A stretch of 64,000 nt of DNA from an uncultured Dehalococcoidia bacterium (lineage in GTDB: Bacteria > Chloroflexota > Dehalococcoidia > Lucifugimonadales > UBA826). This document shows positions 1 to 64,000 of the stretch, in pieces. Each line of letters begins with the position of its first letter. Within the stretch, counting starts at the first letter, position 1. Location: assembly GCA_964500645.1 (NCBI GenBank), contig CAZCOH010000006.1, positions 1,492 to 65,491 of the forward strand, written 5' to 3'. The position numbers were made by a program, and so were the translations under genes. The notes beneath the pieces are model-generated. The model was given only the letters and a program-made list of their open reading frames with translations. It made no database searches and was not told the origin of the DNA.

Positions 1-1
1 C

Positions 2-2161
2 AACACACCAACTGGATCACTAGATCCTAACAGTGACACCGGATCTTCTAATTCAGACAACAACACCGCTGATAATACGCCCAGTTCAATAGGAACAGCG
101 GAAGCTAATTCTTCAATTTCTATCTGGCTCGGTAATAGTATTGTTGATACCTCGGTGGTTGATGGTTCAGGCAACTGGATCTATACATTGTCTCCTGCTG
201 TAACGGATGGATATTATCCCCTTGTAGTTAAAGCGACTGACGCAGCAGGAAATGTGAGCAATAGCTCCTCTGTTATTGGCATCACCGTAGATACTCAATC
301 TCCCGGTGTTCCGACTGCCCCAGATTTACAACCTTCCAGTGATTCGGGCATTTCTAACACTGATGATTTAACTAATGTTTCCAAACCTACCTTCTCGGGA
401 TCCACGCAGGTTGGATTTAAGGTAAATCTTACTCTTGGCGGAATGTTAGCTTTGGGAGAGAGCACTGCCGATGGCAGTGGGGCATGGAGCATACAGTCTT
501 CAGCGACTTTGAATGATGCAACTTATCCAATAGGTATTACTGTCACGGATCTTGCAGGAAATGTGAGTGCTATATCCCCGTATACATCTTTGACCGTTGA
601 TACTATTGCTCCGTCAGTACCTTCTATGCCTGATCTCATTGCTGCTTCTGACACTGGTGAGTCGAACACTGACGACATTACTTTTGATACCACTCCTTAT
701 TTATCCGGGACTGCAGATGCAAATGAGGCAATAACAATCCAGATTGGAGCTTCAGCTATAGGATCAGGGCAGGTTGATGGCCAGGGGAATTGGTTGCTGG
801 AAACCTCGTTACTTACTGAAGGGACCAGATCAATAACAGCATTTTCTACCGATTCTGCAGGTAACCAGAGTACAGCTGGCGTGGCAATATCCCTCAACAT
901 TGATACGACTTCGCCATCGGTAGGTAATCCCGATCTTTCCGTTCAGAGTGACTCGGGATTGTCTAGTAGTGACAATGTCACCAATGACCGAACCCCAACA
1001 TTCACAGGTACTTCTGAAAGTAATATCTCATTAAGTCTACTGGCGAACGCAATTTCGATGGGTAGCATGAATTCTAACGGGTCGGGTAATTGGACATTCA
1101 CCCCTTCAGGTCCTATGTCAGATGGGACTTATTCCGTAATGGCGAGCGCAACAGACACCGCGGGAAACACATCTAATTCTTCTTCTATTAATGTAAATAT
1201 TGATACAGTAGGACCGAACTCTGGAAAGCCCGATCTTATTAGTTCTAGTGACTCAAACGTTTCTAATGACAATATCACGATAGACAGAACTCCATCTTTT
1301 TCTGGAACATCTTCAGAAAATGGGACTGTGAATCTCTACGGAAATTTTGTTGAAATTGGGACAACTGCTATATCCTCAAATAATTATTCGTTTACTTCAC
1401 CACAGCTCTCTGATGGTCTTTATAGAATAGAGGCGGTGTCTACTGATATCGCTGGAAACAGAGGATCTACCTCGACTCAAATGATCATGTATGTTGATAA
1501 TTCTCCACCGGTTGTCGGTAATTTTTCTCTTCCGCCCGCACTTGAGGGAGATGAAGTTAATGTCTCAGTTCAATTTGCAGACTCCTCTCCTCAATCGCAG
1601 ACTCACTCATCCATAATCGACTGGGGTGATGGGACACAGAGCGCAGGAGTTGTTGCTGGAGGATATGTAACAGGTGCGCATGCATTTAGTGATAATGGTT
1701 TCTACAATGTAACTGTTATTGTAACGGATGCCGAAAATATGAATGACTCGAGTTCATCGGCTGCAACTATACTAAATGCGAACCCTACAGTAATAATTGA
1801 AAGTTCTACGAAGGTTTTGGTAGCTGGTCAAAATTCTATGAGTGCAATTAACTTTGTCGATGCATCAGGAGATACCCATACCGCGACAGTCGATTGGGGG
1901 GATGGGACAATTTCTTCTGCGAATGTCCGCAGGAGTCACATAGAAGCATCACATACCTACCAGGTAGCTGGAACATATAACTCTGTTATTACTGTCTTGG
2001 ATGACGATGGCGGAGAGTCGTCAGGATTGTTAACATTCGTTGTTAGTCAGCCGGAAGCCACTATATCTATTCCGTCGTTATCTGGCTGGGGGATAGCGGT
2101 TTTTATTATCCTTGTCGGGTCTGTTTCAGTGATCAGAAGATATAAAGCCGTAAGAAGCTAA
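2..2161 (+). CDS. Surface/adhesin-like protein (5'-partial): tandem Ig-like repeats, two PKD-like modules, C-terminal TM anchor
   Basis: The frame is open from nt 2, so the track's GTG at 155 is internal. About 100-aa units recur 4-5 times, each starting (V/I)DTxxPxxxxPDLxxxSD(S/T)GxSxxDxxTNxxxPTFSGT. Two DWGDGT modules follow. The protein ends in the helix GWGIAVFIILVGSVSVI plus the basic tail RRYKAVRS. Confidence 0.75.
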   Translation, partial: NTPTGSLDPNSDTGSSNSDNNTADNTPSSIGTAEANSSISIWLGNSIVDTSVVDGSGNWIYTLSPAVTDGYYPLVVKATDAAGNVSNSSSVIGITVDTQSPGVPTAPDLQPSSDSGISNTDDLTNVSKPTFSGSTQVGFKVNLTLGGMLALGESTADGSGAWSIQSSATLNDATYPIGITVTDLAGNVSAISPYTSLTVDTIAPSVPSMPDLIAASDTGESNTDDITFDTTPYLSGTADANEAITIQIGASAIGSGQVDGQGNWLLETSLLTEGTRSITAFSTDSAGNQSTAGVAISLNIDTTSPSVGNPDLSVQSDSGLSSSDNVTNDRTPTFTGTSESNISLSLLANAISMGSMNSNGSGNWTFTPSGPMSDGTYSVMASATDTAGNTSNSSSINVNIDTVGPNSGKPDLISSSDSNVSNDNITIDRTPSFSGTSSENGTVNLYGNFVEIGTTAISSNNYSFTSPQLSDGLYRIEAVSTDIAGNRGSTSTQMIMYVDNSPPVVGNFSLPPALEGDEVNVSVQFADSSPQSQTHSSIIDWGDGTQSAGVVAGGYVTGAHAFSDNGFYNVTVIVTDAENMNDSSSSAATILNANPTVIIESSTKVLVAGQNSMSAINFVDASGDTHTATVDWGDGTISSANVRRSHIEASHTYQVAGTYNSVITVLDDDGGESSGLLTFVVSQPEATISIPSLSGWGIAVFIILVGSVSVIRRYKAVRS
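290..1500 (+). repeat. In-frame tandem coding repeats (about 300 nt / 100 aa period) of the Ig-like module
   Basis: Repeat boundaries are seen at VDTQSPGVPTAPDL, VDTIAPSVPSMPDL, IDTTSPSVGNPDL, IDTVGPNSGKPDL and VDNSPPVVGNF, roughly every 100 residues. Confidence 0.6.
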
Positions 2162-2207
2162 TCAGGTTCATGCTCAATAAGTTCGAGTTTTTATTAAGAG
2201 GATTTTT

Positions 2208-3032
2208 ATGCAAATAACTCAGCACGTTTTCAATATGCATATCGATGATGGTGCCACCGCTCATCCTGGAGGTAGCAATAATTTTTTTGTAGGAGATCCA
2301 TCCGATGAAATGATATTGATTGATACTGGGGATTATGAAAGAAAATGGACAAAATCAATTATTGATTACTATCGGGAACTTGGTAGTCCTAAAATAACAG
2401 CGATAGTTATTACCCACGGTCATGGAGATCATACGGGGGGGCTGGACAGAGTTCAGGAAGAGACCGGAGCCCAAGTTAGATGTCACCCAAAACTTGTCGA
2501 TAGGTTACGAAAAACACTCGACAATGATGAAATTGTTGTGCCATTGAAATCGAATGAACAACTCAAGACAGGTGGAGGGGTTTCATTGCTTGCATTGTTC
2601 ACCCCTGGACATGAGGTCGATCATGTGTGCTACTACCTGGCTGAAGATAGAGTTATGTTTACTGGTGATGCGGTGTTAGGCGCCAGTTCCACATCTGTTC
2701 GAGATCTGGCAGATTATTTCAAATCCTTGGAATTATTGACGGGATTTGAGCACGATACGGTTTGTCCAGCTCACGGACCCGTAGTTCCTCCGCCCAAAGG
2801 AGGAGGCTTGGTTCAGTGGCAGCTTGATCATAGAATAGGAAGGGAGAATCAAGTTCTTGAGGCATTGCGAAAGGGTCATAATTCTGTTTCAGATATAACT
2901 TCTGATATGTATCCCCCTGACCTTAATGAAAAGCTTAGACCATCCGCCGAAAACAATGTAACCACTCATCTAAAAAAGTTAATTGAAGATGGTGTTGTGG
3001 AAGAGATATCTTCTTCTTATTCACTTAAATAA
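2208..3032 (+). CDS. MBL-fold metallo-hydrolase
   Basis: HxHxDH motif (ITHGHGDHTGG) with downstream ligand-like TPGHEVDH, TGD and PAHG. SD-like AAGAGGA lies upstream of the ATG. Confidence 0.8.
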   Translation: MQITQHVFNMHIDDGATAHPGGSNNFFVGDPSDEMILIDTGDYERKWTKSIIDYYRELGSPKITAIVITHGHGDHTGGLDRVQEETGAQVRCHPKLVDRLRKTLDNDEIVVPLKSNEQLKTGGGVSLLALFTPGHEVDHVCYYLAEDRVMFTGDAVLGASSTSVRDLADYFKSLELLTGFEHDTVCPAHGPVVPPPKGGGLVQWQLDHRIGRENQVLEALRKGHNSVSDITSDMYPPDLNEKLRPSAENNVTTHLKKLIEDGVVEEISSSYSLK

Positions 3033-3050
3033 AAGGCATTGGTAACTATC

Positions 3051-3944
3051 ATGAAGTTTGGTTTTATAATTCCACATAATTACGGGTTAGATGATCCTCA
3101 GGACGTTGTTGACGTTGCATTGAGAGCAGAGGTCATGGGTTTTGATTCGGTCTGGGTTAATCATCATGTACTTCATGCTGGATATATTCTTGATAGATTG
3201 GGAGACAAACCTTATTACGATGCCCTTACGGTACTTACCTACGTTGCAGCACTGACAGAAAAAATACGTCTTGGAACAACCGTGTTAGTTCTTCCGTATT
3301 TGAATCCTTTGGTGCTTGCCAAGTCTCTTGCCACGTTGGACGTTATGAGTCGGGGTAGGTTAATTGTTGGGGCAGGTGTTGGTTCTCTTCAACATGAGTC
3401 CGAATCGCTTGGATCTGATTTTGAGAACAGAGGAGCTTACGCAGATGAGGCTATAGAGATAATGAAGAATCTCTGGATTGAAAATGAGCCTGAATATTCG
3501 GGTAAAAATTTTAATTATTCAGGTGTTAAATTTTCTCCAAAGCCTTTTCAAAAGCCACATCCTCCAATATACATAGGTGGTCAGAGTAGACCGGCAATGA
3601 GAAGGGCAGCGAAATATGGGAATGGTTGGCATCCTATTGGAGTGGGACCAAAAAAACTTTCAGAGAGGCTCTCTGAATTTAAACTTATGGTTGATAGGAA
3701 TAATAGAAAATACGAAGAAATGACTATAAGTGTTAGAGATGAGCTAGATGTGTTGGATTCACCAGCATCTAATTACTCGGGTTCCATGGTTGGGAATCAA
3801 GATCAATTGATAGAAACGATAGAAGAGTATATAGAGTTAGGTGTCTCAGAATTAGTGTTGTCAGTCAGCACTGATAATACTGAAAAAATTAAAATGGTTA
3901 TGGAAAATTTCTCTAAAGGTATTATGCCTAGATTTTCTGACTGA
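3051..3944 (+). CDS. LLM-class (luciferase-like) F420/flavin-dependent oxidoreductase
   Basis: Family pattern GFDSVWVNHH, LGTTVLVLPYLNPLVLAKSLATLDVMSRGRLIVGAGVG and HPPIYIGGQS. The track start is TTG 3039; ATG 3051 (MKFGFIIP) is preferred. Confidence 0.8.
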   Translation: MKFGFIIPHNYGLDDPQDVVDVALRAEVMGFDSVWVNHHVLHAGYILDRLGDKPYYDALTVLTYVAALTEKIRLGTTVLVLPYLNPLVLAKSLATLDVMSRGRLIVGAGVGSLQHESESLGSDFENRGAYADEAIEIMKNLWIENEPEYSGKNFNYSGVKFSPKPFQKPHPPIYIGGQSRPAMRRAAKYGNGWHPIGVGPKKLSERLSEFKLMVDRNNRKYEEMTISVRDELDVLDSPASNYSGSMVGNQDQLIETIEEYIELGVSELVLSVSTDNTEKIKMVMENFSKGIMPRFSD

Positions 3945-4021
3945 CCAGGTAGATGTTAATCTCGCTTCTTGATTAGGAACGTTTTTGATAGTAACAGGAA
4001 CCGGAACTGAAGGTTTGTAAG

Positions 4022-4966
4022 ATGGAATTTGGATTTTATCTCCCAACATTTGGGTCTCTTGCGAAAAGGGAACCTCTCTTGAAAATTGCAGGATATGCGG
4101 AGTCTCTCGGCTATGACTCGATGGTGGTTAGTGACCACGTTGTAGCTCCTATAGATCCGAAATCTCAATACCCTTATTCAGTAGGATCAGAAGTTCCCTG
4201 GGGGAGCACTGGAGAACATCTTGAACTTATATCTGAATTAGCGTTCCTCTCAGCTGCTACCGAAAAAATAAAGCTGGTTTCCAGCGTGATGATTATTCCG
4301 CACAGGAATCCAGTCCTTACAGCGAAAATGTTGTCGACAATTGACGTGTTGTCTAATGGACGCTTAATTGTGGGAGTGGGGGTCGGTTGGTTGGAAGAGG
4401 AATTCGTTGCTTTAGACACCAGACCATTTAAGGAACGAGGTAAGGTGTCTGACGAATATCTGAGTATTTTTAAAACATTATGGACAGAAGAAACTCCAAG
4501 CTATTCGGGCGAATATTACGAATTCAATCCTCTTCAATTTGCTCCCAAACCTATTCAAGAACCAGGGCCACCAATATGGGTAGGAGGGCAAAGTAAGCCA
4601 GCCATTAGACGAGCCGTTAATTTTGGTGATGCCTGGCATCCAGTGGGAGCTAATCCGGCATCCCCACTTGAGCCAAAACAACTAAAAGAAGACCTTGGAT
4701 ATATGGAAGACTATTGCAAGAAAGTTGGGCGTGACTATGCTGAATTGACAGTAGCAATGAAGGCTCCTGTCTATGACAAAGAATTAGAGACTGATGGTGA
4801 GAGAAGAAGATTTTCAGGTAGCCCGGATCAAATTATTGATGATGTTAAGACATACGCTGACCTAGGGGTCAGCCATTTAATTCTGGACACAAGGTCAGCA
4901 GACCTCAACCAGTTCATGGAAAAGATGGCTTGGCTGATGGAACAGGTGATTACTCCATTAAGGTAA
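4022..4966 (+). CDS. LLM-class F420-dependent oxidoreductase (paralog of previous)
   Basis: GYDSMVVSDHV, KLVSSVMIIPHRNPVLTAKMLSTIDVLSNGRLIVGVGVGW and GPPIWVGGQS. The architecture parallels 3051..3944. Confidence 0.8.
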   Translation: MEFGFYLPTFGSLAKREPLLKIAGYAESLGYDSMVVSDHVVAPIDPKSQYPYSVGSEVPWGSTGEHLELISELAFLSAATEKIKLVSSVMIIPHRNPVLTAKMLSTIDVLSNGRLIVGVGVGWLEEEFVALDTRPFKERGKVSDEYLSIFKTLWTEETPSYSGEYYEFNPLQFAPKPIQEPGPPIWVGGQSKPAIRRAVNFGDAWHPVGANPASPLEPKQLKEDLGYMEDYCKKVGRDYAELTVAMKAPVYDKELETDGERRRFSGSPDQIIDDVKTYADLGVSHLILDTRSADLNQFMEKMAWLMEQVITPLR

Positions 4967-4986
4967 AAATTCCTAAATCAACATTT

Positions 4987-6159
4987 TTATTCGTGGACAC
5001 CGCCGGGATTCAATATCTCTCTTGCGATCAACATCTTTTGAACCTCTGTAGGTCCTTCACCTATTCTTCTAATTCGGGCTTCTCTGTACCATCTTTCCAG
5101 TGGTAGCCATTCGGTAACGCCTAATCCGCCATGGATTTGGATAGCATTGTCTACTACTTTTCCTAGAGTGTCGGCTGAATGTAATTTCGCCACTGAGGCG
5201 GCTTGTCTAAAATCTTCACCGTTATCAAATTGCCATGCAGCCTCCCAGATTAACCATCTACAAGCTCTGATTTCAATTTCATTTTCTACTAACATCCATT
5301 GAATGGCCTGTCTTGTTGAAAGAGGAGCACCGAAAGTCTCTCTGGTTTTTGAGTATTCAATTGCCATCTTATGAGCAGCTACCGCTACCCCTAGATTGGC
5401 TGCAGAGTAGGGAATCCTTGCTCTAGCAAGCAACTTGTTAGCAAGTAAGTCCCATCCTTTGTTGACCTCTCCTAGAACGTTTTCACTGGGTACTCTTAAT
5501 TCGTCGAAAAATAATTGGCCTGGGTAATATGCCCTCATAACCGGCACAGGATCTACAGTTAGGCCGGGCCAGTCGTTTTCAACAACGAAAGCAGTTACAC
5601 CGCGCCGGGTCTTGGGGTCAGTCCTGGCGAAAACTATTCCCCAGTCACCCCATGGCGAACCACTTATAAAAATCTTGCTTCCATTTATAATCCAGTCGTC
5701 GCCATCACGTCTCGCAGTAGTTTGGATAGCTCTTGCGGGATCGGAGCCACCACTGGGCTCTGTTATTGCAAACCAACCTTTTTTAGTACTCTCTACGGTG
5801 GGGACTCCATACTTTTGGCTTAAATAATCGCTTCCTGCCCATATGATTTCTGGGGGAGGTGTTCCCATTGTTCCGTATGCCGGGCAGTAAAGCCCTGCAG
5901 CATGCTGAACCATTTCTTCGCTTATTACTACGTTTGCAAATAAAGATAGACCTGCACCACCGTATTCTTCATCGACTCCAGTACACCAGACTCCCAGTTC
6001 TTTTGAAAGTTTGGAAAGTCTTTCAAAATCGTCATCGGGTATTGTTATCGAATCGTGAGGTATTTCTCTTTCTAGAGGGACTATCTCATTTTTTACAAAA
6101 TCTCTTATTAAGTTTCTCGTGAGTCTTAATTCTTCCGGCAATTCGTATTGTTCGGTCAT
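4987..6159 (-). CDS. Acyl-CoA dehydrogenase
   Basis: ACAD pattern FAITEPSGGSDP, DDWIINGSKIFISG, IHGGLGV and RIRRIGEGPTEVQ. Confidence 0.85.
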   Translation of the reverse strand: MTEQYELPEELRLTRNLIRDFVKNEIVPLEREIPHDSITIPDDDFERLSKLSKELGVWCTGVDEEYGGAGLSLFANVVISEEMVQHAAGLYCPAYGTMGTPPPEIIWAGSDYLSQKYGVPTVESTKKGWFAITEPSGGSDPARAIQTTARRDGDDWIINGSKIFISGSPWGDWGIVFARTDPKTRRGVTAFVVENDWPGLTVDPVPVMRAYYPGQLFFDELRVPSENVLGEVNKGWDLLANKLLARARIPYSAANLGVAVAAHKMAIEYSKTRETFGAPLSTRQAIQWMLVENEIEIRACRWLIWEAAWQFDNGEDFRQAASVAKLHSADTLGKVVDNAIQIHGGLGVTEWLPLERWYREARIRRIGEGPTEVQKMLIAREILNPGGVHE

Positions 6160-6187
6160 TTTCCCCTCTTTTGATTAAGTAGAGTTG

Positions 6188-6961
6188 CTATTTTCCCTGG
6201 AAATTAGCTTTTCTTTTCTCTGAAAAAGCTCTTGGCCCTTCTTTGGCGTCATCAGTAGTTTTCAAAATTGATTGCATCATGAATTCCATACGTAAACCTT
6301 GCTCTAAAGACATTGATTGGCTTCTGACTGCCAATTCTTTTATTGCTCTTACGGCAAGTGGCCCATTTTGGCATATTACATGTGCCCTTTCTTCCGCTTC
6401 CTCCAAAAGTTTTTCCATAGGCACTATCGCGTTTATAAGTCCATGTTGAAGAGCCTCTTCAGCGCCTATCCTTTCTCCGCTAAGTAGCAGCCACATAGCC
6501 ACCGGGTAGGGGAGTTGCCTTATCGTCCTTTGTGTTCCCCCGTTACCGGGTAATATCCCTCTTTTTGCCTCCGATAGCCCAAATGTTGCGTGTTCAGCAG
6601 CTATTCTTATATCTGTTGCTAAGAGAAGCGTCATTCCTCCCGCAAGGCAATATCCATTAACCGCCGCAACTACTGGTTTCCAAACTTCTAATCCCCTATT
6701 CAAGATTTGTTCTTCTTGAGTCTGCCAGAGTTCCCATTTTTCAGGTTCACGTGGAATGGTTTTCTTCAGGTCAGCTCCAGCAGAAAAAGATTTCTCCCCG
6801 GCTCCCGTGACTATGGAGCACCAGACTTCTGGATCGTCCCTAACTTCTATCCATGCTTGTGATAGCTCGCTGTACGTTTCCGGGTCCATTGCATTCATTG
6901 CTTCAGGTCTGTTTATAGTTATATATGCAATATGATTTTTCTTTTCAAATATAAGTGCCAT
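6188..6961 (-). CDS. Enoyl-CoA hydratase/isomerase (crotonase) family
   Basis: ITINRPEAMNAMD, TGAGEKSFSAGADLK, AAVNGYCLAGG and GLSEAKRGILPG. Confidence 0.85.
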   Translation of the reverse strand: MALIFEKKNHIAYITINRPEAMNAMDPETYSELSQAWIEVRDDPEVWCSIVTGAGEKSFSAGADLKKTIPREPEKWELWQTQEEQILNRGLEVWKPVVAAVNGYCLAGGMTLLLATDIRIAAEHATFGLSEAKRGILPGNGGTQRTIRQLPYPVAMWLLLSGERIGAEEALQHGLINAIVPMEKLLEEAEERAHVICQNGPLAVRAIKELAVRSQSMSLEQGLRMEFMMQSILKTTDDAKEGPRAFSEKRKANFQGK

Positions 6962-6996
6962 GTATTTTTCTCCTTGAGGTGAAGGTCAGGGTGTTT

Positions 6997-8241
6997 TTAG
7001 CTGTATACTCTGTCTATCGGTACATCCGGTGTGGTCCCTGACTCAGTCAAAGACTTAATTGTCGATGTACGAATTCCAAGTAGATCAGCTAGCACCCATT
7101 GCCTGTGCTCGGCAAAAAGGGGAGCCCGTGTACCTTCAACTGAGTCCATTGTTGAAAATTGGAATGGCAGACCTGGATTTGAAGAAGGCCCCGCATCAGG
7201 ATGATCAAACTGATCGATATATTTTCTGGATCTTAATTGAGGATCTTCCAAGAGATCTGATGCTTTTGAAACAGTCCCTGCCCGTACTCCATCATTTTGA
7301 AGTTGATGCATCGCATCGTTTCTAGTCCTTTTAGATGTCCATGCTTTTATAGCCTCATCTATAGTGGGACTATCCTCTCTTCTATTGCTGACATTGAGGT
7401 ATTTTGTGTCGGTCAAAAAGTCCGTCAAGTCCATGGCAGTACATAGTTTTTCCCACTCGTCATTTGATTCAATGGATATAGCAATCCAAGAATCTTTTCC
7501 TTTACATGGATATATGCCATGCGGGTAGAAATTTAAATCCTCATTACCCATCCTCTTGGGTTCTCTACCTGTGAGTTGATAGGAAATAAACTGTTCTCCA
7601 ATTACTGACATGGTAGCTTCTCTCAGGACTATTTCTATATGTTGCCCTTCACCTGTAATAAATCTTTTATAAAGTGAGGCCATTATGCCTGTTGTCACAT
7701 GGAAGGCGGAGTTGTGATCCGCATAAAAATTACCTGGTTTGTGAGGTGGACCGTCCTGATATCCAGTAACGGACGACAGTCCGCTTAATGCGTCTGTTCC
7801 TGGGCCGAACGATATGTATTGGTTCCAAGGGCCTTCCAATCCAAGAGCTGGCATGGAGATCATTATTATGTCAGGTTTGACTGATCGAAGGTTTTCATAA
7901 TCTAATCCGAGGTTGGCCATCACTCTGGGGCTATAATTCTGTATGACTATGTCACTTATACTGACAAGTTCAAGGAAAGCTTTTCTACCCTCTTCATGAG
8001 TGAGATCCATAGCTATACTTTTTTTAGCTCTGTTGACTTCATTGAATGATGTGACCTGATTATAGGGTCTGTCTCCACTTCCACTGGCGTGCATGGTAAT
8101 GTTTCCTATTGCTCGTCCCCAGGGTAATTCGACTTTTATTACCTCAGCACCGAGTTGAGCCAGAACCCTGGTTGAAACAGGACCTGCTATAACATTTGTG
8201 AGATCCGCTATCCTAACCTTTCCTAATGCGAGATCTGCCAT
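6997..8241 (-). CDS. Family-III (CaiB/BaiF) CoA-transferase, type A1
   Basis: N-terminal GVRIADLTNVIAGPVSTRVLAQLGAEVIKVE and central IIMISMPALGLEGPW. The start abuts the stop of 8242..9468. Confidence 0.85.
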   Translation of the reverse strand: MADLALGKVRIADLTNVIAGPVSTRVLAQLGAEVIKVELPWGRAIGNITMHASGSGDRPYNQVTSFNEVNRAKKSIAMDLTHEEGRKAFLELVSISDIVIQNYSPRVMANLGLDYENLRSVKPDIIMISMPALGLEGPWNQYISFGPGTDALSGLSSVTGYQDGPPHKPGNFYADHNSAFHVTTGIMASLYKRFITGEGQHIEIVLREATMSVIGEQFISYQLTGREPKRMGNEDLNFYPHGIYPCKGKDSWIAISIESNDEWEKLCTAMDLTDFLTDTKYLNVSNRREDSPTIDEAIKAWTSKRTRNDAMHQLQNDGVRAGTVSKASDLLEDPQLRSRKYIDQFDHPDAGPSSNPGLPFQFSTMDSVEGTRAPLFAEHRQWVLADLLGIRTSTIKSLTESGTTPDVPIDRVYS

Positions 8242-9468
8242 TTATATAATCCTGTTCTCGGAGAGATTTTTGTATTCTTCTTCAGGCAATTGAAGAGTAT
8301 CCATATAAATTTCCTGATTATGTTGGCCAAGTAGTGGGGGAGATTCAGTCATCCATTCAGTGGTCCTTAATCTGAAAGGCGAGGTTGGGTATTTCAGTGT
8401 CCCAGCGTGTGAATGATCAATGTCTACAAAAAAATTCCTGTAGGAGTTTTGCGGGTCATTCAGGGTTTCATCAATACTCTGAACCATCGTGAACGGGACT
8501 CGTACTTCTTGCGCTAGAGTTTGTATTTCTTCCCTCGTATGGTTTGAGAGCCATGTCGTTAATAATTCATCTATCTCGTCTGCATGACCCATCATTTCTC
8601 CCAATACTTCGTCCTCGGCCAATCTTTCTGAGCCCGTGAGAAAGGCGAGACCTTCAGGGTTACTGGGAGAATAGTGGACATGCACCCATCCGTCCTTACA
8701 AGGTAACAATCGTGATGGATAGGCAGCAGAAGGTTCTCTTGCTATGAGACGTGTGCCTGCTCTTAAAGGCTCTATTCCACTTCTTTCATATGTTCGGAAA
8801 TATCCAACGCCATCAAAGGTACTTGTGAGAGATTCGGTAGCGGATACGTCTATATATTGTCCTTTGTTGCTAAATAATCTGCCTATTAACGCTGCAACAA
8901 TTGAGAGAGCACCCGATAGTCCACATTGATATTCTGATTGTCTTCCTCCTGCTTTAAGAGGCTCTCTATCTTCGTCTCCTGTTAAATACATATACCCACT
9001 CAGCGCATAAGATGTGATATCTGAACCGAGGTACTCTTTGTATGGTCCTTCCTGACCATAATGGGTCAAAGAAGCCATTACAATTTTTGGATTTAATTCA
9101 GACAGGGTTTCATATGAAATTCCTAGAGCTTTCATTGTTCCGGGGTGAAAGCTTTCCACGATAATGTCAGATGTTGAAACCAAGCCCTTGATAATTTCCA
9201 CAGCTTTGGGGTCGTATACGTCTAGAGTAACGCTTTTTTTCCCGGCATTTAAGTAGAGGAATGGGGCACTGGTTTCAATATTTGGTTCGTCGTTTAAGAA
9301 AGGGCCATATTGTCTTGTTACATCACCGGTTTCGGGGGATTCGACTTTGATTACAGTCGCTCCGAGATCCCTTAGTATTTTTGTGCAATATGAGCCAGCA
9401 TAACCTACGGATAGATCTATTACTTTCAAATTATTTAAGGCGGCTGAGCTTTCCTGAGTCACGTGCAT
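8242..9468 (-). CDS. Family-III CoA-transferase, type B1
   Basis: LKVIDLSVGYAGSYCTKILRDLGATVIKVESP, KKSVTLD and IVMASLTHYGQEGPY. Confidence 0.85.
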   Translation of the reverse strand: MHVTQESSAALNNLKVIDLSVGYAGSYCTKILRDLGATVIKVESPETGDVTRQYGPFLNDEPNIETSAPFLYLNAGKKSVTLDVYDPKAVEIIKGLVSTSDIIVESFHPGTMKALGISYETLSELNPKIVMASLTHYGQEGPYKEYLGSDITSYALSGYMYLTGDEDREPLKAGGRQSEYQCGLSGALSIVAALIGRLFSNKGQYIDVSATESLTSTFDGVGYFRTYERSGIEPLRAGTRLIAREPSAAYPSRLLPCKDGWVHVHYSPSNPEGLAFLTGSERLAEDEVLGEMMGHADEIDELLTTWLSNHTREEIQTLAQEVRVPFTMVQSIDETLNDPQNSYRNFFVDIDHSHAGTLKYPTSPFRLRTTEWMTESPPLLGQHNQEIYMDTLQLPEEEYKNLSENRII

Positions 9469-9639
9469 ATCCCGGTAGTGTAATTCATATTTTTCATGGG
9501 GATTATATCTGGGTTTTGGTTACTTGGGTTTCATTAGTTTATTGAGTAGAGTATTCCTGATATACAATCCTTTCTAGTCCAGGTTAGCTCACTTTTCCCC
9601 ATTACCTGTACGAGTAATTGATGGGTGGATATATAGACC

Positions 9640-10815
9640 ATGTATGAAAACTTACAAATTTTAGAAATTGGCGGAGGTATTTCAGTACCGTACTGTGGAA
9701 AACTCATGTCTGGGTTTGGATGTGAAGTTATTAAGTTAGAGGAACCCGCAGGAGATATATCCAGAAAAATGGGTCCCTTTAAGAAAGGTGACGATCATTC
9801 CGAAAGTGGTTTGTTTATAGCTTTAAACAATGGTAAGAAAAGTGTGTGTCTTGATCTGGATACGGATGAAGGAGAGCAAGATTTTCAGAAATTATTAAGG
9901 AATGCAGACATAGTTATTGAAGGAGGCGTTTTTAAACGCTGTATTGAAAAAAAATATTCCTATACATATCTCAAATCCATAAATAAGGAATTGATATATC
10001 TGGAGGTTTCAGATTTTTTTCATAATGGTCCGCGCTCTAAATGGGTATCCACGGATTTGACCATTTTTCACATGAGTGGAAACGCTCATGGGGTTTTAGG
10101 GCCAGTTGAAGATCCTCAAAATAACCCTCCGGTGAGGGCAGGAGGGTACCAGTCAGAATTTCTGTCGGGAATGACTGCTTGTACCGCGCTGATGATGGCT
10201 CTTTATCGCAAGAATATGACCGGTTTAGGAGGTCATGTAGAGGTTCCGAAATATGAAGCATTAGTCACGCAAACGATAGCAGGTTTGGCAAATATGGCAT
10301 TCGGCAAACCTGCTCCTGTAAGGGATCTGTCCAAAGTTGAAGAGGCATCAGTTGGGGGAATGGTGGGAGCTGTTGGTGGTGTTTTGCCAACAAATGATGG
10401 TTATGTGGCTATTTCACCCAGAGAGGATGATCAATGGAAGAGATGGATTGATCTCATGGGTTCACCTGAATGGGCCAGTGAAGATCGCTTCAGTTCAAGA
10501 TCAGGTAGGCAGTCTAACTTTGAAGATTTATGGGATTTGGTGTCAAACTGGACTAGAAATTATTCAAAGCACTACATAGCTCAGAAAGGGCAGGAAAATC
10601 ATATTCCTTGCTTTCCTGTTAACACGATAGAGGATCTTTTTGAGGACGATCAATTTCAGTACAGAAAATTTTTCGTAGATTCTAAACATCCTGATTATGG
10701 CACTTTGAGATTGCCTGGTGTCCCATATGACATTTCGAATATGGAACTTAATTTAATTAGTTCTCCGGCTCCGTTTTTAGGAGAACATAATTCTGAACTG
10801 TTGGGGAGTTACTAG
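9640..10815 (+). CDS. Family-III CoA-transferase, type B2
   Basis: LQILEIGGGISVPYCGKLMSGFGCEVIKLEEP and KKSVCLD. The N-terminus most resembles 8242..9468. Confidence 0.85.
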   Translation: MYENLQILEIGGGISVPYCGKLMSGFGCEVIKLEEPAGDISRKMGPFKKGDDHSESGLFIALNNGKKSVCLDLDTDEGEQDFQKLLRNADIVIEGGVFKRCIEKKYSYTYLKSINKELIYLEVSDFFHNGPRSKWVSTDLTIFHMSGNAHGVLGPVEDPQNNPPVRAGGYQSEFLSGMTACTALMMALYRKNMTGLGGHVEVPKYEALVTQTIAGLANMAFGKPAPVRDLSKVEEASVGGMVGAVGGVLPTNDGYVAISPREDDQWKRWIDLMGSPEWASEDRFSSRSGRQSNFEDLWDLVSNWTRNYSKHYIAQKGQENHIPCFPVNTIEDLFEDDQFQYRKFFVDSKHPDYGTLRLPGVPYDISNMELNLISSPAPFLGEHNSELLGSY

Positions 10816-11972
10816 TGGAAGTATTACCTCTTGACGGAGTGAGAATAGTGGATTTGAGTTGGATTATTGCTGGCCCAACCGCTACCCGCCATATGGCGAT
10901 TATGGGAGCGGAAGTCATAAAGGTTGGTAGTTCCAAGAGACCTGACCCTTCGTATTCGGGCCCGGCATTTCATTCCTATAATCAATCAAAGCAATATGTG
11001 AGCGTTAATCTAGCATCTACTGAGGGAATAGAGATAGTTAAAGATTTGGTGGCTATATCAGATGTTGTTATAGAGAATTTTGCTACTGGAGTTATTGAAA
11101 GGAGAGGACTGGGATACGATGTTTTATCTTCTGTGAATCCCAGCATTATTATGATTTCATCATCTGGTGTTGGCCATTCTGGTCCTAAAAAGGATCAGGT
11201 AGCTTATGGAAGTTTACTTCAACATTACACCGGGTGGAACAGCCAGTCGGGATACAAAGATTCAGAGCCAGTAAAAGGAGGTCTTTGGGCGGATCCGTGG
11301 GTCGGAATGGAACTGGCAATGGTGACAACTGCATGTCTGAATTACAGAATGTCTACAGGGCTGGGACAATATGTAGATTTTTCAATGGCAGAGGCACTAT
11401 TAGGGTCTATGCCTATAACCATACTCAATCATCAACTTAATGGTTCCCCGTCTGAAAGTATAGGTAATGAAGATGACTTGGACCTGATGAGTGAGCTTTT
11501 TCGCTGTAAAGGAGAAGATAGTTGGCTGGCGTTGTCTATCACATGTGAAGGACAGTGGAATATGCTGTGTGAATTGTTGGGAAGAACGGATCTCAATGTA
11601 CGTGGGAGGGTAGAAAAATCTATAAAGGACGAACTGAGATCTGTTATAAGTAAATGGATTCAGGGCAAAACAGATTTGGAAGCTGTAAATCTTTTGCAAA
11701 GTTATGGAATAGCAGCTTCGCCTTCGTGGAGTATAGACGACGTATATCGTGACGATGTTCTGAGAAAAGACAATTATATGGTGCCAATGGAGACTAATGA
11801 TGGGGAGAGAAGGTTTATGCCCGGAGTTCCATGGCATTTTTCACAAGGACCTGACCCCATCATCGGAACTGCTCCAAAACTAGGTCAGGATAATCATAAA
11901 ATATTTAGAGAATTGATGGGTATAGAGCACTCTAAATATGAAAAATTATTGACTGGCGGAGTGCTGAAGTGA
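10815..11972 (+). CDS. Family-III CoA-transferase, type A2
   Basis: GVRIVDLSWIIAGPTATRHMAIMGAEVIKV and IIMISSSGVGHSGP. The GTG start overlaps the upstream TAG by 1 nt. It most resembles 6997..8241. Confidence 0.85.
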   Translation: MEVLPLDGVRIVDLSWIIAGPTATRHMAIMGAEVIKVGSSKRPDPSYSGPAFHSYNQSKQYVSVNLASTEGIEIVKDLVAISDVVIENFATGVIERRGLGYDVLSSVNPSIIMISSSGVGHSGPKKDQVAYGSLLQHYTGWNSQSGYKDSEPVKGGLWADPWVGMELAMVTTACLNYRMSTGLGQYVDFSMAEALLGSMPITILNHQLNGSPSESIGNEDDLDLMSELFRCKGEDSWLALSITCEGQWNMLCELLGRTDLNVRGRVEKSIKDELRSVISKWIQGKTDLEAVNLLQSYGIAASPSWSIDDVYRDDVLRKDNYMVPMETNDGERRFMPGVPWHFSQGPDPIIGTAPKLGQDNHKIFRELMGIEHSKYEKLLTGGVLK

Positions 11973-11981
11973 ATCCTAAGG

Positions 11982-12896
11982 CTATTCTATAGTTTTTCTA
12001 ATTTCCATCAGTCTTTCCCACTCTGCATCGTCCAATTCTGGATATTGATCCCCTTTTGTTCTTATCCCTCCCGTAAAGTGAGGCTCTCTTTTTTCCAGGA
12101 AAGCAGCCCTACCTTCGTCACCATCGGTAGTCATCTGTGTTAACAGGGCATTCATGAGGGTTTGCACTCTCCATGCTTCCGTCACGGGGGTTTCTCTAAA
12201 TCTGGTTACAAATTCTTTCATCATCCTGACGGCTATTGGAGGTTTATTAGCAATTTGAGATGCGACTTCCTCAGCTCTTTCAATTAATTTGTCGTGTGGA
12301 ACAACTTCATTGATGAGGTTGATTCGTAGAGCTTCTTCAGCATCAAATGGTTCATCTGTGAGTAATATTTTCATTGCATCTGAGTAGGATATTTGACGAG
12401 GCAAATAAGTAGCTCCTGGACCTGATCCTACCCAACCTTGGCTGGTTAATGCGAATTTGAACCGTGCATTTTCCTTTGAAGCTATTCTTATGTCAGTTGA
12501 TGTCAACATTAGATAGAAACCGGCTCCCGCTGCCCAGCCGTTTATAGCACCAATTACGGGTTTGTTGATTTGAGGGTAGTGGTCTCCCAAGTTCCCTGAA
12601 GCACCTATACGAGCCCCGTTGACGGTACCTGAAAGGGGCCAGAACACGCTTTCTGAACGCATACGTTGTCTTTCTTCTTCGGTCACGTCGGGGGGAGGCG
12701 CTAAGTTGTGGCCCGCGCAGAAATATTTGTCTCCTGAACCGGTAAGTATGATTGCCCTTATATTCCTGTCTTCCCACATTTCTTTCCAGGCTTCGCTGAT
12801 TTCATCAGAAGTCTGACGGTCCAATATATTTGCCTTAGCAGGATTGTCTATGGTGATATACGCAATGTTTTTTTTCTTCTCAAGAATCAAACTCAT
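11982..12896 (-). CDS. Enoyl-CoA hydratase/isomerase family
   Basis: ITIDNPAKANILD, TGSGDKYFCAGHNL and GAINGWAAGAGF. Confidence 0.8.
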   Translation of the reverse strand: MSLILEKKKNIAYITIDNPAKANILDRQTSDEISEAWKEMWEDRNIRAIILTGSGDKYFCAGHNLAPPPDVTEEERQRMRSESVFWPLSGTVNGARIGASGNLGDHYPQINKPVIGAINGWAAGAGFYLMLTSTDIRIASKENARFKFALTSQGWVGSGPGATYLPRQISYSDAMKILLTDEPFDAEEALRINLINEVVPHDKLIERAEEVASQIANKPPIAVRMMKEFVTRFRETPVTEAWRVQTLMNALLTQMTTDGDEGRAAFLEKREPHFTGGIRTKGDQYPELDDAEWERLMEIRKTIE

Positions 12897-12958
12897 CTAT
12901 TTAACCTCTCATTCGTTTTGATCCAATATCATGGTATTTTCACCAGTTTGTGACTGGA

Positions 12959-13912
12959 TCAGTTGTTTATGACTCTCACAGGGTTACCTTCGAGAAACTT
13001 CTTTATGCATTCTACAGTCTGAGAATAATAGATCTCGTATCCCTCTTTTGTGACATAACCAATGTGGGGGGTTATAAGTACATTTTTTAACGAGAGTAGA
13101 GGGTTTTTTTCGTCAAGAGGTTCATAATCAAATACATCTAATCCCGCTCCGGCTATATTGTTATTTTTGAGAGCATTTATCAGAGATTCCTCTTCCACGA
13201 TAGGACCTCTAGAGGTATTTATCAGAAAACTACTTTCCTTCATCAAACTGATTTCTTGTTTCCCGATAAGGTTTCTAGTTCTTTCACTTAGAACAGTGTG
13301 AATTGTCAGGAAATCCGAGCGTTTCAAAAGATCTTCAAATGATACAAGTGTAGCCATTTGGGTTGATGCTAACTGCTTGGTTAAATTCTGACTCCACGCT
13401 AAAACATTCATCCCAAATGCATTTCCTATTTTAGAGACTTGAGATCCGAGATTTCCCAGACCTATTATGCCAAGGGTTTTACCTTTAAGATCTACACCAA
13501 GGCTTGTTTGCCATCTACCTTGTTTTGTAGCCTCATTTTCCTGGTGTATTTTTCTGGCTAATGAAATGATAAGTCCCCAGGTGAGTTCCGCGGTGGGATG
13601 TCCTAGTCCTTCTGTACCACAAACAGTTATTCCAAGATTTGATGCATGCTTTAAGTCAATGGAAGCATTTCGCATACCTGTTGTTATTAAGAGTTTTAAA
13701 TTTGGAAGATTGTCTAGTAGGGCCTTTGGGAAAGGTGTGCGTTCTCGCATAGCACAGACTATCTGATATTTATGGAGCCTTTGTACGATATCTGGCGTAT
13801 GGATCAAATGGTCTTTAAATATGGTCAGGTGGGTGTCTTTAGGAAGTGTTTCCCAATCTGCGAGAGATAGTGCGACTCCTTGATAATCATCTAGTATGGC
13901 TACCTTGTTCAT
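12959..13912 (-). CDS. D-isomer-specific 2-hydroxyacid dehydrogenase
   Basis: NAD fold GKTLGIIGLGNLGSQV, a catalytic-region-like SDFLTIHTVL..T..LI, and LDVFDYEPL...LITPHIGY. Confidence 0.85.
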   Translation of the reverse strand: MNKVAILDDYQGVALSLADWETLPKDTHLTIFKDHLIHTPDIVQRLHKYQIVCAMRERTPFPKALLDNLPNLKLLITTGMRNASIDLKHASNLGITVCGTEGLGHPTAELTWGLIISLARKIHQENEATKQGRWQTSLGVDLKGKTLGIIGLGNLGSQVSKIGNAFGMNVLAWSQNLTKQLASTQMATLVSFEDLLKRSDFLTIHTVLSERTRNLIGKQEISLMKESSFLINTSRGPIVEEESLINALKNNNIAGAGLDVFDYEPLDEKNPLLSLKNVLITPHIGYVTKEGYEIYYSQTVECIKKFLEGNPVRVINN

Positions 13913-14063
13913 AGTCGGGATCTCCTTTATGCTAATTTAAGATAATAAATAACATTTCTATAAAAATTTTGTGATATTGAGGATTAGTGATGTGAATTTA
14001 TGATAGCTGAAGTGCTAATATCTGACCGCTATATAAAAGTGCAAGGTTTCTAGGAGATTTATT

Positions 14064-14825
14064 ATGACAAAAAAGGTTTTAGTGACAGGGATGAGTGGGT
14101 TAATCGGAGGATTATTAAAAGACCATCTAATACAGAGCGGAAATTATGAACTTTCCGCTCTCAATCGCAGTCACGTTGAAGGGGTAACGAATTTTCAGGC
14201 GGACATTTCGGACTTAGAAGCGATTCAACCAGCCTTTGAAGGTCAAGATGTTGTTGTCCACCTTGCTGCTTATCTAGGTTCACAAGACTGGGAAGGGCAA
14301 CACGCTGGAAATGTGCTTGGAACATACAATGTTTTTGAGGCAGCTCGTAAAGCCGGGGTTAAACGAGTTATATTTGCATCAAGCGGCAACGCAATTAGAG
14401 GATTTGAGAGAGTCTCTCCATACCTTGAAATTTCAGAAGGGAAATATGATGAAGTACCTGAGAATTTCCCTATGATAACGCATGAGCAGATAAGACCTGA
14501 GGCTCTATATGGAGCAGCTAAAGTTTGGGGAGAAGCTCTTGGAAGACATTTTTCAGATGATTATGGTATGTCCGTGATTTGTGTAAGAATCGGATCTGTT
14601 CATAAAGAAAACAAGCCTTTGAGCGTCCGAGAAAATGCCATATACCTAGGACATAGAGATATATGCCAGATGCTCAATCTCTGTATTGATGCCTCTGAAG
14701 ATATTAAATACGATGTTGTGTTTGCTGTATCCAATAACAAGTGGAACTATCGTGATATATCTCATGCGAAAGACCTACTTGGTTACAACCCGGTTGATTC
14801 AGCAGATGACAATTTCTTTAGTTAA
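14064..14825 (+). CDS. NAD-dependent epimerase/dehydratase (extended SDR) family
   Basis: Rossmann VLVTGMSGLIGGLL and a YxxxK-like YGAAKVWGE. SD TAGGAGA lies upstream. Confidence 0.75.
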   Translation: MTKKVLVTGMSGLIGGLLKDHLIQSGNYELSALNRSHVEGVTNFQADISDLEAIQPAFEGQDVVVHLAAYLGSQDWEGQHAGNVLGTYNVFEAARKAGVKRVIFASSGNAIRGFERVSPYLEISEGKYDEVPENFPMITHEQIRPEALYGAAKVWGEALGRHFSDDYGMSVICVRIGSVHKENKPLSVRENAIYLGHRDICQMLNLCIDASEDIKYDVVFAVSNNKWNYRDISHAKDLLGYNPVDSADDNFFS

Positions 14826-14845
14826 AATTGTAGGGGATTAATTTA

Positions 14846-16231
14846 ATGATACTAAATGACCTCCAGTCCCGGTTAAATGAAACCAACGTGCTTCAAATTT
14901 CTGCACCGGGTGACATTGATGAGGTTGCCCTTACGATAACAGATGCCTCTAATACCAACACGCCTATTTCTGTGGCGGGGGCTCTTCATTCTATGGGAGG
15001 TCAACAATTTGCTGACGCAAGCATATCTCTTTCCTCACGTAATATTAATAAAATTGAATCCTTGGATCAGGAAAGACGTCTCGTTAAGCTGCAATCAGGG
15101 GTTACATGGCCTGATTTAGTCCGTTGGTTGAAAGAAAACCAGAGAGATTCGGAACAAGAGCTTGGCATCATTCAAAAACAAACTGGCGCTGATGATTTAA
15201 CCATAGGTGGGGCACTTTCATCGAATATTCATGGGAGAGTGCTAACACGCAAGCCAATTGTAGATGATGTAGAGGGGTTTCACATAATCACCGCTGATGG
15301 ACGAAGATCATATTGCAGTAGATCTGAAAATGCAGATTTGTTTGGCGCTGTAATTGGAGGGTACGGACTGTTTGGGTTTATAGATTCAGTAGATCTAAAG
15401 TTGACTGAGAGGGTGAAACTCAAGAGAACGGTTTCAGAAAATTCTTTGGATGAAGTAATACCAGCTTTAGAAGAACGAATTGTAAATGGGGCGACGTTTG
15501 GAGATTTTCAATACATGACAGATGAAAAAGCAGATGGATTCCTTTCCAAGGGAGTTTTATCTACATATTCACCTGTGGACTCTAAATTGACGATACCTGA
15601 TACCCAACTGGGGCTGACTATGGATGATTGGAAGAAATTATTTGTGTTGGCTCACACCGACAAGAAACAAGCATATGAGTTGTATCTTGGTCACTATATA
15701 CAGACTAACGATCAAATCTATTGGTCTGATGAACATCAATTTAGTACGTATCTTCCTGAGGCAGGTGATATGTTGAACCAACAGTTGAAATGGGACCCTT
15801 ATGCTTCCCTGATGATTTCAGAATTGTATGTCCCAAGAGATAACTTTGTTGATTTCATGAGAGACGCTAGGGAAGGTTTGCTGAAGACTAGTGCTAACGT
15901 AATTTATGGAACAGTCAGGCTTATAAAATCTGAAAAGGAAACCTTTTTGAATTGGGCGAAAGATGACTTCGCTTGTATCATATTTAACCTTCTCGTTGAA
16001 CATTCTCCCAACGGTATAGAAAATGCTAAGGGACAGTTTAGAATGCTTATAGATTGTGCCCTAAATTATGGGGGCTCTTATTATCTCACCTATCATAAGT
16101 GGGCTCGAAAGGACCAGGTAGAGGCTGCATATCCTCAATTCACCAATTTTCTAGAAAAGAAAAACTACTATGATCCGTCCAGTGTGTTTACTAGTAATTG
16201 GCATCGACACTACGCTGATATGTTTTCTTAA
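14846..16231 (+). CDS. FAD-binding (PCMH/FAD_binding_4-type) oxidoreductase
   Basis: ISVAGALHSMGGQQFA, TIGGALSSNIHG and GGYGLFGFI are typical of vanillyl-alcohol/aldonolactone oxidase-type flavoproteins. Confidence 0.65.
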   Translation: MILNDLQSRLNETNVLQISAPGDIDEVALTITDASNTNTPISVAGALHSMGGQQFADASISLSSRNINKIESLDQERRLVKLQSGVTWPDLVRWLKENQRDSEQELGIIQKQTGADDLTIGGALSSNIHGRVLTRKPIVDDVEGFHIITADGRRSYCSRSENADLFGAVIGGYGLFGFIDSVDLKLTERVKLKRTVSENSLDEVIPALEERIVNGATFGDFQYMTDEKADGFLSKGVLSTYSPVDSKLTIPDTQLGLTMDDWKKLFVLAHTDKKQAYELYLGHYIQTNDQIYWSDEHQFSTYLPEAGDMLNQQLKWDPYASLMISELYVPRDNFVDFMRDAREGLLKTSANVIYGTVRLIKSEKETFLNWAKDDFACIIFNLLVEHSPNGIENAKGQFRMLIDCALNYGGSYYLTYHKWARKDQVEAAYPQFTNFLEKKNYYDPSSVFTSNWHRHYADMFS

Positions 16232-16271
16232 TGTTGTTGATTTGACCTGATTAGTATCTTGTTTTACGTCT

Positions 16272-17495
16272 TCATAAGGATTTTTCTCGGTGCAATAATT
16301 GAGGCCAGATTACCAGAGTAACTGCGATCAGTAACAATCCCACGATCCCGTTCAAAATCAGTGTTGTTCCTATCCCTACGTTTTCAGCTAGCAGGCCTGA
16401 AATTGTCAATCCAAATGGTAGAGCTCCTACCGCGAGTTGTCTCAACCCCATAATTCTTCCTCTAAGTTCTGTAGGGGTCATGTCTAGGATCATGCTTGCC
16501 ATCAATACAACGGTGACAGACTGACCAAAACCCGAAACGAATAGTATCGGGTATGCTAAATTTTCTGAATTAACTAGTGCCATTAAGAATACGGTTAAAT
16601 GCCAAATTATTGACCCAATAACAAGAAGCCTACCTTTCTGTTCCTGGTATAGATTGCTACCCATAGCAATAGAACCAGTTGCGGCCCCTGCAGAATAGAT
16701 TCCTAATAAAATTCCGAGACCACCGGATGTGGTCTCAAGTATTTCTTTAGCTACAACGGCAGTCAAAGAAAAATATAGAGGGAAAGCCGTAAGATTAATT
16801 ATTACCGCTAATGTCATCAGTGAAGAAAGATGTGGCATTTTCGCGACATATTTGATTCCTTCAAAAATATTAATCAATAAGTTTATTCCACGGGTCTTTT
16901 TTCTTCCTGTATCAAATTTTTCCGGTGGGTCAATTGTTATCATCACAGATGCAATCGTTGATGTAGCGTAAAATATTGCCACCATTCCGTAACTAACCGC
17001 CATACCAGAAAAACTAAGGAGAAATCCTCCAATTATTGGCGCAAATATTTGACTCAGGTCGCTTCCTGCCCTCTCTAACGCGACACCGTTTTTCACTTGA
17101 GATTTTTTCAAAATGTCTGGCACCAGTGATTGTCTAACTATCATTTCTGATGTTTTAGATAGACCCAAGAATGCTGCCATTATCAATATTTTCCAGACAT
17201 TTAGAATTCCCAATATGGATAAAGATAGGCCAACAATGGAATTTAATAAAAAGGAGATTCTTACTGTTATCAGCATTTTCTTTCTTCCAACTGTGTCAGC
17301 AATCAAGCCGATCACAGGTGCAATTAGTGTGCCTCCAAATCTTAAAGCTCCATAAATGCCAAGAATGAATGGAGAATTGGATTCCGCCAATATAAACCAC
17401 GAAAGAATCACCAGTTCCATATATTCTGCCCAGTGTAAAATCGATACGGATCCCCAGAGGTATCTGTAATTGCGATTTTTAAAACTTTCGATCAA
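16272..17495 (-). CDS. MFS transporter
   Basis: About 12 hydrophobic helices and an MFS loop motif GLIADTVGRKKM. Confidence 0.8.
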   Translation of the reverse strand: MIESFKNRNYRYLWGSVSILHWAEYMELVILSWFILAESNSPFILGIYGALRFGGTLIAPVIGLIADTVGRKKMLITVRISFLLNSIVGLSLSILGILNVWKILIMAAFLGLSKTSEMIVRQSLVPDILKKSQVKNGVALERAGSDLSQIFAPIIGGFLLSFSGMAVSYGMVAIFYATSTIASVMITIDPPEKFDTGRKKTRGINLLINIFEGIKYVAKMPHLSSLMTLAVIINLTAFPLYFSLTAVVAKEILETTSGGLGILLGIYSAGAATGSIAMGSNLYQEQKGRLLVIGSIIWHLTVFLMALVNSENLAYPILFVSGFGQSVTVVLMASMILDMTPTELRGRIMGLRQLAVGALPFGLTISGLLAENVGIGTTLILNGIVGLLLIAVTLVIWPQLLHREKSL

Positions 17496-17582
17496 TCTGG
17501 TGTCACTCTTTGACCTGTGGATTTCAGAAAATGTTTTTAAGTATAGGGCACTTGTTAATCTATAATCGTAAGTAAAGCTAGT

Positions 17583-18812
17583 CTAATTTTTAAGGCTGGG
17601 ATGCACTGGTTTCTTAGTAAATATAAATATTAGGCTACCCAAAAAGCATATGACTCCGATTAACAAAAATGCATTTGTGTAATCTCCATATTTGTCGAAC
17701 ATCGAACCGGCTATAATTGGCCCAGCCATAGTCAACGCCATCATGGGAGCAGAGGAGATTCCCATGATTTTACCGAACGCTTTTCTTCCGAAGTAATCCC
17801 CTCTCATGGCTGTGGTTATTGGTGCACGTGCACCAAAACCTATTCCATAGATAACGGCGAAGATTAATGCTGTTGGTATTGACCGCACCATAACAGCCGA
17901 CATAACACCTATGGATTGTAAGCATCCGAAGAGGCATACAGCATATCTTTTTGGTACACGGTCTCCGATCACTCCCCCAAACAATTGAGACAATCCACCT
18001 ATACCCATAGAAACTCCCCATACAACAGCGGCAACTTCAAGAGACAACCCTTGCTGATTCAGGGCTAGAATCAAATGTACCATCATAGTAGCTGTTAACA
18101 TCGAAGAAGCACCATGGCCTATTGATATAGTCCAGAAAACCTTTTCTCTTAGAGCCTCTCCTATACTGAAGTCAGGATCATTAGACACATTTGTGATTGT
18201 ATTTTTATGGCTTGGATTACCTTCGGGTAGTTTATTCCCCTTGCCGTCAGGTATCTCTCCAATATCCTCCGGATTATTATGAATTATTTTCCAAATGGGG
18301 ATAATTACTACTAGGAATACAACTGACAATACCAAGGCTGTATTTCTCCATCCGAGACTCTCAGGTGAGATTATTATGGCCATAAGTGGGACAATCGCGA
18401 ATGTGCCCATGGAAAACCCAACTGCACCTATTGCCATAGCAAAACTTCTATTTCTATGGAACCAATTGTTTATTATTACAGTCATTGGAATCCATCCACC
18501 TAGACTGACACCCAGCATAGTTAGCATGTACGCTATATAAAACATCAAGGGATCGTTCCATTCAGATACCCCTGGAGTAAATGCTTGTACTTGATTAAGA
18601 CAAAGATATCCAATAGATGCGACACAGACACCCAAGATGGCCATTTTTTTGCCGCCATATTTATCAATTAGGTAACCGACAATTGGTGCTGCTATGCTGG
18701 ACTCTAACTGTCCGAGCGAAAAGGCAAAAGACAACTGGCTTCTTGACCAACCAAAGTCTCTCTCAAGAGAATCAATCCACAGACCTGCTCCGCCAAAACC
18801 AGGACCCGACAA
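17583..18812 (-). CDS. MFS transporter (oxalate/formate antiporter-like); the true start is probably upstream (about 18884)
   Basis: GYLIDKYGGKKM loop with multiple TM helices. The track start is TTG. The in-frame upstream sequence encodes a TM1-like segment (YIFYGWWVAITALFVNAIL) but contains no ATG/GTG/TTG. Confidence 0.75.
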   Translation of the reverse strand: MSGPGFGGAGLWIDSLERDFGWSRSQLSFAFSLGQLESSIAAPIVGYLIDKYGGKKMAILGVCVASIGYLCLNQVQAFTPGVSEWNDPLMFYIAYMLTMLGVSLGGWIPMTVIINNWFHRNRSFAMAIGAVGFSMGTFAIVPLMAIIISPESLGWRNTALVLSVVFLVVIIPIWKIIHNNPEDIGEIPDGKGNKLPEGNPSHKNTITNVSNDPDFSIGEALREKVFWTISIGHGASSMLTATMMVHLILALNQQGLSLEVAAVVWGVSMGIGGLSQLFGGVIGDRVPKRYAVCLFGCLQSIGVMSAVMVRSIPTALIFAVIYGIGFGARAPITTAMRGDYFGRKAFGKIMGISSAPMMALTMAGPIIAGSMFDKYGDYTNAFLLIGVICFLGSLIFIFTKKPVHPSLKN

Positions 18813-19037
18813 AATGGCATTTACGAATAGTGCGGTGATAGCAACCCACCAACCGTAGAAAATATATCGATTTAGAATTTTAATGGTCCAATCACCGGTT
18901 ATACGGTATAGGGTACTTTTTCTAACACGTGAGTGTGAATGTTAACGATTTCTAAACAAGATTAGCAATACAAAAAAAGGTAAATTTGAGAATTATGTGA
19001 TGTAATGTAGTCGTATTATGTACATTGACATATAAGG

Positions 19038-19060
19038 TTGATTCGTCTGAGACGAACCAA
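19038..19060 (-). terminator. Imperfect hairpin downstream of the Fe-S gene (possible terminator)
   Basis: TTGATTCGTC-tga-GACGAACCAA forms a 10-bp stem with one mismatch. There is no clear U-tract. Confidence 0.25.
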
Positions 19061-19166
19061 GACTTATTCCAAAACAAAATTACTGAGTTTTTCCAAGTCG
19101 TGGAAAATCAAATATGAATTGGTGTGTTCATAGTCATTTATGTGAAGTTTAGGTTGGGGCTAGGTT

Positions 19167-20423
19167 CTATTCGTCTCCCCTGGAACTGTCCTCAATCTCC
19201 ATTATCTTGCTCAGGTTTGCTCCAAACTCTGACAAGCTTTCTGAATCAATTCCACCCTTTTCTGTAACTTTTTCTTTAAATTTGTCGAAAAGCCAGTCTT
19301 CGCTTCTACCTTTTGGTATTTCAAAGAATTCTGAATCAAATTTCGGTAGTTCTCCAGGACCGAAATATCCGCCTCTGTCTTCAAAAGCATATCCCTCAAG
19401 ATTATCAGTATTTTTGCCGAGTATTTCTCCTGTTTCCACGAAGTGAGTCATCACAGGTTCCATACCATATCTCTGTATTGGGCAGACTTTCATGCATACA
19501 CCACAACCTTCGTATTTTGCCATTACAGGGCGGCATCGTTCATACATCAGCTTGTGTTTTTCAGCGCCTCTCCACCATACTTTTTCTCTGACTAGAGCTC
19601 TTCCTGGACACCTATTTACACAAACTTGGCATAGTTCACAAAATTTATGAATTCCATAATCTATTGGGTTGTCATATATCACTGGAGCATCTGTGGTGAT
19701 TATCATAAGTCGTGACCTGGATCCAAAGTGCGGTGACAAAAGTTGTCCGTTTGCACCTAGCTGTCCTAAGCCTGCTTCGACAAACATAGGAATGTAGGGT
19801 GCGCTATTGTCATTGGGGCTATGTATCTGTGCTCTGTATCCTAGTTCCCTTATATGTTCAGCAAGTAAAATACCCTGCTTGTTCTCTTCTTCGTAGGCGC
19901 CGTAATGAGCGTATTCAGCTTCCATGCTAGGAATGGTTTGGGTCTGCCAGTAATCCTGCTCGTAGGCCAAACAGATGGCATGTTCAAATTTCACCCAACC
20001 TTTTTTGACCTTGAATGTGTATCTTCGGTCATACCGTGTAAATCCTACTTCACCAAAGCCAAGTTCACGTGCTTTAATTCTTATTTCTTCGGTGATATCT
20101 GAGGTTGGATCGGGGATACCAGTAGGTTCAAGGTTTGCAGACTTTTCAGCTATATCAACCATTGGTTTAGTAGCGTTAATATGGTGAGTTAGATATTCTG
20201 CCACTTCTTCTGAGAACACAGACCATGTCCAAGCTCTGTCAGCAGTTTTTTCAATGGATTGACTTTCAAGGGGCTGGGTCCTTGCATAAAAAGAGACATC
20301 TACTTCTCTTTTTGGTATTCCCGGAGTAGTGACAAGTTCCTCTGCTATAGGGATCGATACAGACCTCGTACCTAAGCTAGTTCCCGGTCGATTGACAATG
20401 TGGCTAACTTTCTTAAAAACCAT
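19167..20423 (-). CDS. Reductive-dehalogenase / epoxyqueuosine-reductase (QueG) superfamily 4Fe-4S protein, no Tat leader
   Basis: Two ferredoxin-type clusters, CELCQVCVNRCP and CGVCMKVCP. Also the family core EAGLGQLGANGQLLSPHFGSRSRLMIITTD and ITEEIRIKARELGFGEVGF. Confidence 0.6.
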   Translation of the reverse strand: MVFKKVSHIVNRPGTSLGTRSVSIPIAEELVTTPGIPKREVDVSFYARTQPLESQSIEKTADRAWTWSVFSEEVAEYLTHHINATKPMVDIAEKSANLEPTGIPDPTSDITEEIRIKARELGFGEVGFTRYDRRYTFKVKKGWVKFEHAICLAYEQDYWQTQTIPSMEAEYAHYGAYEEENKQGILLAEHIRELGYRAQIHSPNDNSAPYIPMFVEAGLGQLGANGQLLSPHFGSRSRLMIITTDAPVIYDNPIDYGIHKFCELCQVCVNRCPGRALVREKVWWRGAEKHKLMYERCRPVMAKYEGCGVCMKVCPIQRYGMEPVMTHFVETGEILGKNTDNLEGYAFEDRGGYFGPGELPKFDSEFFEIPKGRSEDWLFDKFKEKVTEKGGIDSESLSEFGANLSKIMEIEDSSRGDE

Positions 20424-20555
20424 TCCGGTATCTCCTCACAGGCTAAAATTACTATATGTAACTAGCCGAAACTAAAAACCAAACTTTCAACTGCGTTGAT
20501 CATAATTATATATATGCCAAATAGTCAAGATAGTTGATTAAGATAAAGTGTTAGC

Positions 20556-22007
20556 TTATTTAAGTCTACTTAACGGACCTACTGGGGCCGTACGAAGAGT
20601 CGGGTAGTTACTATTCAAAAGAGTTGTGTCTCCGACCCTATCAACTTCCTCCCACATTTTGGTAGCCATTGATATAAGTACAGGCTTGTTAACCTCATCG
20701 GGCGCTAAGTTGTTCATTTCAAAAGGATCAGCTTTCAGGTCGTAAAGTTCATCCACTCCCCCTGGGTTAAATATGTATTTCCAGTTGTCTTCCCAAGTGA
20801 TTCTTTGAGTATACATGTATCTCTGAGAGAAGAATTCTGAATGACATCTTTTCCATTCTTGTGGGTTGTGATTATTTTCGAGAACACATTTTAAACTTTT
20901 ACCATGAATTTCATTCCGATATTTTAATCCAGCGTATTCAAGTAATGTAGGAGCGATGTCGACAGTACTTACCTTTATATTTTCCGTTTCGTCTACGTGA
21001 CCTCCATGTGGAGGTTTTATTATCAAAGGGATGTTGTAGACTTCCTCATACCCGGTTGCAACACCTTTTGTTAGTAGTCCGTGGGCACTTAGCATATCAC
21101 CGTGGTCACTAGTAAAAATGATCAGAGTATCTTCGTAGACGTTATTGTCTTTGAGTAAGTTCACTACTCTCTCTACTTGACTGTCAATGTACGTTACGGA
21201 CGAATAATAAGATGCCAGAATTCTTTTCCATTGATAATCACTTAATCCTGACCACACTGAATGCATTCTCTTTAAAACTTCTGGTTTTGTATCTAGGGTA
21301 TCGTTGAAACTGGGGCTTAAGGAAATTTGGTCAATATCGTATGTGTCAATAATCTCTTCTGGGGCAAGATATGGATCATGAGGCTCCAATACAGAAATAA
21401 AACAAGTGAATGGCACATCACGGCCTTTATCATTCAAGTGATTTTCAATAAAGGAAATACCTTCATTAAATGCGGGATGAGATATATTGGACTCCCCTGA
21501 TATGTCAGCTGATAGCAACATGTCTTCGTACCCGTCGGTTTGTAGAGTGATCTGGTTTTTGAGAGTGACTTCTTCGTGATAGCCTTCCTCACCCAATTTC
21601 CTGCGATCCAACATCAAGTTGTTTACTGAAACGTTGTATTCGTGCCATCCAAAATTGGACAAATCATCGCTTTGCTCAACATGCCATTTTCCAAAATAAC
21701 CGTTGTTGTATCCTGCATCTGAAAGTAGATCTGCAAAGTGAGTAAACCTACCAGCTGGTGCGTCAATCCATTCTGGAGTATGGGCGTGGGTCACGTCCCA
21801 AATGCCATGGGTGGAAGGATATAGACTTGTCATTAATGAAGCTCTTGCAGGCGAACAAATTGCGTTGGTAGTGTGACAATTTTCAAATTTAGTGCCTTCT
21901 GAACTTATTAAATCTAGTGTAGGAGTTCTGCACTGACTATTGTCACGTAGAGAATTAGCATTAGCGTGATCAGCCATAATTATTAATATATTAGGTTTTT
22001 TAGTCAT
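20556..22007 (-). CDS. Sulfatase (formylglycine-dependent), no signal peptide
   Basis: PNILIIMADH, the CxPxR motif CSPARASLMTSLYPSTHG, and the late motif FTSDHGD. Confidence 0.85.
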   Translation of the reverse strand: MTKKPNILIIMADHANANSLRDNSQCRTPTLDLISSEGTKFENCHTTNAICSPARASLMTSLYPSTHGIWDVTHAHTPEWIDAPAGRFTHFADLLSDAGYNNGYFGKWHVEQSDDLSNFGWHEYNVSVNNLMLDRRKLGEEGYHEEVTLKNQITLQTDGYEDMLLSADISGESNISHPAFNEGISFIENHLNDKGRDVPFTCFISVLEPHDPYLAPEEIIDTYDIDQISLSPSFNDTLDTKPEVLKRMHSVWSGLSDYQWKRILASYYSSVTYIDSQVERVVNLLKDNNVYEDTLIIFTSDHGDMLSAHGLLTKGVATGYEEVYNIPLIIKPPHGGHVDETENIKVSTVDIAPTLLEYAGLKYRNEIHGKSLKCVLENNHNPQEWKRCHSEFFSQRYMYTQRITWEDNWKYIFNPGGVDELYDLKADPFEMNNLAPDEVNKPVLISMATKMWEEVDRVGDTTLLNSNYPTLRTAPVGPLSRLK

Positions 22008-22032
22008 CGGCTGATATATCCTTTTTTAATAG

Positions 22033-22067
22033 CAAAGGGGACCCAGCATTAAACTAGGTCCCCTTTG
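22033..22067 (-). terminator. Perfect 11-bp stem-loop between the NHL and sulfatase genes (terminator/attenuator or processing structure)
   Basis: CAAAGGGGACC-(13 nt)-GGTCCCCTTTG. It is flanked by T-rich sequence on the + strand and A-rich sequence on the - strand. Confidence 0.35.
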
Positions 22068-22086
22068 CCCTTTCTTTGAATTAACC

Positions 22087-23115
22087 CTATACGGTTGTTA
22101 AAGAGTGGTTTCTCATGGGAGGAGCGATACTATTTTCGTCAAGCTCTATAGACTCTTTTTGATACACTTGAAGTCTGTAAGAATGATGGTCCGCAACACA
22201 AATTCTGAACTTATTGTCAACCCTTACCGATGTTGGACTCCTGAAGTATTTCTCTTCTTCTAAGTTTGTCATCTCTCGTAGCCTATTGGCATAGGCATTG
22301 GTCATCATGTAATCCCTCGCTACTCTGGAGAGCGTAGCGTCGCCAGAAAATTTCCATACGTACCTACCAGTGCTATCGTAAACTATGACTCTGTCGTTGT
22401 TCCAATCTGTGGTGTAAATGTCGCCATGTAGGTCGACTGATACGCTAGTTGGCCTACTAATGCATACTCCATCTGGGGTTTCGCCTTTAAGGCTCATTTT
22501 AAGATCGCCTTCGTGCGAATACCGTTGTATTCTGTCATTTCCCCAGTCAGCCACATAAATGTCACCAAGTTCATCCACATGTAGACCCCATGGATTCTTT
22601 AATTCAGAATCGCCTTCTCCCTCTGAGCCGAATTCACTGACAAACTTACCATCAGGGCTATATTTTTGTATTCTGCTATTGCCAGAATCAGCCACAACAA
22701 TATTTCCTTCTGGGTCAAATGCGATTCCAGTCGGAGCGGTGAATTCCCCTTTACCGTTTCCCTCTGTTCCCCACCTGGACACAAATTTCCCATCAGGGTC
22801 GAATTTACTTATCTTGTGTGTTGCCTCATCACTAACGTATATATTTCCTTCACAGTCTGTAATAATTTGAACTGGCCATTGGAATTGGCCATCATCTGTA
22901 CCATAGCCACCTATTTGAACAAGGTCATCTGTTAATCTTTCCGCATCATCAAACGTCCAGACTCGGATGAAGGCTCCCCCAGATGTGCGGCATAGGATAA
23001 ATATTTTTTCGTCTGGACCAAAGGCTATGTCATATGGATAGTTACAAACTCTTCTCATTCCAAGAGTTTTTAGGTATGGATAGCCAGCTCTCAAAAGCCC
23101 TAGTGGTCTGCTCAT
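22087..23115 (-). CDS. NHL-repeat beta-propeller protein
   Basis: Six repeats of the type G.F..P.GIA.D..GNI.VAD..N.RIQK(Y/F). Confidence 0.8.
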   Translation of the reverse strand: MSRPLGLLRAGYPYLKTLGMRRVCNYPYDIAFGPDEKIFILCRTSGGAFIRVWTFDDAERLTDDLVQIGGYGTDDGQFQWPVQIITDCEGNIYVSDEATHKISKFDPDGKFVSRWGTEGNGKGEFTAPTGIAFDPEGNIVVADSGNSRIQKYSPDGKFVSEFGSEGEGDSELKNPWGLHVDELGDIYVADWGNDRIQRYSHEGDLKMSLKGETPDGVCISRPTSVSVDLHGDIYTTDWNNDRVIVYDSTGRYVWKFSGDATLSRVARDYMMTNAYANRLREMTNLEEEKYFRSPTSVRVDNKFRICVADHHSYRLQVYQKESIELDENSIAPPMRNHSLTTV

Positions 23116-23146
23116 TTAATTTCCCCTTGCATCAGGATGGATCAAA

Positions 23147-24283
23147 TTAATTCAAAAATGGGTCTATTTGCTCGTAATGCCCTCTGACTATTGGTTTGGA
23201 TTCAACTCCTAGCCATTGCTCGAGCAGTGTGGCATAAATACCTCTGTAATCAATTGTGTGCTTCAGATCTTCACCATGTTCCCAATCTGCGGGGTCTAAA
23301 GAAGGATATTCGGAATAGAATCCTCCCTTGACGTTTTTTCCTATCAGGAAAGCACCACCGCCGGAACCATGGTCTGTACCACTACCATTGTCGCGCATCC
23401 TTCTTCCGAATTCAGTGAATACGAGTATTGCAACATCGTCTGCGGCATCATGCTCTTCAAGGTCATCCATGAAGTCCGCTATAGCACCCGAAAGATCTCT
23501 CATAAGGCCAGGGTGGGCTAGCATTTCATTTGCGTGATGATCATATCCACCGTGGTTGGTATAAAAAACTCTAGTCCCTAGGCCAGCAAGATGTATTCGG
23601 GCCACATCCTTTAGGCTCTTGGCAATCGGATTATCTGCATATTCCACGCTAGAAGTGTAGGAATCAGCCACGTCGGAAAGCATATCTGCTCCCTTTAATA
23701 TATCGATTCCTGTTTTTCCAATATATTCTGAAACCGGACCGGTTCCGATTGCTTGTCCGTATATGTTTTTGAATGCCTGTATGGACCTATCTCTCAGCTG
23801 AGCTTTTTCAATATCATTCATCACGCCGTAACCATCAATGTCACCTATTGACGTGACAGGAACTCCGGCCACGGACATAGCGCGAGGTAATCCTCTACCT
23901 ATATTGACACCGGTCAGTACATTTTCCTGGTTTGGATCCAGTTCTTTCACCGCCAATCCTAACCAACCTTCTGTACCAATCTTGTCTGGCTCGCAAGTGT
24001 GCCATATGTCCATTCCTCGGAAGTGTGAACGGTTAGAATCTGGATATCCTATCCCCTGTATTATTCCCAGTTTTCCATTATCAAACAAAGGTTTTAAAGC
24101 CGCATTATTTGGATTAAATGCTAGGGTGTCATTGATTGGAATAACTTCATCTTGTTTTATAACAACTTTTTTTCGCGCGTCGTAATAGTGCCCATTTGTG
24201 TACGGGACTATAGTGTTCATAAAGTCGTTTCCCCCAGTGAGTTGGATTACTACTAGGACTTTTTCCTTATTTTCTGTAACCAT
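23147..24283 (-). CDS. DUF1501 (sulfatase-like) protein, no Tat/Sec leader
   Basis: VVIQLTGGNDFMNT, DSNRSHF, GYDHH and FTEFGRR...GTDHG are typical DUF1501 blocks. Confidence 0.8.
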   Translation of the reverse strand: MVTENKEKVLVVIQLTGGNDFMNTIVPYTNGHYYDARKKVVIKQDEVIPINDTLAFNPNNAALKPLFDNGKLGIIQGIGYPDSNRSHFRGMDIWHTCEPDKIGTEGWLGLAVKELDPNQENVLTGVNIGRGLPRAMSVAGVPVTSIGDIDGYGVMNDIEKAQLRDRSIQAFKNIYGQAIGTGPVSEYIGKTGIDILKGADMLSDVADSYTSSVEYADNPIAKSLKDVARIHLAGLGTRVFYTNHGGYDHHANEMLAHPGLMRDLSGAIADFMDDLEEHDAADDVAILVFTEFGRRMRDNGSGTDHGSGGGAFLIGKNVKGGFYSEYPSLDPADWEHGEDLKHTIDYRGIYATLLEQWLGVESKPIVRGHYEQIDPFLN

Positions 24284-24330
24284 TCTTCCCTTGCTCCCGT
24301 TTTAGGTTATAAATCTGATGCTAATTGTAA

Positions 24331-25692
24331 TCAGGCGTATTGGTAATCTACGGTGGAGACTATCATTTTTATCAAGTCCGTCATATCTGAAGATTCATCG
24401 GATGTTTTTAGTCCTGATACATATTCCACTAATTCGCCGTGAGTGTTTTGGCTTACTTGTACTCCACCAAGTAGGTCCAAACATCTATCCACTAATTGTT
24501 TAGGATCATCATCAAGACTTCCTGCTCTGTCAATTAATTCCCTGACTCCAGGGCTTTCGTCGTCACTGAATTCAGTTGACGCAAAATTTATTCTCTCGCT
24601 TAAAGTACCGGAATCGATCCATTCGGTACCCGTATGCCAGCCTTCAACTGTGGGAGGGTTCAGCAGACTTTGTCCCATCACCGTAAGCGCCCCTATATAG
24701 GATTCTAGCCCAGGCTTAATTTCCCTGAAATTGCCTACCTGTTTTATTACCCCTGCCACTAGTTCCGTAGGACTTTTTACCTTGTTTTTATTTATGGATT
24801 CTTTGAACTCTTCAGAATTGAATAGTTCTTTAAGTACTGATCGCATATTTCCATCTGAATCAGCAAAAGTCTTAGCCAAATGATTTACAAGGTCTGGGCT
24901 TCTGGGAGGCTCTATATTCCAAGCTGGAACCTGTGGTTCATCTTCTACAAAGAAATTGCAAAGATGACGTGATACAAATTTGGCGGTAGCATCCCGTTTG
25001 ACTATGATGTCGATGATATCTTCGCCATTGAAATTTCCTTTCTGTCCCAGAAATGTTTTTTCGTCGTTGTCATGGTCATCAGGGTGAAATTCGAACCTAG
25101 CAGGATAATGTCCCTGAGGATAAATTGGTATAGGTTGGCTGAATGTCCAGCCAGTGAATGCTCTGGAAGCATTCTTTATGTCGTCTTCAGTGTAATTCCC
25201 CACTCCCATCGAGAACAATTCAAGTAGCTCTCTTCCGTAATTCTCATTTATTTCTGATTTATGATTTTCATTATTATCAAGCCAATAAATCATGGCCGGA
25301 TCTTTTGATAATTCGACGAGTATATTTCTAAAATTGCTTAGTCCAACTCGTCTAAACATATCAATCTCTGTAAATATTGATGGTCCATGTTCACTTTTCC
25401 CCCATGCGACAGGGAATATATGGTGGAGGAATAGGGCCATTTTTTCTTCTAGTGGTCTCTTTGTATTGATCATTCTAAAAAGCCATTTTCCAACATATGG
25501 CGGAACACCTTCACCCGAGTAGTATCTATTTATGAATCTGTCATCTATCTCCTCGGTATTTTCTGGGTTCACGAGTTCTTCTACGATGCTTTCGTAGGTC
25601 CTGTTTTGTGTGAAATAGTCCAGTTCAGATGGGGTTGCTCCAAAACCGGCTCTTCTCATCAGATGGGCAACTTGGGCTCTGTCAGACTTCAT
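24331..25692 (-). CDS. DUF1800 protein
   Basis: N-terminal AHLMRRAGFGATPSE and NENYGRELLELFSMGVGNYTEDDI. The adjacency to DUF1501 is canonical. Confidence 0.8.
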   Translation of the reverse strand: MKSDRAQVAHLMRRAGFGATPSELDYFTQNRTYESIVEELVNPENTEEIDDRFINRYYSGEGVPPYVGKWLFRMINTKRPLEEKMALFLHHIFPVAWGKSEHGPSIFTEIDMFRRVGLSNFRNILVELSKDPAMIYWLDNNENHKSEINENYGRELLELFSMGVGNYTEDDIKNASRAFTGWTFSQPIPIYPQGHYPARFEFHPDDHDNDEKTFLGQKGNFNGEDIIDIIVKRDATAKFVSRHLCNFFVEDEPQVPAWNIEPPRSPDLVNHLAKTFADSDGNMRSVLKELFNSEEFKESINKNKVKSPTELVAGVIKQVGNFREIKPGLESYIGALTVMGQSLLNPPTVEGWHTGTEWIDSGTLSERINFASTEFSDDESPGVRELIDRAGSLDDDPKQLVDRCLDLLGGVQVSQNTHGELVEYVSGLKTSDESSDMTDLIKMIVSTVDYQYA

Positions 25693-25712
25693 TTGACATT
25701 CCTCCTATCGTC

Positions 25713-25733
25713 CTATGATGTTCAACATCATAG
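25713..25733. promoter_or_regulatory. 21-bp perfect palindrome upstream of the DUF1800 SD (candidate operator)
   Basis: CTATGATGTT-C-AACATCATAG (10-1-10). It ends about 7 nt upstream of the AGGAGG SD and 20 nt upstream of the start codon at 25692. Confidence 0.35.
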
Positions 25734-25761
25734 CCTTTATCACTTAAGTAGTGTTTTGTAT

Positions 25762-26409
25762 TCAGCCTAACTTTGAAAGTACATCTGCAGGTGTTGTCCG
25801 TGTTATTACCAGAATAGCTACAGATACGATACTTGCTGCAACTAAACTGTTAATAGTCCCCACCTTTCGAAGACAAAATTTATCATAACTTGCGATCAAA
25901 ATACAGAATATTGCAGATACTAATGCCCCGGCGAATAACCCAGTTGCACCGGTAATTATTACTGTTCTGGGTACAAGGATCAGTGCCCTGAAAAAGCCAT
26001 CCACAATAGCCTCAATGGTTCCAAAATTACTTGCAGAGACTCCCATGAAGTAAACGGCTAATGGCAGCATCGCTCCTGTGATTAATGGTAGGCCTATTGT
26101 TACTGAGAAAAACACAATGACCCAAAAGACTTTACCTCTGTCATTGTCGGAATTTCGGCTAATCCACTGAACTAGTAAATGACCAATAATAATCCCCCCG
26201 ACACCACCTGCAAAACCGAAGAATATTGCTGACCTCAATGGGAGATGAACAGGGGTATATATTAATTCGTTAACCCTAGTAAGGGCGATGATAAAGACTA
26301 GGGAGATTCCCAAGGAAAACATTATTGGCAATATGACTAGCCGTAGTTTCAAAACTTCTAGCTTATAAGCTTGTAGGCGTTCTATTGCGTTGGAATTCGT
26401 TTCCTGCAT
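25762..26409 (-). CDS. Hypothetical polytopic membrane protein
   Basis: About 6 hydrophobic helices. It is co-directional with, and 40 nt downstream of, the ABC ATPase genes. Confidence 0.5.
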   Translation of the reverse strand: MQETNSNAIERLQAYKLEVLKLRLVILPIMFSLGISLVFIIALTRVNELIYTPVHLPLRSAIFFGFAGGVGGIIIGHLLVQWISRNSDNDRGKVFWVIVFFSVTIGLPLITGAMLPLAVYFMGVSASNFGTIEAIVDGFFRALILVPRTVIITGATGLFAGALVSAIFCILIASYDKFCLRKVGTINSLVAASIVSVAILVITRTTPADVLSKLG

Positions 26410-26449
26410 TTTTGTATAAAGTTAGAGTTAAATTAAATAAACCTTATTA

Positions 26450-27490
26450 TTAAGCGTCTGCCACACCGGCTAAATCGATTTCTCCGGCAAAATGGCATTT
26501 TGCAAAACTGCCGTCTCCCACTGCCTTGAAAGGGGGATCTTCAGTTTTACATTTTTCCTCTGCAAAAGGGCATCTCGGATGGAAATAACACCCGGTGGGT
26601 GGATTTGAAGGGTCTGCAACCTCGCCTTCCAATACCCTATTTCCACTTTCTACATTAGGATTTGCTATTGGGATAGCGTCTAGCAAAGCCTGTGTGTAGG
26701 GATGTTTTGGTTCGGTAAATAGTTTTTCAGTAGGTGCGAGTTCAACTATTTTACCTACATACATCACAGCCACTCTGTGACAAATATATTGAACCACGCT
26801 CAGGTCATGACTTATGAATACATATGTCAACCCGAGGTTAGACTGTAAATCTTGCATGAGGTTAAGTATTTGTGCCTGTACAGAGACATCAAGAGCTGAG
26901 ACAGGCTCGTCCGCAATGACCAGCCGTGGATTCATTATTAATGATCTGGCAAAACCAATTCTCTGTCTTTGTCCTCCGCTGAATGCATGAGGATACCTTC
27001 GGGATAGTTCAGGTGCCAATCCCACCGTTCGTAATAGTTGACTCACGGTGTCTTCTAATTCTTGGCCTGAAGCTACGTTGTTTACTCTTAGAGGATCTGC
27101 AACTATGTCAAAAACTGTCATTCTGGGATTCAGAGATGCAAAAGGGTCTTGAAATACTATTTGCATTTCTTCCCTTACATTTTTGAGTTCGCTTGATGGC
27201 AAAGTCGCTACATTTACGACGTCACCATCTCTTTTCTGGAACATCACATCTCCAGAAGTTGGGTCAACTGCCCTCATAATCGCGCGTCCAGTGGTTGTTT
27301 TGCCACAACCACTTTCCCCAACAATGCCTAATGTCTCTCCTTCAATCACTGAGAAGCTGACGTCATCTACCGCCTTAACATGACCAGTCGTTCTCCTAAG
27401 GAACCCACTAGTAATAGGGAAATGTACCCTCAGATTGTTTACTTCAAGAATATTTTTTGACGATTCTGTTTCGGCTACCAAGTTGCTCAC
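26450..27490 (-). CDS. ABC transporter ATP-binding protein (Dpp/Opp F-type)
   Basis: Walker A GESGCGKT, signature FSGGQRQR, Walker [13 protein letters not shown], and a C-terminal oligopeptide-type CYFHPRCP tail. Confidence 0.9.
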
Positions 27491-27518
27491 TTATTTATTA
27501 ACTTTTTATGGATATTTG

Positions 27519-28529
27519 TTAATTTTCTTCATACAAAAGGCAAGATACTATTCGTCCATCTTCCAATTCCATTTGCGTCGGTTCTATAACATCACACTTG
27601 CCCATCATTGCCTGGGGACATCTTGGATGGAATGTACAACCACCTGGCCTTGCAAAAGGAGGGGGAACGCTGCCGTTTATGGCATTAAGCCTTTCTGTGG
27701 ATCTTTCCCTGCTTAGTTTAGGAATAGATCTAAGTAATTCCTGGGTATATGGATGTTTTGGGTCGTTGAAGAGAGTTTTAGTATCTGCCATTTCAACGAT
27801 CTTTCCCAAATACATGACAATGATCTTGTCCGCCATCTGGGCAACAACTCCAAGGTTGTGTGTTATCAGCATCATACCCATTCCGAACTCAACTTGTAGG
27901 TCCTTCATTAGCTGAAGAATCTGGGCCTGAGTAGTTACATCCAAAGCGGTTGTAGGTTCGTCTGCAATCAAAAGGCCAGGATTGCATGCAAGTGCGAGTG
28001 CAATCATGGCTCTCTGTCTCATTCCACCGCTCAGTCTGAATGAATATTCGTCTATCCGTTGCTCTGCGTTTGGTATTCCAACTTTTTCTAGCAGGTCAAT
28101 TACCTGCTCTCTTGCTTCCTGTTTTGTTACGTCACTGTGGAGCAATATGGCTTCAGTTATTTGATCTCCGATTGTGTGGACGGGGCTGAAGGACACCATC
28201 GGTTCCTGAAAAACCATGGAGATTTGTCCTCCCCTGATTTCTCTCATCATTTTGCTATTTTGGCCCAGTGATAGAAGATCCAACCCGTCTTCGTCTTTTG
28301 GGTAATAACGCAGGTCTCCTTCTATAGTTTCACCAGGAGGTTGAACTATACCCATAATGGAGCGAGCGAGAACACTTTTCCCACAACCACTTTCTCCAAC
28401 AATACCTACCACTTCCTGTCTAGATATAGAAAAGCTAACGCCGTCTACCGCACGCACAGTTCCTTCTTCTAGAAAGAAGTGAGTCTTAAGCTTATCAACT
28501 TCAAGAAGTTTTTCTTGTTCCGTAGTCAT
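27519..28529 (-). CDS. ABC transporter ATP-binding protein (Dpp/Opp D-type)
   Basis: Walker A GESGCGKS, signature LSGGMRQR, Walker B LLIADEPTTALD, and CTFHPRCP. Confidence 0.9.
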   Translation of the reverse strand: MTTEQEKLLEVDKLKTHFFLEEGTVRAVDGVSFSISRQEVVGIVGESGCGKSVLARSIMGIVQPPGETIEGDLRYYPKDEDGLDLLSLGQNSKMMREIRGGQISMVFQEPMVSFSPVHTIGDQITEAILLHSDVTKQEAREQVIDLLEKVGIPNAEQRIDEYSFRLSGGMRQRAMIALALACNPGLLIADEPTTALDVTTQAQILQLMKDLQVEFGMGMMLITHNLGVVAQMADKIIVMYLGKIVEMADTKTLFNDPKHPYTQELLRSIPKLSRERSTERLNAINGSVPPPFARPGGCTFHPRCPQAMMGKCDVIEPTQMELEDGRIVSCLLYEEN

Positions 28530-28554
28530 TAGTGTTCCACCAACCTTGAAAAAT

Positions 28555-28619
28555 CCCGTATGCTACACAAAGTAAGCATCGTAGAAAGAGCCCGTATGCT
28601 ACACCAAATAAGTATCGTA
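28555..28619. repeat. Two 29-bp direct repeats (26/29 identical, 36-bp period) in a divergent intergenic region
   Basis: CCCGTATGCTACACAAAGTAAGCATCGTA at 28555 and CCCGTATGCTACACCAAATAAGTATCGTA at 28591. Confidence 0.6.
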
Positions 28620-28750
28620 ATACCAGAGGCGTCGATTGTATCATCTATGCTGCAACTGAGGTGTTGATTTCTACAATGTGATGAGAGATCGAAATTTGAA
28701 GATTAATTTGTAGTCTTGGTTAGACAATTGTAATAAAGAGTTTTTGTGAC

Positions 28751-31700
28751 TTGGGTTATTTTACATTTGATACAGATATAAAAAAACGAAGGTTAGTTGG
28801 CGGCATAGTCATTCTGATTATTTTGGCAGCCTTTCTTTTGCTCAATAGGTTTCCCAAAATAGACACCATTGACGCAGATCTGGCTATAGCCGTGTCTCCT
28901 GGAGCACAGTGTTTCCAGGGGTTTTGTATTGAAGATTTAGAACACCGCCCTTTATTGGAACGCTGGTGGGAATTTTCGCTGGAGTATTTGAAGAACGTTT
29001 CGATAGGAATGTTATTTGCATTTGTGATGGCAGGGCTTACTGAAGCATTTATTTTCCCTCCTGATAGAAGGGAGAGGTTTTTCGGAACCGGATTTAGAGG
29101 AGTACTTAGGGGGGTGGTTATAGGCCCGGTTGTCAATCTTTGTTCTGCCTGTATTGTTCCAATTGCTAATGGCTTTAGAAGAACTGGATCTAGCCTTGAA
29201 ACTACTGTAGCCATAACCCAAAGTTCTTCGACACTGAATTTGTTGGCTTTGGTAATGGCTGCCATTGCGTTTGCCCCAACAATTAGCATAACCAGAATAT
29301 CGTTGAGTGTCATAGGATCTCTTTTTCTTGGCCCTCTTGTTGCCTGGGTATCTCGAAAAGAAAACTCATCTGATACGGGAGATCAACCTTTTGACAACAC
29401 ACTTAACTCAGAATTAAATGAATTACCTGATGAAGTTACATGGAGAGAATCTCTTTATACAGCTTCCCTGCAATTTGTAAGAGCGACTATCGGATATTTC
29501 CTGAGACTAGGTCCACTTATGGTGATTGCTGGGTTTGCTAGTGGGTTTGTCATTCAGTGGATCAGTCCACAAACGGTTACTACCTGGATAGGCGATGATG
29601 TGCTTGGAGTTATAGTCGCATCGACGATAGGGGTATTGATAAATGTGCCGTTGATGTTTGAAATACCTCTCGTAGCGGCTATGTTACTTGCTGGTATGGG
29701 AACGGCTCCAGCGGGGGCTCTTCTTTTTACTGCCGCCGCAGGCGGCCCTATAACCTTTTGGGGACTTTCCAAGGTTATGCCAAAAAGAGGAGTAATAACA
29801 CTTTTTATTTCAACGTGGGGCCTTGGTGTAGTTGGGGGATTGGTGCTACTTTTCGTCACTTCAATTTTAGAAGAAGACAGAAATTTCACTTTTAGAGAGA
29901 ATTATTCAGCGTCCGCGTCTGTCCCAATAGATACAGCGCCTCCGGCGCCCCGGGTGCCAGCCGGAGCTAAACTTGAGCCAATATCGTTCCCAGATGACGA
30001 TGGAGAAGGAGATGTAAAGAATGCTATTGAGAAATCTACAGCGGTAAATCTGGAAATACCAAAAAGTATGATCAAACCGTTCACCAATATATCTGCTTCC
30101 GCAAGCAGTGGACTAGTTCCTCATCTGGAGAATGATCTTCCCGGAGTTGTAATCTTTGATTATGACAGGGATGGTGATCAAGATTTATTTTTCACACAAG
30201 CGGAAGGACATCCTAATCTTTTGTTTGCTAATCTAGGAGACGGGAAATTTTCTGAACAGGCTACATCACTTGGCGTTGATTCTCCTAAAAGTGGTTCAAC
30301 GGGGGCCGTGGCGTGTGATATGGACAATGACGGATTTCAGGATCTCTACGTAGCGTCTCAGGGTAGGATAGGAGACGGTAAAAATTATAAAGACGCTCTC
30401 ACGGATAAAGACTTAAGAGATGTCCATTCGGACAGGATATTCCATAACATTGGTGGCACCAAGTTTGTGGACGTAACGGATGCAGCGGTAGGTGACGAAG
30501 CAAACTTAAGGACTGGATCAAGCGTTGGATGTGCGGATGTTAATAATGATGGACTGGTAGATATCTATGTTGCTAATCGACAGGATATGGATACCTTCCA
30601 TATTGATGAACCGACGAATGGTAATCTAAATGTTTTGTATTTGAATCAAGGCGATATGAAATTCTCGGAGGTTGCATTAGAAGCCAATGTACGTGGTGAT
30701 AAGACCGTGACCTGGGCAGTTTTATTTCATGACTTTGATGATGATCTTGATATGGATCTTTGGACTGCTGAAGATGGCGGCAAATTGCAGGTATATCGTA
30801 ATGACACATCCGGTAACGATTTAAAGTTTGTTCCTGTTGAAAGGGCTATGGGTATTGATAAAGTAGGGTCTTGGATGGGATTTGCTGTAGGGGATTACGA
30901 TCTGGACGAAGATCTGGACGTATTTGTAACTAACATTGGATATCATCCCAAGACGAGACCGCAGCCTTTTGAAGGAAGTAGGGATTGTGCGTTCGTACAA
31001 AGATATGAATGGGGTACCTGTGATCATTTTTTATTGAAAAATAATGGACTCCGTTATGCGCAGTCATTTGGGGTAATAGGGTCATATGTTGATGTTGCGG
31101 CTTCAACAATGGTTTCACCAAGCTCCGTGATTCCGCCTTATTCTCTAGATCCTCTCAGAATTCTTTATGAGTGGCAGGTACCGACCGGCCTAGCGGCGTA
31201 TGATTTTGGATTCGGGACATCTTTTCTGGATATCGAAAATGATGGTGACCAGGACTTGTACTGGCTAGGATCTGCACTTGGACGGGGAGAATCCAGACTT
31301 GGTAAAGCATTTCCTTCTGCTGGGAGGATGCTTAGAAATAAAGGAAATGGAACTTTCGAAGACATCACTGTAGAGACACATCTACTAGCCATTATGGATG
31401 TCGACTATTCAGTAACTAATCCAAGCGATTCCCAATTCGACCGAAATAAACAGAGACTAGATGTCAGATTCCACGAAAACGGAAAAGGATTGGCTGTCGG
31501 AGATATAAATCAAGATGGCTATGTCGATATTGTGGCCACTAATAGTAAGGGAGAATATCAGGGAGAGTCTGGGGAATTAGACATCAAACCCGGCCCGATT
31601 TTCACTTGGATAAACCCAGGTGGGGATCACAATTGGGTGCAATTTAGATTGATAGGAGGGGGCGTAGGGATGACAAATTCAGATGCAATAGGTGCGAAAA

Positions 31701-31927
31701 TTTTTGTCAGTGCTGACCTTAATCTAGACGGGGAATTAACAACCCAAGTGTCAGAGATTACCGCTAGTTCTAGTTTTCTTTCTATGAGTAGTCTTGATCA
31801 ACATTTTGGCTTGGGACTAGCCGAAGAAGTGTCAGAGGTTGTTATTGTTTGGCCTAGCGGGCTTCAACAAACTCTTTACGATCTTCCTGTCAATACGATC
31901 ACAGAAATTAGAGAGCCCTCTAAGTGA
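28751..31927 (+). CDS. Fusion protein: N-terminal ArsP_1/DUF318-type predicted permease plus C-terminal CRTAC1-like FG-GAP/VCBS repeats and UnbV/ASPIC domain
   Basis: The N-terminal 370 aa is polytopic, with NLCSACIVPIANGF and a second half INVPLMFEIPLVAAMLLAGMG. The C-terminus carries at least 7 DxDxDGxxD loops (e.g. DYDRDGDQDLFF, DMDNDGFQDLYV, DINQDGYVDIVA) and NSDAIGAKIFV...SSSFLSMSSLDQHFGLG. The start is TTG. Confidence 0.75.
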   Translation: MGYFTFDTDIKKRRLVGGIVILIILAAFLLLNRFPKIDTIDADLAIAVSPGAQCFQGFCIEDLEHRPLLERWWEFSLEYLKNVSIGMLFAFVMAGLTEAFIFPPDRRERFFGTGFRGVLRGVVIGPVVNLCSACIVPIANGFRRTGSSLETTVAITQSSSTLNLLALVMAAIAFAPTISITRISLSVIGSLFLGPLVAWVSRKENSSDTGDQPFDNTLNSELNELPDEVTWRESLYTASLQFVRATIGYFLRLGPLMVIAGFASGFVIQWISPQTVTTWIGDDVLGVIVASTIGVLINVPLMFEIPLVAAMLLAGMGTAPAGALLFTAAAGGPITFWGLSKVMPKRGVITLFISTWGLGVVGGLVLLFVTSILEEDRNFTFRENYSASASVPIDTAPPAPRVPAGAKLEPISFPDDDGEGDVKNAIEKSTAVNLEIPKSMIKPFTNISASASSGLVPHLENDLPGVVIFDYDRDGDQDLFFTQAEGHPNLLFANLGDGKFSEQATSLGVDSPKSGSTGAVACDMDNDGFQDLYVASQGRIGDGKNYKDALTDKDLRDVHSDRIFHNIGGTKFVDVTDAAVGDEANLRTGSSVGCADVNNDGLVDIYVANRQDMDTFHIDEPTNGNLNVLYLNQGDMKFSEVALEANVRGDKTVTWAVLFHDFDDDLDMDLWTAEDGGKLQVYRNDTSGNDLKFVPVERAMGIDKVGSWMGFAVGDYDLDEDLDVFVTNIGYHPKTRPQPFEGSRDCAFVQRYEWGTCDHFLLKNNGLRYAQSFGVIGSYVDVAASTMVSPSSVIPPYSLDPLRILYEWQVPTGLAAYDFGFGTSFLDIENDGDQDLYWLGSALGRGESRLGKAFPSAGRMLRNKGNGTFEDITVETHLLAIMDVDYSVTNPSDSQFDRNKQRLDVRFHENGKGLAVGDINQDGYVDIVATNSKGEYQGESGELDIKPGPIFTWINPGGDHNWVQFRLIGGGVGMTNSDAIGAKIFVSADLNLDGELTTQVSEITASSSFLSMSSLDQHFGLGLAEEVSEVVIVWPSGLQQTLYDLPVNTITEIREPSK

Positions 31928-32015
31928 CGGAAACAAAGTTTAACGAACAGTTATTATTCTGGAAATATTAATACTAATTTTATATCTCTAGAAACTACGA
32001 TATATACGTATAATC

Positions 32016-33191
32016 CTACGCGTATGGGTCCGCTGCATCTCTCAAGCCATCTCCCATAAAGTTCATACACAATATAGAAACCAGGACAAACAATCCAGGT
32101 ATCATTAACCAGCCTGCTTTTGCTACCGCTTGTAACGTTTGTGCTTCGAACAACAGTACTCCCCAGCTTATTGCAGGGGGCCTGATGCCTAGTCCAAGGA
32201 AACTAAGAGCGGTTTCTGAAAGTATGATGGCAGGGATCGCTAAAGTTGTGGAAGCTATGATATGGCTGTAGAAAGAGGGAAGCATCTGCCTAAATATGAT
32301 CCTTATTTCACTACTGCCATACAGTCTCGACGCAACTACAAAATCTTCTTCTCTCATGGACAAAAATCGGCCTCTGACTTCTCTGGCGAGCCTGGTCCAT
32401 TCTATTAGAGATATGATTATTGTTATTGCAAAGTATATTTTCAATACTCCCCAGTCGGCCGGTACAGCTGCTGCTAACGCCAACCATAGGGGTATGGTAG
32501 GGATCGCACGCAGAAATTCGATTATCCTTTGTATAATCAGGTCGGTCATACCTCCCCGAAGGCCAGAAAGACCTCCAAGTAGAATGCCCAAGAACATCAT
32601 CAAAACCACGGCAACTAGTCCGATGGACATTGAGACTCTGGTTCCGTACATAATACGGGACCAGACATCCCTTCCCATTCGGTCTGAGCCGAAGATATAT
32701 AGTGGTATGGGATCTTTTTTCCCAACCTCGTAATCGAGACCAAACAAGTGAGTGTTTGATGAAATCAATCCAAACCATTTGTATTCGTGTCCATCAGTGA
32801 AGTATTTGATGGTACGTTTTACTTCTTTGTCAGCCTTCCATTCCATTGCCCTTGTTTCCAGGTTGCGTTCTCCCTTAAGGCCATAGACATAAGGTAACTG
32901 GGGCTTCCAACCATCAAAGAAATGTATTCCTTGCGGCGGTATATAGGCTCTTGTAGATTCTTCTGACCTGGGTTCGTGTACTGACAAAAATTCAGGCATC
33001 AGACAAATCAGGTAGAAGAACACAACCACAGAAGTCGCGATGAGTGCTAACTTATGTCGTCTAAACCTCCACCACATTAATTGCCATTGACCGGCGACAA
33101 ACAATTCCGATTCTTCTAGATTGGTAGGAGTAGGACGAGCTTCCTCAAGACTGTCTGCTAATGATGACAGTGGTTTTTGGTCTTCTGACAT
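32016..33191 (-). CDS. ABC transporter permease (Dpp/Opp C-type)
   Basis: BPD_transp_1 core with GTRVSMSIGLVAVVL and SRLYGSSEIRIIFRQMLP. ATG 33191 (MSEDQKP) lies 1 nt after the upstream stop. The track start 33230 overlaps the upstream gene. Confidence 0.85.
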   Translation of the reverse strand: MSEDQKPLSSLADSLEEARPTPTNLEESELFVAGQWQLMWWRFRRHKLALIATSVVVFFYLICLMPEFLSVHEPRSEESTRAYIPPQGIHFFDGWKPQLPYVYGLKGERNLETRAMEWKADKEVKRTIKYFTDGHEYKWFGLISSNTHLFGLDYEVGKKDPIPLYIFGSDRMGRDVWSRIMYGTRVSMSIGLVAVVLMMFLGILLGGLSGLRGGMTDLIIQRIIEFLRAIPTIPLWLALAAAVPADWGVLKIYFAITIIISLIEWTRLAREVRGRFLSMREEDFVVASRLYGSSEIRIIFRQMLPSFYSHIIASTTLAIPAIILSETALSFLGLGIRPPAISWGVLLFEAQTLQAVAKAGWLMIPGLFVLVSILCMNFMGDGLRDAADPYA

Positions 33192-33192
33192 A

Positions 33193-34179
33193 TTAGCCCC
33201 CCATCCTGATTCTAGGGTCCATGAGGGCAAGTATGATGTCAGAAATTAAGACTCCTAGAAGCGTTAACACCGTGAGTATCATAACGATAGAACCCGCCAT
33301 GTACATGTCCTGTGATAGAAGAGCTCTGAGTAGTAATGGTCCTAAAGTAGGAAGACTCATTACTGTTGCGACTATGAGGCTACCTGATATCAACCTTGGT
33401 AGTTCAAGCCCTGCGGAACTGACAAACGGGTTGAGGGCCAACCTAACAGGATATTTCAGTAGAACCTTCCATTCCGGCAAACCTTTAGCTCTGGCAGTTT
33501 CAACGTATGGTCTCGACAATTCATCAAGAAGATTAGCTCTCACAATTCTTGTGAAGCGAGCCGCTCCGTCTGTGCCGAGTATAATCATCGGCACCCAAAT
33601 GTGTTTCAACATGTCTATGAATTTTCCGAATGACCAGCCTTGATCCATGTATTCTGATGAGAAAAGTCCAGTAATTCTCCATCCGAACCAGTCATAAACA
33701 AAAAACATTATAACCAGGGCAAGTAGGAAATTCGGTGTGCCAACCCCAAAATATGATAGTACGGTGAAAAAATAGTCAATGAAGGAATATTGTTTCCAGG
33801 CGGAGATTATGCCTATTGGGATCGCCATAGTCCATGTGAATACAATGGTGAACAATCCAAGGGCCAACGTCATAGCTAATCTATCATTAACCAGATCAGT
33901 AACAGGCCTGCGGAATTCAATGGAAAGACCTAGATCCCAGGTAAAGAATCCACTAGCCCATTTGTAATATTGAACGTATATGGGCTGATCAAGACCATAT
34001 CGTTTTTTGAGTGCCAGTATTTCGGATTCGTCAACCATCTCTCCGGCTGACGCGAGTTGGGCGATATAGTCGGTTAAAAAGTCTCCAGGTGGCGCCTGGA
34101 TAATGGCAAATGACACTATCGACATTACGAATAGCATCGGTATAAAAAGACCTAACCTGCGTACTAAAAATTGAAGCAT
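33193..34179 (-). CDS. ABC transporter permease (Dpp/Opp B-type)
   Basis: N-terminal MLQFLVRRLGLFIPMLFV..SFAII and YVETARAKGLPEWKVLLKY. Confidence 0.85.
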   Translation of the reverse strand: MLQFLVRRLGLFIPMLFVMSIVSFAIIQAPPGDFLTDYIAQLASAGEMVDESEILALKKRYGLDQPIYVQYYKWASGFFTWDLGLSIEFRRPVTDLVNDRLAMTLALGLFTIVFTWTMAIPIGIISAWKQYSFIDYFFTVLSYFGVGTPNFLLALVIMFFVYDWFGWRITGLFSSEYMDQGWSFGKFIDMLKHIWVPMIILGTDGAARFTRIVRANLLDELSRPYVETARAKGLPEWKVLLKYPVRLALNPFVSSAGLELPRLISGSLIVATVMSLPTLGPLLLRALLSQDMYMAGSIVMILTVLTLLGVLISDIILALMDPRIRMGG

Positions 34180-34262
34180 ATGTTATTTGCCACTTCTTAT
34201 ACCTTGAAAAATTAAAGGCTCTGAAGTTTATTCTACAAAAAACCCCAAGGCCAAAAAATTAC

Positions 34263-34304
34263 TACCAGTCGACCCCCCCCCTGTAAGAGGGGAGCCAACT
34301 GGTA
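34263..34304 (-). other. Intercistronic stem-loop after the SBP gene; contains a C9 tract
   Basis: Outer stem TACCAGT/ACTGGTA (7 bp), inner CCCC/GGGG pairing, and a C run at 34273-34281. Confidence 0.4.
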
Positions 34305-34328
34305 GGTCTTAATGTGACTGGGTGTGGT

Positions 34329-36470
34329 TTACTTGCTAAAGTACCACTGCTCTGGGAAGCCTGTGTTAGGCGTTCTTAGAGGCCAGTCATTTCCAGCTTT
34401 GTCAGGAACGTTGTTAAGGTTACTGTTTTTCACAATTACACCCTGGACCATAGGACTAAGTCCAACGATACCAATAGCGTATTGCTCCTGAACAAGCTCT
34501 GTATATAGTTCTCGAGCTAGAGCATCTGCCTCTTCTTTCGGAAGAGTTGCACCTAAGTTGTGCTTCATGCTCCATTCGTAGTGACCTCCCAGGCCGACCG
34601 AGTATGGGTCTAGACCTGATTCACCGCCAGTTCGTACCCACTCGCAAACGAGGGGAGCGGGGTAGCAGTCCGGATGTCCGAGGGCTACAGTTCTCTTAGT
34701 TGTGCTAGTGAATGTCCAGCCAGAAGTGTCTTCATTCCAGACAAACACTGCTAGTTCGTTAGCAGCTTTCTTGGAGAACACAAGACTTCTGGTCATTACC
34801 TGTAAGTCTGTACCAAGTCCAACGTCGTTCCAATATCCTGATACCTGCTCAGCAATGTCTGGCCAAGGACCAAACGCAGCAGTCACCCCAATTGTGATGA
34901 CAATCTTCTCTCCGTTGAGGGTCCTGTATCCGTCTCCGTCCTTGTCTGGTAGCACGCTGTCTAGCAATGCATTGGCTGCATCCACGTCTTGTGCGACCCT
35001 GAGCTGGGCGATTGCATCACCAGGATAGTGATCGTGGCCAGGTCCAGGTACTCCTTGCCGTGGTATGCCTAGTCCAAGGAAGCTTATGTCATTAATTGCG
35101 TCTCTATCGATAGCAAGAGACATAGCTTGTCGTACTTCAGCGATTCTAAGAGCTTCTCCTGTTACACCGGGGTAGCTCATGTTGGGCCAGAATGCTACGT
35201 CAGCTCCATTAGATGATTCCCAGGTTATGAGGTCATATCCACCTTTTTCCTCGCCTTCTTTTAAGACGGGGTAGTCAGGTAACTGGATGTGTCGACCCTG
35301 GAAGTCAATTTCACCCTGGAGGGCTTTTAATCCCCCGACTGATGGGCTTTCAACAAGTGTATAAGTGTGTGCATCTATGTAAGGAAGCTGATTACCGTCT
35401 GGGTCTACTGCCCAGAAGTATGGGTTCCTTTCAGCTCTCACAACAGCGTCACCTAACACAGATTCAAAGTGCCATGGTGTGATTGCAGGCTTGTCCGGGT
35501 TGTTGTTGTAAGACGCTTTGTCGTCATATAACTGCAACCAGTCATCGAAACCTTCGGACTTTGCAAGTTCACCCACATTAGGGTTGGTGTCGATGTGGAA
35601 TTGCCTCATGTAATGCTCAGGTGCAAACGTTGTATTTCTAGTAGAGCCGTAGCAGGCTTCGTCAGCCTGAGCAACTGTTTCTAGGAATAGATAGTTTGGA
35701 TTCGGAAAGATGAACTTGATTGTCGTATCGTCCACCTTAGCCATAGAGCCGAACCCGTCTCCGCTCGCGAGGAATGGAGGTGGGCCTGCTGTCAGGTCTG
35801 TATTCATGATGACGTCATTGTATTGCCACATGAAGTCATCAGCGTTGAAGTCATCACCATCGGACCACTTCATGCCTTCCCTGAGGAAGAATGTCCATTC
35901 ACTTCCATCGTCGTTAACTTCCCATCCTCTGGCAACAGACGGAACGAACGAGAATCCATCCGTAGCGTACCTGACCAGAGAAGCCCTAGAAAGCCTGAAG
36001 AAGTTACATCCGTCAGCTGGGCCGATGTAGAAACGTCGGAGTGTTCCTCCATAGCTTCCAGTTTGACCAAACGTTGGTATCACCATAGGCTGCTCGGGTA
36101 ACCTCTCTTCAACAGGAGGAAGAACTCCACCCTGGACGAGCTGTGTCAATTGAGGAGCTTCGCCATACGAGGAGAAAACCTTCTCTACTTCAACTACAAC
36201 AGGTACTTCAACGACCCTATCTACGGGTACTTGAACCTGCTCAATTTTAATTACTTCTTTCTCGACTACGACCTCTTTGACGACTTCAATTACTTCGCCT
36301 TTTTCGGTCACAATCTTTTCGACAACCTTCTCTACTGGGACTTCTTTTACAACTTCTTTCTCGACCACAACTTCCTTTTCGACCGTTACTATCTCGGTCT
36401 CTCCGGAACATGCGACGAAAAAGGCTCCCAGGAAGATAGCCAAGACTATGGACATCAATCCTTTTCGCAT
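34329..36470 (-). CDS. ABC transporter substrate-binding lipoprotein (family 5, peptide/nickel type) with a long repetitive linker
   Basis: MRKGLMSIVLAIFLGAFFVAC has a lipobox-like signal, and AGGAG lies 9 nt upstream of ATG 36470. An EKEVV-rich linker of about 80 aa follows, then an SBP_bac_5-like body. The track start 36506 is probably too long. Confidence 0.85.
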   Translation of the reverse strand: MRKGLMSIVLAIFLGAFFVACSGETEIVTVEKEVVVEKEVVKEVPVEKVVEKIVTEKGEVIEVVKEVVVEKEVIKIEQVQVPVDRVVEVPVVVEVEKVFSSYGEAPQLTQLVQGGVLPPVEERLPEQPMVIPTFGQTGSYGGTLRRFYIGPADGCNFFRLSRASLVRYATDGFSFVPSVARGWEVNDDGSEWTFFLREGMKWSDGDDFNADDFMWQYNDVIMNTDLTAGPPPFLASGDGFGSMAKVDDTTIKFIFPNPNYLFLETVAQADEACYGSTRNTTFAPEHYMRQFHIDTNPNVGELAKSEGFDDWLQLYDDKASYNNNPDKPAITPWHFESVLGDAVVRAERNPYFWAVDPDGNQLPYIDAHTYTLVESPSVGGLKALQGEIDFQGRHIQLPDYPVLKEGEEKGGYDLITWESSNGADVAFWPNMSYPGVTGEALRIAEVRQAMSLAIDRDAINDISFLGLGIPRQGVPGPGHDHYPGDAIAQLRVAQDVDAANALLDSVLPDKDGDGYRTLNGEKIVITIGVTAAFGPWPDIAEQVSGYWNDVGLGTDLQVMTRSLVFSKKAANELAVFVWNEDTSGWTFTSTTKRTVALGHPDCYPAPLVCEWVRTGGESGLDPYSVGLGGHYEWSMKHNLGATLPKEEADALARELYTELVQEQYAIGIVGLSPMVQGVIVKNSNLNNVPDKAGNDWPLRTPNTGFPEQWYFSK
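36161..36401 (-). repeat. Low-complexity coding repeat (V/E/K heptad-like EKEVVVEKEVVKEV...) forming the SBP tether
   Basis: ETEIVTVEKEVVVEKEVVKEVPVEKVVEKIVTEKGEVIEVVKEVVVEKEVIKIEQVQVPVDRVVEVPVVVEVEK. Confidence 0.7.
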
Positions 36471-36620
36471 ACAATTTCTCCTCATATTAAACGGCTTTAA
36501 CGCCACATTGCATGGCGCATTGGATGGGGATGTTAAAGAATTATGATTGAATATGTCAATAGGGAAGTTTAATTACCGACATAAAAATCATTACTTTAGT
36601 CAGGATTTTATAATCAACAA

Positions 36621-39600
36621 ATGTTCTCATTTTTAAAAAGAAGATACCAAGAGTACTGGAAGACTCATCTGTTGGTATTTTTGTTGCTTACACTAATCTC
36701 TGGTTTACTGTCATCAATTCCCTACCAGAGAGAAATTTTCTCTCGAGTAGGTTTTACGGATCAGGTGAAAGGGGCAGGGGTTCAGGCCGATTCAATTTTA
36801 TTGAGTGCGAATCATGTGCCTTTTGGTGCCGTTGACTCCTACAGTCCACCCGAGGACCTTCACAAGCTTTTGTCAGGAACCCTTCAGGATTTATACAGTG
36901 ATGTTAGGACCTCTATTAAGAGTGAGAACTGGTATCTTGATCCGCAGGCTACTTTTCCCGATCAACCCTCTTTAGTAATGAGAGTCGCTCAGACTGATGA
37001 AGAACTCAAAATCAAGCTTGAAAATATATATGGATACAAGGAGGTTTATTCGCTCATTGATGGAGCATTTCCAGGTCATGAAGTTTTGAGAGACGATAGC
37101 CTTTATGCGTTGCCTAGGGTTGAGGTCGCTCTAGTGGTCAATAATGAGGACATTAATGCACCGAAAATTGAAATAGGTGACACTTTCATTGTAGACAGTC
37201 TTGCCGATGTACAAGAAGCCCGAGTGGTCTCTGGCACAAGTGAATATCTTAGGATTAGTCTTGAGAGTCTCAAATCGAGATCTAACAAGGCCTATCAAAA
37301 ATTGGAAGAACTTGGAATTAGACCTTTAGATGAAGATGGCAACCTGGTCAGTTTTATAAGCATAGTACAAGGCTTGAAATTCTCTAATGCGGAGATAGGA
37401 GACTACAGGACGATTTTCGGCCGCAGGAGAGGGGAATTCTTTTTTAATTTAATGTCTAATGATTCGGAGAATGTTTTTGAATTGGCAGAGTCTTTGGATT
37501 CCAAGGTTCCTAAATCTAACCAAGCATCTGCAAATTACCTCGGTAATCGGGACAGCATTAGGGTCGACGTGGTGGGAATTGTGAGTGTGTCTGACTCTTT
37601 GGAAATCGGATTTGTTAATGGCAAAAATGTGAATGTTCAGCACCGGTTCTTGATTGACCCTGTTGCAGCGGAAAAATTGCCAAAGCGGTATGTATTACCA
37701 AGTCGCTACAAATATAACTTTTCAACGGTTTACACCTCGGATCAAATTGACCTGTTCACAGACGTTGTAGATGGCAGATTCCCTCAGGAATCTGATCTAG
37801 ATAATGTTGCAGGAAGTCCTTACGAATGCGCAATTGGTAAAGAGATTTCCAAGTACACGCAAAAAAATGTAGGAGATTCTCTTTATATAACCCCCAACGT
37901 AGATGGAGTTTATGGAATTTATTGTACGGTCACAGGGATATTGCAAATGAAGGTTGGGGCTTCAACTTTGCGCTTCCCCGAGTTGATGGAGATCTTAGAG
38001 TTAGATGACCAGGTTAGTACACCTGTGGTGCCTATTCTTATGAGAGAAAAAGATTTCTCAAAAGCCATAAATACTCATTTTTTAGAAAGAAAGGGGAAAA
38101 TATTCTGGAATGTTAATCTGGATCTTGATAAAGCGGCCTATGTGAGTCCAGCTCAGACTATTGACAGAATTAGAGAATTGGAATTAGGACTGGCAGAATT
38201 ATACTCTGGAGCTAATGTGATTTCTGGACTACGACAGATGGCATTGGAGTCTGATTCTCGTTCAGGTACTGCATTTGCTCCAATTATTATGGTTTCGATA
38301 TCTCTGGTAACCTCTTTTTTAGCCGTTACTACTATGGTTTTATGGAATGTTCTTCGAGAAAACATTAGAGATATTAGAGTTATGCGGCAAAGAGGGTTTG
38401 GGGTTCTTAGGCTGGTACGTTTTTATTCTCTAGAGTTTTTGGTATTCCTTCCAATAACTGCTGTGTTTGGCTTATTTGTTGGTATGGGTCTTTCGCTCTT
38501 TACAATTTTAACTATTGATACCGGTGATTTTGGACAGTGGCTTGTAGTCCTTAGGGCTGGATTTCTGCAATCCCTAGGATTAATTGGTGTGTTTTTTAGT
38601 TGTTATTTCATAGCTCTCATCCTGGTTGTGTTTTTTCTTTGTTCAAAAATGAATATTATTCGGTCGTCCCGGACTTCTTCAGGTGGGATAAGAAACATTA
38701 AGGCTTATATGGCGGCGGGAGCTCTGGCGAGTGTCGTCGCTGTCCTACTTGGTCTGCTGCTAAAAGAAGCCCTTTTAAACACAAATGCTGATGGTGTTGA
38801 TTTCAGAAAAGACTCAATCATATTTGCTGCGCCTTCATTACTATTGATTCTAGTCTCATTTCTAGGATTGATTTTGAGTAAAATGATTTACACGGGCATT
38901 CACGCGCTTTTCTATATGGTTAATGGGTTTTCCCCTTTTCACTCTGCTTTAATAAGATTATCTAGAGATGTTACTCATGGAGGGTTGCCCGTTTTTATGT
39001 TGGCCCTTCTGACCGGAATCGTTACCTTTACAGTAGTGATTTCAAATGGATTAGATTCTTACTTTCTTCGTACATCTGAAAATATCGTAGGGTCAGATGT
39101 GAGGGTTAAAGGTTTTAAGAGTACTGAATTAGTGGAAACCAATTCTATCGCTGTCCAACAAATTGATTTTGTTAAAAGTGTTTCGGCCTTGCACGTGTCA
39201 GATGCAAATGTGCAGGATGGCAATACCAAGATATATGACCCTAAAGAACAATTTGAGTTTGTGTCTGTTGATCCAGAATCCTTCAAGGAAGTTTTGAATA
39301 ATAATCAAAAGTCTGATATGTCAGAGATAAGCAAGGCTTTAAATCAGACAATTTCTAAAACCATTGCATTGACGGAAAAGGATCAAGTTTTTCATTTCGT
39401 CAGTAGATTATCTGAGAATTCCCCACCTATTGATGCTTCCTTGGTAATTAAAAATAAACTGACAAACGACTATCACTTTGTCGAAATAGGGAAGATATAT
39501 GAGAAAAAATGGGTACATTTATCTACGAAAATCCCTCAGGGCTTTTTGGACGGTAATCATTTCATAGCTGGTTTGAAAGTTGATTTTCTTACTCGAATAG

Positions 39601-40640
39601 CTGGAATAGAAGGAAGTATTGAAATAAAAGAAATGCGCCTAAGTTCTAAGGAAGACAATTTAGGAGGTTCTTATTTTCTTGAAGGTTTCTCACGTTGGGT
39701 ACCATTGTCCGAGAACAATTTATTGGAAACAAGTAAATTACAAGATATATCAGGGCAAAACGACTATGTTACATACAGATTCCTTAAGGGAAGAGAAGAA
39801 GCGGTGGCGGGTCTGTATTTTTCAGGCCATGAAAAACGCATTTCAGTTTTGTCGTCCAGATCATTTTTAGAATCTCATCCTAATCTTGGGAATAACTTCA
39901 CAATAAATTTAGAAGGAAGAAATTTAAATGTGAATAGAATAGGTACGATCGCTAAAATGCCGGGGACGTCGGACTCATCAAGAGGGTTTATATTTGCGAA
40001 CATAGAAGTTGTGGGATCACATTTAAATTCATGGGATACAAATAATTTCAGAACTTTCGGTCCTAATGAAATTGTTATAAAACTCGTAAAAGACACTGTT
40101 TACAACAAGGAAATCATTGATGGTGCATTGTCTTCAGGGACAGTTGTTATCACGAAAAATGACGTTATAAGGTCGCTTTCTCCATTCGCAGAGCTTCAAT
40201 TAAAAGGTTGGAAATTTCAAGGGTTAATGGCAATCATAATCAGTTTTTTCGTTGTTTGCGTTTTTAGTTTGCTCTATGAGATAAGGGATTTTAATCAAAA
40301 CAAGGTCAGTGTTTTCGTAATGCATTCTCTGGGTTTCAATAAGATCTCAGCTGTTTTACAAAAAATTATAGAAGGGATATTTAACGGGATTTTGGGGATA
40401 TCATTTGGAGTCGTATCAGCTATGTTACTCACTCATATTACTCTGCCTTCAATAGTCAAAGGATTAGGGATTCCTGTCGATACTGGGTTGCTTTTTGATG
40501 GGGTATATAGTTCTTGGATCAACATCGCTGTAATAACTTTTTGCTTGGTATTTTTGTCTCTTACGGTTCGCGCAACTTTCACTTATTTAAAAATGAGGAA
40601 TCTGCATACGTCTTCTTTCAGGTTTGATTTAGAGGCCTAG
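36621..40640 (+). CDS. Giant ABC-type permease with two FtsX/MacB-like modules (1339 aa)
   Basis: An N-terminal TM is followed by an extracytoplasmic region of about 520 aa. FtsX block 1 is VLRENIRDIRVMRQRGFGVLRLVRFYSLEFLVF, and extra TMs follow. A second large loop of about 400 aa is followed by the C-terminal FtsX block FVMHSLGFNKISAVLQKIIEGIFNGILG. Confidence 0.7.
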   Translation: MFSFLKRRYQEYWKTHLLVFLLLTLISGLLSSIPYQREIFSRVGFTDQVKGAGVQADSILLSANHVPFGAVDSYSPPEDLHKLLSGTLQDLYSDVRTSIKSENWYLDPQATFPDQPSLVMRVAQTDEELKIKLENIYGYKEVYSLIDGAFPGHEVLRDDSLYALPRVEVALVVNNEDINAPKIEIGDTFIVDSLADVQEARVVSGTSEYLRISLESLKSRSNKAYQKLEELGIRPLDEDGNLVSFISIVQGLKFSNAEIGDYRTIFGRRRGEFFFNLMSNDSENVFELAESLDSKVPKSNQASANYLGNRDSIRVDVVGIVSVSDSLEIGFVNGKNVNVQHRFLIDPVAAEKLPKRYVLPSRYKYNFSTVYTSDQIDLFTDVVDGRFPQESDLDNVAGSPYECAIGKEISKYTQKNVGDSLYITPNVDGVYGIYCTVTGILQMKVGASTLRFPELMEILELDDQVSTPVVPILMREKDFSKAINTHFLERKGKIFWNVNLDLDKAAYVSPAQTIDRIRELELGLAELYSGANVISGLRQMALESDSRSGTAFAPIIMVSISLVTSFLAVTTMVLWNVLRENIRDIRVMRQRGFGVLRLVRFYSLEFLVFLPITAVFGLFVGMGLSLFTILTIDTGDFGQWLVVLRAGFLQSLGLIGVFFSCYFIALILVVFFLCSKMNIIRSSRTSSGGIRNIKAYMAAGALASVVAVLLGLLLKEALLNTNADGVDFRKDSIIFAAPSLLLILVSFLGLILSKMIYTGIHALFYMVNGFSPFHSALIRLSRDVTHGGLPVFMLALLTGIVTFTVVISNGLDSYFLRTSENIVGSDVRVKGFKSTELVETNSIAVQQIDFVKSVSALHVSDANVQDGNTKIYDPKEQFEFVSVDPESFKEVLNNNQKSDMSEISKALNQTISKTIALTEKDQVFHFVSRLSENSPPIDASLVIKNKLTNDYHFVEIGKIYEKKWVHLSTKIPQGFLDGNHFIAGLKVDFLTRIAGIEGSIEIKEMRLSSKEDNLGGSYFLEGFSRWVPLSENNLLETSKLQDISGQNDYVTYRFLKGREEAVAGLYFSGHEKRISVLSSRSFLESHPNLGNNFTINLEGRNLNVNRIGTIAKMPGTSDSSRGFIFANIEVVGSHLNSWDTNNFRTFGPNEIVIKLVKDTVYNKEIIDGALSSGTVVITKNDVIRSLSPFAELQLKGWKFQGLMAIIISFFVVCVFSLLYEIRDFNQNKVSVFVMHSLGFNKISAVLQKIIEGIFNGILGISFGVVSAMLLTHITLPSIVKGLGIPVDTGLLFDGVYSSWINIAVITFCLVFLSLTVRATFTYLKMRNLHTSSFRFDLEA

Positions 40641-40644
40641 GGAA

Positions 40645-43600
40645 GTGTCTAAGATGTTCCCCCTTTTTCCCCTGGTCCTAAAATGGACACGCTTCAATGG
40701 GGGCCTGGTTGCATTGATTGCCATTGGGCTTATGGTGTCAGCTGTTTTATCTGCAACTGCAGTAGTTCTTTGGGGCACTTTAAGGGAGGCATCACTTTCA
40801 GAGTTACTGGATACTTCTGGACAAGATAATCCTAACGTTGCATTGATGGTTACTGAGGTTCCGACTAATTTACTTTTTTTTAGTGATCTCAAGAATGAAA
40901 TACTCTCTATAATCGATTCAAAATCGGAGGGTTTGGTTCAACAGAAATCATGGGCTGTTCGCTCTGAAACACTGAATTTCAAGGAGGAATCTTCAAGCAA
41001 GATCAAAGATCGAAGATCATTTCTTTTCTCTTCGGATTCTGATCTTGGTGAAGAACACCTTAGTCTTATTGGCAAGTATCCCTCATCGGGATTCGTTGAA
41101 ATTGAAGATGGGATTTCGATTGAAGGTCTAATCAGTAATGGCGACGCTGTGAAATTTGCGATTTCAGTGGACGACGAAATTTTTCTTGAAACGCAATCTG
41201 GGGCCATGATTCAAGTAAAGGTTTCAGGAATTTACCGGTCCGTCGAATCAACGGATCCGTTTTGGGTTATGTATGACGAAAACCTTATGTCCGGTAATAC
41301 TGAAACTGTCGCCACTTTACCGTTCTTGATTTCCAAAGACACTTATTTCAATGTTGGTTCTAACGAAAAATTTGTATTTAAGTCATCTTATGTTTCCAAG
41401 ATGATGATATCGAGAGATGTGATTCGCGCAGAAACATTTGAACTGTTCGTCGATGAGATAATTTCCATCCACAACGAATTAACCATTAAATACCCAACTG
41501 CCAGCCTTAAAACTTCACTTCTTAATGTCCTTAATGATTTCAGAGGAAAGTTGATTGATTCTAAGGTGTCAATGTCTACTTTGCTTTTTTTGTTCGTTGT
41601 TTTTACCTTCATATATGTGTTTTCGGTTACGAACATTTTGTATGAACGTCAATCTGCTTACTATGATCTTCTGAGATTAAGGGGTTCAGGGCGTTTTATG
41701 CCTATGCTAGTTATCTCTTTGCCCATCTTATTGAGTTGCTTTATTGCGGCAGTATTTGGTCCCATTGGGTCTTATGTAATGTTTAAAATTGTGGCTTTTA
41801 TATTGGGATTGGGGGATCTTTTCAGTGATATTCCTATCGGTTTATATTTTACCCAACAGACTTGGTTGGCGAGTGGAAGTGCGGCGCTTTTTGGGTTCCT
41901 GATACTGGCCATACGGCTGATTTCTAAAGGATTTTTGGAGGATAGATCTGTTTCAATTTTTGACAGAGCTGAGAATAGTCGTGTTTTGAGTATTTTATTT
42001 ACTCCATCAAATGCAATTATTTTTGTACTTCTTTTAGCATTTTGGACAAGTGGTGGATTGGATAATCCTATATGGACCTCGTTGGGTGGAGATTCTAATT
42101 TGGGAGGAGTTTTAGGGGTTTTTGTCCCAATTATTTTTTTGATAATTGCTAGCGTATTATCTTCACGACTGTTGCCAATAATTTTATTGCCGATTGATTT
42201 GATTTTTTCCAAAAATCTTAGCCCCTCTATTGCTCTTGCACTGAAGTTTTTGTTAAGAGCTCCCGGAAATTATTCCGGGGTTTTATTAATGGTTTCGGTG
42301 ACGGTTGCAATATCGGTTGTTTCAGTCAGTTTTATCAAGACACTCGAAGTAAATGAAAAGGAACAGATAAGCTATCAAGTTGGTAGTGACGTTAGATTAG
42401 AGGGAGTAGTGCTCGAGGAAAGCAGATTTTCAAGTTCAGCTGAACAGAATTATACGGATTTACCTTGGATATATGATGTGACACCGGTGTATAGAGAGAC
42501 CGCTTATGACGTTGATAATCCATCGTTAAATCCATATGAAGTGATGGCAATAGATATAGAAAAAACTGACGTTGTTTCATTAATTCGGGAAGATTTTTTC
42601 GAAGGCAGCTTAGAATCGATTAAAGATTTATTGAAGGCCAGCAGGGAATCAGGATTGGAATTGCCTGACGACGGCAGGACGATAGCTTTGAACATAAAGC
42701 CTGATAAGCCTATGCCACATGTTCAGGTCCATGTAAAACTTATCGATGCAGCGGGTAGATTCTATACTCACAGAGTTGGGTGGTTGGGCATGTCAGACTA
42801 TCTCGGTAATTTACGGGAACCTGAATGGATGACATTGTACTCACCGTTGAAGCCACTTGCGAAGGAATACAGGCCTTATAGCCTGATGTCAATCGGATTC
42901 AGTAGTGACTCTCAAGTTGAAGGTATGGAGAGAGGCGGAATATCTCTGGAATCTATATCCTCCACGGTGGTGAATAAGTTGCCCGATGGAGGAAGTAGCG
43001 TTGATACCATAGTTGTTGAAGATTTTTCGGATGAGCATCAGTGGATTGAAATGTTGGGGTCAACACCTCCTGAAGCTGTCATTGTGTCTGAAGATCAACT
43101 AGAAAAGTCATTATATTTTTCATGGCCTAGAATGGGTATTTATCAGACCCAAGGCGTTCGACATTCGGCCAAATTAGGTAGCGTACCAGCTTTGATAAGC
43201 AGGAATATGACACAGGCACAAGATTATCAGGTTGGAGATACTTTTCTGGCGAAATTAGAAGGGACTATTGTGGACTTTAAAGTTATGGGGATATTAAATT
43301 ACTTCCCTACTGTAAATACTAATTTTGATGATCTTGTCTTGGTTGATTTGGATACTTTGAGATTCCATTTGAATCTAGATCCAATAGCGAATTCTGGAAA
43401 TATTAGTGAAATGTGGATCGATGTAGATGAAACAGAAATTAGAGACGATATTCCGATCAATTCTTTGAAATATAAGCCTTTTGAAACTCAATATTTATAT
43501 GATCAAGGCCAAATGACAGCTGGTTTTGCACAAGATCCATTAAGGACAGCTGGATGGAGAATTTTGTTTACCGTTTCACTGATATCTCTAGCATTCCTTA

Positions 43601-43986
43601 CGACCTTATATTTTTGGACTCGAACTGTAAACATTTGTAAATTGAGGCTTAGCCAATCTGGGGCCTTAGAAAATCTTGGGATGACTAAAAAGTCGATCAA
43701 TTTAATCCAATGGGTTGAATCTATCACTGTACTTTTAATCGGTTCATTGTTTGGATTGTGGATCGGTGGATTTATCGGTCAATTAATCATGCCGGTTTTA
43801 GGCAAACACGAAAATGGACAGACAATCATGCCACCGTTTCAATTTGTTTACTCCTGGGGTCCGGTTTTAGTTTTGATAGTGTTTCTTGTTGTTTTTTGTT
43901 CTCTTTCTCTTGTCGTAGCGCATAGGTTCTACGCTAGATATTCGCCGGCTGAAACATTGAGGTCATCGTCAGAAATCCAACACTAG
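40645..43986 (+). CDS. Giant ABC-type permease with two FtsX/MacB-like modules (1113 aa), paralogous architecture
   Basis: FtsX blocks are YERQSAYYDLLRLRGSGRFMPMLVISLPILL and LENLGMTKKSINLIQWVESITVLLIGSLFG. It starts 4 nt after the upstream stop (GTG 40645, or ATG 40654). Confidence 0.7.
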   Translation: MSKMFPLFPLVLKWTRFNGGLVALIAIGLMVSAVLSATAVVLWGTLREASLSELLDTSGQDNPNVALMVTEVPTNLLFFSDLKNEILSIIDSKSEGLVQQKSWAVRSETLNFKEESSSKIKDRRSFLFSSDSDLGEEHLSLIGKYPSSGFVEIEDGISIEGLISNGDAVKFAISVDDEIFLETQSGAMIQVKVSGIYRSVESTDPFWVMYDENLMSGNTETVATLPFLISKDTYFNVGSNEKFVFKSSYVSKMMISRDVIRAETFELFVDEIISIHNELTIKYPTASLKTSLLNVLNDFRGKLIDSKVSMSTLLFLFVVFTFIYVFSVTNILYERQSAYYDLLRLRGSGRFMPMLVISLPILLSCFIAAVFGPIGSYVMFKIVAFILGLGDLFSDIPIGLYFTQQTWLASGSAALFGFLILAIRLISKGFLEDRSVSIFDRAENSRVLSILFTPSNAIIFVLLLAFWTSGGLDNPIWTSLGGDSNLGGVLGVFVPIIFLIIASVLSSRLLPIILLPIDLIFSKNLSPSIALALKFLLRAPGNYSGVLLMVSVTVAISVVSVSFIKTLEVNEKEQISYQVGSDVRLEGVVLEESRFSSSAEQNYTDLPWIYDVTPVYRETAYDVDNPSLNPYEVMAIDIEKTDVVSLIREDFFEGSLESIKDLLKASRESGLELPDDGRTIALNIKPDKPMPHVQVHVKLIDAAGRFYTHRVGWLGMSDYLGNLREPEWMTLYSPLKPLAKEYRPYSLMSIGFSSDSQVEGMERGGISLESISSTVVNKLPDGGSSVDTIVVEDFSDEHQWIEMLGSTPPEAVIVSEDQLEKSLYFSWPRMGIYQTQGVRHSAKLGSVPALISRNMTQAQDYQVGDTFLAKLEGTIVDFKVMGILNYFPTVNTNFDDLVLVDLDTLRFHLNLDPIANSGNISEMWIDVDETEIRDDIPINSLKYKPFETQYLYDQGQMTAGFAQDPLRTAGWRILFTVSLISLAFLTTLYFWTRTVNICKLRLSQSGALENLGMTKKSINLIQWVESITVLLIGSLFGLWIGGFIGQLIMPVLGKHENGQTIMPPFQFVYSWGPVLVLIVFLVVFCSLSLVVAHRFYARYSPAETLRSSSEIQH

Positions 43987-44011
43987 ATATTCATAGATGA
44001 AAGGATAGAAA

Positions 44012-45328
44012 ATGAAATATGCTTTGGTAGGAACTGGATCACGTTCAGAACTTTTTATATCGGCGCTCACGAATAAATACGGAGCTAACCATGATCTGGT
44101 CGGTATATGTGATACGAATCCCCAGAGAATCCGATATTATCAAGATTTTATAGCTCGTCAAAAATTCAATAGAGAAACTCCGGGGTTTTTGGCACAGGAT
44201 TTTGACGATATGATTTTAACTACCCGTCCTGATTTTGTGATAGTTACGACTGTAGATGCTCTACACCACGAATACATAATTCGATCTTTGCGATTGGGGT
44301 GTAATGTGATAACCGAAAAACCTATGACGACTTCCGGGGCTAACTGCAGGGAGATTATAAAAGCTGTTGACGAGACAGGGTTGGACGTCAAGGTTGCTTT
44401 TAATTATAGATGGGGTAGTGGGGTGAGTAGGGTAAAAGAGCTTCTTCAAGACTCCACTATAGGCCCTATTCACCATGTGAGCCTTCAATATTTACTCGAC
44501 ACCGATCACGGAGCAGATTACTTCAGAAGATGGCATCGGAGTCGAGAAATGTCTGGGGGACTCATTATTCACAAAGCTACACATCATTTCGACTTGGTAA
44601 ACTGGTGGATAGATTCGGTTCCTTCAACGGTCTATGGGGCCGGTAAACTAGCCTTTTATGGAAACAACAGTGGTCCATCAGAAATATACGGAGAAGACAG
44701 AAATTATGATGACGGTAAAGAGACTTCTAATCCATTCAACATAGATTTAGCGTCTTCAAACAAATTAGATGGGCTGTACTTGAAGGCTCAACGACATGAT
44801 GGATATAGAAGGGATCAAGATGTTTTTAGTGAAGGGATAAGTATTGAAGATACCATGAGTTTAATAGTCAAATATAGAAGTGGAGTTCATTTAAGTTATT
44901 CGTTGGTCGCGTATTCATCTATGGAAGGATTTGTTGTGACATTTCATGGAGATAGAGGTCGACTCCACTATGAAGAGATACATCGCCAAAGAACTCGTAT
45001 AGATAAAGCAGGTCGGGCAATCGATACTGATAATGATCAATGGTCATCTAAAATAACCGTACAGAAAATTTTTGAGCCTGCGGCTGAGGAAATCGTGGAA
45101 TCTTCGGAAGGAGGTCATGGGGGAGCTGATCCGCAAATGCTCGATTATCTTTTTGCTGACTCTAAGGTTGATGATCATTTAGGTAGGAATGCCGGACATC
45201 AACAGGGAGCTGCGTCGATGTTAATTGGTGATGCAGCGAATAAATCTTTCCAGGATGGCCGAGAACATGCTATAGGAGATATATGCCCCGAGTTAGGCAC
45301 TAGCGTGCGTCTATCTGAACTAGTTTAA
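44012..45328 (+). CDS. Gfo/Idh/MocA-family oxidoreductase
   Basis: N-terminal Rossmann MKYALVGTGSRS, the EKP motif (VITEKPM) and a C-terminal alpha/beta domain. Confidence 0.8.
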   Translation: MKYALVGTGSRSELFISALTNKYGANHDLVGICDTNPQRIRYYQDFIARQKFNRETPGFLAQDFDDMILTTRPDFVIVTTVDALHHEYIIRSLRLGCNVITEKPMTTSGANCREIIKAVDETGLDVKVAFNYRWGSGVSRVKELLQDSTIGPIHHVSLQYLLDTDHGADYFRRWHRSREMSGGLIIHKATHHFDLVNWWIDSVPSTVYGAGKLAFYGNNSGPSEIYGEDRNYDDGKETSNPFNIDLASSNKLDGLYLKAQRHDGYRRDQDVFSEGISIEDTMSLIVKYRSGVHLSYSLVAYSSMEGFVVTFHGDRGRLHYEEIHRQRTRIDKAGRAIDTDNDQWSSKITVQKIFEPAAEEIVESSEGGHGGADPQMLDYLFADSKVDDHLGRNAGHQQGAASMLIGDAANKSFQDGREHAIGDICPELGTSVRLSELV

Positions 45329-45349
45329 AAACACGAGCAATTCGAGAAT

Positions 45350-46807
45350 TTAACGGACTCTGTTAATTGCTTTCTTTTTAATAGAGGTCAGCATTCCTCT
45401 GAAGATAACTGCGTGAAGGGGATATAGCATTATCCAGTATAAGCACCCGAAAATAGTATTAGTATGGAATGAAGCTGTTTGTGTAAGTTTGGTTTGATTT
45501 GCAGTTTGATCCAACGTGAATGATAGTGTTGCTTTTCCTGGTAGTCTCATCTCCGCCGTTAGTTCTACCATAGCGAGGTCAATGACTTTGGAAATCCTCC
45601 ACCAGTCAAGCGTGTCACCGACGACGAACTTGTCGCTAAACATCCTAGTTCTTCTCATGCCTACTCCCCCAAGTACCAAGTCGATCCAACCTCGTATTTT
45701 CCACAGATAATTGGCGAAATACCATCCGTTTCGCCCTCCAATATTATTCAAGGTTTTGAAAATTTCCTTTTTGGTGGCCGCTAGTTCGACGTTCCTGTGA
45801 TCTTCGAATTTGTATTTATAAATAATTTCTGGTTTATTAGAGCCTTTACCACCCGAAGATAAAGCGTCAAACCATCGACTGTGACCTGTATGTTTTTCAT
45901 CAGATTTAATTGCGTATTTTATGGCTTCCCTGTATGAGATAGGATTTATATTGAAGAGGTTTTGTCCCTCTCGATCAGTAACTATGCTGTCACTGGTGAG
46001 GCTGTCTATAAGCTTTCTTCCCGCACGTGCATATGCGGGCGTCACGAGGCCTAACCAGAGACTTGATAATCTTGGGGTAAGAACCGGTACGGATATCATG
46101 GCTCTTTTGTACCCAGCTTGTCTGCCAAATTCCTTCATCAATTCTTTATAAGAAATTTGATCTGGGCCACCTATTTGTATTATTCGGTCTGTCTCCATGA
46201 CTAGCTTTATTGATTGGGCGAGATATTCAATGACATCATCTACGCCAATTGGTTGTGAAAGGGAACTTACCCATTTAGGAGTTATCATTGCAGGCAATCT
46301 TTTGACCAAACTTTGTATTATTTCGAAAGAAAGCCCTCCTGATCCAATTATTATTGAGGCTTGGAATTCTAAACAAGGTATGTCCGACGATCTCAATACG
46401 TTACCGACCTGCATTCTGCTATCTAAGTGTTGAGATAGAACATCTTCCCCAGATGCTAACCCTCCTAGATAAACGATTTTCTTCACCTTGTTCGCTACAC
46501 ACGCCTCTAGAAAATTCTTAGCGCATATCAATTCTTTTTCTCGGAAATCCTTACCAGAATTTAAAGAATGTACTAAATAATAGGCAACGTCTACGCCTTC
46601 AAAATGATTGTTAACTGTTTTCTTTTCTAACAGGTCGCATTTCCTGATATCTAAGTCAAGGAAGCTATTTTTATTCATAAGGTATTCTGGATTTCGGGCG
46701 ATACACCTGACGTTAATTGACTCTTTTGACAACCTTACTAGCAGCCTTGAACCTATATAACCAGTTGCACCCGTTAATAGAACCGTTTTTAGATGTTGAG
46801 TTTCCAT
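45350..46807 (-). CDS. NAD(P)-binding SDR (NmrA-like) fused to a DUF2867-like C-terminal domain
   Basis: VLLTGATGYIGSRLL Rossmann motif. The C-terminal 170 aa (WYFANYLWKIRGWIDLVLGGVGMRR...) matches my recollection of DUF2867. Confidence 0.65.
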   Translation of the reverse strand: METQHLKTVLLTGATGYIGSRLLVRLSKESINVRCIARNPEYLMNKNSFLDLDIRKCDLLEKKTVNNHFEGVDVAYYLVHSLNSGKDFREKELICAKNFLEACVANKVKKIVYLGGLASGEDVLSQHLDSRMQVGNVLRSSDIPCLEFQASIIIGSGGLSFEIIQSLVKRLPAMITPKWVSSLSQPIGVDDVIEYLAQSIKLVMETDRIIQIGGPDQISYKELMKEFGRQAGYKRAMISVPVLTPRLSSLWLGLVTPAYARAGRKLIDSLTSDSIVTDREGQNLFNINPISYREAIKYAIKSDEKHTGHSRWFDALSSGGKGSNKPEIIYKYKFEDHRNVELAATKKEIFKTLNNIGGRNGWYFANYLWKIRGWIDLVLGGVGMRRTRMFSDKFVVGDTLDWWRISKVIDLAMVELTAEMRLPGKATLSFTLDQTANQTKLTQTASFHTNTIFGCLYWIMLYPLHAVIFRGMLTSIKKKAINRVR

Positions 46808-46812
46808 TTTGA

Positions 46813-48225
46813 CTATTTTAGTCCCTTTTTATATTCAAATAAGGCCTTTTTTCTTGCTTCATTTAAATCCACAACGGGATTTGGGTATAGATCATCTACA
46901 ACCCTTTTACTTTTCCCGTTTGATGATCCGCGGCCTTGGTATTGCCAAGGTTCATGAATGGCCTCCATTGGCGTGCTGGATAACTCGGGTATCCATTTCT
47001 TTATGTAGCAGCCTTTTGGATCAAACTTTTTTGCTTGAATCGTCGGATTGAAAATCCTGAAATATGGTGCTGAATTTAAGCCACATCCAGTTACCCATTG
47101 CCAGTTAAATGAATTAGCAGCGAGGTCGAAATCAACTAAATAATCTTTGAAGTGATTAGCTCCATGTGTCCAATGAATTAATAGATGCTTCACCAAAAAA
47201 GAGGCACATATCATACGTGCTCTATTATCAATATTGCCGGTGAGGAGTAATTTCCTCATGGAGGCATCCACTATCGGATATCCAGTCATTCCATTCTTCC
47301 ACAGTTCTAGCTTTGTTTGATCTTCACTCCAGTTTATGTATTCAAATCTTTTGTCGATAGAGACAGTGTCCATATTAGGATTCAACTTCATGCAGTGGCG
47401 AGCGAACAGTCTCCAGCCTATTCCACGCTTTATATTTTGAATATGAGGGTATTCCTGGTTGTCGGCAAACGCATAAATTTCTTTTAAAATTTTTAATGGT
47501 TCTATTGCCCCAGCGCTTATACAGGATGACAAATCGGACCTAAAACTTGTTTCTAAAGAGATTCCTTCCTCGGACTTCAAAGGTATTTCTGAACGAAGGG
47601 AATTATTAAGATATTGTACGCCGCCAGGTTCGCAGCTTTTATTGCATGAAGTTTCGTGATTGTTCTTAAAAGAAACTTCAGTTTCTTTTAAGAAGCTAGT
47701 AAGTTTGCAGGTAATGTTTTTATTTTGGTGGTGGGGTTTTTGGGATACCCAATTTTTGAGGATAAGGGATTCCAATTGATGCCAAAAGCTTTTAAATGTT
47801 TTAAACGGTCTGTCTAAGCCTTGAATTAGAATTAATTCTGAGTTTTCTTCTACGTGTGATTGTATGCCCTCTTTAGACAAGTTTAGGCTTAGGCGATTTT
47901 CTTCATTGCGTACAAGTAAATCTGAAGATGAATTCCAATGTACGTTTCTTATTTTTCTGATTTTGCATATTTTAAGTAATGCATCCATGGAGTCGACTTC
48001 TAGGAATGAAGCCGACTCGGTGTTGCGCAACCTGTTTTCTAGACAATGTAAAGCTTTGGCCTTCCAACTTGCTACATTTTTGTTGGCATGTAGATTGAAG
48101 GGTTCATAATTCACAACTAGTATTATTTCGGATTCCTTGAACGCACTTATAATACACGGATTGTCTTCTATTCTCAGACTCTGATTTATTAGCACAATCG
48201 AGGGTATATTTGGCTCTGCCGTCAT
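46813..48225 (-). CDS. Deoxyribodipyrimidine photolyase / cryptochrome family flavoprotein
   Basis: C-terminal FAD domain TGYPIVDASMRKL...NRARMICASFLVKHLLIHW...DFDLAANSFNWQWVTGCGLNSAPYFRIFNPTIQAKKFDPKGCYIKKWIPEL. Confidence 0.85.
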   Translation of the reverse strand: MTAEPNIPSIVLINQSLRIEDNPCIISAFKESEIILVVNYEPFNLHANKNVASWKAKALHCLENRLRNTESASFLEVDSMDALLKICKIRKIRNVHWNSSSDLLVRNEENRLSLNLSKEGIQSHVEENSELILIQGLDRPFKTFKSFWHQLESLILKNWVSQKPHHQNKNITCKLTSFLKETEVSFKNNHETSCNKSCEPGGVQYLNNSLRSEIPLKSEEGISLETSFRSDLSSCISAGAIEPLKILKEIYAFADNQEYPHIQNIKRGIGWRLFARHCMKLNPNMDTVSIDKRFEYINWSEDQTKLELWKNGMTGYPIVDASMRKLLLTGNIDNRARMICASFLVKHLLIHWTHGANHFKDYLVDFDLAANSFNWQWVTGCGLNSAPYFRIFNPTIQAKKFDPKGCYIKKWIPELSSTPMEAIHEPWQYQGRGSSNGKSKRVVDDLYPNPVVDLNEARKKALFEYKKGLK

Positions 48226-49346
48226 GCTACAAGTGTTTTTTGGTCTATGTAACTAGATCTAAATCCAAGGTTCTCTTCGTGAACAATCAAGTTTGATGAA
48301 GAAGTGTTTTCTATCTGAGAAAGTGCGTTGCCTACAATTCGATCCAGTAATCTAGGGTATTCATAATATTTAGGTAGAATAACTATCTCAGCTGACTCTT
48401 TTGATGCTACGTCCATTAGTGTTTGCAAGCCGTGCTGAGGAGCTAATAATGCTTTGCAGTTAACACCTTTGTTGGTAAACCGTTCCATCTGATTTGCTAA
48501 ATGAACTCTTCCTATGTTTCTTATTGTGTTTTGGTCTAGAGGCATTTTGGTCAGCTCACCACTCCCGGGAGGACCTGGCTTTACAAAATAGGAGGCAGCA
48601 GAAATGTCATACAGCATTGCCTCTGCATTTAATTCAAGGCACATGTCTATAGCGTCGTTTATCAAAGATTCAGAAATCTCTGTTGATTCGTCAGCTGATT
48701 TATCCTGAGTGACTATGATAATTTTTTCTACGTCCCTGCCGATATTCCGTGCTATTTTTTCTGCTGTATCAGGTCCTTCAGCATTACCTAGTCTTACTGA
48801 ATCAAGATGCTGCATAAGTGATCTCACCACTCGTATGTCGGATGATGCGAATCCTTGAAATTTTTTGCCTGGGTCTGACAATTTTCCTTTAGCAAACAGG
48901 TCGTCTGAAATTTCCCAACCCACAAAAGCTATAGGTGACGGATTCTCTACTACTAGGAACCATTGATTTTCAACGTTCTCGGGGGATTCGCTGATTTTAG
49001 TCCAGTTATCTATAGCCGATGAATATTTTTCTGAAGCCTCGTTTATTCCGTAAGCGTTAATCCTAATACCCATACTACGTAATTCTTTGTAACGATTAAT
49101 TTCTTTGTCCAATTTGTCTATATTCTGAAAACCTACGTATAGTGTTACGTCGCTCGGATTTTTCTTGATTTCGTCTTCTATCTCGCGAGTTATTCCGAGC
49201 ATTTTTTTTGTGCTGTGGATGAACTCAAATCCTTCTATAGGGAGTCCGTCAGATCTAAGCGATTGGTCCATTCTCAATACCAATTCTCTGACTCCATTTT
49301 CCTCCTTTTCAGGCAGTTCTTTACTTAGTTTCCAATTGAAATACAT
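48222..49346 (-). CDS. Uncharacterised two-domain protein: N-terminal DICT-like sensor domain plus C-terminal USP-like alpha/beta domain (tentative)
   Basis: The N-terminal half has LYVGFQNIDKL..RYKEL...GIRINAYG...NQWFLVVENPSPIAFVGWE. The C-terminal half has KIIIVTQDKS...AEIVILPKYYEYPRLLDRIVGNAL...LIVHE. The stop overlaps the photolyase start (ATGA). Confidence 0.4.
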   Translation of the reverse strand: MYFNWKLSKELPEKEENGVRELVLRMDQSLRSDGLPIEGFEFIHSTKKMLGITREIEDEIKKNPSDVTLYVGFQNIDKLDKEINRYKELRSMGIRINAYGINEASEKYSSAIDNWTKISESPENVENQWFLVVENPSPIAFVGWEISDDLFAKGKLSDPGKKFQGFASSDIRVVRSLMQHLDSVRLGNAEGPDTAEKIARNIGRDVEKIIIVTQDKSADESTEISESLINDAIDMCLELNAEAMLYDISAASYFVKPGPPGSGELTKMPLDQNTIRNIGRVHLANQMERFTNKGVNCKALLAPQHGLQTLMDVASKESAEIVILPKYYEYPRLLDRIVGNALSQIENTSSSNLIVHEENLGFRSSYIDQKTLVA

Positions 49347-49700
49347 TTACTTTCCTTTTAGTACGCTTTTAAAAACTTCGATATTATTTATTTGCAAATG
49401 TGGTCCCGTGACTAACCTCGCTATAGTGCCAGGCTCAATATCAAAACCGATTCTTGCTATTACTTTCGACTCTTTTTTTATTAGGATAGTGAGTCCGAGT
49501 TTGGCGAGAATCGAGCCAAATTTTTTTATAGAGGCAAAACTTACGGGGATCTCAGAAAAACCTCTTATACTTCTGATTTCGAATTCCTTTATCTCCACCT
49601 CAATATATTTATCGTTAAATTCAATATTGCTTTTTAGGTAATCTGAATCAACTAATAATGAACCTGATACCGAAATTCCCGTTGTTTTTCTAGGTAGCAT
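49347..49700 (-). CDS. Hypothetical protein (117 aa)
   Basis: The ORF abuts the downstream start and overlaps the upstream ORF by 11 nt. No family was recognised. Confidence 0.4.
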   Translation of the reverse strand: MLPRKTTGISVSGSLLVDSDYLKSNIEFNDKYIEVEIKEFEIRSIRGFSEIPVSFASIKKFGSILAKLGLTILIKKESKVIARIGFDIEPGTIARLVTGPHLQINNIEVFKSVLKGK

Positions 49701-49917
49701 CTGGAGCTTCTGCTTTTTGAACTTCGGTGGTGCTTATACTGACCATTCCATTTATGCCCCAATCTGCTTTTTCTGAATTTTCGCCTGTGGTCTGAGGTAC
49801 TGATACCTTTAGGTCTTGGAATCGGTAATTAATGGTTGTTCCATTTCGGTTCAGAAATTCATACAGTCCTTCTGCGAGATCGATCCATGCTTTTAAAGAT
49901 GTTTTGTTAGAAGTCAT
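49690..49917 (-). CDS. Hypothetical protein (75 aa)
   Basis: The ORF lies 25 nt downstream of the zinc-ribbon ORF and is co-directional with it. No family was recognised. Confidence 0.4.
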   Translation of the reverse strand: MTSNKTSLKAWIDLAEGLYEFLNRNGTTINYRFQDLKVSVPQTTGENSEKADWGINGMVSISTTEVQKAEAPDAT

Positions 49918-49942
49918 TATTTAAGTTCCTTTATTTCGTTGA

Positions 49943-50092
49943 TTAAGCTGCTTTTTGTTTAGGTTCTTTCGTTTCTCTCGACACTATTTCTTTGAAACTT
50001 CTTCCGCACATAAGACATTTGTGTTCTATGCCCAAATGGCCGTCGAAATGAACGATATTACCCCCACATCTACTGCAATTGCCCATATGCAT
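49943..50092 (-). CDS. Small zinc-ribbon protein (49 aa), not in the ORF track
   Basis: AAGGAGGTG lies 7 nt upstream of the ATG. The protein is MHMGNCSRCGGNIVHFDGHLGIEHKCLMCGRSFKEIVSRETKEPKQKAA, with a CxxC...CxxC pattern. Confidence 0.5.
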   Translation of the reverse strand: MHMGNCSRCGGNIVHFDGHLGIEHKCLMCGRSFKEIVSRETKEPKQKAA

Positions 50093-50243
50093 ATTAATGC
50101 ACCTCCTTTACGTAATTTTCTTTATGACACAAATAATAACAATGTTTGTTAAAAAGCACAATAGTGTATTTTAAATCATTAATTACAAATAACAAAAGTC
50201 TATCTTAAGAGGTGATTGATAAAACTATTTTGATTGCTACGTG

Positions 50244-50993
50244 TTAATCAGACGAGATATTGAGGCGTCTTTTTTTACGCCATATAAATATTGATCCAGT
50301 GAAAAGGAAAATAAGAGCAATGGGGGACAAGACAGAAACATATTTAAGGTATTGAGGTTTATTTTGGGAAGTTATGTCTTTTTCTGCCAATAGAGAAGAA
50401 TGGAATTTTCTGACCTCGGTAATTGTACTCGGTAGCCTTCCCATATCCGATATCCCAAAACTCTCTTCTTTGCCTATAGCGACCCAGAGCTTACCAACCT
50501 TTATTTCGTCTTTAATGCTGACTAGGTAATAAGTACCATCTTCGGGAAGTTCCAGCGTGATTTCTCCAAAAACCCATGAATGGGTGTCTGAATAGGGTTC
50601 GTGAAATAACCTAGGGGTTTTTATTGAAGTATCAATCAATTTACTGGATGTTGAGGTAACCTCTTTTTTGGGTGAGGAGGGCTTTATTAGATATAGCGAG
50701 GGTCTGAAATCTTCTAGATCTAGTATCTTCGGTACGCCAATTTGCACATATAAATCTTCTTTTTTTGAGCCGTAAAATTTTATCCATGAAGTAGGTCTGG
50801 ATTCACTTAGTGTTTGGTAAATCGCTTTAGAAATGTGGATGTCGTTTATTGGCAACGCAGTCTCTGCCTCAAAATGTTCGTCTTTGGAAAGATAAGGGAT
50901 GTGAGCCTCTGAAGAGGTGTAGTTCATTGACACAAAGTATGCGACAGCTACAAATGTGGCGAGGAATACTTTGTGAAGGAGATTTGCTGGCAA
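50244..50993 (-). CDS. Exported protein with a C-terminal TM anchor, unknown function
   Basis: N-terminal signal-like VFLATFVAVAYFVSMNYTSSEA|HIPY. C-terminal helix VLSPIALIFLFTGSIFIW plus RKKRR. Confidence 0.5.
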   Translation of the reverse strand: MPANLLHKVFLATFVAVAYFVSMNYTSSEAHIPYLSKDEHFEAETALPINDIHISKAIYQTLSESRPTSWIKFYGSKKEDLYVQIGVPKILDLEDFRPSLYLIKPSSPKKEVTSTSSKLIDTSIKTPRLFHEPYSDTHSWVFGEITLELPEDGTYYLVSIKDEIKVGKLWVAIGKEESFGISDMGRLPSTITEVRKFHSSLLAEKDITSQNKPQYLKYVSVLSPIALIFLFTGSIFIWRKKRRLNISSD

Positions 50994-50994
50994 C

Positions 50995-51909
50995 TTACTC
51001 TCTCTTAGATGGGATTCTCAATCTATGTATAAAGCCGCGTGATGGCGATTCAAGATTATCAATATGCTTATCAGGTTTGCTATAGAAAGGGACTTTTAAG
51101 TGATGGAATAATTTATAAGCATGTTTCAGTATATTGATTTCGGTGAAAAGCACAGTTTTCATTATTGAAGGACAAATCTTCCAAAGGTTAAAATTTGTCA
51201 TTTGGACAAGCTTTGCTCTGAATAAGGTGGTGATCATTATTTCTGACCTTTGGTGAAGAGTGATCGTTATCTTTAGGTCATCAGGCGAGAGATGAAAATT
51301 GAACTCATATTCTCCAGTTCTTTCTAGAAAAGGGGATACGTGAAGTTTTTTTGACGACCAGTAATTTCCTTGAGATTGATCGAACTGAACTTCGTCAAGA
51401 TAATATAGATGAGACTCACTGAAAGTATTATTTACTTCAGCTATAACTGATTTTATATCATTGCACGAATTAACCACTAAATAGAAAACTATAGGGTTGA
51501 ATCCGTATCCAAAGACTGAAGGCGTGGTAAGTAGATATACTTTATCGTCCCTCGTAAATTGCGATGTTTTTTGGCTTAAGAAGTCCTCAATTTTTTGTTT
51601 AATAGAAGTGGTGGATTTGTCTATGTAGTTATCGTTTTTGATTGAAAGAAACCCAAATTTGGTTAATGGGAATTTCCAGCCAAAATCGCCCGTTGTAAGT
51701 AGATCTGCCTGGTCTATGAGCAACATCGTATGTGTTGACTTAAACGTGTTCTGCACTGGGTAGAACCGACTATGAATCAATTCCCCGCGAGCTATAGAGG
51801 AGTCTACTAACTTGACTATATTATTACCTCTGCGTTTATCATATCTGCCACTTGTTGACCTGACCTGAATCCATCTTCGTGAAATCCGTATCCTGTGTAG
51901 GCTCCACAA
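50995..51909 (-). CDS. DUF1365 protein (UfaO-like); start uncertain
   Basis: ARGELIHSRFYPVQNTFKSTHTMLLIDQADL and FGYGFNPIVFYLV match the DUF1365 pattern. The track TTG start overlaps the upstream gene by 94 nt. Confidence 0.7.
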   Translation of the reverse strand: MWSLHRIRISRRWIQVRSTSGRYDKRRGNNIVKLVDSSIARGELIHSRFYPVQNTFKSTHTMLLIDQADLLTTGDFGWKFPLTKFGFLSIKNDNYIDKSTTSIKQKIEDFLSQKTSQFTRDDKVYLLTTPSVFGYGFNPIVFYLVVNSCNDIKSVIAEVNNTFSESHLYYLDEVQFDQSQGNYWSSKKLHVSPFLERTGEYEFNFHLSPDDLKITITLHQRSEIMITTLFRAKLVQMTNFNLWKICPSIMKTVLFTEINILKHAYKLFHHLKVPFYSKPDKHIDNLESPSRGFIHRLRIPSKRE

Positions 51910-53072
51910 AATTTGATTGCTTTGTGAGAGTTAATACTTTGGATAACTCTAAATGATTCTTTTTCTGTCTTATCCAGTATTGGATGGCTATATTCGGTCG
52001 AGTATATAGTTTTAGTTATTTGGGGTATTTTAGGAGGATTAAGCGAAACGAAATAATTAGTTTTTGAACAAATATTTTGGAGTTTGTTCATGTAGTAAGT
52101 AATGTAGGTTGCGGACGATTCGTTGGAGTCATGTGTACGTATGACATTCCATGATGCCCATGCTCGCTTCATAGGTGGCATGAATTTTCGGTCTGTATGC
52201 AAATAAACTTTGTTTTTGGTGTATTTGAAAGATTTCAGAATGATATGTATGTTGGGAAAGTCCTTTTTTACAAGGTTGGCTGCGGTATCGGCATGTGTTG
52301 CAACAATGACCCGGTCGAATGCCTCAGACTGATTTCCATTAATCGTCAAGCTTGAGGATTCTTCACCCTTGTTTATATGAGTGACTTTGGTGTTGAGACG
52401 AATTCTCCCATTGAATGATTTTTTAAAGGATTCGATGTAGCTTATGGAGCCATCACTGATGGTTTGCCATGAAGGCCTATTCTTGACTCGGAAAAGGCCA
52501 TGGTTATTAAAAAAACTCACGTATGTTGATGCCGGTATTTTACTTGCACTTAATATGCTGCAAGACCAAATCGCAGCAGCAATGGGTAGGAAATAATCCT
52601 CGATTACATAATTTGGGCATCCAAGCATTCTAAGGTATTTGGAGATAGAATCAGAATTGCTTGGGGATATATGGCTGTTTGAAAGCTTCTTGGAGTATTT
52701 GTAAATCGCTAAAAGAGTGTGCCAGTGTCGGTATTCAAATATCTTTTTTTTGTTTGGAAATAATCCCCCAACGGAACCTGCATAACAAGTATTATTTACT
52801 TCATCATGAAAAGAGAAAGACATATTAGATGGGTTTCTGTCTATACCTAGTTTTTCTAAAAATTCATTGAAGAGGGGATAATTTTTTTCATTGAATACTA
52901 TGAAGCCTGTGTCTATGTATCTTATTGTACGATCAATATCTTTTGTGATTACGGTGTTTGTATGTCCACCTAGGCGGTCTTGTTCTTCAAATAAAGTCAC
53001 ACGGTGGAGGCCTTGTAAATTGAATGCCGCAGAAATGCCAGAGATTCCGCTTCCTATTACCGCTATTTTCAT
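51816..53072 (-). CDS. FAD-dependent amine-oxidase/desaturase-like oxidoreductase (UfaD-like)
   Basis: Dinucleotide fold MKIAVIGSGISGISAAFNL...LFEEQDRLGGHTNT and C-terminal FCGAYTGYGFHEDG. Confidence 0.8.
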   Translation of the reverse strand: MKIAVIGSGISGISAAFNLQGLHRVTLFEEQDRLGGHTNTVITKDIDRTIRYIDTGFIVFNEKNYPLFNEFLEKLGIDRNPSNMSFSFHDEVNNTCYAGSVGGLFPNKKKIFEYRHWHTLLAIYKYSKKLSNSHISPSNSDSISKYLRMLGCPNYVIEDYFLPIAAAIWSCSILSASKIPASTYVSFFNNHGLFRVKNRPSWQTISDGSISYIESFKKSFNGRIRLNTKVTHINKGEESSSLTINGNQSEAFDRVIVATHADTAANLVKKDFPNIHIILKSFKYTKNKVYLHTDRKFMPPMKRAWASWNVIRTHDSNESSATYITYYMNKLQNICSKTNYFVSLNPPKIPQITKTIYSTEYSHPILDKTEKESFRVIQSINSHKAIKFCGAYTGYGFHEDGFRSGQQVADMINAEVII

Positions 53073-53079
53073 AATGACT

Positions 53080-54108
53080 CTAATTTCTCTTTTTAAAAAG
53101 GTAGTGAATTATGTACCATTCACCGCCGTCTCTGTAATTGAATAGCTCGGAGCAAAAAATTAGAAATAGCTTGTAACGATTGAAATGCTTTGCTCTTTCT
53201 TTTCCATAACCGTTCTCATCCATGTCTCTTAATATGATCTTTTTATTCAATTTGAAATTACTTAACCAGGATTCCAGACTCCGGTGATAATTGTGGCCAG
53301 ATAATTTCCAGACCTCAATGTTTTCAAGGTTAGAATTTAGTTTTTTATAAAACCCGTCATATGGCATCATTCCTCCTGTAAAGAAATTTTTCGACATCCA
53401 GGAGGTTTTTTGGTTATCGAAATACTGCGGGTACACTTTATGTGAGAAAACCTGAATAAATAAGGTTCCCCTCGAATTTAGCCAACCGTCTATTCTACTC
53501 ATTAAGGTTTTGGGGTTCCTGATATGTTCGAACATTTCAATAGAAATTATTCGATCATACTTACGCGTAGGTACATATTGATTGATATCGCATTTCACAA
53601 CTTCTAGGTTGTATAAATTTTGTTGAGAAGCCTTTTGCTCTATGTATTGTTTTTGGGTTGTAGAGTTTGTAACTGCTGTTACAAACGTTTTTTTATATAA
53701 GCTTGCAATTTCTAGCGATAAAGATCCCCATCCGCATCCTAGTTCCAAAACTGAATCACCGTCTGCAATACGACATTTATTGATGTAGTTTCGTAGTGTT
53801 TGAAAGTCTGCTTCCTTTAGGTCGTAAGAGTCACTGGACCATTCTGAGCCACTGTATTTCATGGAAGGACCTAAAAAGTATTCGTACACTGAGGAACTCA
53901 TCTCATAGTGTTGGTGATTCGCCTCTTCAGTATTAATGGCTATTTCTGAATTTGAAGAGGTTAATTTGAATGCTTGTCTTATCTTATGCAGTTCGTTATT
54001 GCTGAGTTCTAAAATTCTAGATTCATATTTTTTTAGTCCCAGGCGGACAAACAACCTTAGTACACGTTCAGGAACCAACCCGCTGTCTATGATTGACTCA
54101 TACCACAT
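53080..54108 (-). CDS. CFA-synthase-family SAM-dependent methyltransferase (second paralog)
   Basis: HYEMSSSVYEYFLGPSMKYS, SAM motif VLELGCGWGSL, and ISIEMFEHI. Confidence 0.8.
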   Translation of the reverse strand: MWYESIIDSGLVPERVLRLFVRLGLKKYESRILELSNNELHKIRQAFKLTSSNSEIAINTEEANHQHYEMSSSVYEYFLGPSMKYSGSEWSSDSYDLKEADFQTLRNYINKCRIADGDSVLELGCGWGSLSLEIASLYKKTFVTAVTNSTTQKQYIEQKASQQNLYNLEVVKCDINQYVPTRKYDRIISIEMFEHIRNPKTLMSRIDGWLNSRGTLFIQVFSHKVYPQYFDNQKTSWMSKNFFTGGMMPYDGFYKKLNSNLENIEVWKLSGHNYHRSLESWLSNFKLNKKIILRDMDENGYGKERAKHFNRYKLFLIFCSELFNYRDGGEWYIIHYLFKKRN

Positions 54109-54112
54109 GTCG

Positions 54113-55303
54113 TTATTTCTTCTTAAAGGAGAATTGAAAATTACTTATGTGACCTGACTTAAACGCACCTGCACAATATGAAAAATAGTAGAAAAAACGT
54201 CGGTAGTCATTATCATCGAATCCTAAGTCATGAATAAGTTGCCGGTTTTTTTCTAGGGTTTTCTGCCAAGTAATCAACGTCTTTGGATAATGACTACCGA
54301 TCTCGCTTTCTCTGTATATCTCAAATCCACAATCCGAAGCTGACTGCTTTATTAGTCCGGTTGGAAGTAGGAGTCCTCCGGGGAATATGTATTTTTGAAT
54401 GAAGTCACAATTTTTTCTATACGATTCGTATCTTTCATCTGGTATTGTTATAACTTGGAGTTGTAGGGTGCCATCAGTCCTAAGTAATGTGGCACATTTA
54501 GAGAAAAAATCACTGATTCCTTTGTGGCCAATCGCTTCTACCATTTCCACGGAGAAAATATGATCATATTTTCCGGATAAGTCTCTGTAATCCAGTAATT
54601 GGATGTCTATTGCATCATTAAGCCCAAGGTTTGCGAATTTTCCTTTGCTGTAATTGTGCTGGCTTTCAGAAAGAGTAATAGCTGAAACTTTTGCCCCGTA
54701 GTCCGATGCAGCAATTATTGGGAGGTTACCCCAGCCGGAACCGATATCAAGGATATGGTCATCAGCCTTCACAGGAGCAGACTTCATCATCACATTGATT
54801 TTTTCGGCTTGTGCCTCTTCTAAGGAATCGGAAGTCTCGTTATAGATCGCGCAGGAGTATGTAAGAGAGGGGTCCAAAAAGCAGGAAAAAAATTCGTTAC
54901 TAATGTCGTAATGGGATTTTATGTTGTTTCTGGATTGTTTTCTTGTGTTACGGACTCTAAAGGATTGAATAATTTTAGAATAAATTTTCAGAGGGGCAAT
55001 TTTTGAAATAAGTTGACGTTTCTCTTGCCCTGACGTTATGGAAATATATTCAAATAATTCTGTTAAATCAGAGTGAGTCCATTTGCCGTCGATATATGAC
55101 TTTGCGAAACCCAAATCATAGCCGTATACAAGGTCAGTAAAAAAAGACCAATCATTCACCTGTATTGGATCTACGGATCTATTGCCGTTATCGAATACGT
55201 GACGAATCCCATCTGGTGTCGTTATAGGAATGCCTGCTTTACTAAAGTTAGATAGGACTTTTTTGTAAAGTAGCTTTCCGATATACGTACTAATAGTATT
55301 CAA
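54113..55303 (-). CDS. Cyclopropane-fatty-acyl-phospholipid-synthase-family methyltransferase
   Basis: HYDISNEFFSCFLDPSLTYSCAIY, ILDIGSGWGNL, SVEMVEAIG and FIQKYIFPGG. Confidence 0.8.
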   Translation of the reverse strand: MNTISTYIGKLLYKKVLSNFSKAGIPITTPDGIRHVFDNGNRSVDPIQVNDWSFFTDLVYGYDLGFAKSYIDGKWTHSDLTELFEYISITSGQEKRQLISKIAPLKIYSKIIQSFRVRNTRKQSRNNIKSHYDISNEFFSCFLDPSLTYSCAIYNETSDSLEEAQAEKINVMMKSAPVKADDHILDIGSGWGNLPIIAASDYGAKVSAITLSESQHNYSKGKFANLGLNDAIDIQLLDYRDLSGKYDHIFSVEMVEAIGHKGISDFFSKCATLLRTDGTLQLQVITIPDERYESYRKNCDFIQKYIFPGGLLLPTGLIKQSASDCGFEIYRESEIGSHYPKTLITWQKTLEKNRQLIHDLGFDDNDYRRFFYYFSYCAGAFKSGHISNFQFSFKKK

Positions 55304-56395
55304 CTAAAGACTCTGTAATTTAATTTTCGTAGGTTCCTGAGAGAAATCTTTTAAATAACCCTCAATGTTCATTTTTTCCGTAACCCATCTTTTTAGGATG
55401 GTCCTAAATCTGTACTCTATAAGCTCGGGGAATGTCATTGGACTCAGACCTTCGCTCGACTCTAGGCCCAAATGTTCTAATACTATTTCTCCGACTAAGC
55501 CGTGGCCACCTCTGATGTTTCCAAGCGCCTTTGAGACAAAAACGTTTGGGACGTATCTTAGAAACCTTTTTTCCTTCAAGGAAGCGTATCCTACAATCAA
55601 TTCACCGAGTTTTGCTTTGTCTTGAAGCATTTCGTTAATATTTCCTATTATTCGTACTAAAAGTGCCGTAATGTCCCCATTCATTCTAGGTATCCATTTT
55701 TGAGTTTTGGACTCTATATTTGCGACCAAAGGTATGTGGTTTGAAGGCATTTGAAAGTTTGATATGGCGTGGGTTATCTGTTTCATTAACCCGGGATCTG
55801 ATTCAAGTTGTATAGCAGTTAAATTTCTGAACTGAACTGTGTGTAGGGCTTCTCTCCCTTTGACTTTGCTAAGAATCTTAGTAGTGTTACTTTCCTCGGG
55901 GAAAAATCCACGTTGAAGTTCGTACCAATAGTCTGTTATGCATTCCTGTATCATTCCGTAGGTGGTAAGTTCAATAGGGTGATATCCAGAGCTATGAACC
56001 TCCTGATAAGATACACTGTCGAATGCTTCCTGAACCTGTTGTTCAAGTTCCGATTTATCAATACCGAAGTCTACTAAGATATTTTTAAACGGGTCGGCAT
56101 GTCCTCTTTCATCCGGGGCCCAAAATCCCGTGACATAGTTGCTTAGCCAGAATGCACCATGATCTTTAGCTCCTGCTAAGTAGGTGTCTGCGTATTGTTC
56201 AGTTAAGGATTCGGTGATAAAAGAAAGCTTGAAAGTGTCCACTAGGTCTGAGGCAGACATCTTACTCTGAGCAATAATTTCTTCTGGTTTATAGGTCTCA
56301 AACATTGAATCTAAGTCACTTTGATTTACTGTTTGTAACTTAGGTATTTGTTTGTTTACGTACGACTCCAGTATTTTGGTCGTTACATCATCCAT
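55304..56395 (-). CDS. Ferritin-like diiron protein resembling soluble acyl-ACP desaturases
   Basis: The pattern is E...ExxH...E...ExxH: SLTEQY, WAPDERGHAD (compare WTAEENRHGD of acyl-ACP desaturases), IQECITDYW and GREALHTVQF. Confidence 0.5.
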   Translation of the reverse strand: MDDVTTKILESYVNKQIPKLQTVNQSDLDSMFETYKPEEIIAQSKMSASDLVDTFKLSFITESLTEQYADTYLAGAKDHGAFWLSNYVTGFWAPDERGHADPFKNILVDFGIDKSELEQQVQEAFDSVSYQEVHSSGYHPIELTTYGMIQECITDYWYELQRGFFPEESNTTKILSKVKGREALHTVQFRNLTAIQLESDPGLMKQITHAISNFQMPSNHIPLVANIESKTQKWIPRMNGDITALLVRIIGNINEMLQDKAKLGELIVGYASLKEKRFLRYVPNVFVSKALGNIRGGHGLVGEIVLEHLGLESSEGLSPMTFPELIEYRFRTILKRWVTEKMNIEGYLKDFSQEPTKIKLQSL

Positions 56396-56419
56396 TAGTG
56401 TTTATTCCTGATTAGTCTT

Positions 56420-56899
56420 CTATTTACATCTGGATTCAAAATCTTTTGCCTTAGAAAGTATGGTTCCGTAGTCAGGAGCGTCACCAGGGTGTTTTCCAAC
56501 CCACTCAAATAACACATGACCTTCAGAATCGGTAAAGAAAACTGCTCTATTTGCCGACCTATAGTTCTCTACTCCTCCAAGCCCCTTAAATTCGACTTCA
56601 AATTGATCTATTAAACGTAGTTCATGATCACTTAGAAGGTCAAAATCGATTGCGTAATCATTCTTCCATTTTTCTAATACGAAGGTGGAATCCACGGTTA
56701 TTCCTGTAACTTTTGTGATTCCGGGATCAAGCTCATCCAAGTACAGGTTGAATTCTGTGAGTCCTAAATTGCATAAATCTGTGAAAGCTCCCGGGAAGAA
56801 GCAGACGATGTTTAAAGGAAAATCTGTATCAATTACAGGACGGGATTTTCGATTTTGATTATATAAATGTATTGGATCAATTTGCTTTCCAATTACCAT
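56420..56899 (-). CDS. Peroxiredoxin-like (AhpC/TSA, BCP-type) protein
   Basis: Universal PxxxTxxC motif as PGAFTDLC. The size of about 160 aa fits a thioredoxin fold. Confidence 0.65.
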   Translation of the reverse strand: MVIGKQIDPIHLYNQNRKSRPVIDTDFPLNIVCFFPGAFTDLCNLGLTEFNLYLDELDPGITKVTGITVDSTFVLEKWKNDYAIDFDLLSDHELRLIDQFEVEFKGLGGVENYRSANRAVFFTDSEGHVLFEWVGKHPGDAPDYGTILSKAKDFESRCK

Positions 56900-56914
56900 G
56901 TTTTAAACCTCTTT

Positions 56915-57454
56915 CTAAGTTTTGTGAAAAAAAATGACCCATAAAATTGCATCCATAATGAGACAGTGAAATGTTATGGCAGCTAGTCCTGCAAGCGCCA
57001 CAATTTTTTCCGTAGACGAAAAATCACTGCCGTCGTAAGTTGCCACACCCAAACATAAAAGTATAAGAGACAATGCCGTAATCCACAAAACTACAACGGT
57101 TAATATCCACCAAAAGTTGCTTCCTGAAATTATGTAAGTCAGCAAAAATGGCATCCAGCAGGCTGCTGATAACAAGAAAATAGCAGCAAGAATCGTTATT
57201 GAATGATTTCCAAGTAGCCAGTCATGACTGAAATGCGTCGCCCCGTCCTTAAATACTGCCATGTAACAAAACATTAAGTAGCCAATTGCGGCTATCAACA
57301 TTGATACAACAATTGCTTGTCGCCAGCTCGCACTTACTCCGCCCCACAAAGAATTTCTGTGTTCTGGGAAGTTTCCTATGCCAATAGCATACCCCCCTAA
57401 AACCAAGATGCCGCCAATGATGTTTACTAAAATGAAAGTCATCTGTGGGGACAT
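56915..57454 (-). CDS. Hypothetical membrane protein (about 5 TM), first gene of the long minus-strand cluster
   Basis: Hydrophobic helices. SD TGGAGT lies 9 nt upstream of the ATG. Confidence 0.5.
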   Translation of the reverse strand: MSPQMTFILVNIIGGILVLGGYAIGIGNFPEHRNSLWGGVSASWRQAIVVSMLIAAIGYLMFCYMAVFKDGATHFSHDWLLGNHSITILAAIFLLSAACWMPFLLTYIISGSNFWWILTVVVLWITALSLILLCLGVATYDGSDFSSTEKIVALAGLAAITFHCLIMDAILWVIFFHKT

Positions 57455-57494
57455 TTTTCTACTCCAAAAAGTGAGGTGAATTTTTAAAAGGTAT

Positions 57495-57512
57495 ATGTGT
57501 TATGATACACAT
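57495..57512. promoter_or_regulatory. Inverted repeat ATGTGT-TATGAT-ACACAT in the divergent promoter region (candidate operator overlapping a -10-like hexamer)
   Basis: The 6-bp arms are perfect and the 6-bp spacer TATGAT resembles a -10 box. It lies about 41 nt upstream of the start at 57454 and 149 nt upstream of the start at 57661. Confidence 0.25.
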
Positions 57513-57660
57513 GAGATTGCTTAAACACAAACAAATGGTTTTCCAATTATCTGGTTTAGTAACTGCTTGAATAAAGTGATTGAGACGCAGTAGACAAGCT
57601 ATAAGGCCAGAAACTGACGCATAAACATAGTTAGGTAGAGTAAAGGATCCAGAAGTACAT

Positions 57661-59091
57661 ATGAACGTTTTGATGGTAGGTAGCACCGGGTTTATAGGTA
57701 GAGCCACCCTTGCTTATTTACAGGGGAAAGGACACCGTGTAGCAGCGTGGGTTAGAGATTCTGAAAAAGCAAGAGATCTGTTAGGTGAAGGGATTAGAAT
57801 TCTCGGACCATTTGTAAACCCGACGGACCTTAGAAAAGAATTGGAATGGGCAGACTGTGTTGTGAATCTTGCCGGGAGACCTTTGGCCGGGGTGAGATGG
57901 ACCAAAAAAAAGAAGAAAGATTTTGAGGACAGTAGAATTGGATTAACCAACATCATTACTGAGGAAATCTCGAATTGCCAAAATCCTCCTAGTGTGTTCG
58001 TGTCAGCGAGCGCGGTTGGGTACTATGGAGATCGAGGATCGGAAGTTCTTACGGAAAGATCATCAAAAGGTGAAGATTATCTTTCCGATCTCTGCTCCAG
58101 TTGGGAAGAATCTGCGCATAAGGCAGAAAAATATGGGGTGAGGGTATGCACCTTAAGATTGGGGATAGTTTTGGGCAGGGAAGGCGGAATACTTAAACAA
58201 GTATTACCGGGATTTGAAATGGGTCTTGGAACTTACACTGGGGATGGTAACCAGCAACTATCATGGATACATCTTGCGGACGTGGCACGAGCTATAGAAT
58301 TTTGTATTTCTGATGAACGGGTCACAGGCCCGGTGAATATTACCTCTCCCAAACCTAGCACTAGCAAGCAATTTGCCTTAGAACTTGGTAGTGTGACAAA
58401 TGCGAAGATTGTACTTCCAATCGGATCTTTTCCTCTAAGAGTGATTTTCGGTGAAGGAGCCACGGTACTAACGAATAGTCAAAAAGCTATTCCACAAAAA
58501 TTGCAAGACCTTGGATTCGAATTTATCTACACAAGTTTGAATGATGTTTTCAAAGACGAAGTAACCCCTGATTCTGTGATTATTCAAAGGGTCAAAGATC
58601 ATGATTTGCTCCCTAAAGGAATTAAGGGGGATTACATATTAGAAACCGAAGTCTCTTTAAAAACTGGTTCTGAAGAGACTTTCGGGTTTTTCTCCTCACC
58701 GCTCAATCTGGGTCTATCTACTCCTTCTTGGGTCGGATTTAAAATAAAAGAAATGCCTAATGAGGTGAGAGAAGGTTCAGTAATTACATATCGTATTAAA
58801 GTTGGACCTATCCCACTGAAATGGAAGACGGTTATATGGGAATGGAATCCCAACGACTCATTTATTGATTTTCAGGAAAAAGGTCCGTACAAAGTGTGGC
58901 ATCACGAACATGAAATCATACCCAATGGACCTGGCGCCTCTATTATGAAGGATTCAGTCACATACACCATACCGGGAGGGCTTGTGGGCAGAATAATTCA
59001 TTCTATTTTCATAAAGAAAACTCTAATCCGTATATTTGGGTATAGAAGAAGGGTAATTCAACTGAGGTTCGAGAGGGAAATATATGCCTAG
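57661..59091 (+). CDS. TIGR01777/SDR39U1-type epimerase-family protein (with DUF1731) fused to a C-terminal SRPBCC domain
   Basis: MNVLMVGSTGFIGRA; SQKAIPQKLQDLGFEFIY (DUF1731-like); C-terminal GPYKVWHHEHEI...DSVTYTIPGGLVGRII...IFGYRRRVI. Confidence 0.75.
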   Translation: MNVLMVGSTGFIGRATLAYLQGKGHRVAAWVRDSEKARDLLGEGIRILGPFVNPTDLRKELEWADCVVNLAGRPLAGVRWTKKKKKDFEDSRIGLTNIITEEISNCQNPPSVFVSASAVGYYGDRGSEVLTERSSKGEDYLSDLCSSWEESAHKAEKYGVRVCTLRLGIVLGREGGILKQVLPGFEMGLGTYTGDGNQQLSWIHLADVARAIEFCISDERVTGPVNITSPKPSTSKQFALELGSVTNAKIVLPIGSFPLRVIFGEGATVLTNSQKAIPQKLQDLGFEFIYTSLNDVFKDEVTPDSVIIQRVKDHDLLPKGIKGDYILETEVSLKTGSEETFGFFSSPLNLGLSTPSWVGFKIKEMPNEVREGSVITYRIKVGPIPLKWKTVIWEWNPNDSFIDFQEKGPYKVWHHEHEIIPNGPGASIMKDSVTYTIPGGLVGRIIHSIFIKKTLIRIFGYRRRVIQLRFEREIYA

Positions 59092-59980
59092 TAAGAGCAA
59101 TGATGAAAAAGATTTACTAACAAACAAAATATGTGAAGAATTAGTAGAGGCGATGTTGGAGGCGGATAGAAATCGCTGTGAGTCCCTTATAGAAGGAGCT
59201 TTACTTAATAATTTGACGCCAGTTCAGATTTTTGATTCTGTAATTTCAGTCGCTCTTAACCGGATTGGGGCACTATGGCACAAAGGATCTATTACTATTG
59301 CTCACGAGCACGGTGCAAGTGAGATAGCACAGAATCTTATTGATTTTGTTTCTGATAAAACTCCTCATTTATCATCAAATGGCCTTACTGCTGTAGTGGC
59401 GGGAGTGGAGGGGGAACAACATGTTTTGGGCGCCAAGTTCTTTTCCGCCTTGCTGGAAGTGGAGGGATGGATTGTGCACTATTTAGGTTCCTCATTACCC
59501 AGTGATGATCTGGTGCAATATGTCGTTGAAAAAAACGTAGATGCGATTGTGCTGACTATAGTTCTACCTGACAATATTGATCATGCAGAACAATGCCTAA
59601 AAAAATTGCAGAAATTAGACTCTCCCCCGGTTGTGTTAGTTGGAGGTGGGGCTGTGATAGGAAAGGAACTAGAAGGAGCTGTAGTTGCAGAGAATTTGGT
59701 GTCTGGTCTCACCTTGCTAGAGTCAAATTTTGGAATGGGTAGTTCTATGTTCACACTAGACGACATTCTTTTGGGTATAGGACAAAACATACAAGACATT
59801 AGAAAATCTAGAGGCATGAATCAGGGTCAATTAGCCGAGGCAGCAGGCGTTGATAGAGCGTACATAAGTTTAGTTGAAAATGGTAAACAGAACCTGACAT
59901 TAGCTGCTTTAGTAAGGCTATCAGAAGCATTGTCGGTTCCCGTATCTGGAGTCATACCTGTTTCCACCTATAGACGTTGA
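59084..59980 (+). CDS. Cobalamin-binding (CarH-like photosensory signature) protein with a C-terminal XRE-family HTH
   Basis: W65-x9-E75-H76 (ALWHKGSITIAHEH), E111-x-H113-x-x-G116 (GEQHVLG), and a Rossmann-like B12 domain. The C-terminal HTH_3 is RGMNQGQLAEAAGVDRAYISLVENGKQNLTLAALVRLSEAL. The ATG overlaps the upstream stop by 8 nt. Confidence 0.8.
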   Translation: MPSKSNDEKDLLTNKICEELVEAMLEADRNRCESLIEGALLNNLTPVQIFDSVISVALNRIGALWHKGSITIAHEHGASEIAQNLIDFVSDKTPHLSSNGLTAVVAGVEGEQHVLGAKFFSALLEVEGWIVHYLGSSLPSDDLVQYVVEKNVDAIVLTIVLPDNIDHAEQCLKKLQKLDSPPVVLVGGGAVIGKELEGAVVAENLVSGLTLLESNFGMGSSMFTLDDILLGIGQNIQDIRKSRGMNQGQLAEAAGVDRAYISLVENGKQNLTLAALVRLSEALSVPVSGVIPVSTYRR

Positions 59981-60020
59981 ATTTAGGATTATTTGATTTC
60001 CCTAGGGAGTCTAAATAACT

Positions 60021-60479
60021 ATGGACTCAGAATTTTTTTTGCCGCTGATAGCCTTGGTGAATGTTTGCATATCTTGGTTCATGGTTGGCCTCATCTGGAT
60101 AATACAAATTGTCACTTATCCGATTTTTTCGTCTGTTGGCGGTTATAAATATGACAAGTTCCATTCAAAGCACGTCTCGTTGATCACTCCTCTGGTTGCA
60201 CCTTTAATGTTATTTGAATTGGCTGTAGCGGTAGTGTTATTGCTTGTGAGTGGACCGTATTGGAATTATGGATATTCTGTTGTAAATCTGGTTTTCCTAG
60301 CGATAATTTGGGCATCAACATTTCTAATCCAAATACCGTTGCACGTAAAATTGAGTGTTAAGTTTGAGAAAAAAAACCATACGAGGTTAGTCAGAACAAA
60401 TTGGATTAGGACATTTGCCTGGACAATGAAAGGACTTTTATCGACGATCCTAATTTTCAATCTGATTCAGAATACGTAG
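60021..60479 (+). CDS. Hypothetical 4-TM membrane protein
   Basis: Four hydrophobic helices. No family was confidently recognised. Confidence 0.45.
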   Translation: MDSEFFLPLIALVNVCISWFMVGLIWIIQIVTYPIFSSVGGYKYDKFHSKHVSLITPLVAPLMLFELAVAVVLLLVSGPYWNYGYSVVNLVFLAIIWASTFLIQIPLHVKLSVKFEKKNHTRLVRTNWIRTFAWTMKGLLSTILIFNLIQNT

Positions 60480-60480
60480 A

Positions 60481-61068
60481 TTAATTATCAGACAAATTTT
60501 GATATTGAAGTTTGAATTTTATTAACACTGCAGCGGATAATATGAATATGGTCACAGAAAGGAGTAAATCCATATATATCAGCCATCCAGCGACGATTGT
60601 GATGAAGAACGCTGATACACCAGTGTAACTAGGTTTTTTAGTAAACAATAAAATGAGGGCCGATGGTATTACCGACACTAAGGCTGCTATTGGGATAAGT
60701 CCAATACCAGAGCCCATAGCAGTAGCCATACCGGTGCCACCGGAATTTTTCAGGGGTAAACGAGCTTGATGTCCCAGCAACATAGAAATTGATGCAAAAC
60801 ATGAAATTACGGTTGGCATGTCGGTGAAGTTAGCAATCACGATAGGTATTAGCCCCTTTGCCACATCAAGGAAAAAAACTAATACGCCTAAAAATGGCCC
60901 GACTTCATTGAAAATGTTTGAAGCTCCTGGATTTCCTGTTCCTGAGGATCTGATATCGATTCCTACTCTTTTAGTCAGAATGTCGCCTATTTGGACTAGA
61001 CCTATCAGGTAACACATAAAAACACAAACAATTATTTGGAATATATGAATTATCGATGTATCTAACAT
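60481..61068 (-). CDS. plsY: Glycerol-3-phosphate acyltransferase PlsY
   Basis: The IDIRSSGTGNPGASNIF motif (GSGNxGATN-type), LDVAKG, and a polytopic protein of about 195 aa. Confidence 0.8.
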   Translation of the reverse strand: MLDTSIIHIFQIIVCVFMCYLIGLVQIGDILTKRVGIDIRSSGTGNPGASNIFNEVGPFLGVLVFFLDVAKGLIPIVIANFTDMPTVISCFASISMLLGHQARLPLKNSGGTGMATAMGSGIGLIPIAALVSVIPSALILLFTKKPSYTGVSAFFITIVAGWLIYMDLLLSVTIFILSAAVLIKFKLQYQNLSDN

Positions 61069-61098
61069 CTCATTAATTATTTTGGATGAATAGTTTCA

Positions 61099-61452
61099 AT
61101 GGATAAACACACAAAAGAAGATCTCATTAGAGATGTTGAATTAGTAGAAATGATATTTGGTATTTTACCTTTAATATTATCTTCTATTATCATCCACTCG
61201 GGGACGTTGGATGAACTAGACCAATTTTATTTGGATTACCCAAAATATGTTTGGAACACAATTTTTATATTGTTGCCAATAGGTTTTTGGGCATCAGGTT
61301 TAGCTTACATCGTTTCCAAAGTAAACTACATGAGGATCAGGAATTATAGAGCAGTTAATTTACATTTATTAGTTCCAAACTTTTTGGGAATTGCCGCTAT
61401 TTTATTATTTACATGCGTAAACATATTCCTTTTCTACAGGTTTTATCTGTGA
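61099..61452 (+). CDS. Hypothetical membrane protein
   Basis: Three hydrophobic helices. No family was recognised. Confidence 0.4.
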   Translation: MDKHTKEDLIRDVELVEMIFGILPLILSSIIIHSGTLDELDQFYLDYPKYVWNTIFILLPIGFWASGLAYIVSKVNYMRIRNYRAVNLHLLVPNFLGIAAILLFTCVNIFLFYRFYL

Positions 61453-61463
61453 ATCATTTTAAT

Positions 61464-61841
61464 ATGAAAATTTTTGGCGTATACAATGCTCGCTCTGGTC
61501 TCGTTGGAGAGGCAAGCTATTTGCTAGGGAAGCTTTTAGGCACAACACATTGTTCATTTTGTGACATAACTCACTCTATTTTTACAAAAAAGAAAGAATG
61601 GAAAAATTTTATACAGGATTTTGAAATTCCTATATTAGCTATTCACATTAATGAGCAAAACGATGATATGAAGAAAATTACTTTAGGGAGAACCCCTTGT
61701 ATAGTTTTACAAGAAGAGGGAGATTATTTTTTGCTTATGGATGAATATTCTTTAACAGAATGTATTGGTGAAGTAAAAAGATTCAAAGAAAAGCTTCACG
61801 AGGCGATGAATAATTACAAACAATCTTCTAAAAATATATGA
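61464..61841 (+). CDS. Hypothetical protein with a CxxC motif
   Basis: MKIFGVYNARSG...THCSFCDITH. The internal ATG 61464 is preferred over the track start 61413, which overlaps the previous ORF. Confidence 0.4.
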   Translation: MKIFGVYNARSGLVGEASYLLGKLLGTTHCSFCDITHSIFTKKKEWKNFIQDFEIPILAIHINEQNDDMKKITLGRTPCIVLQEEGDYFLLMDEYSLTECIGEVKRFKEKLHEAMNNYKQSSKNI

Positions 61842-61867
61842 GAACTGAAGATAAGCTAGAAGATCTT

Positions 61868-63031
61868 TTAGTCTAGAATTGATTTTGCTAGAGCTTCAAG
61901 CGCTCTCGCTTCTATCGGAGGATTTGAGACTCCACTTCTGACATCTCTGAAGAACCTCTCAAGAGGTCTGTTTTTTTCCAGCCCAACGGCTCCTACAATT
62001 CGCATGGCGATGTCAGTAACACTTATCGCAGAGTCGACACAATTTACCTTAGTAATAAGAACCTCTGGGAGCAAGTCCTTGCGTTGACTTACGTAGTTCT
62101 CCCAGTCTTCTGAACAAGAAAAAAGCGATCTTTGTGCTACCAAAAGAAGAGACTCCATTTTGGCTATTTGTTCACGTATGTGAGGTATCTCCGATATTGT
62201 ATTTGCAGCACCACCTGGCCTACGGGTTCTTGCAAACTCAATTGCGTATGATCTAGCCGCATAAGCGATGCCCAAGTTTGCAGCACTTACTAATATAGGG
62301 AACCATGCAGCTCCATTAGGGCCATCATTGATGGGCTTATTTGTATTGGATCTGGAAATAAATTGATCACCAGAAAGGACAACGTTTTCAAAGACAATAT
62401 CGTGAGATCCACTCGATCTCATAGACATAGAATCCCATGTCTCTTCAATGGTTATGCCTTTCCCCGACATGTCCACTGATACTCGGGCGGTATCGTTAGT
62501 GCCGTCCTCTACTGCCGCATAGACAATTGCATTTCCAAGGTCTGGTGCTAAAGTTGACCAAGTTTTCCTCCCATTTAAGATCCATGTGTTCTTTTTATAT
62601 GGTTCTAATGTTGTTGATGGTCGGCCACCACCTCTAGGCGATCCTAATTCAGGTTCAGATGCTATGTTGTTAACTAAAATACCTTCTTTCGCAATTTTTT
62701 CAAAGATTCTCTTTCTTAGGCGACTTGGCCATTTTTCTGATTCAACTTCTGTGCCCACGACCATATGGTGCATTCCCACAGAAATAGCAGTGGCCCCATT
62801 CCCTTTTCCGATTTCAAATTGAGCAAGGGCTAAATCAGTCAAGCCATGGCCATTTCCCCCGAATTGTTTCGGGACAGATGCTTTTATATATCCTAAACTT
62901 TTCATTAAGGAAAAATGATCGTGAGGAAACGTTCCATCTCGGTCGTGTTTCCCGGCGGTCGAGGAAATTTGATCAGATATTTCTTTAGAAATTTTTATGA
63001 AATCTTCTTGTTGCTTATTCTTTGGCCACAT
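61868..63031 (-). CDS. Acyl-CoA dehydrogenase family protein
   Basis: ACAD-like three-domain pattern, with WILNGRKTWST and a C-terminal helical domain (ERFFRDVRSG). Confidence 0.8.
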   Translation of the reverse strand: MWPKNKQQEDFIKISKEISDQISSTAGKHDRDGTFPHDHFSLMKSLGYIKASVPKQFGGNGHGLTDLALAQFEIGKGNGATAISVGMHHMVVGTEVESEKWPSRLRKRIFEKIAKEGILVNNIASEPELGSPRGGGRPSTTLEPYKKNTWILNGRKTWSTLAPDLGNAIVYAAVEDGTNDTARVSVDMSGKGITIEETWDSMSMRSSGSHDIVFENVVLSGDQFISRSNTNKPINDGPNGAAWFPILVSAANLGIAYAARSYAIEFARTRRPGGAANTISEIPHIREQIAKMESLLLVAQRSLFSCSEDWENYVSQRKDLLPEVLITKVNCVDSAISVTDIAMRIVGAVGLEKNRPLERFFRDVRSGVSNPPIEARALEALAKSILD

Positions 63032-63143
63032 ATTTTCCTTATGGCATGAGAACCAATAATATTGATATATAAGGCTAAAAAATCCTGAATAATTATAAGT
63101 GAATCACAAGTATATAAATGTCATTCAAAAATGTTATTGATTT

Positions 63144-64000
63144 TTAGTCCGATCCGATAGCCTCAGAACTAACTAGATCGTCGAATTTTTGTTCTGTGTA
63201 GCCTAATAAATTTCTTATTATATGTGAGCTGTCTTCTCCTACTTCTCTCATAGCGTGCCAACTTACCTTGTCCCTTTGCTTGCCTGGTACGGATTGGCCG
63301 TCGTAGACGATTTCACCCCAATTTTTCTCCTTTAAATTTACAAAGTAGTCTTTATCTCTCAGGTGTTTGTTTTCTAAAAGTTCACGGTTGTTTAGAACTG
63401 GTCCCGCCGGTACCCCGCATTTCTGAAGAGATTGAACTATCTCGTCTCGCGGATTATTTATTGTCCAATTAGATATGGTTTTATTTATAAATAATTCTGA
63501 ATTTTTCCTTTCTTTTGCATCGTTTAGTTTTGGGTCATTAAGTTCATTCCCTGGATATACCTGTTTCAGGCCATTCCATTCCTCCAAATTTCTCACAGCG
63601 ATAGTGATCCACTTATCTTCATCTTTTGTAGGGAATGCATCATGTGGACAATGTTGAGGGTGTTTATTCCCATTAATCAGAGGTGCGTCTGCACCTCTAG
63701 ACGAAGCTGCAATAAATTCGCCTAATGCTCCCAGCGGACTTTCAGAAAGGGCTATATCTATATATGCTCCCTGACCTGACTTAACACGTTCTCTTGCATA
63801 TGCCATAACTGACCAGACCGAGTTTAGGCCAGATATGGGATCTGCATAAGACATGCCGGTTTGCAAGGGTCTGTTAGGATCATAACCAATCAGAGAGGAA
63901 GCTCCTGAAACCGCTTCAGCAGTAGAACCAAAAGCTGGATATTCAGAATATGGTCCATCTAGTCCAAATCCAGGCATTGAGCACATAATAATATTGGCGT
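63144..64000 (-). CDS. Family-III CoA-transferase (5'-partial; continues past the window end)
   Basis: The frame is open to nt 64000 (..ANIIMCSMPGFGLDGPY). It aligns with the middle of 6997..8241 (IIMISMPALGLEGPW), so the track's ATG 63986 is internal. Confidence 0.8.
   Translation of the reverse strand, partial: ANIIMCSMPGFGLDGPYSEYPAFGSTAEAVSGASSLIGYDPNRPLQTGMSYADPISGLNSVWSVMAYARERVKSGQGAYIDIALSESPLGALGEFIAASSRGADAPLINGNKHPQHCPHDAFPTKDEDKWITIAVRNLEEWNGLKQVYPGNELNDPKLNDAKERKNSELFINKTISNWTINNPRDEIVQSLQKCGVPAGPVLNNRELLENKHLRDKDYFVNLKEKNWGEIVYDGQSVPGKQRDKVSWHAMREVGEDSSHIIRNLLGYTEQKFDDLVSSEAIGSD

Follow-up and report, generated by a model that had tools for sequence, protein, structure and literature searches.

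Among the closest described counterparts of the regulator presented here are the CarH/LitR proteins of Myxococcus, Thermus and Bacillus, MerR-family AdoCbl photoreceptors that act as repressors. To our knowledge, every B12 photoreceptor so far shown to bind DNA uses a MerR domain. The operator of CarH-Tt consists of tandem 11-bp direct repeats. In such sensors, a Wx9EH motif caps the adenosyl group, and the His after its Trp is the upper cobalt ligand in light-state CarH (PMC9304148). AdoCbl photoreception is experimentally proven for CarH, for a C. thermophilum MerR-CBD protein and for the photocobilins (the last per PMC10979010).

The locus analysed here belongs to a marine SAR202 bacterium and lies within a window of 64 kb, by which we mean the whole stretch of DNA that was analysed. 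It encodes a 298-aa regulator (Table 1), identical to MFL2784463.1, a "B12-binding domain-containing protein" of a Dehalococcoidia MAG. The gene has a ribosome-binding site, GAGAGGGA, 5 nt 5' of its start, and its ATG shares nucleotides with the stop codon of a YfcH-type SDR gene, making the two a translationally coupled pair. Three Pfam domains match above their gathering scores: PF02607 (B12-binding_2, E 3.5e-14), PF02310 (B12-binding, E 2.2e-13) and, at the C-terminus, PF01381 (HTH_3, E 3.6e-13; 49.8 bits against a cut-off of 23). No MerR-type model in Pfam or NCBIfam matches, and HTH_3 is the only DNA-binding domain; the reversed order and different DNA-binding family that an earlier note on this DNA had proposed are thus both borne out. 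The AlphaFold model (mean pLDDT 87.8) runs in the same order, with a four-helix bundle, a Rossmann domain, a linker and a five-helix HTH.

Table 1. Features of the regulator locus and its predicted targets (window coordinates).
Feature	Position	Strand	Basis
CBD-XRE regulator gene, 298 aa	59084..59980	+	ORF, Pfam, identity to MFL2784463.1
Four-helix-bundle cap (B12-binding_2, res 17-87)	59132..59344	+	Pfam; model helices 4-25, 29-41, 46-66, 72-92
W65-H66-x8-E75-H76: Wx9EH adenosyl-capping motif and post-Trp His	59276..59311	+	regex, alignment, conservation
Rossmann-type cobalamin-binding domain (res 102-190)	59387..59653	+	Pfam; E111-x-H113-x-x-G116 at 59414-59431, T158-x-V160, G187-G188
C-terminal XRE/Cro-C1 HTH (HTH_3, res 236-288)	59789..59947	+	Pfam; recognition region AGVDRAYISLVENGKQNLT
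YfcH/TIGR01777-family SDR (DUF1731), first gene of regulator operon	57661..59091	+	stop overlaps regulator ATG; pair kept in L001-L018
Predicted main operator TGTGTTATGATACA, TGT-N8-ACA palindrome, 14 bp	57496..57509	.	sole window match; 17/17 related intergenic regions
Possible weak auxiliary site ATTGCTTAAACACA, 20 bp downstream of main operator	57516..57529	.	PWM -2.7 vs background 95th percentile -1.1
Divergent lipid operon, putative target	50244..57454	-	gene content, synteny
Candidate secondary operator TGTATTTTAAATCA, degenerate right arm	50165..50178	.	73 nt upstream of first photolyase-operon ORF; PWM 9.3
Photolyase operon, possible second regulon member	45350..50092	-	gene content; link to regulator in L019-L021

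A regular-expression search of the translation finds W65-x9-E75-H76 (WHKGSITIAHEH) and the lower-ligand motif E111-Q-H113-V-L-G116 exactly where the earlier note had placed this CarH-like signature, and Pfam, the model and Foldseek agree that the motifs sit in real B12-binding domains. HMMER pairs W65/H66/E75/H76/H113 with W131/H132/E141/H142/H177 of CarH-Tt, a protein in which the H132A exchange delays the reaction to light. By hand count, the extended B12 motif, whose CarH/LitR form is D/E-x-H-x2-G/P-x41-S-x-T/V-x22-27-G-G, reads E-x-H-x2-G-x41-T158-x-V160-x26-G187-G188 here, with Thr at position 158 instead of the usual Ser, which 33 of 42 relatives carry. Across these 42 relatives (33-90% identity), W65, E75, E111, H113 and G187/G188 never vary, and H66, H74 and H76 are each kept in 90% or more, which puts the CarH-type motifs far beyond chance. 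The pattern extends to 92 diverse family members of 26-43% identity, in which W65 and E75 are invariant and H76 and H113 at least 90% conserved. Positions 112 and 137, the equivalents of the R176-D201 dimer salt bridge of CarH, co-vary: 13 sequences combine R/K with E, and 19 combine N/T with D.

Among NCBIfam models, the CarH equivalog NF052513 scores best, matching the sensor domain only and reaching 75.3 bits where the cut-off is 400. The nearest solved sequences and folds are all AdoCbl photoreceptors, namely the photocobilins SasPcob (8J2W) and AbDPcob (8J2Y), CarH (5C8D, 8C31) and the C. thermophilum MerR-CBD (8JBS), with Foldseek TM on target of 0.72-0.83 overall and 0.72-0.80 for the CarH CBD; by sequence, the sensor domain matches photocobilins at 74 bits (E 1e-19) and CarH at 40 bits. 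A corrinoid methyltransferase protein (MtbC/MtaC/MttC) was considered and rejected, the scores being 55 against 215 for TIGR02370 and 44 against 350 for MtbC, and no corrinoid methyltransferase gene lies in the neighbourhood. The "MtbC1" label that JGI gives the regulator is a domain-level name only.

Could the sensor domain instead serve purely as a permanent dimerisation module, in a B12-independent repressor that takes its signal from another protein or metabolite, such as an antirepressor or a lipid peroxidation product? Myxococcus CarA sets a precedent (PMC9304148), and conserved Zn-ribbon and DICT-domain proteins encoded nearby could be partners. However, CarA lacks the Trp of Wx9EH, whereas W65, E75 and H113 are invariant in the 42 relatives of our regulator and H76 is kept in 39 of them (93%); since these residues are kept over wide divergence, selection on cofactor binding can be argued, and we find such a repressor highly improbable here. 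Elsewhere in the family the picture may differ: as three of the 42 relatives have N76 (P0063 together with A66 and S74), and roughly 25 of 145 remote representatives are without Wx9EH, some members may be light-insensitive like CarA.

The HTH region matches the structures of C.BclI, C.AhdI and SinR, with model helices at 225-283. Its HTH_3 domain is conserved throughout the CBD-XRE relatives, and the recognition region is almost invariant in the family. The earlier note had called this architecture new, which holds insofar as our full-text literature search found no paper on a B12-binding plus XRE regulator - an earlier mention being possible - and the architecture is uncharacterised. It is not unique, however, as it recurs in at least 145 further clusters at 50% identity, all of them from uncultured genomes, and databases already label it generically as "MtbC1/XRE family regulator" or "cobalamin-dependent protein". 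Several relatives were sampled hundreds of metres down, in very dim light (for example L004, a 505-m single cell), which speaks against light sensing.

What might such a protein regulate? In some 18 SAR202 species (L001-L018), the SDR-regulator pair faces the same lipid operon in strict synteny. Here, that operon encodes a membrane protein, an AhpC/TSA peroxiredoxin, a diiron-desaturase-like protein, two CMAS/CFA-synthase-like methylases, a UfaD-like enzyme of the FAD amine-oxidase family, a DUF1365 (UfaO-like) protein and a 249-aa exported protein; the core kept across species comprises the two methylases and the UfaD-like, DUF1365/UfaO-like and desaturase-like proteins, often with the peroxiredoxin. 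In Rhodobacter, the homologous UfaM, UfaD and UfaO produce furan fatty acids, which guard against singlet oxygen (PMC7380195). Within the SDR protein, the C-terminal ~175 aa have no Pfam match even at E up to 1, and an SRPBCC identity for this part found no confirmation. The photolyase operon encodes a 49-aa Zn-ribbon ORF, ORFs of 75 and 117 aa, a DICT-domain protein, the photolyase and an SDR-DUF2867 protein. In a subfamily of 35% identity (L019-L021), the DICT, photolyase and SDR-DUF2867 genes lie directly downstream of the regulator. Clusters of this kind also flank distant members from other lineages: a Bdellovibrionota MAG (L023) has the order AmOx, regulator, DUF1295, CMAS, and P0197 the order DUF1295, DUF1475, regulator, SDR-DUF2867, lipocalin.

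These neighbours also bear on whether the signal is light at all. Perhaps cobalamin supply or the redox state of cobalt is what is sensed, so that loading alone sets DNA binding and the regulon follows B12 status or oxidative state. Genuine B12-binding domains, matches to corrinoid-protein models (though below their cut-offs) and the origin of some relatives in dim, deep water would all suit a supply sensor. Against it, the neighbours are photolyase, peroxiredoxin and singlet-oxygen-type lipid genes, whilst the conserved neighbourhood has no gene for B12 transport or salvage or for a B12-dependent enzyme; an Rfam scan of the whole window gives no match, and hence no cobalamin riboswitch or other known RNA; and the adenosyl-specific Wx9EH is conserved. 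Moreover, an AdoCbl-dependent switch would respond to light regardless, because protein-bound AdoCbl is intrinsically photolabile. We therefore regard a pure supply or redox sensor as unlikely.

The intergenic region shared by the SDR-regulator and lipid operons contains the palindrome TGTGYTATAATACA, which emerged solely from cross-species comparison of such regions; a repeat search did not pick it up because its arms are short. It scores 20.1 with the operator PWM, against 10.8 for the next-best site in the window, and recurs at the same place in all 17 related intergenic regions, regulator and site co-occurring at every locus. Towards the SDR-regulator operon it overlaps an extended -10 box, TGtTATGAT, and on the opposite strand, reading towards the lipid operon, TATCAT. 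A simple sigma-70/terminator scan of 57300-57800 found no complete promoter and no terminator, and the predicted promoter is an extended -10 box only. Second sites are often present, the PWM score peaking at exactly +/-20 nt across loci.

Since a near-consensus extended -10 box (TGnTATAAT) is embedded in the motif, part of its conservation could be that of a promoter. Taken further, the palindrome might be a mere promoter element, or the site of another regulator, with the CBD-XRE protein acting elsewhere. Yet the invariant T1-G2 and A12-C13-A14 are mirror-symmetric and lie outside the extended -10 box; the -10 hexamer does not include the two most informative positions, the symmetric G2 and C13; upstream partner sites (TGTTCCATAATACA) are without the TG extension and still keep the TGT and ACA arms at the 20-bp phase; and regulator and site are found together throughout. 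The 35%-identity subfamily, furthermore, pairs an altered recognition helix with a different perfect 14-bp palindrome. Together, these points make an unrelated element very unlikely. Beside the regulators of L019-L027, the SAR202 operator PWM finds no site; other palindromes apparently take its place, namely T[CA]GAATATATTC[GT]A for L019-L021 and inverted repeats of the TGTAGA type for L024-L026 and L083.

The proposal of the earlier note that the regulator controls a "facing photolyase/furan-lipid cluster" can now be divided. The interval 57455-57660 holds the only strong copy of the palindrome in the window, and the lipid/peroxiredoxin operon does face the regulator. The photolyase operon, on the other hand, forms a transcription unit of its own at a distance of 7 kb, preceded only by a weak, degenerate operator-like element, whose PWM score is within the top 8 of the window. 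In L012 and L013, the homologous Zn-ribbon gene has a better palindrome 70-80 nt upstream; in L009 it has a degenerate one.

Taken together, we consider the regulator to be, most probably, a one-component AdoCbl-dependent light sensor and repressor. In the dark, AdoCbl would be held between the four-helix bundle and the Rossmann domain, its adenosyl group capped by W65, E75 and H76 and its cobalt bound from below by H113. Loaded sensor domains would pair head to tail, as in CarH, setting two C-terminal XRE HTHs in a two-fold arrangement that would fit the 14-bp palindrome; where a second site lies 20 bp off, two dimers probably bind together. Indirect support for such oligomers comes from the co-varying 112/137 pair and from the 20-bp phasing of the operators. 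As the operator would cover the -10 region of divergent promoters, the bound regulator should block both its own SDR-regulator operon and the facing lipid-modification/peroxiredoxin operon, and the weaker site may add the photolyase operon to its control. Near-UV to green light would then break the Co-C bond and H66 would become the upper ligand; the bundle would shift, the oligomer dissociate and monomers leave the DNA, allowing the photoprotective genes to be expressed.

Or could a B12 photoreceptor work here by the opposite or a different logic? The light state might bind DNA or activate, or a stable dark dimer might undergo only a conformational change in light, as in photocobilins. The sensor domain is, after all, nearer to photocobilins than to CarH, XRE proteins can act as activators, and photocobilins signal by conformational change without dissociation (PMC10979010). 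Nevertheless, an operator on the -10 box is the classic position for a repressor, and light would be expected to turn photoprotective genes on rather than off, which leaves such schemes improbable beside light-relieved repression.

SAR202 ranks among the most abundant bacteria in the dark and twilight ocean. Whether CBD-XRE proteins amount to a widespread, uncharacterised class of one-component AdoCbl photoreceptor-repressors, with the present one as a SAR202 switch for lipid remodelling, peroxiredoxin and photolyase, is in our judgement evenly balanced. If they do, the class would span hundreds of clusters, all of them from uncultured Chloroflexota (SAR202), Planctomycetota, Acidobacteriota and Bdellovibrionota, and on exposure of the cells to light the SAR202 regulator would turn on membrane-lipid remodelling of the furan/cyclopropane type along with peroxiredoxin and photolyase. 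This would tie B12, a scarce and traded ocean vitamin, to membrane photoprotection, and give a molecular entry point, open to testing, for light sensing in SAR202 and further marine lineages that are uncultured. A second, independently assembled fusion, to an XRE domain and in reverse order, would also mark the AdoCbl sensor as a portable light-dependent oligomerisation module, in nature as in synthetic biology, and the palindromic 14-bp operator together with the C-terminal HTH would give optogenetics a compact new repressor/operator pair under green-light control. With its operator, regulon and key residues predicted, the hypothesis can be put to a direct test using a single recombinant protein.

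How, then, does this regulator compare with known systems? With CarH/LitR it shares the two-subdomain sensor, the Wx9EH motif, the Trp-His pair, the E-x-H-x2-G lower-ligand motif, a Gly equivalent to G192 and a co-varying pair at the R176/D201 positions, as well as, by prediction, dark-state repression of photoprotective genes from a promoter-overlapping operator with multiple phased sites. However, its sensor is only 24-28% identical to that of CarH (75 against 400 bits at the equivalog cut-off), its DNA-binding domain is a C-terminal XRE/Cro-type HTH rather than an N-terminal MerR winged helix, and its predicted operator is a palindrome rather than tandem direct repeats; its putative targets are lipid-modification, peroxiredoxin and photolyase genes, whereas those of CarH/LitR are carotenoid genes. 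Photocobilins, the nearest solved sensors by both sequence and Foldseek, share Wx9EH and have proven AdoCbl photochemistry, but they carry a C-terminal biliverdin-binding photoglobin and their output is enzymatic or through protein-protein contacts; beyond residue 190 our regulator has, by Pfam and model, no globin but a linker and a DNA-binding HTH.

AerR/PpaA, stand-alone cobalamin-binding antirepressors, have the B12-binding_2 plus B12-binding fold and, by prediction, light-responsive gene regulation in common with it. They sense photolysed OH-Cbl and, being without a DNA-binding domain, act on CrtJ/PpsR, whereas our regulator carries its own HTH_3. That fold is shared with lambda/434 cI-type and other XRE repressors (SinR, C.AhdI, DdrO), as are a two-fold symmetric predicted operator of 14 bp over a promoter, paired operators suggestive of cooperative binding and the reliance of the DNA-binding domain on a separate module for oligomerisation. 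This module, which also takes the signal, is a C-terminal protease-sensitive or partner-binding domain in the cI, SinR and DdrO types; here it is a putative cobalamin-binding photoreceptor domain N-terminal to the HTH. Finally, the same type of gene set - CFA-synthase-like methylase, the FAD desaturase UfaD, DUF1365 (UfaO), SDRs, DUF1295 and photolyase - recurs in the sigmaE-ChrR singlet-oxygen regulon of Rhodobacter and in proteobacterial MerR/LitR photolyase-cfa clusters, there under an ECF sigma/anti-sigma pair or a MerR protein, and here beside a one-component B12/XRE protein.

The window ORF at 59084-59980 (+) is genuine, with a ribosome-binding site (GAGAGGGA) and an ATG that shares bases with the stop codon of the preceding gene (...TATGCCTAG), and it encodes a regulator of 298 aa. 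Three Pfam domains exceed their gathering scores, B12-binding_2, B12-binding and a C-terminal HTH_3, and no MerR model matches the protein in the same search; the reversed order and different DNA-binding family relative to CarH, claimed in the earlier note, are thus borne out. A regular-expression search of the translation places Wx9EH (WHKGSITIAHEH, i.e. W65-x9-E75-H76) and ExHxxG (EQHVLG, i.e. E111-x-H113-x-x-G116) at the very residues and nucleotides that had been put forward as a CarH-like photoreceptor signature. Counted from the translation, the full lower-ligand motif (as defined in PMC9304148) is complete with Thr in place of Ser, reading E-x-H-x2-G-x41-T-x-V-x26-GG. The top NCBIfam model is the CarH equivalog, which covers the sensor region only and reaches 75 bits where its cut-off is 400; the corrinoid-protein and MetH models score lower.

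The closest PDB sequences are the photocobilins SasPcob and AbPcob (8J2W/X/Y; E 1e-19 to 1e-12), for which AdoCbl binding and a light response have been demonstrated experimentally (PMC10979010). Next come the Chloracidobacterium MerR-CBD protein (8JBS) and Thermus CarH (5C8A/5C8D/8C31) at E ~1e-9, with corrinoid proteins, MetH and AerR ranking after CarH. In the HMMER alignment to CarH-Tt, W65, H66, E75, H76, H113 and G128 pair with W131, H132, E141, H142, H177 and G192, respectively. In CarH-Tt, the adenosyl group is capped by W131, E141 and H142; the lower cobalt ligand is H177, and H132 takes up the upper position once the protein is in its light state (PMC9304148). An AlphaFold2 model built on an alignment of 42 relatives (mean pLDDT 87.8) comprises a four-helix bundle (4-92), a Rossmann domain (102-215) and a five-helix HTH (225-283), joined to the sensor by a lower-confidence linker (216-224). 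Foldseek against the PDB returned the same set of photoreceptors as the sequence search, and the sensor fold matches those of CarH and 8JBS with a target TM of 0.72-0.83.

A word-indexed search gave ~65 clusters at 90% identity, all sharing this architecture (289-303 aa), drawn from SAR202 and Dehalococcoidia MAGs and Tara samples and named only 'helix-turn-helix domain-containing protein', 'B12-binding domain-containing protein' or 'MtbC1/XRE family regulator'; MFL2784463.1 is identical to the window regulator. Among 42 aligned relatives (33-90% identity), W65, E75, E111, H113, G128 and G187/G188 show no variation, conservation of H66, H74 and H76 is 90% or higher, and the HTH stretch AGVDRAYISLVENGKQNLT hardly varies. 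Residues 112 and 137, the counterparts of the CarH R176-D201 dimer salt bridge, co-vary (R-E in 12, K-E in one, N/T-D in 19), which, though lineage-correlated, would fit head-to-tail dimers of the CarH kind. When 1.84 billion representatives were searched exhaustively by HMM, the architecture proved far more widespread than this, and not restricted to the window: the best 150 matches (all E <1e-49) are mostly 276-329 aa long, with a few of them truncated, and match profile positions ~10-293, taking in both sensor and HTH. Such names as this wider set carries point to Chloroflexota, Planctomycetota and Acidobacteriota MAGs, with no cultured organism among them. Wx9EH occurs in 120 of the 145 new representatives and the W-H pair in 45, and a 92-member diverse alignment retains W65, E75 and G188 as invariant, together with the HTH residues R240, Q247, E265, G267 and N270. 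A rival reading, that the protein is a CarA-like repressor acting independently of B12, has to be weighed against this retention of sensor residues.

Pfam and NCBIfam assignments place the regulator behind a YfcH-like SDR gene. This SDR carries an extra C-terminal domain of ~175 aa (residues ~300-476) for which Pfam gives nothing even when E values up to 1 are allowed, and the fusion is kept in all SAR202 loci. The divergent lipid operon encodes, in order, a membrane protein, an AhpC/TSA peroxiredoxin, a desaturase-like protein, two CMAS/CFA-synthase-like methylases, an amine-oxidase-family FAD enzyme, a DUF1365 protein and a 249-aa protein. In Rhodobacter, UfaM (a CFA-synthase-like methylase), UfaD (a FAD desaturase) and UfaO (DUF1365) belong to the sigmaE-ChrR regulon and make furan fatty acids, which protect against singlet oxygen (PMC7380195); the methylases, FAD enzyme and DUF1365 protein of the lipid operon may be their orthologues. 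The desaturase-like gene is the best-conserved of the operon (55-60% identity across SAR202); its sole family match is a sub-threshold 18.7 bits to the acyl-ACP desaturase family FA_desaturase_2, with none in NCBIfam. Its product is possibly a lipid-modifying diiron enzyme that has yet to be described. As called mechanically, the DUF1365 ORF shares 94 nt with the end of the amine-oxidase gene, and its true start probably lies at a later codon because the homologue in the related locus L001 is called at 270 aa.

The earlier note had the regulator facing a photolyase/furan-lipid cluster: the lipid operon does face the SDR-regulator pair, but the photolyase belongs to a second operon, ordered Zn-ribbon ORF, 75-aa ORF, 117-aa ORF, DICT-domain protein, photolyase and SDR-DUF2867. 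The first two ORFs, both unannotated, also adjoin the cluster in L009, L012, L013 and L019. The DICT gene stays with the photolyase in L019-L021; the C-terminal two-thirds of its product match no family. Perhaps this protein contributes a second sensory or regulatory element to the light response. No Rfam family reached its gathering score in window 1-64000, hence no tRNA, riboswitch or known sRNA, and overall G+C is 40.9%.

Features of the regulator, its neighbourhood and its predicted operators
Feature	Location	Strand	Remarks
B12-binding_2	regulator residues 17-87		Pfam
B12-binding	regulator residues 102-190		Pfam
HTH_3	regulator residues 236-288		Pfam
YfcH/TIGR01777 SDR with DUF1731	window 57661-59091	+	upstream of, translationally coupled to regulator
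Lipid operon		-	divergent from SDR-regulator pair; Pfam/NCBIfam
Desaturase-like gene	window 55304-56395	-	lipid operon
Amine-oxidase gene	window 51816-53072	-	lipid operon
DUF1365 ORF	window 50995-51909	-	lipid operon
Photolyase operon		-	540-nt gap beyond lipid operon
49-aa Zn-ribbon protein (CxxC...CxxC) ORF	window 49943-50092	-	unannotated; head of photolyase operon
75-aa ORF with motif AWIDLAEGLYEFLNR	window 49690-49917	-	unannotated; head of photolyase operon
374-aa protein, N-terminal DICT sensory domain	window 48222-49346	-	photolyase operon
Predicted operator	window 57496-57509
Weaker downstream site	window 57516-57529		near background 95th percentile
Photolyase-operon operator-like element	window 50165-50178		TGTATTTTAAATCA; degenerate
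T[CA]GAATATATTC[GT]A palindrome	L019 9819-9832; L020 9814-9827; L021 5250-5263
TGT...ACA-type element	L081 7958-7972		TGTGTATGATATACA
TGTAGATTA-type inverted repeats	L024 ~4280-4340; L083 ~1945-1970		in L024-L026 and L083

A single scan of GTDB species representatives yielded 27 loci with full-length relatives. The SDR gene always precedes the regulator in L001-L018 (SAR202, 42-95% identity), and the pair lies opposite the same lipid operon in nearly all sufficiently long loci. In L019-L021 (35% identity), the regulator sits ~1.3 kb upstream of the 117-aa ORF, DICT, photolyase, SDR-DUF2867 and YfcH-like SDR genes. More distant neighbourhoods run amine oxidase, regulator, DUF1295, CMAS (L023, a Bdellovibrionota MAG) and DUF1295, DUF1475, regulator, SDR-DUF2867, lipocalin (the metagenomic P0197, 27% identity). 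No obvious light-related neighbours were found in P0242, P0226 and L022. A less likely rival reading makes the protein a sensor of B12 or redox state.

Comparing the SDR/membrane-protein intergenic regions of related loci side by side revealed a single common element (consensus TGTGYTATAATACA) in otherwise unalignable flanks. The 64-kb window contains one copy of the degenerate pattern TGTNNNATNNTACA, a count not above chance (0.68 per window); with at most one mismatch the pattern occurs in 17 of 17 comparable intergenic regions. With a PWM derived from the sites, the window operator scores 20.1, against 10.8 for the next-best window site, and the top match in each SAR202 locus falls in this same intergenic region. 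Could the conserved palindrome be merely a promoter? Positions 3-4 and 6-11 do form TG-n-TATAAT, an extended -10 box directed at the SDR-regulator operon. However, G2 and C13, where the information content is highest, lie outside that box, as do T1, A12 and A14, and all five are mirror-symmetric; we therefore read the element as a predicted two-fold symmetric operator overlying the -10 region. Read from the other strand, its bases give TATCAT, plausibly the -10 of the lipid operon 45 nt away.

Sharp peaks of the PWM profile flank the strong site at exactly -20 and +20 nt. In six loci a second site is clear 20 bp upstream (e.g. TGTTCCATAATACA-N6-TGTGTTATAGTACA in L009), and in several a weaker one lies 20 bp downstream; two sites separated by two helical turns would suit a dimer of dimers that binds cooperatively. 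The Zn-ribbon gene is preceded, at 70-80 nt, by another, weaker operator-like element, which is well formed as a palindrome in L012 and L013 and degenerate in L009 and the window. The 35%-identity subfamily has another, perfect 14-bp palindrome ~170 nt upstream of the regulator gene, accompanied by a slightly changed recognition helix (RTYISAVE versus RAYISLVE). Remote members have related TGT...ACA elements adjoining the regulator gene with different spacing, and operator spacing seemingly differs among subfamilies. In the SAR202 genome of L006 (6027-8557), an inserted 790-aa gene separates the membrane-protein gene from the SDR-regulator pair; two operator-like sites 20 bp apart, at 6085 and 6105, still adjoin the membrane-protein gene, and another is found at 6396. 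In L003 (~8340-8400, SAR202 contig CAYWYV010000021), a run of >20 G followed by C-rich sequence directly ahead of the operator region resembles an artefact of assembly or sequencing.

The anatomy of the regulator, i.e. its domains, motifs, family, context and operator element, is established, and the model with most support is a switch of the CarH type whose DNA-reading head is a different one. In the dark, an AdoCbl-dependent oligomer would bring its XRE domains, two or four in number, onto one or more palindromic operators, repressing both its own operon and the divergent photoprotection operon. Light would break the Co-C bond, H66 would take the upper ligand position, and the oligomer would dissociate, allowing gene expression. 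In this model we infer the cofactor, photochemistry, sign of regulation and transcription start sites; a rival has the logic inverted or conformational. As far as computation goes, the proposed light-gated B12 regulator is supported, and it gives specialists a solid, moderately surprising lead that can be tested directly and has ecological and optogenetic value besides.

Several known identities were set aside: the protein is not a photocobilin, having no globin, nor an AerR-type antirepressor, since it has a DNA-binding domain, and a corrinoid methyltransferase protein was also rejected. Modularity of the sensor is to be expected. In a 2012 census, 35 of 37 proteobacterial B12-domain transcription factors had a MerR domain and XRE was not mentioned (PMC3532121), and PMC10979010 describes complex B12-domain architectures as known from genomes but lacking experimental evidence. 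No description of a B12-binding/XRE regulator was found in the full texts that the literature search covered. The XRE fusion, its reversed order, the predicted palindromic operator and the SAR202 regulon all appear to be undescribed. Lacking a MerR domain and scoring below the equivalog cut-off, the regulator stands outside the CarH family, yet its sequence predicts that it works as CarH does.
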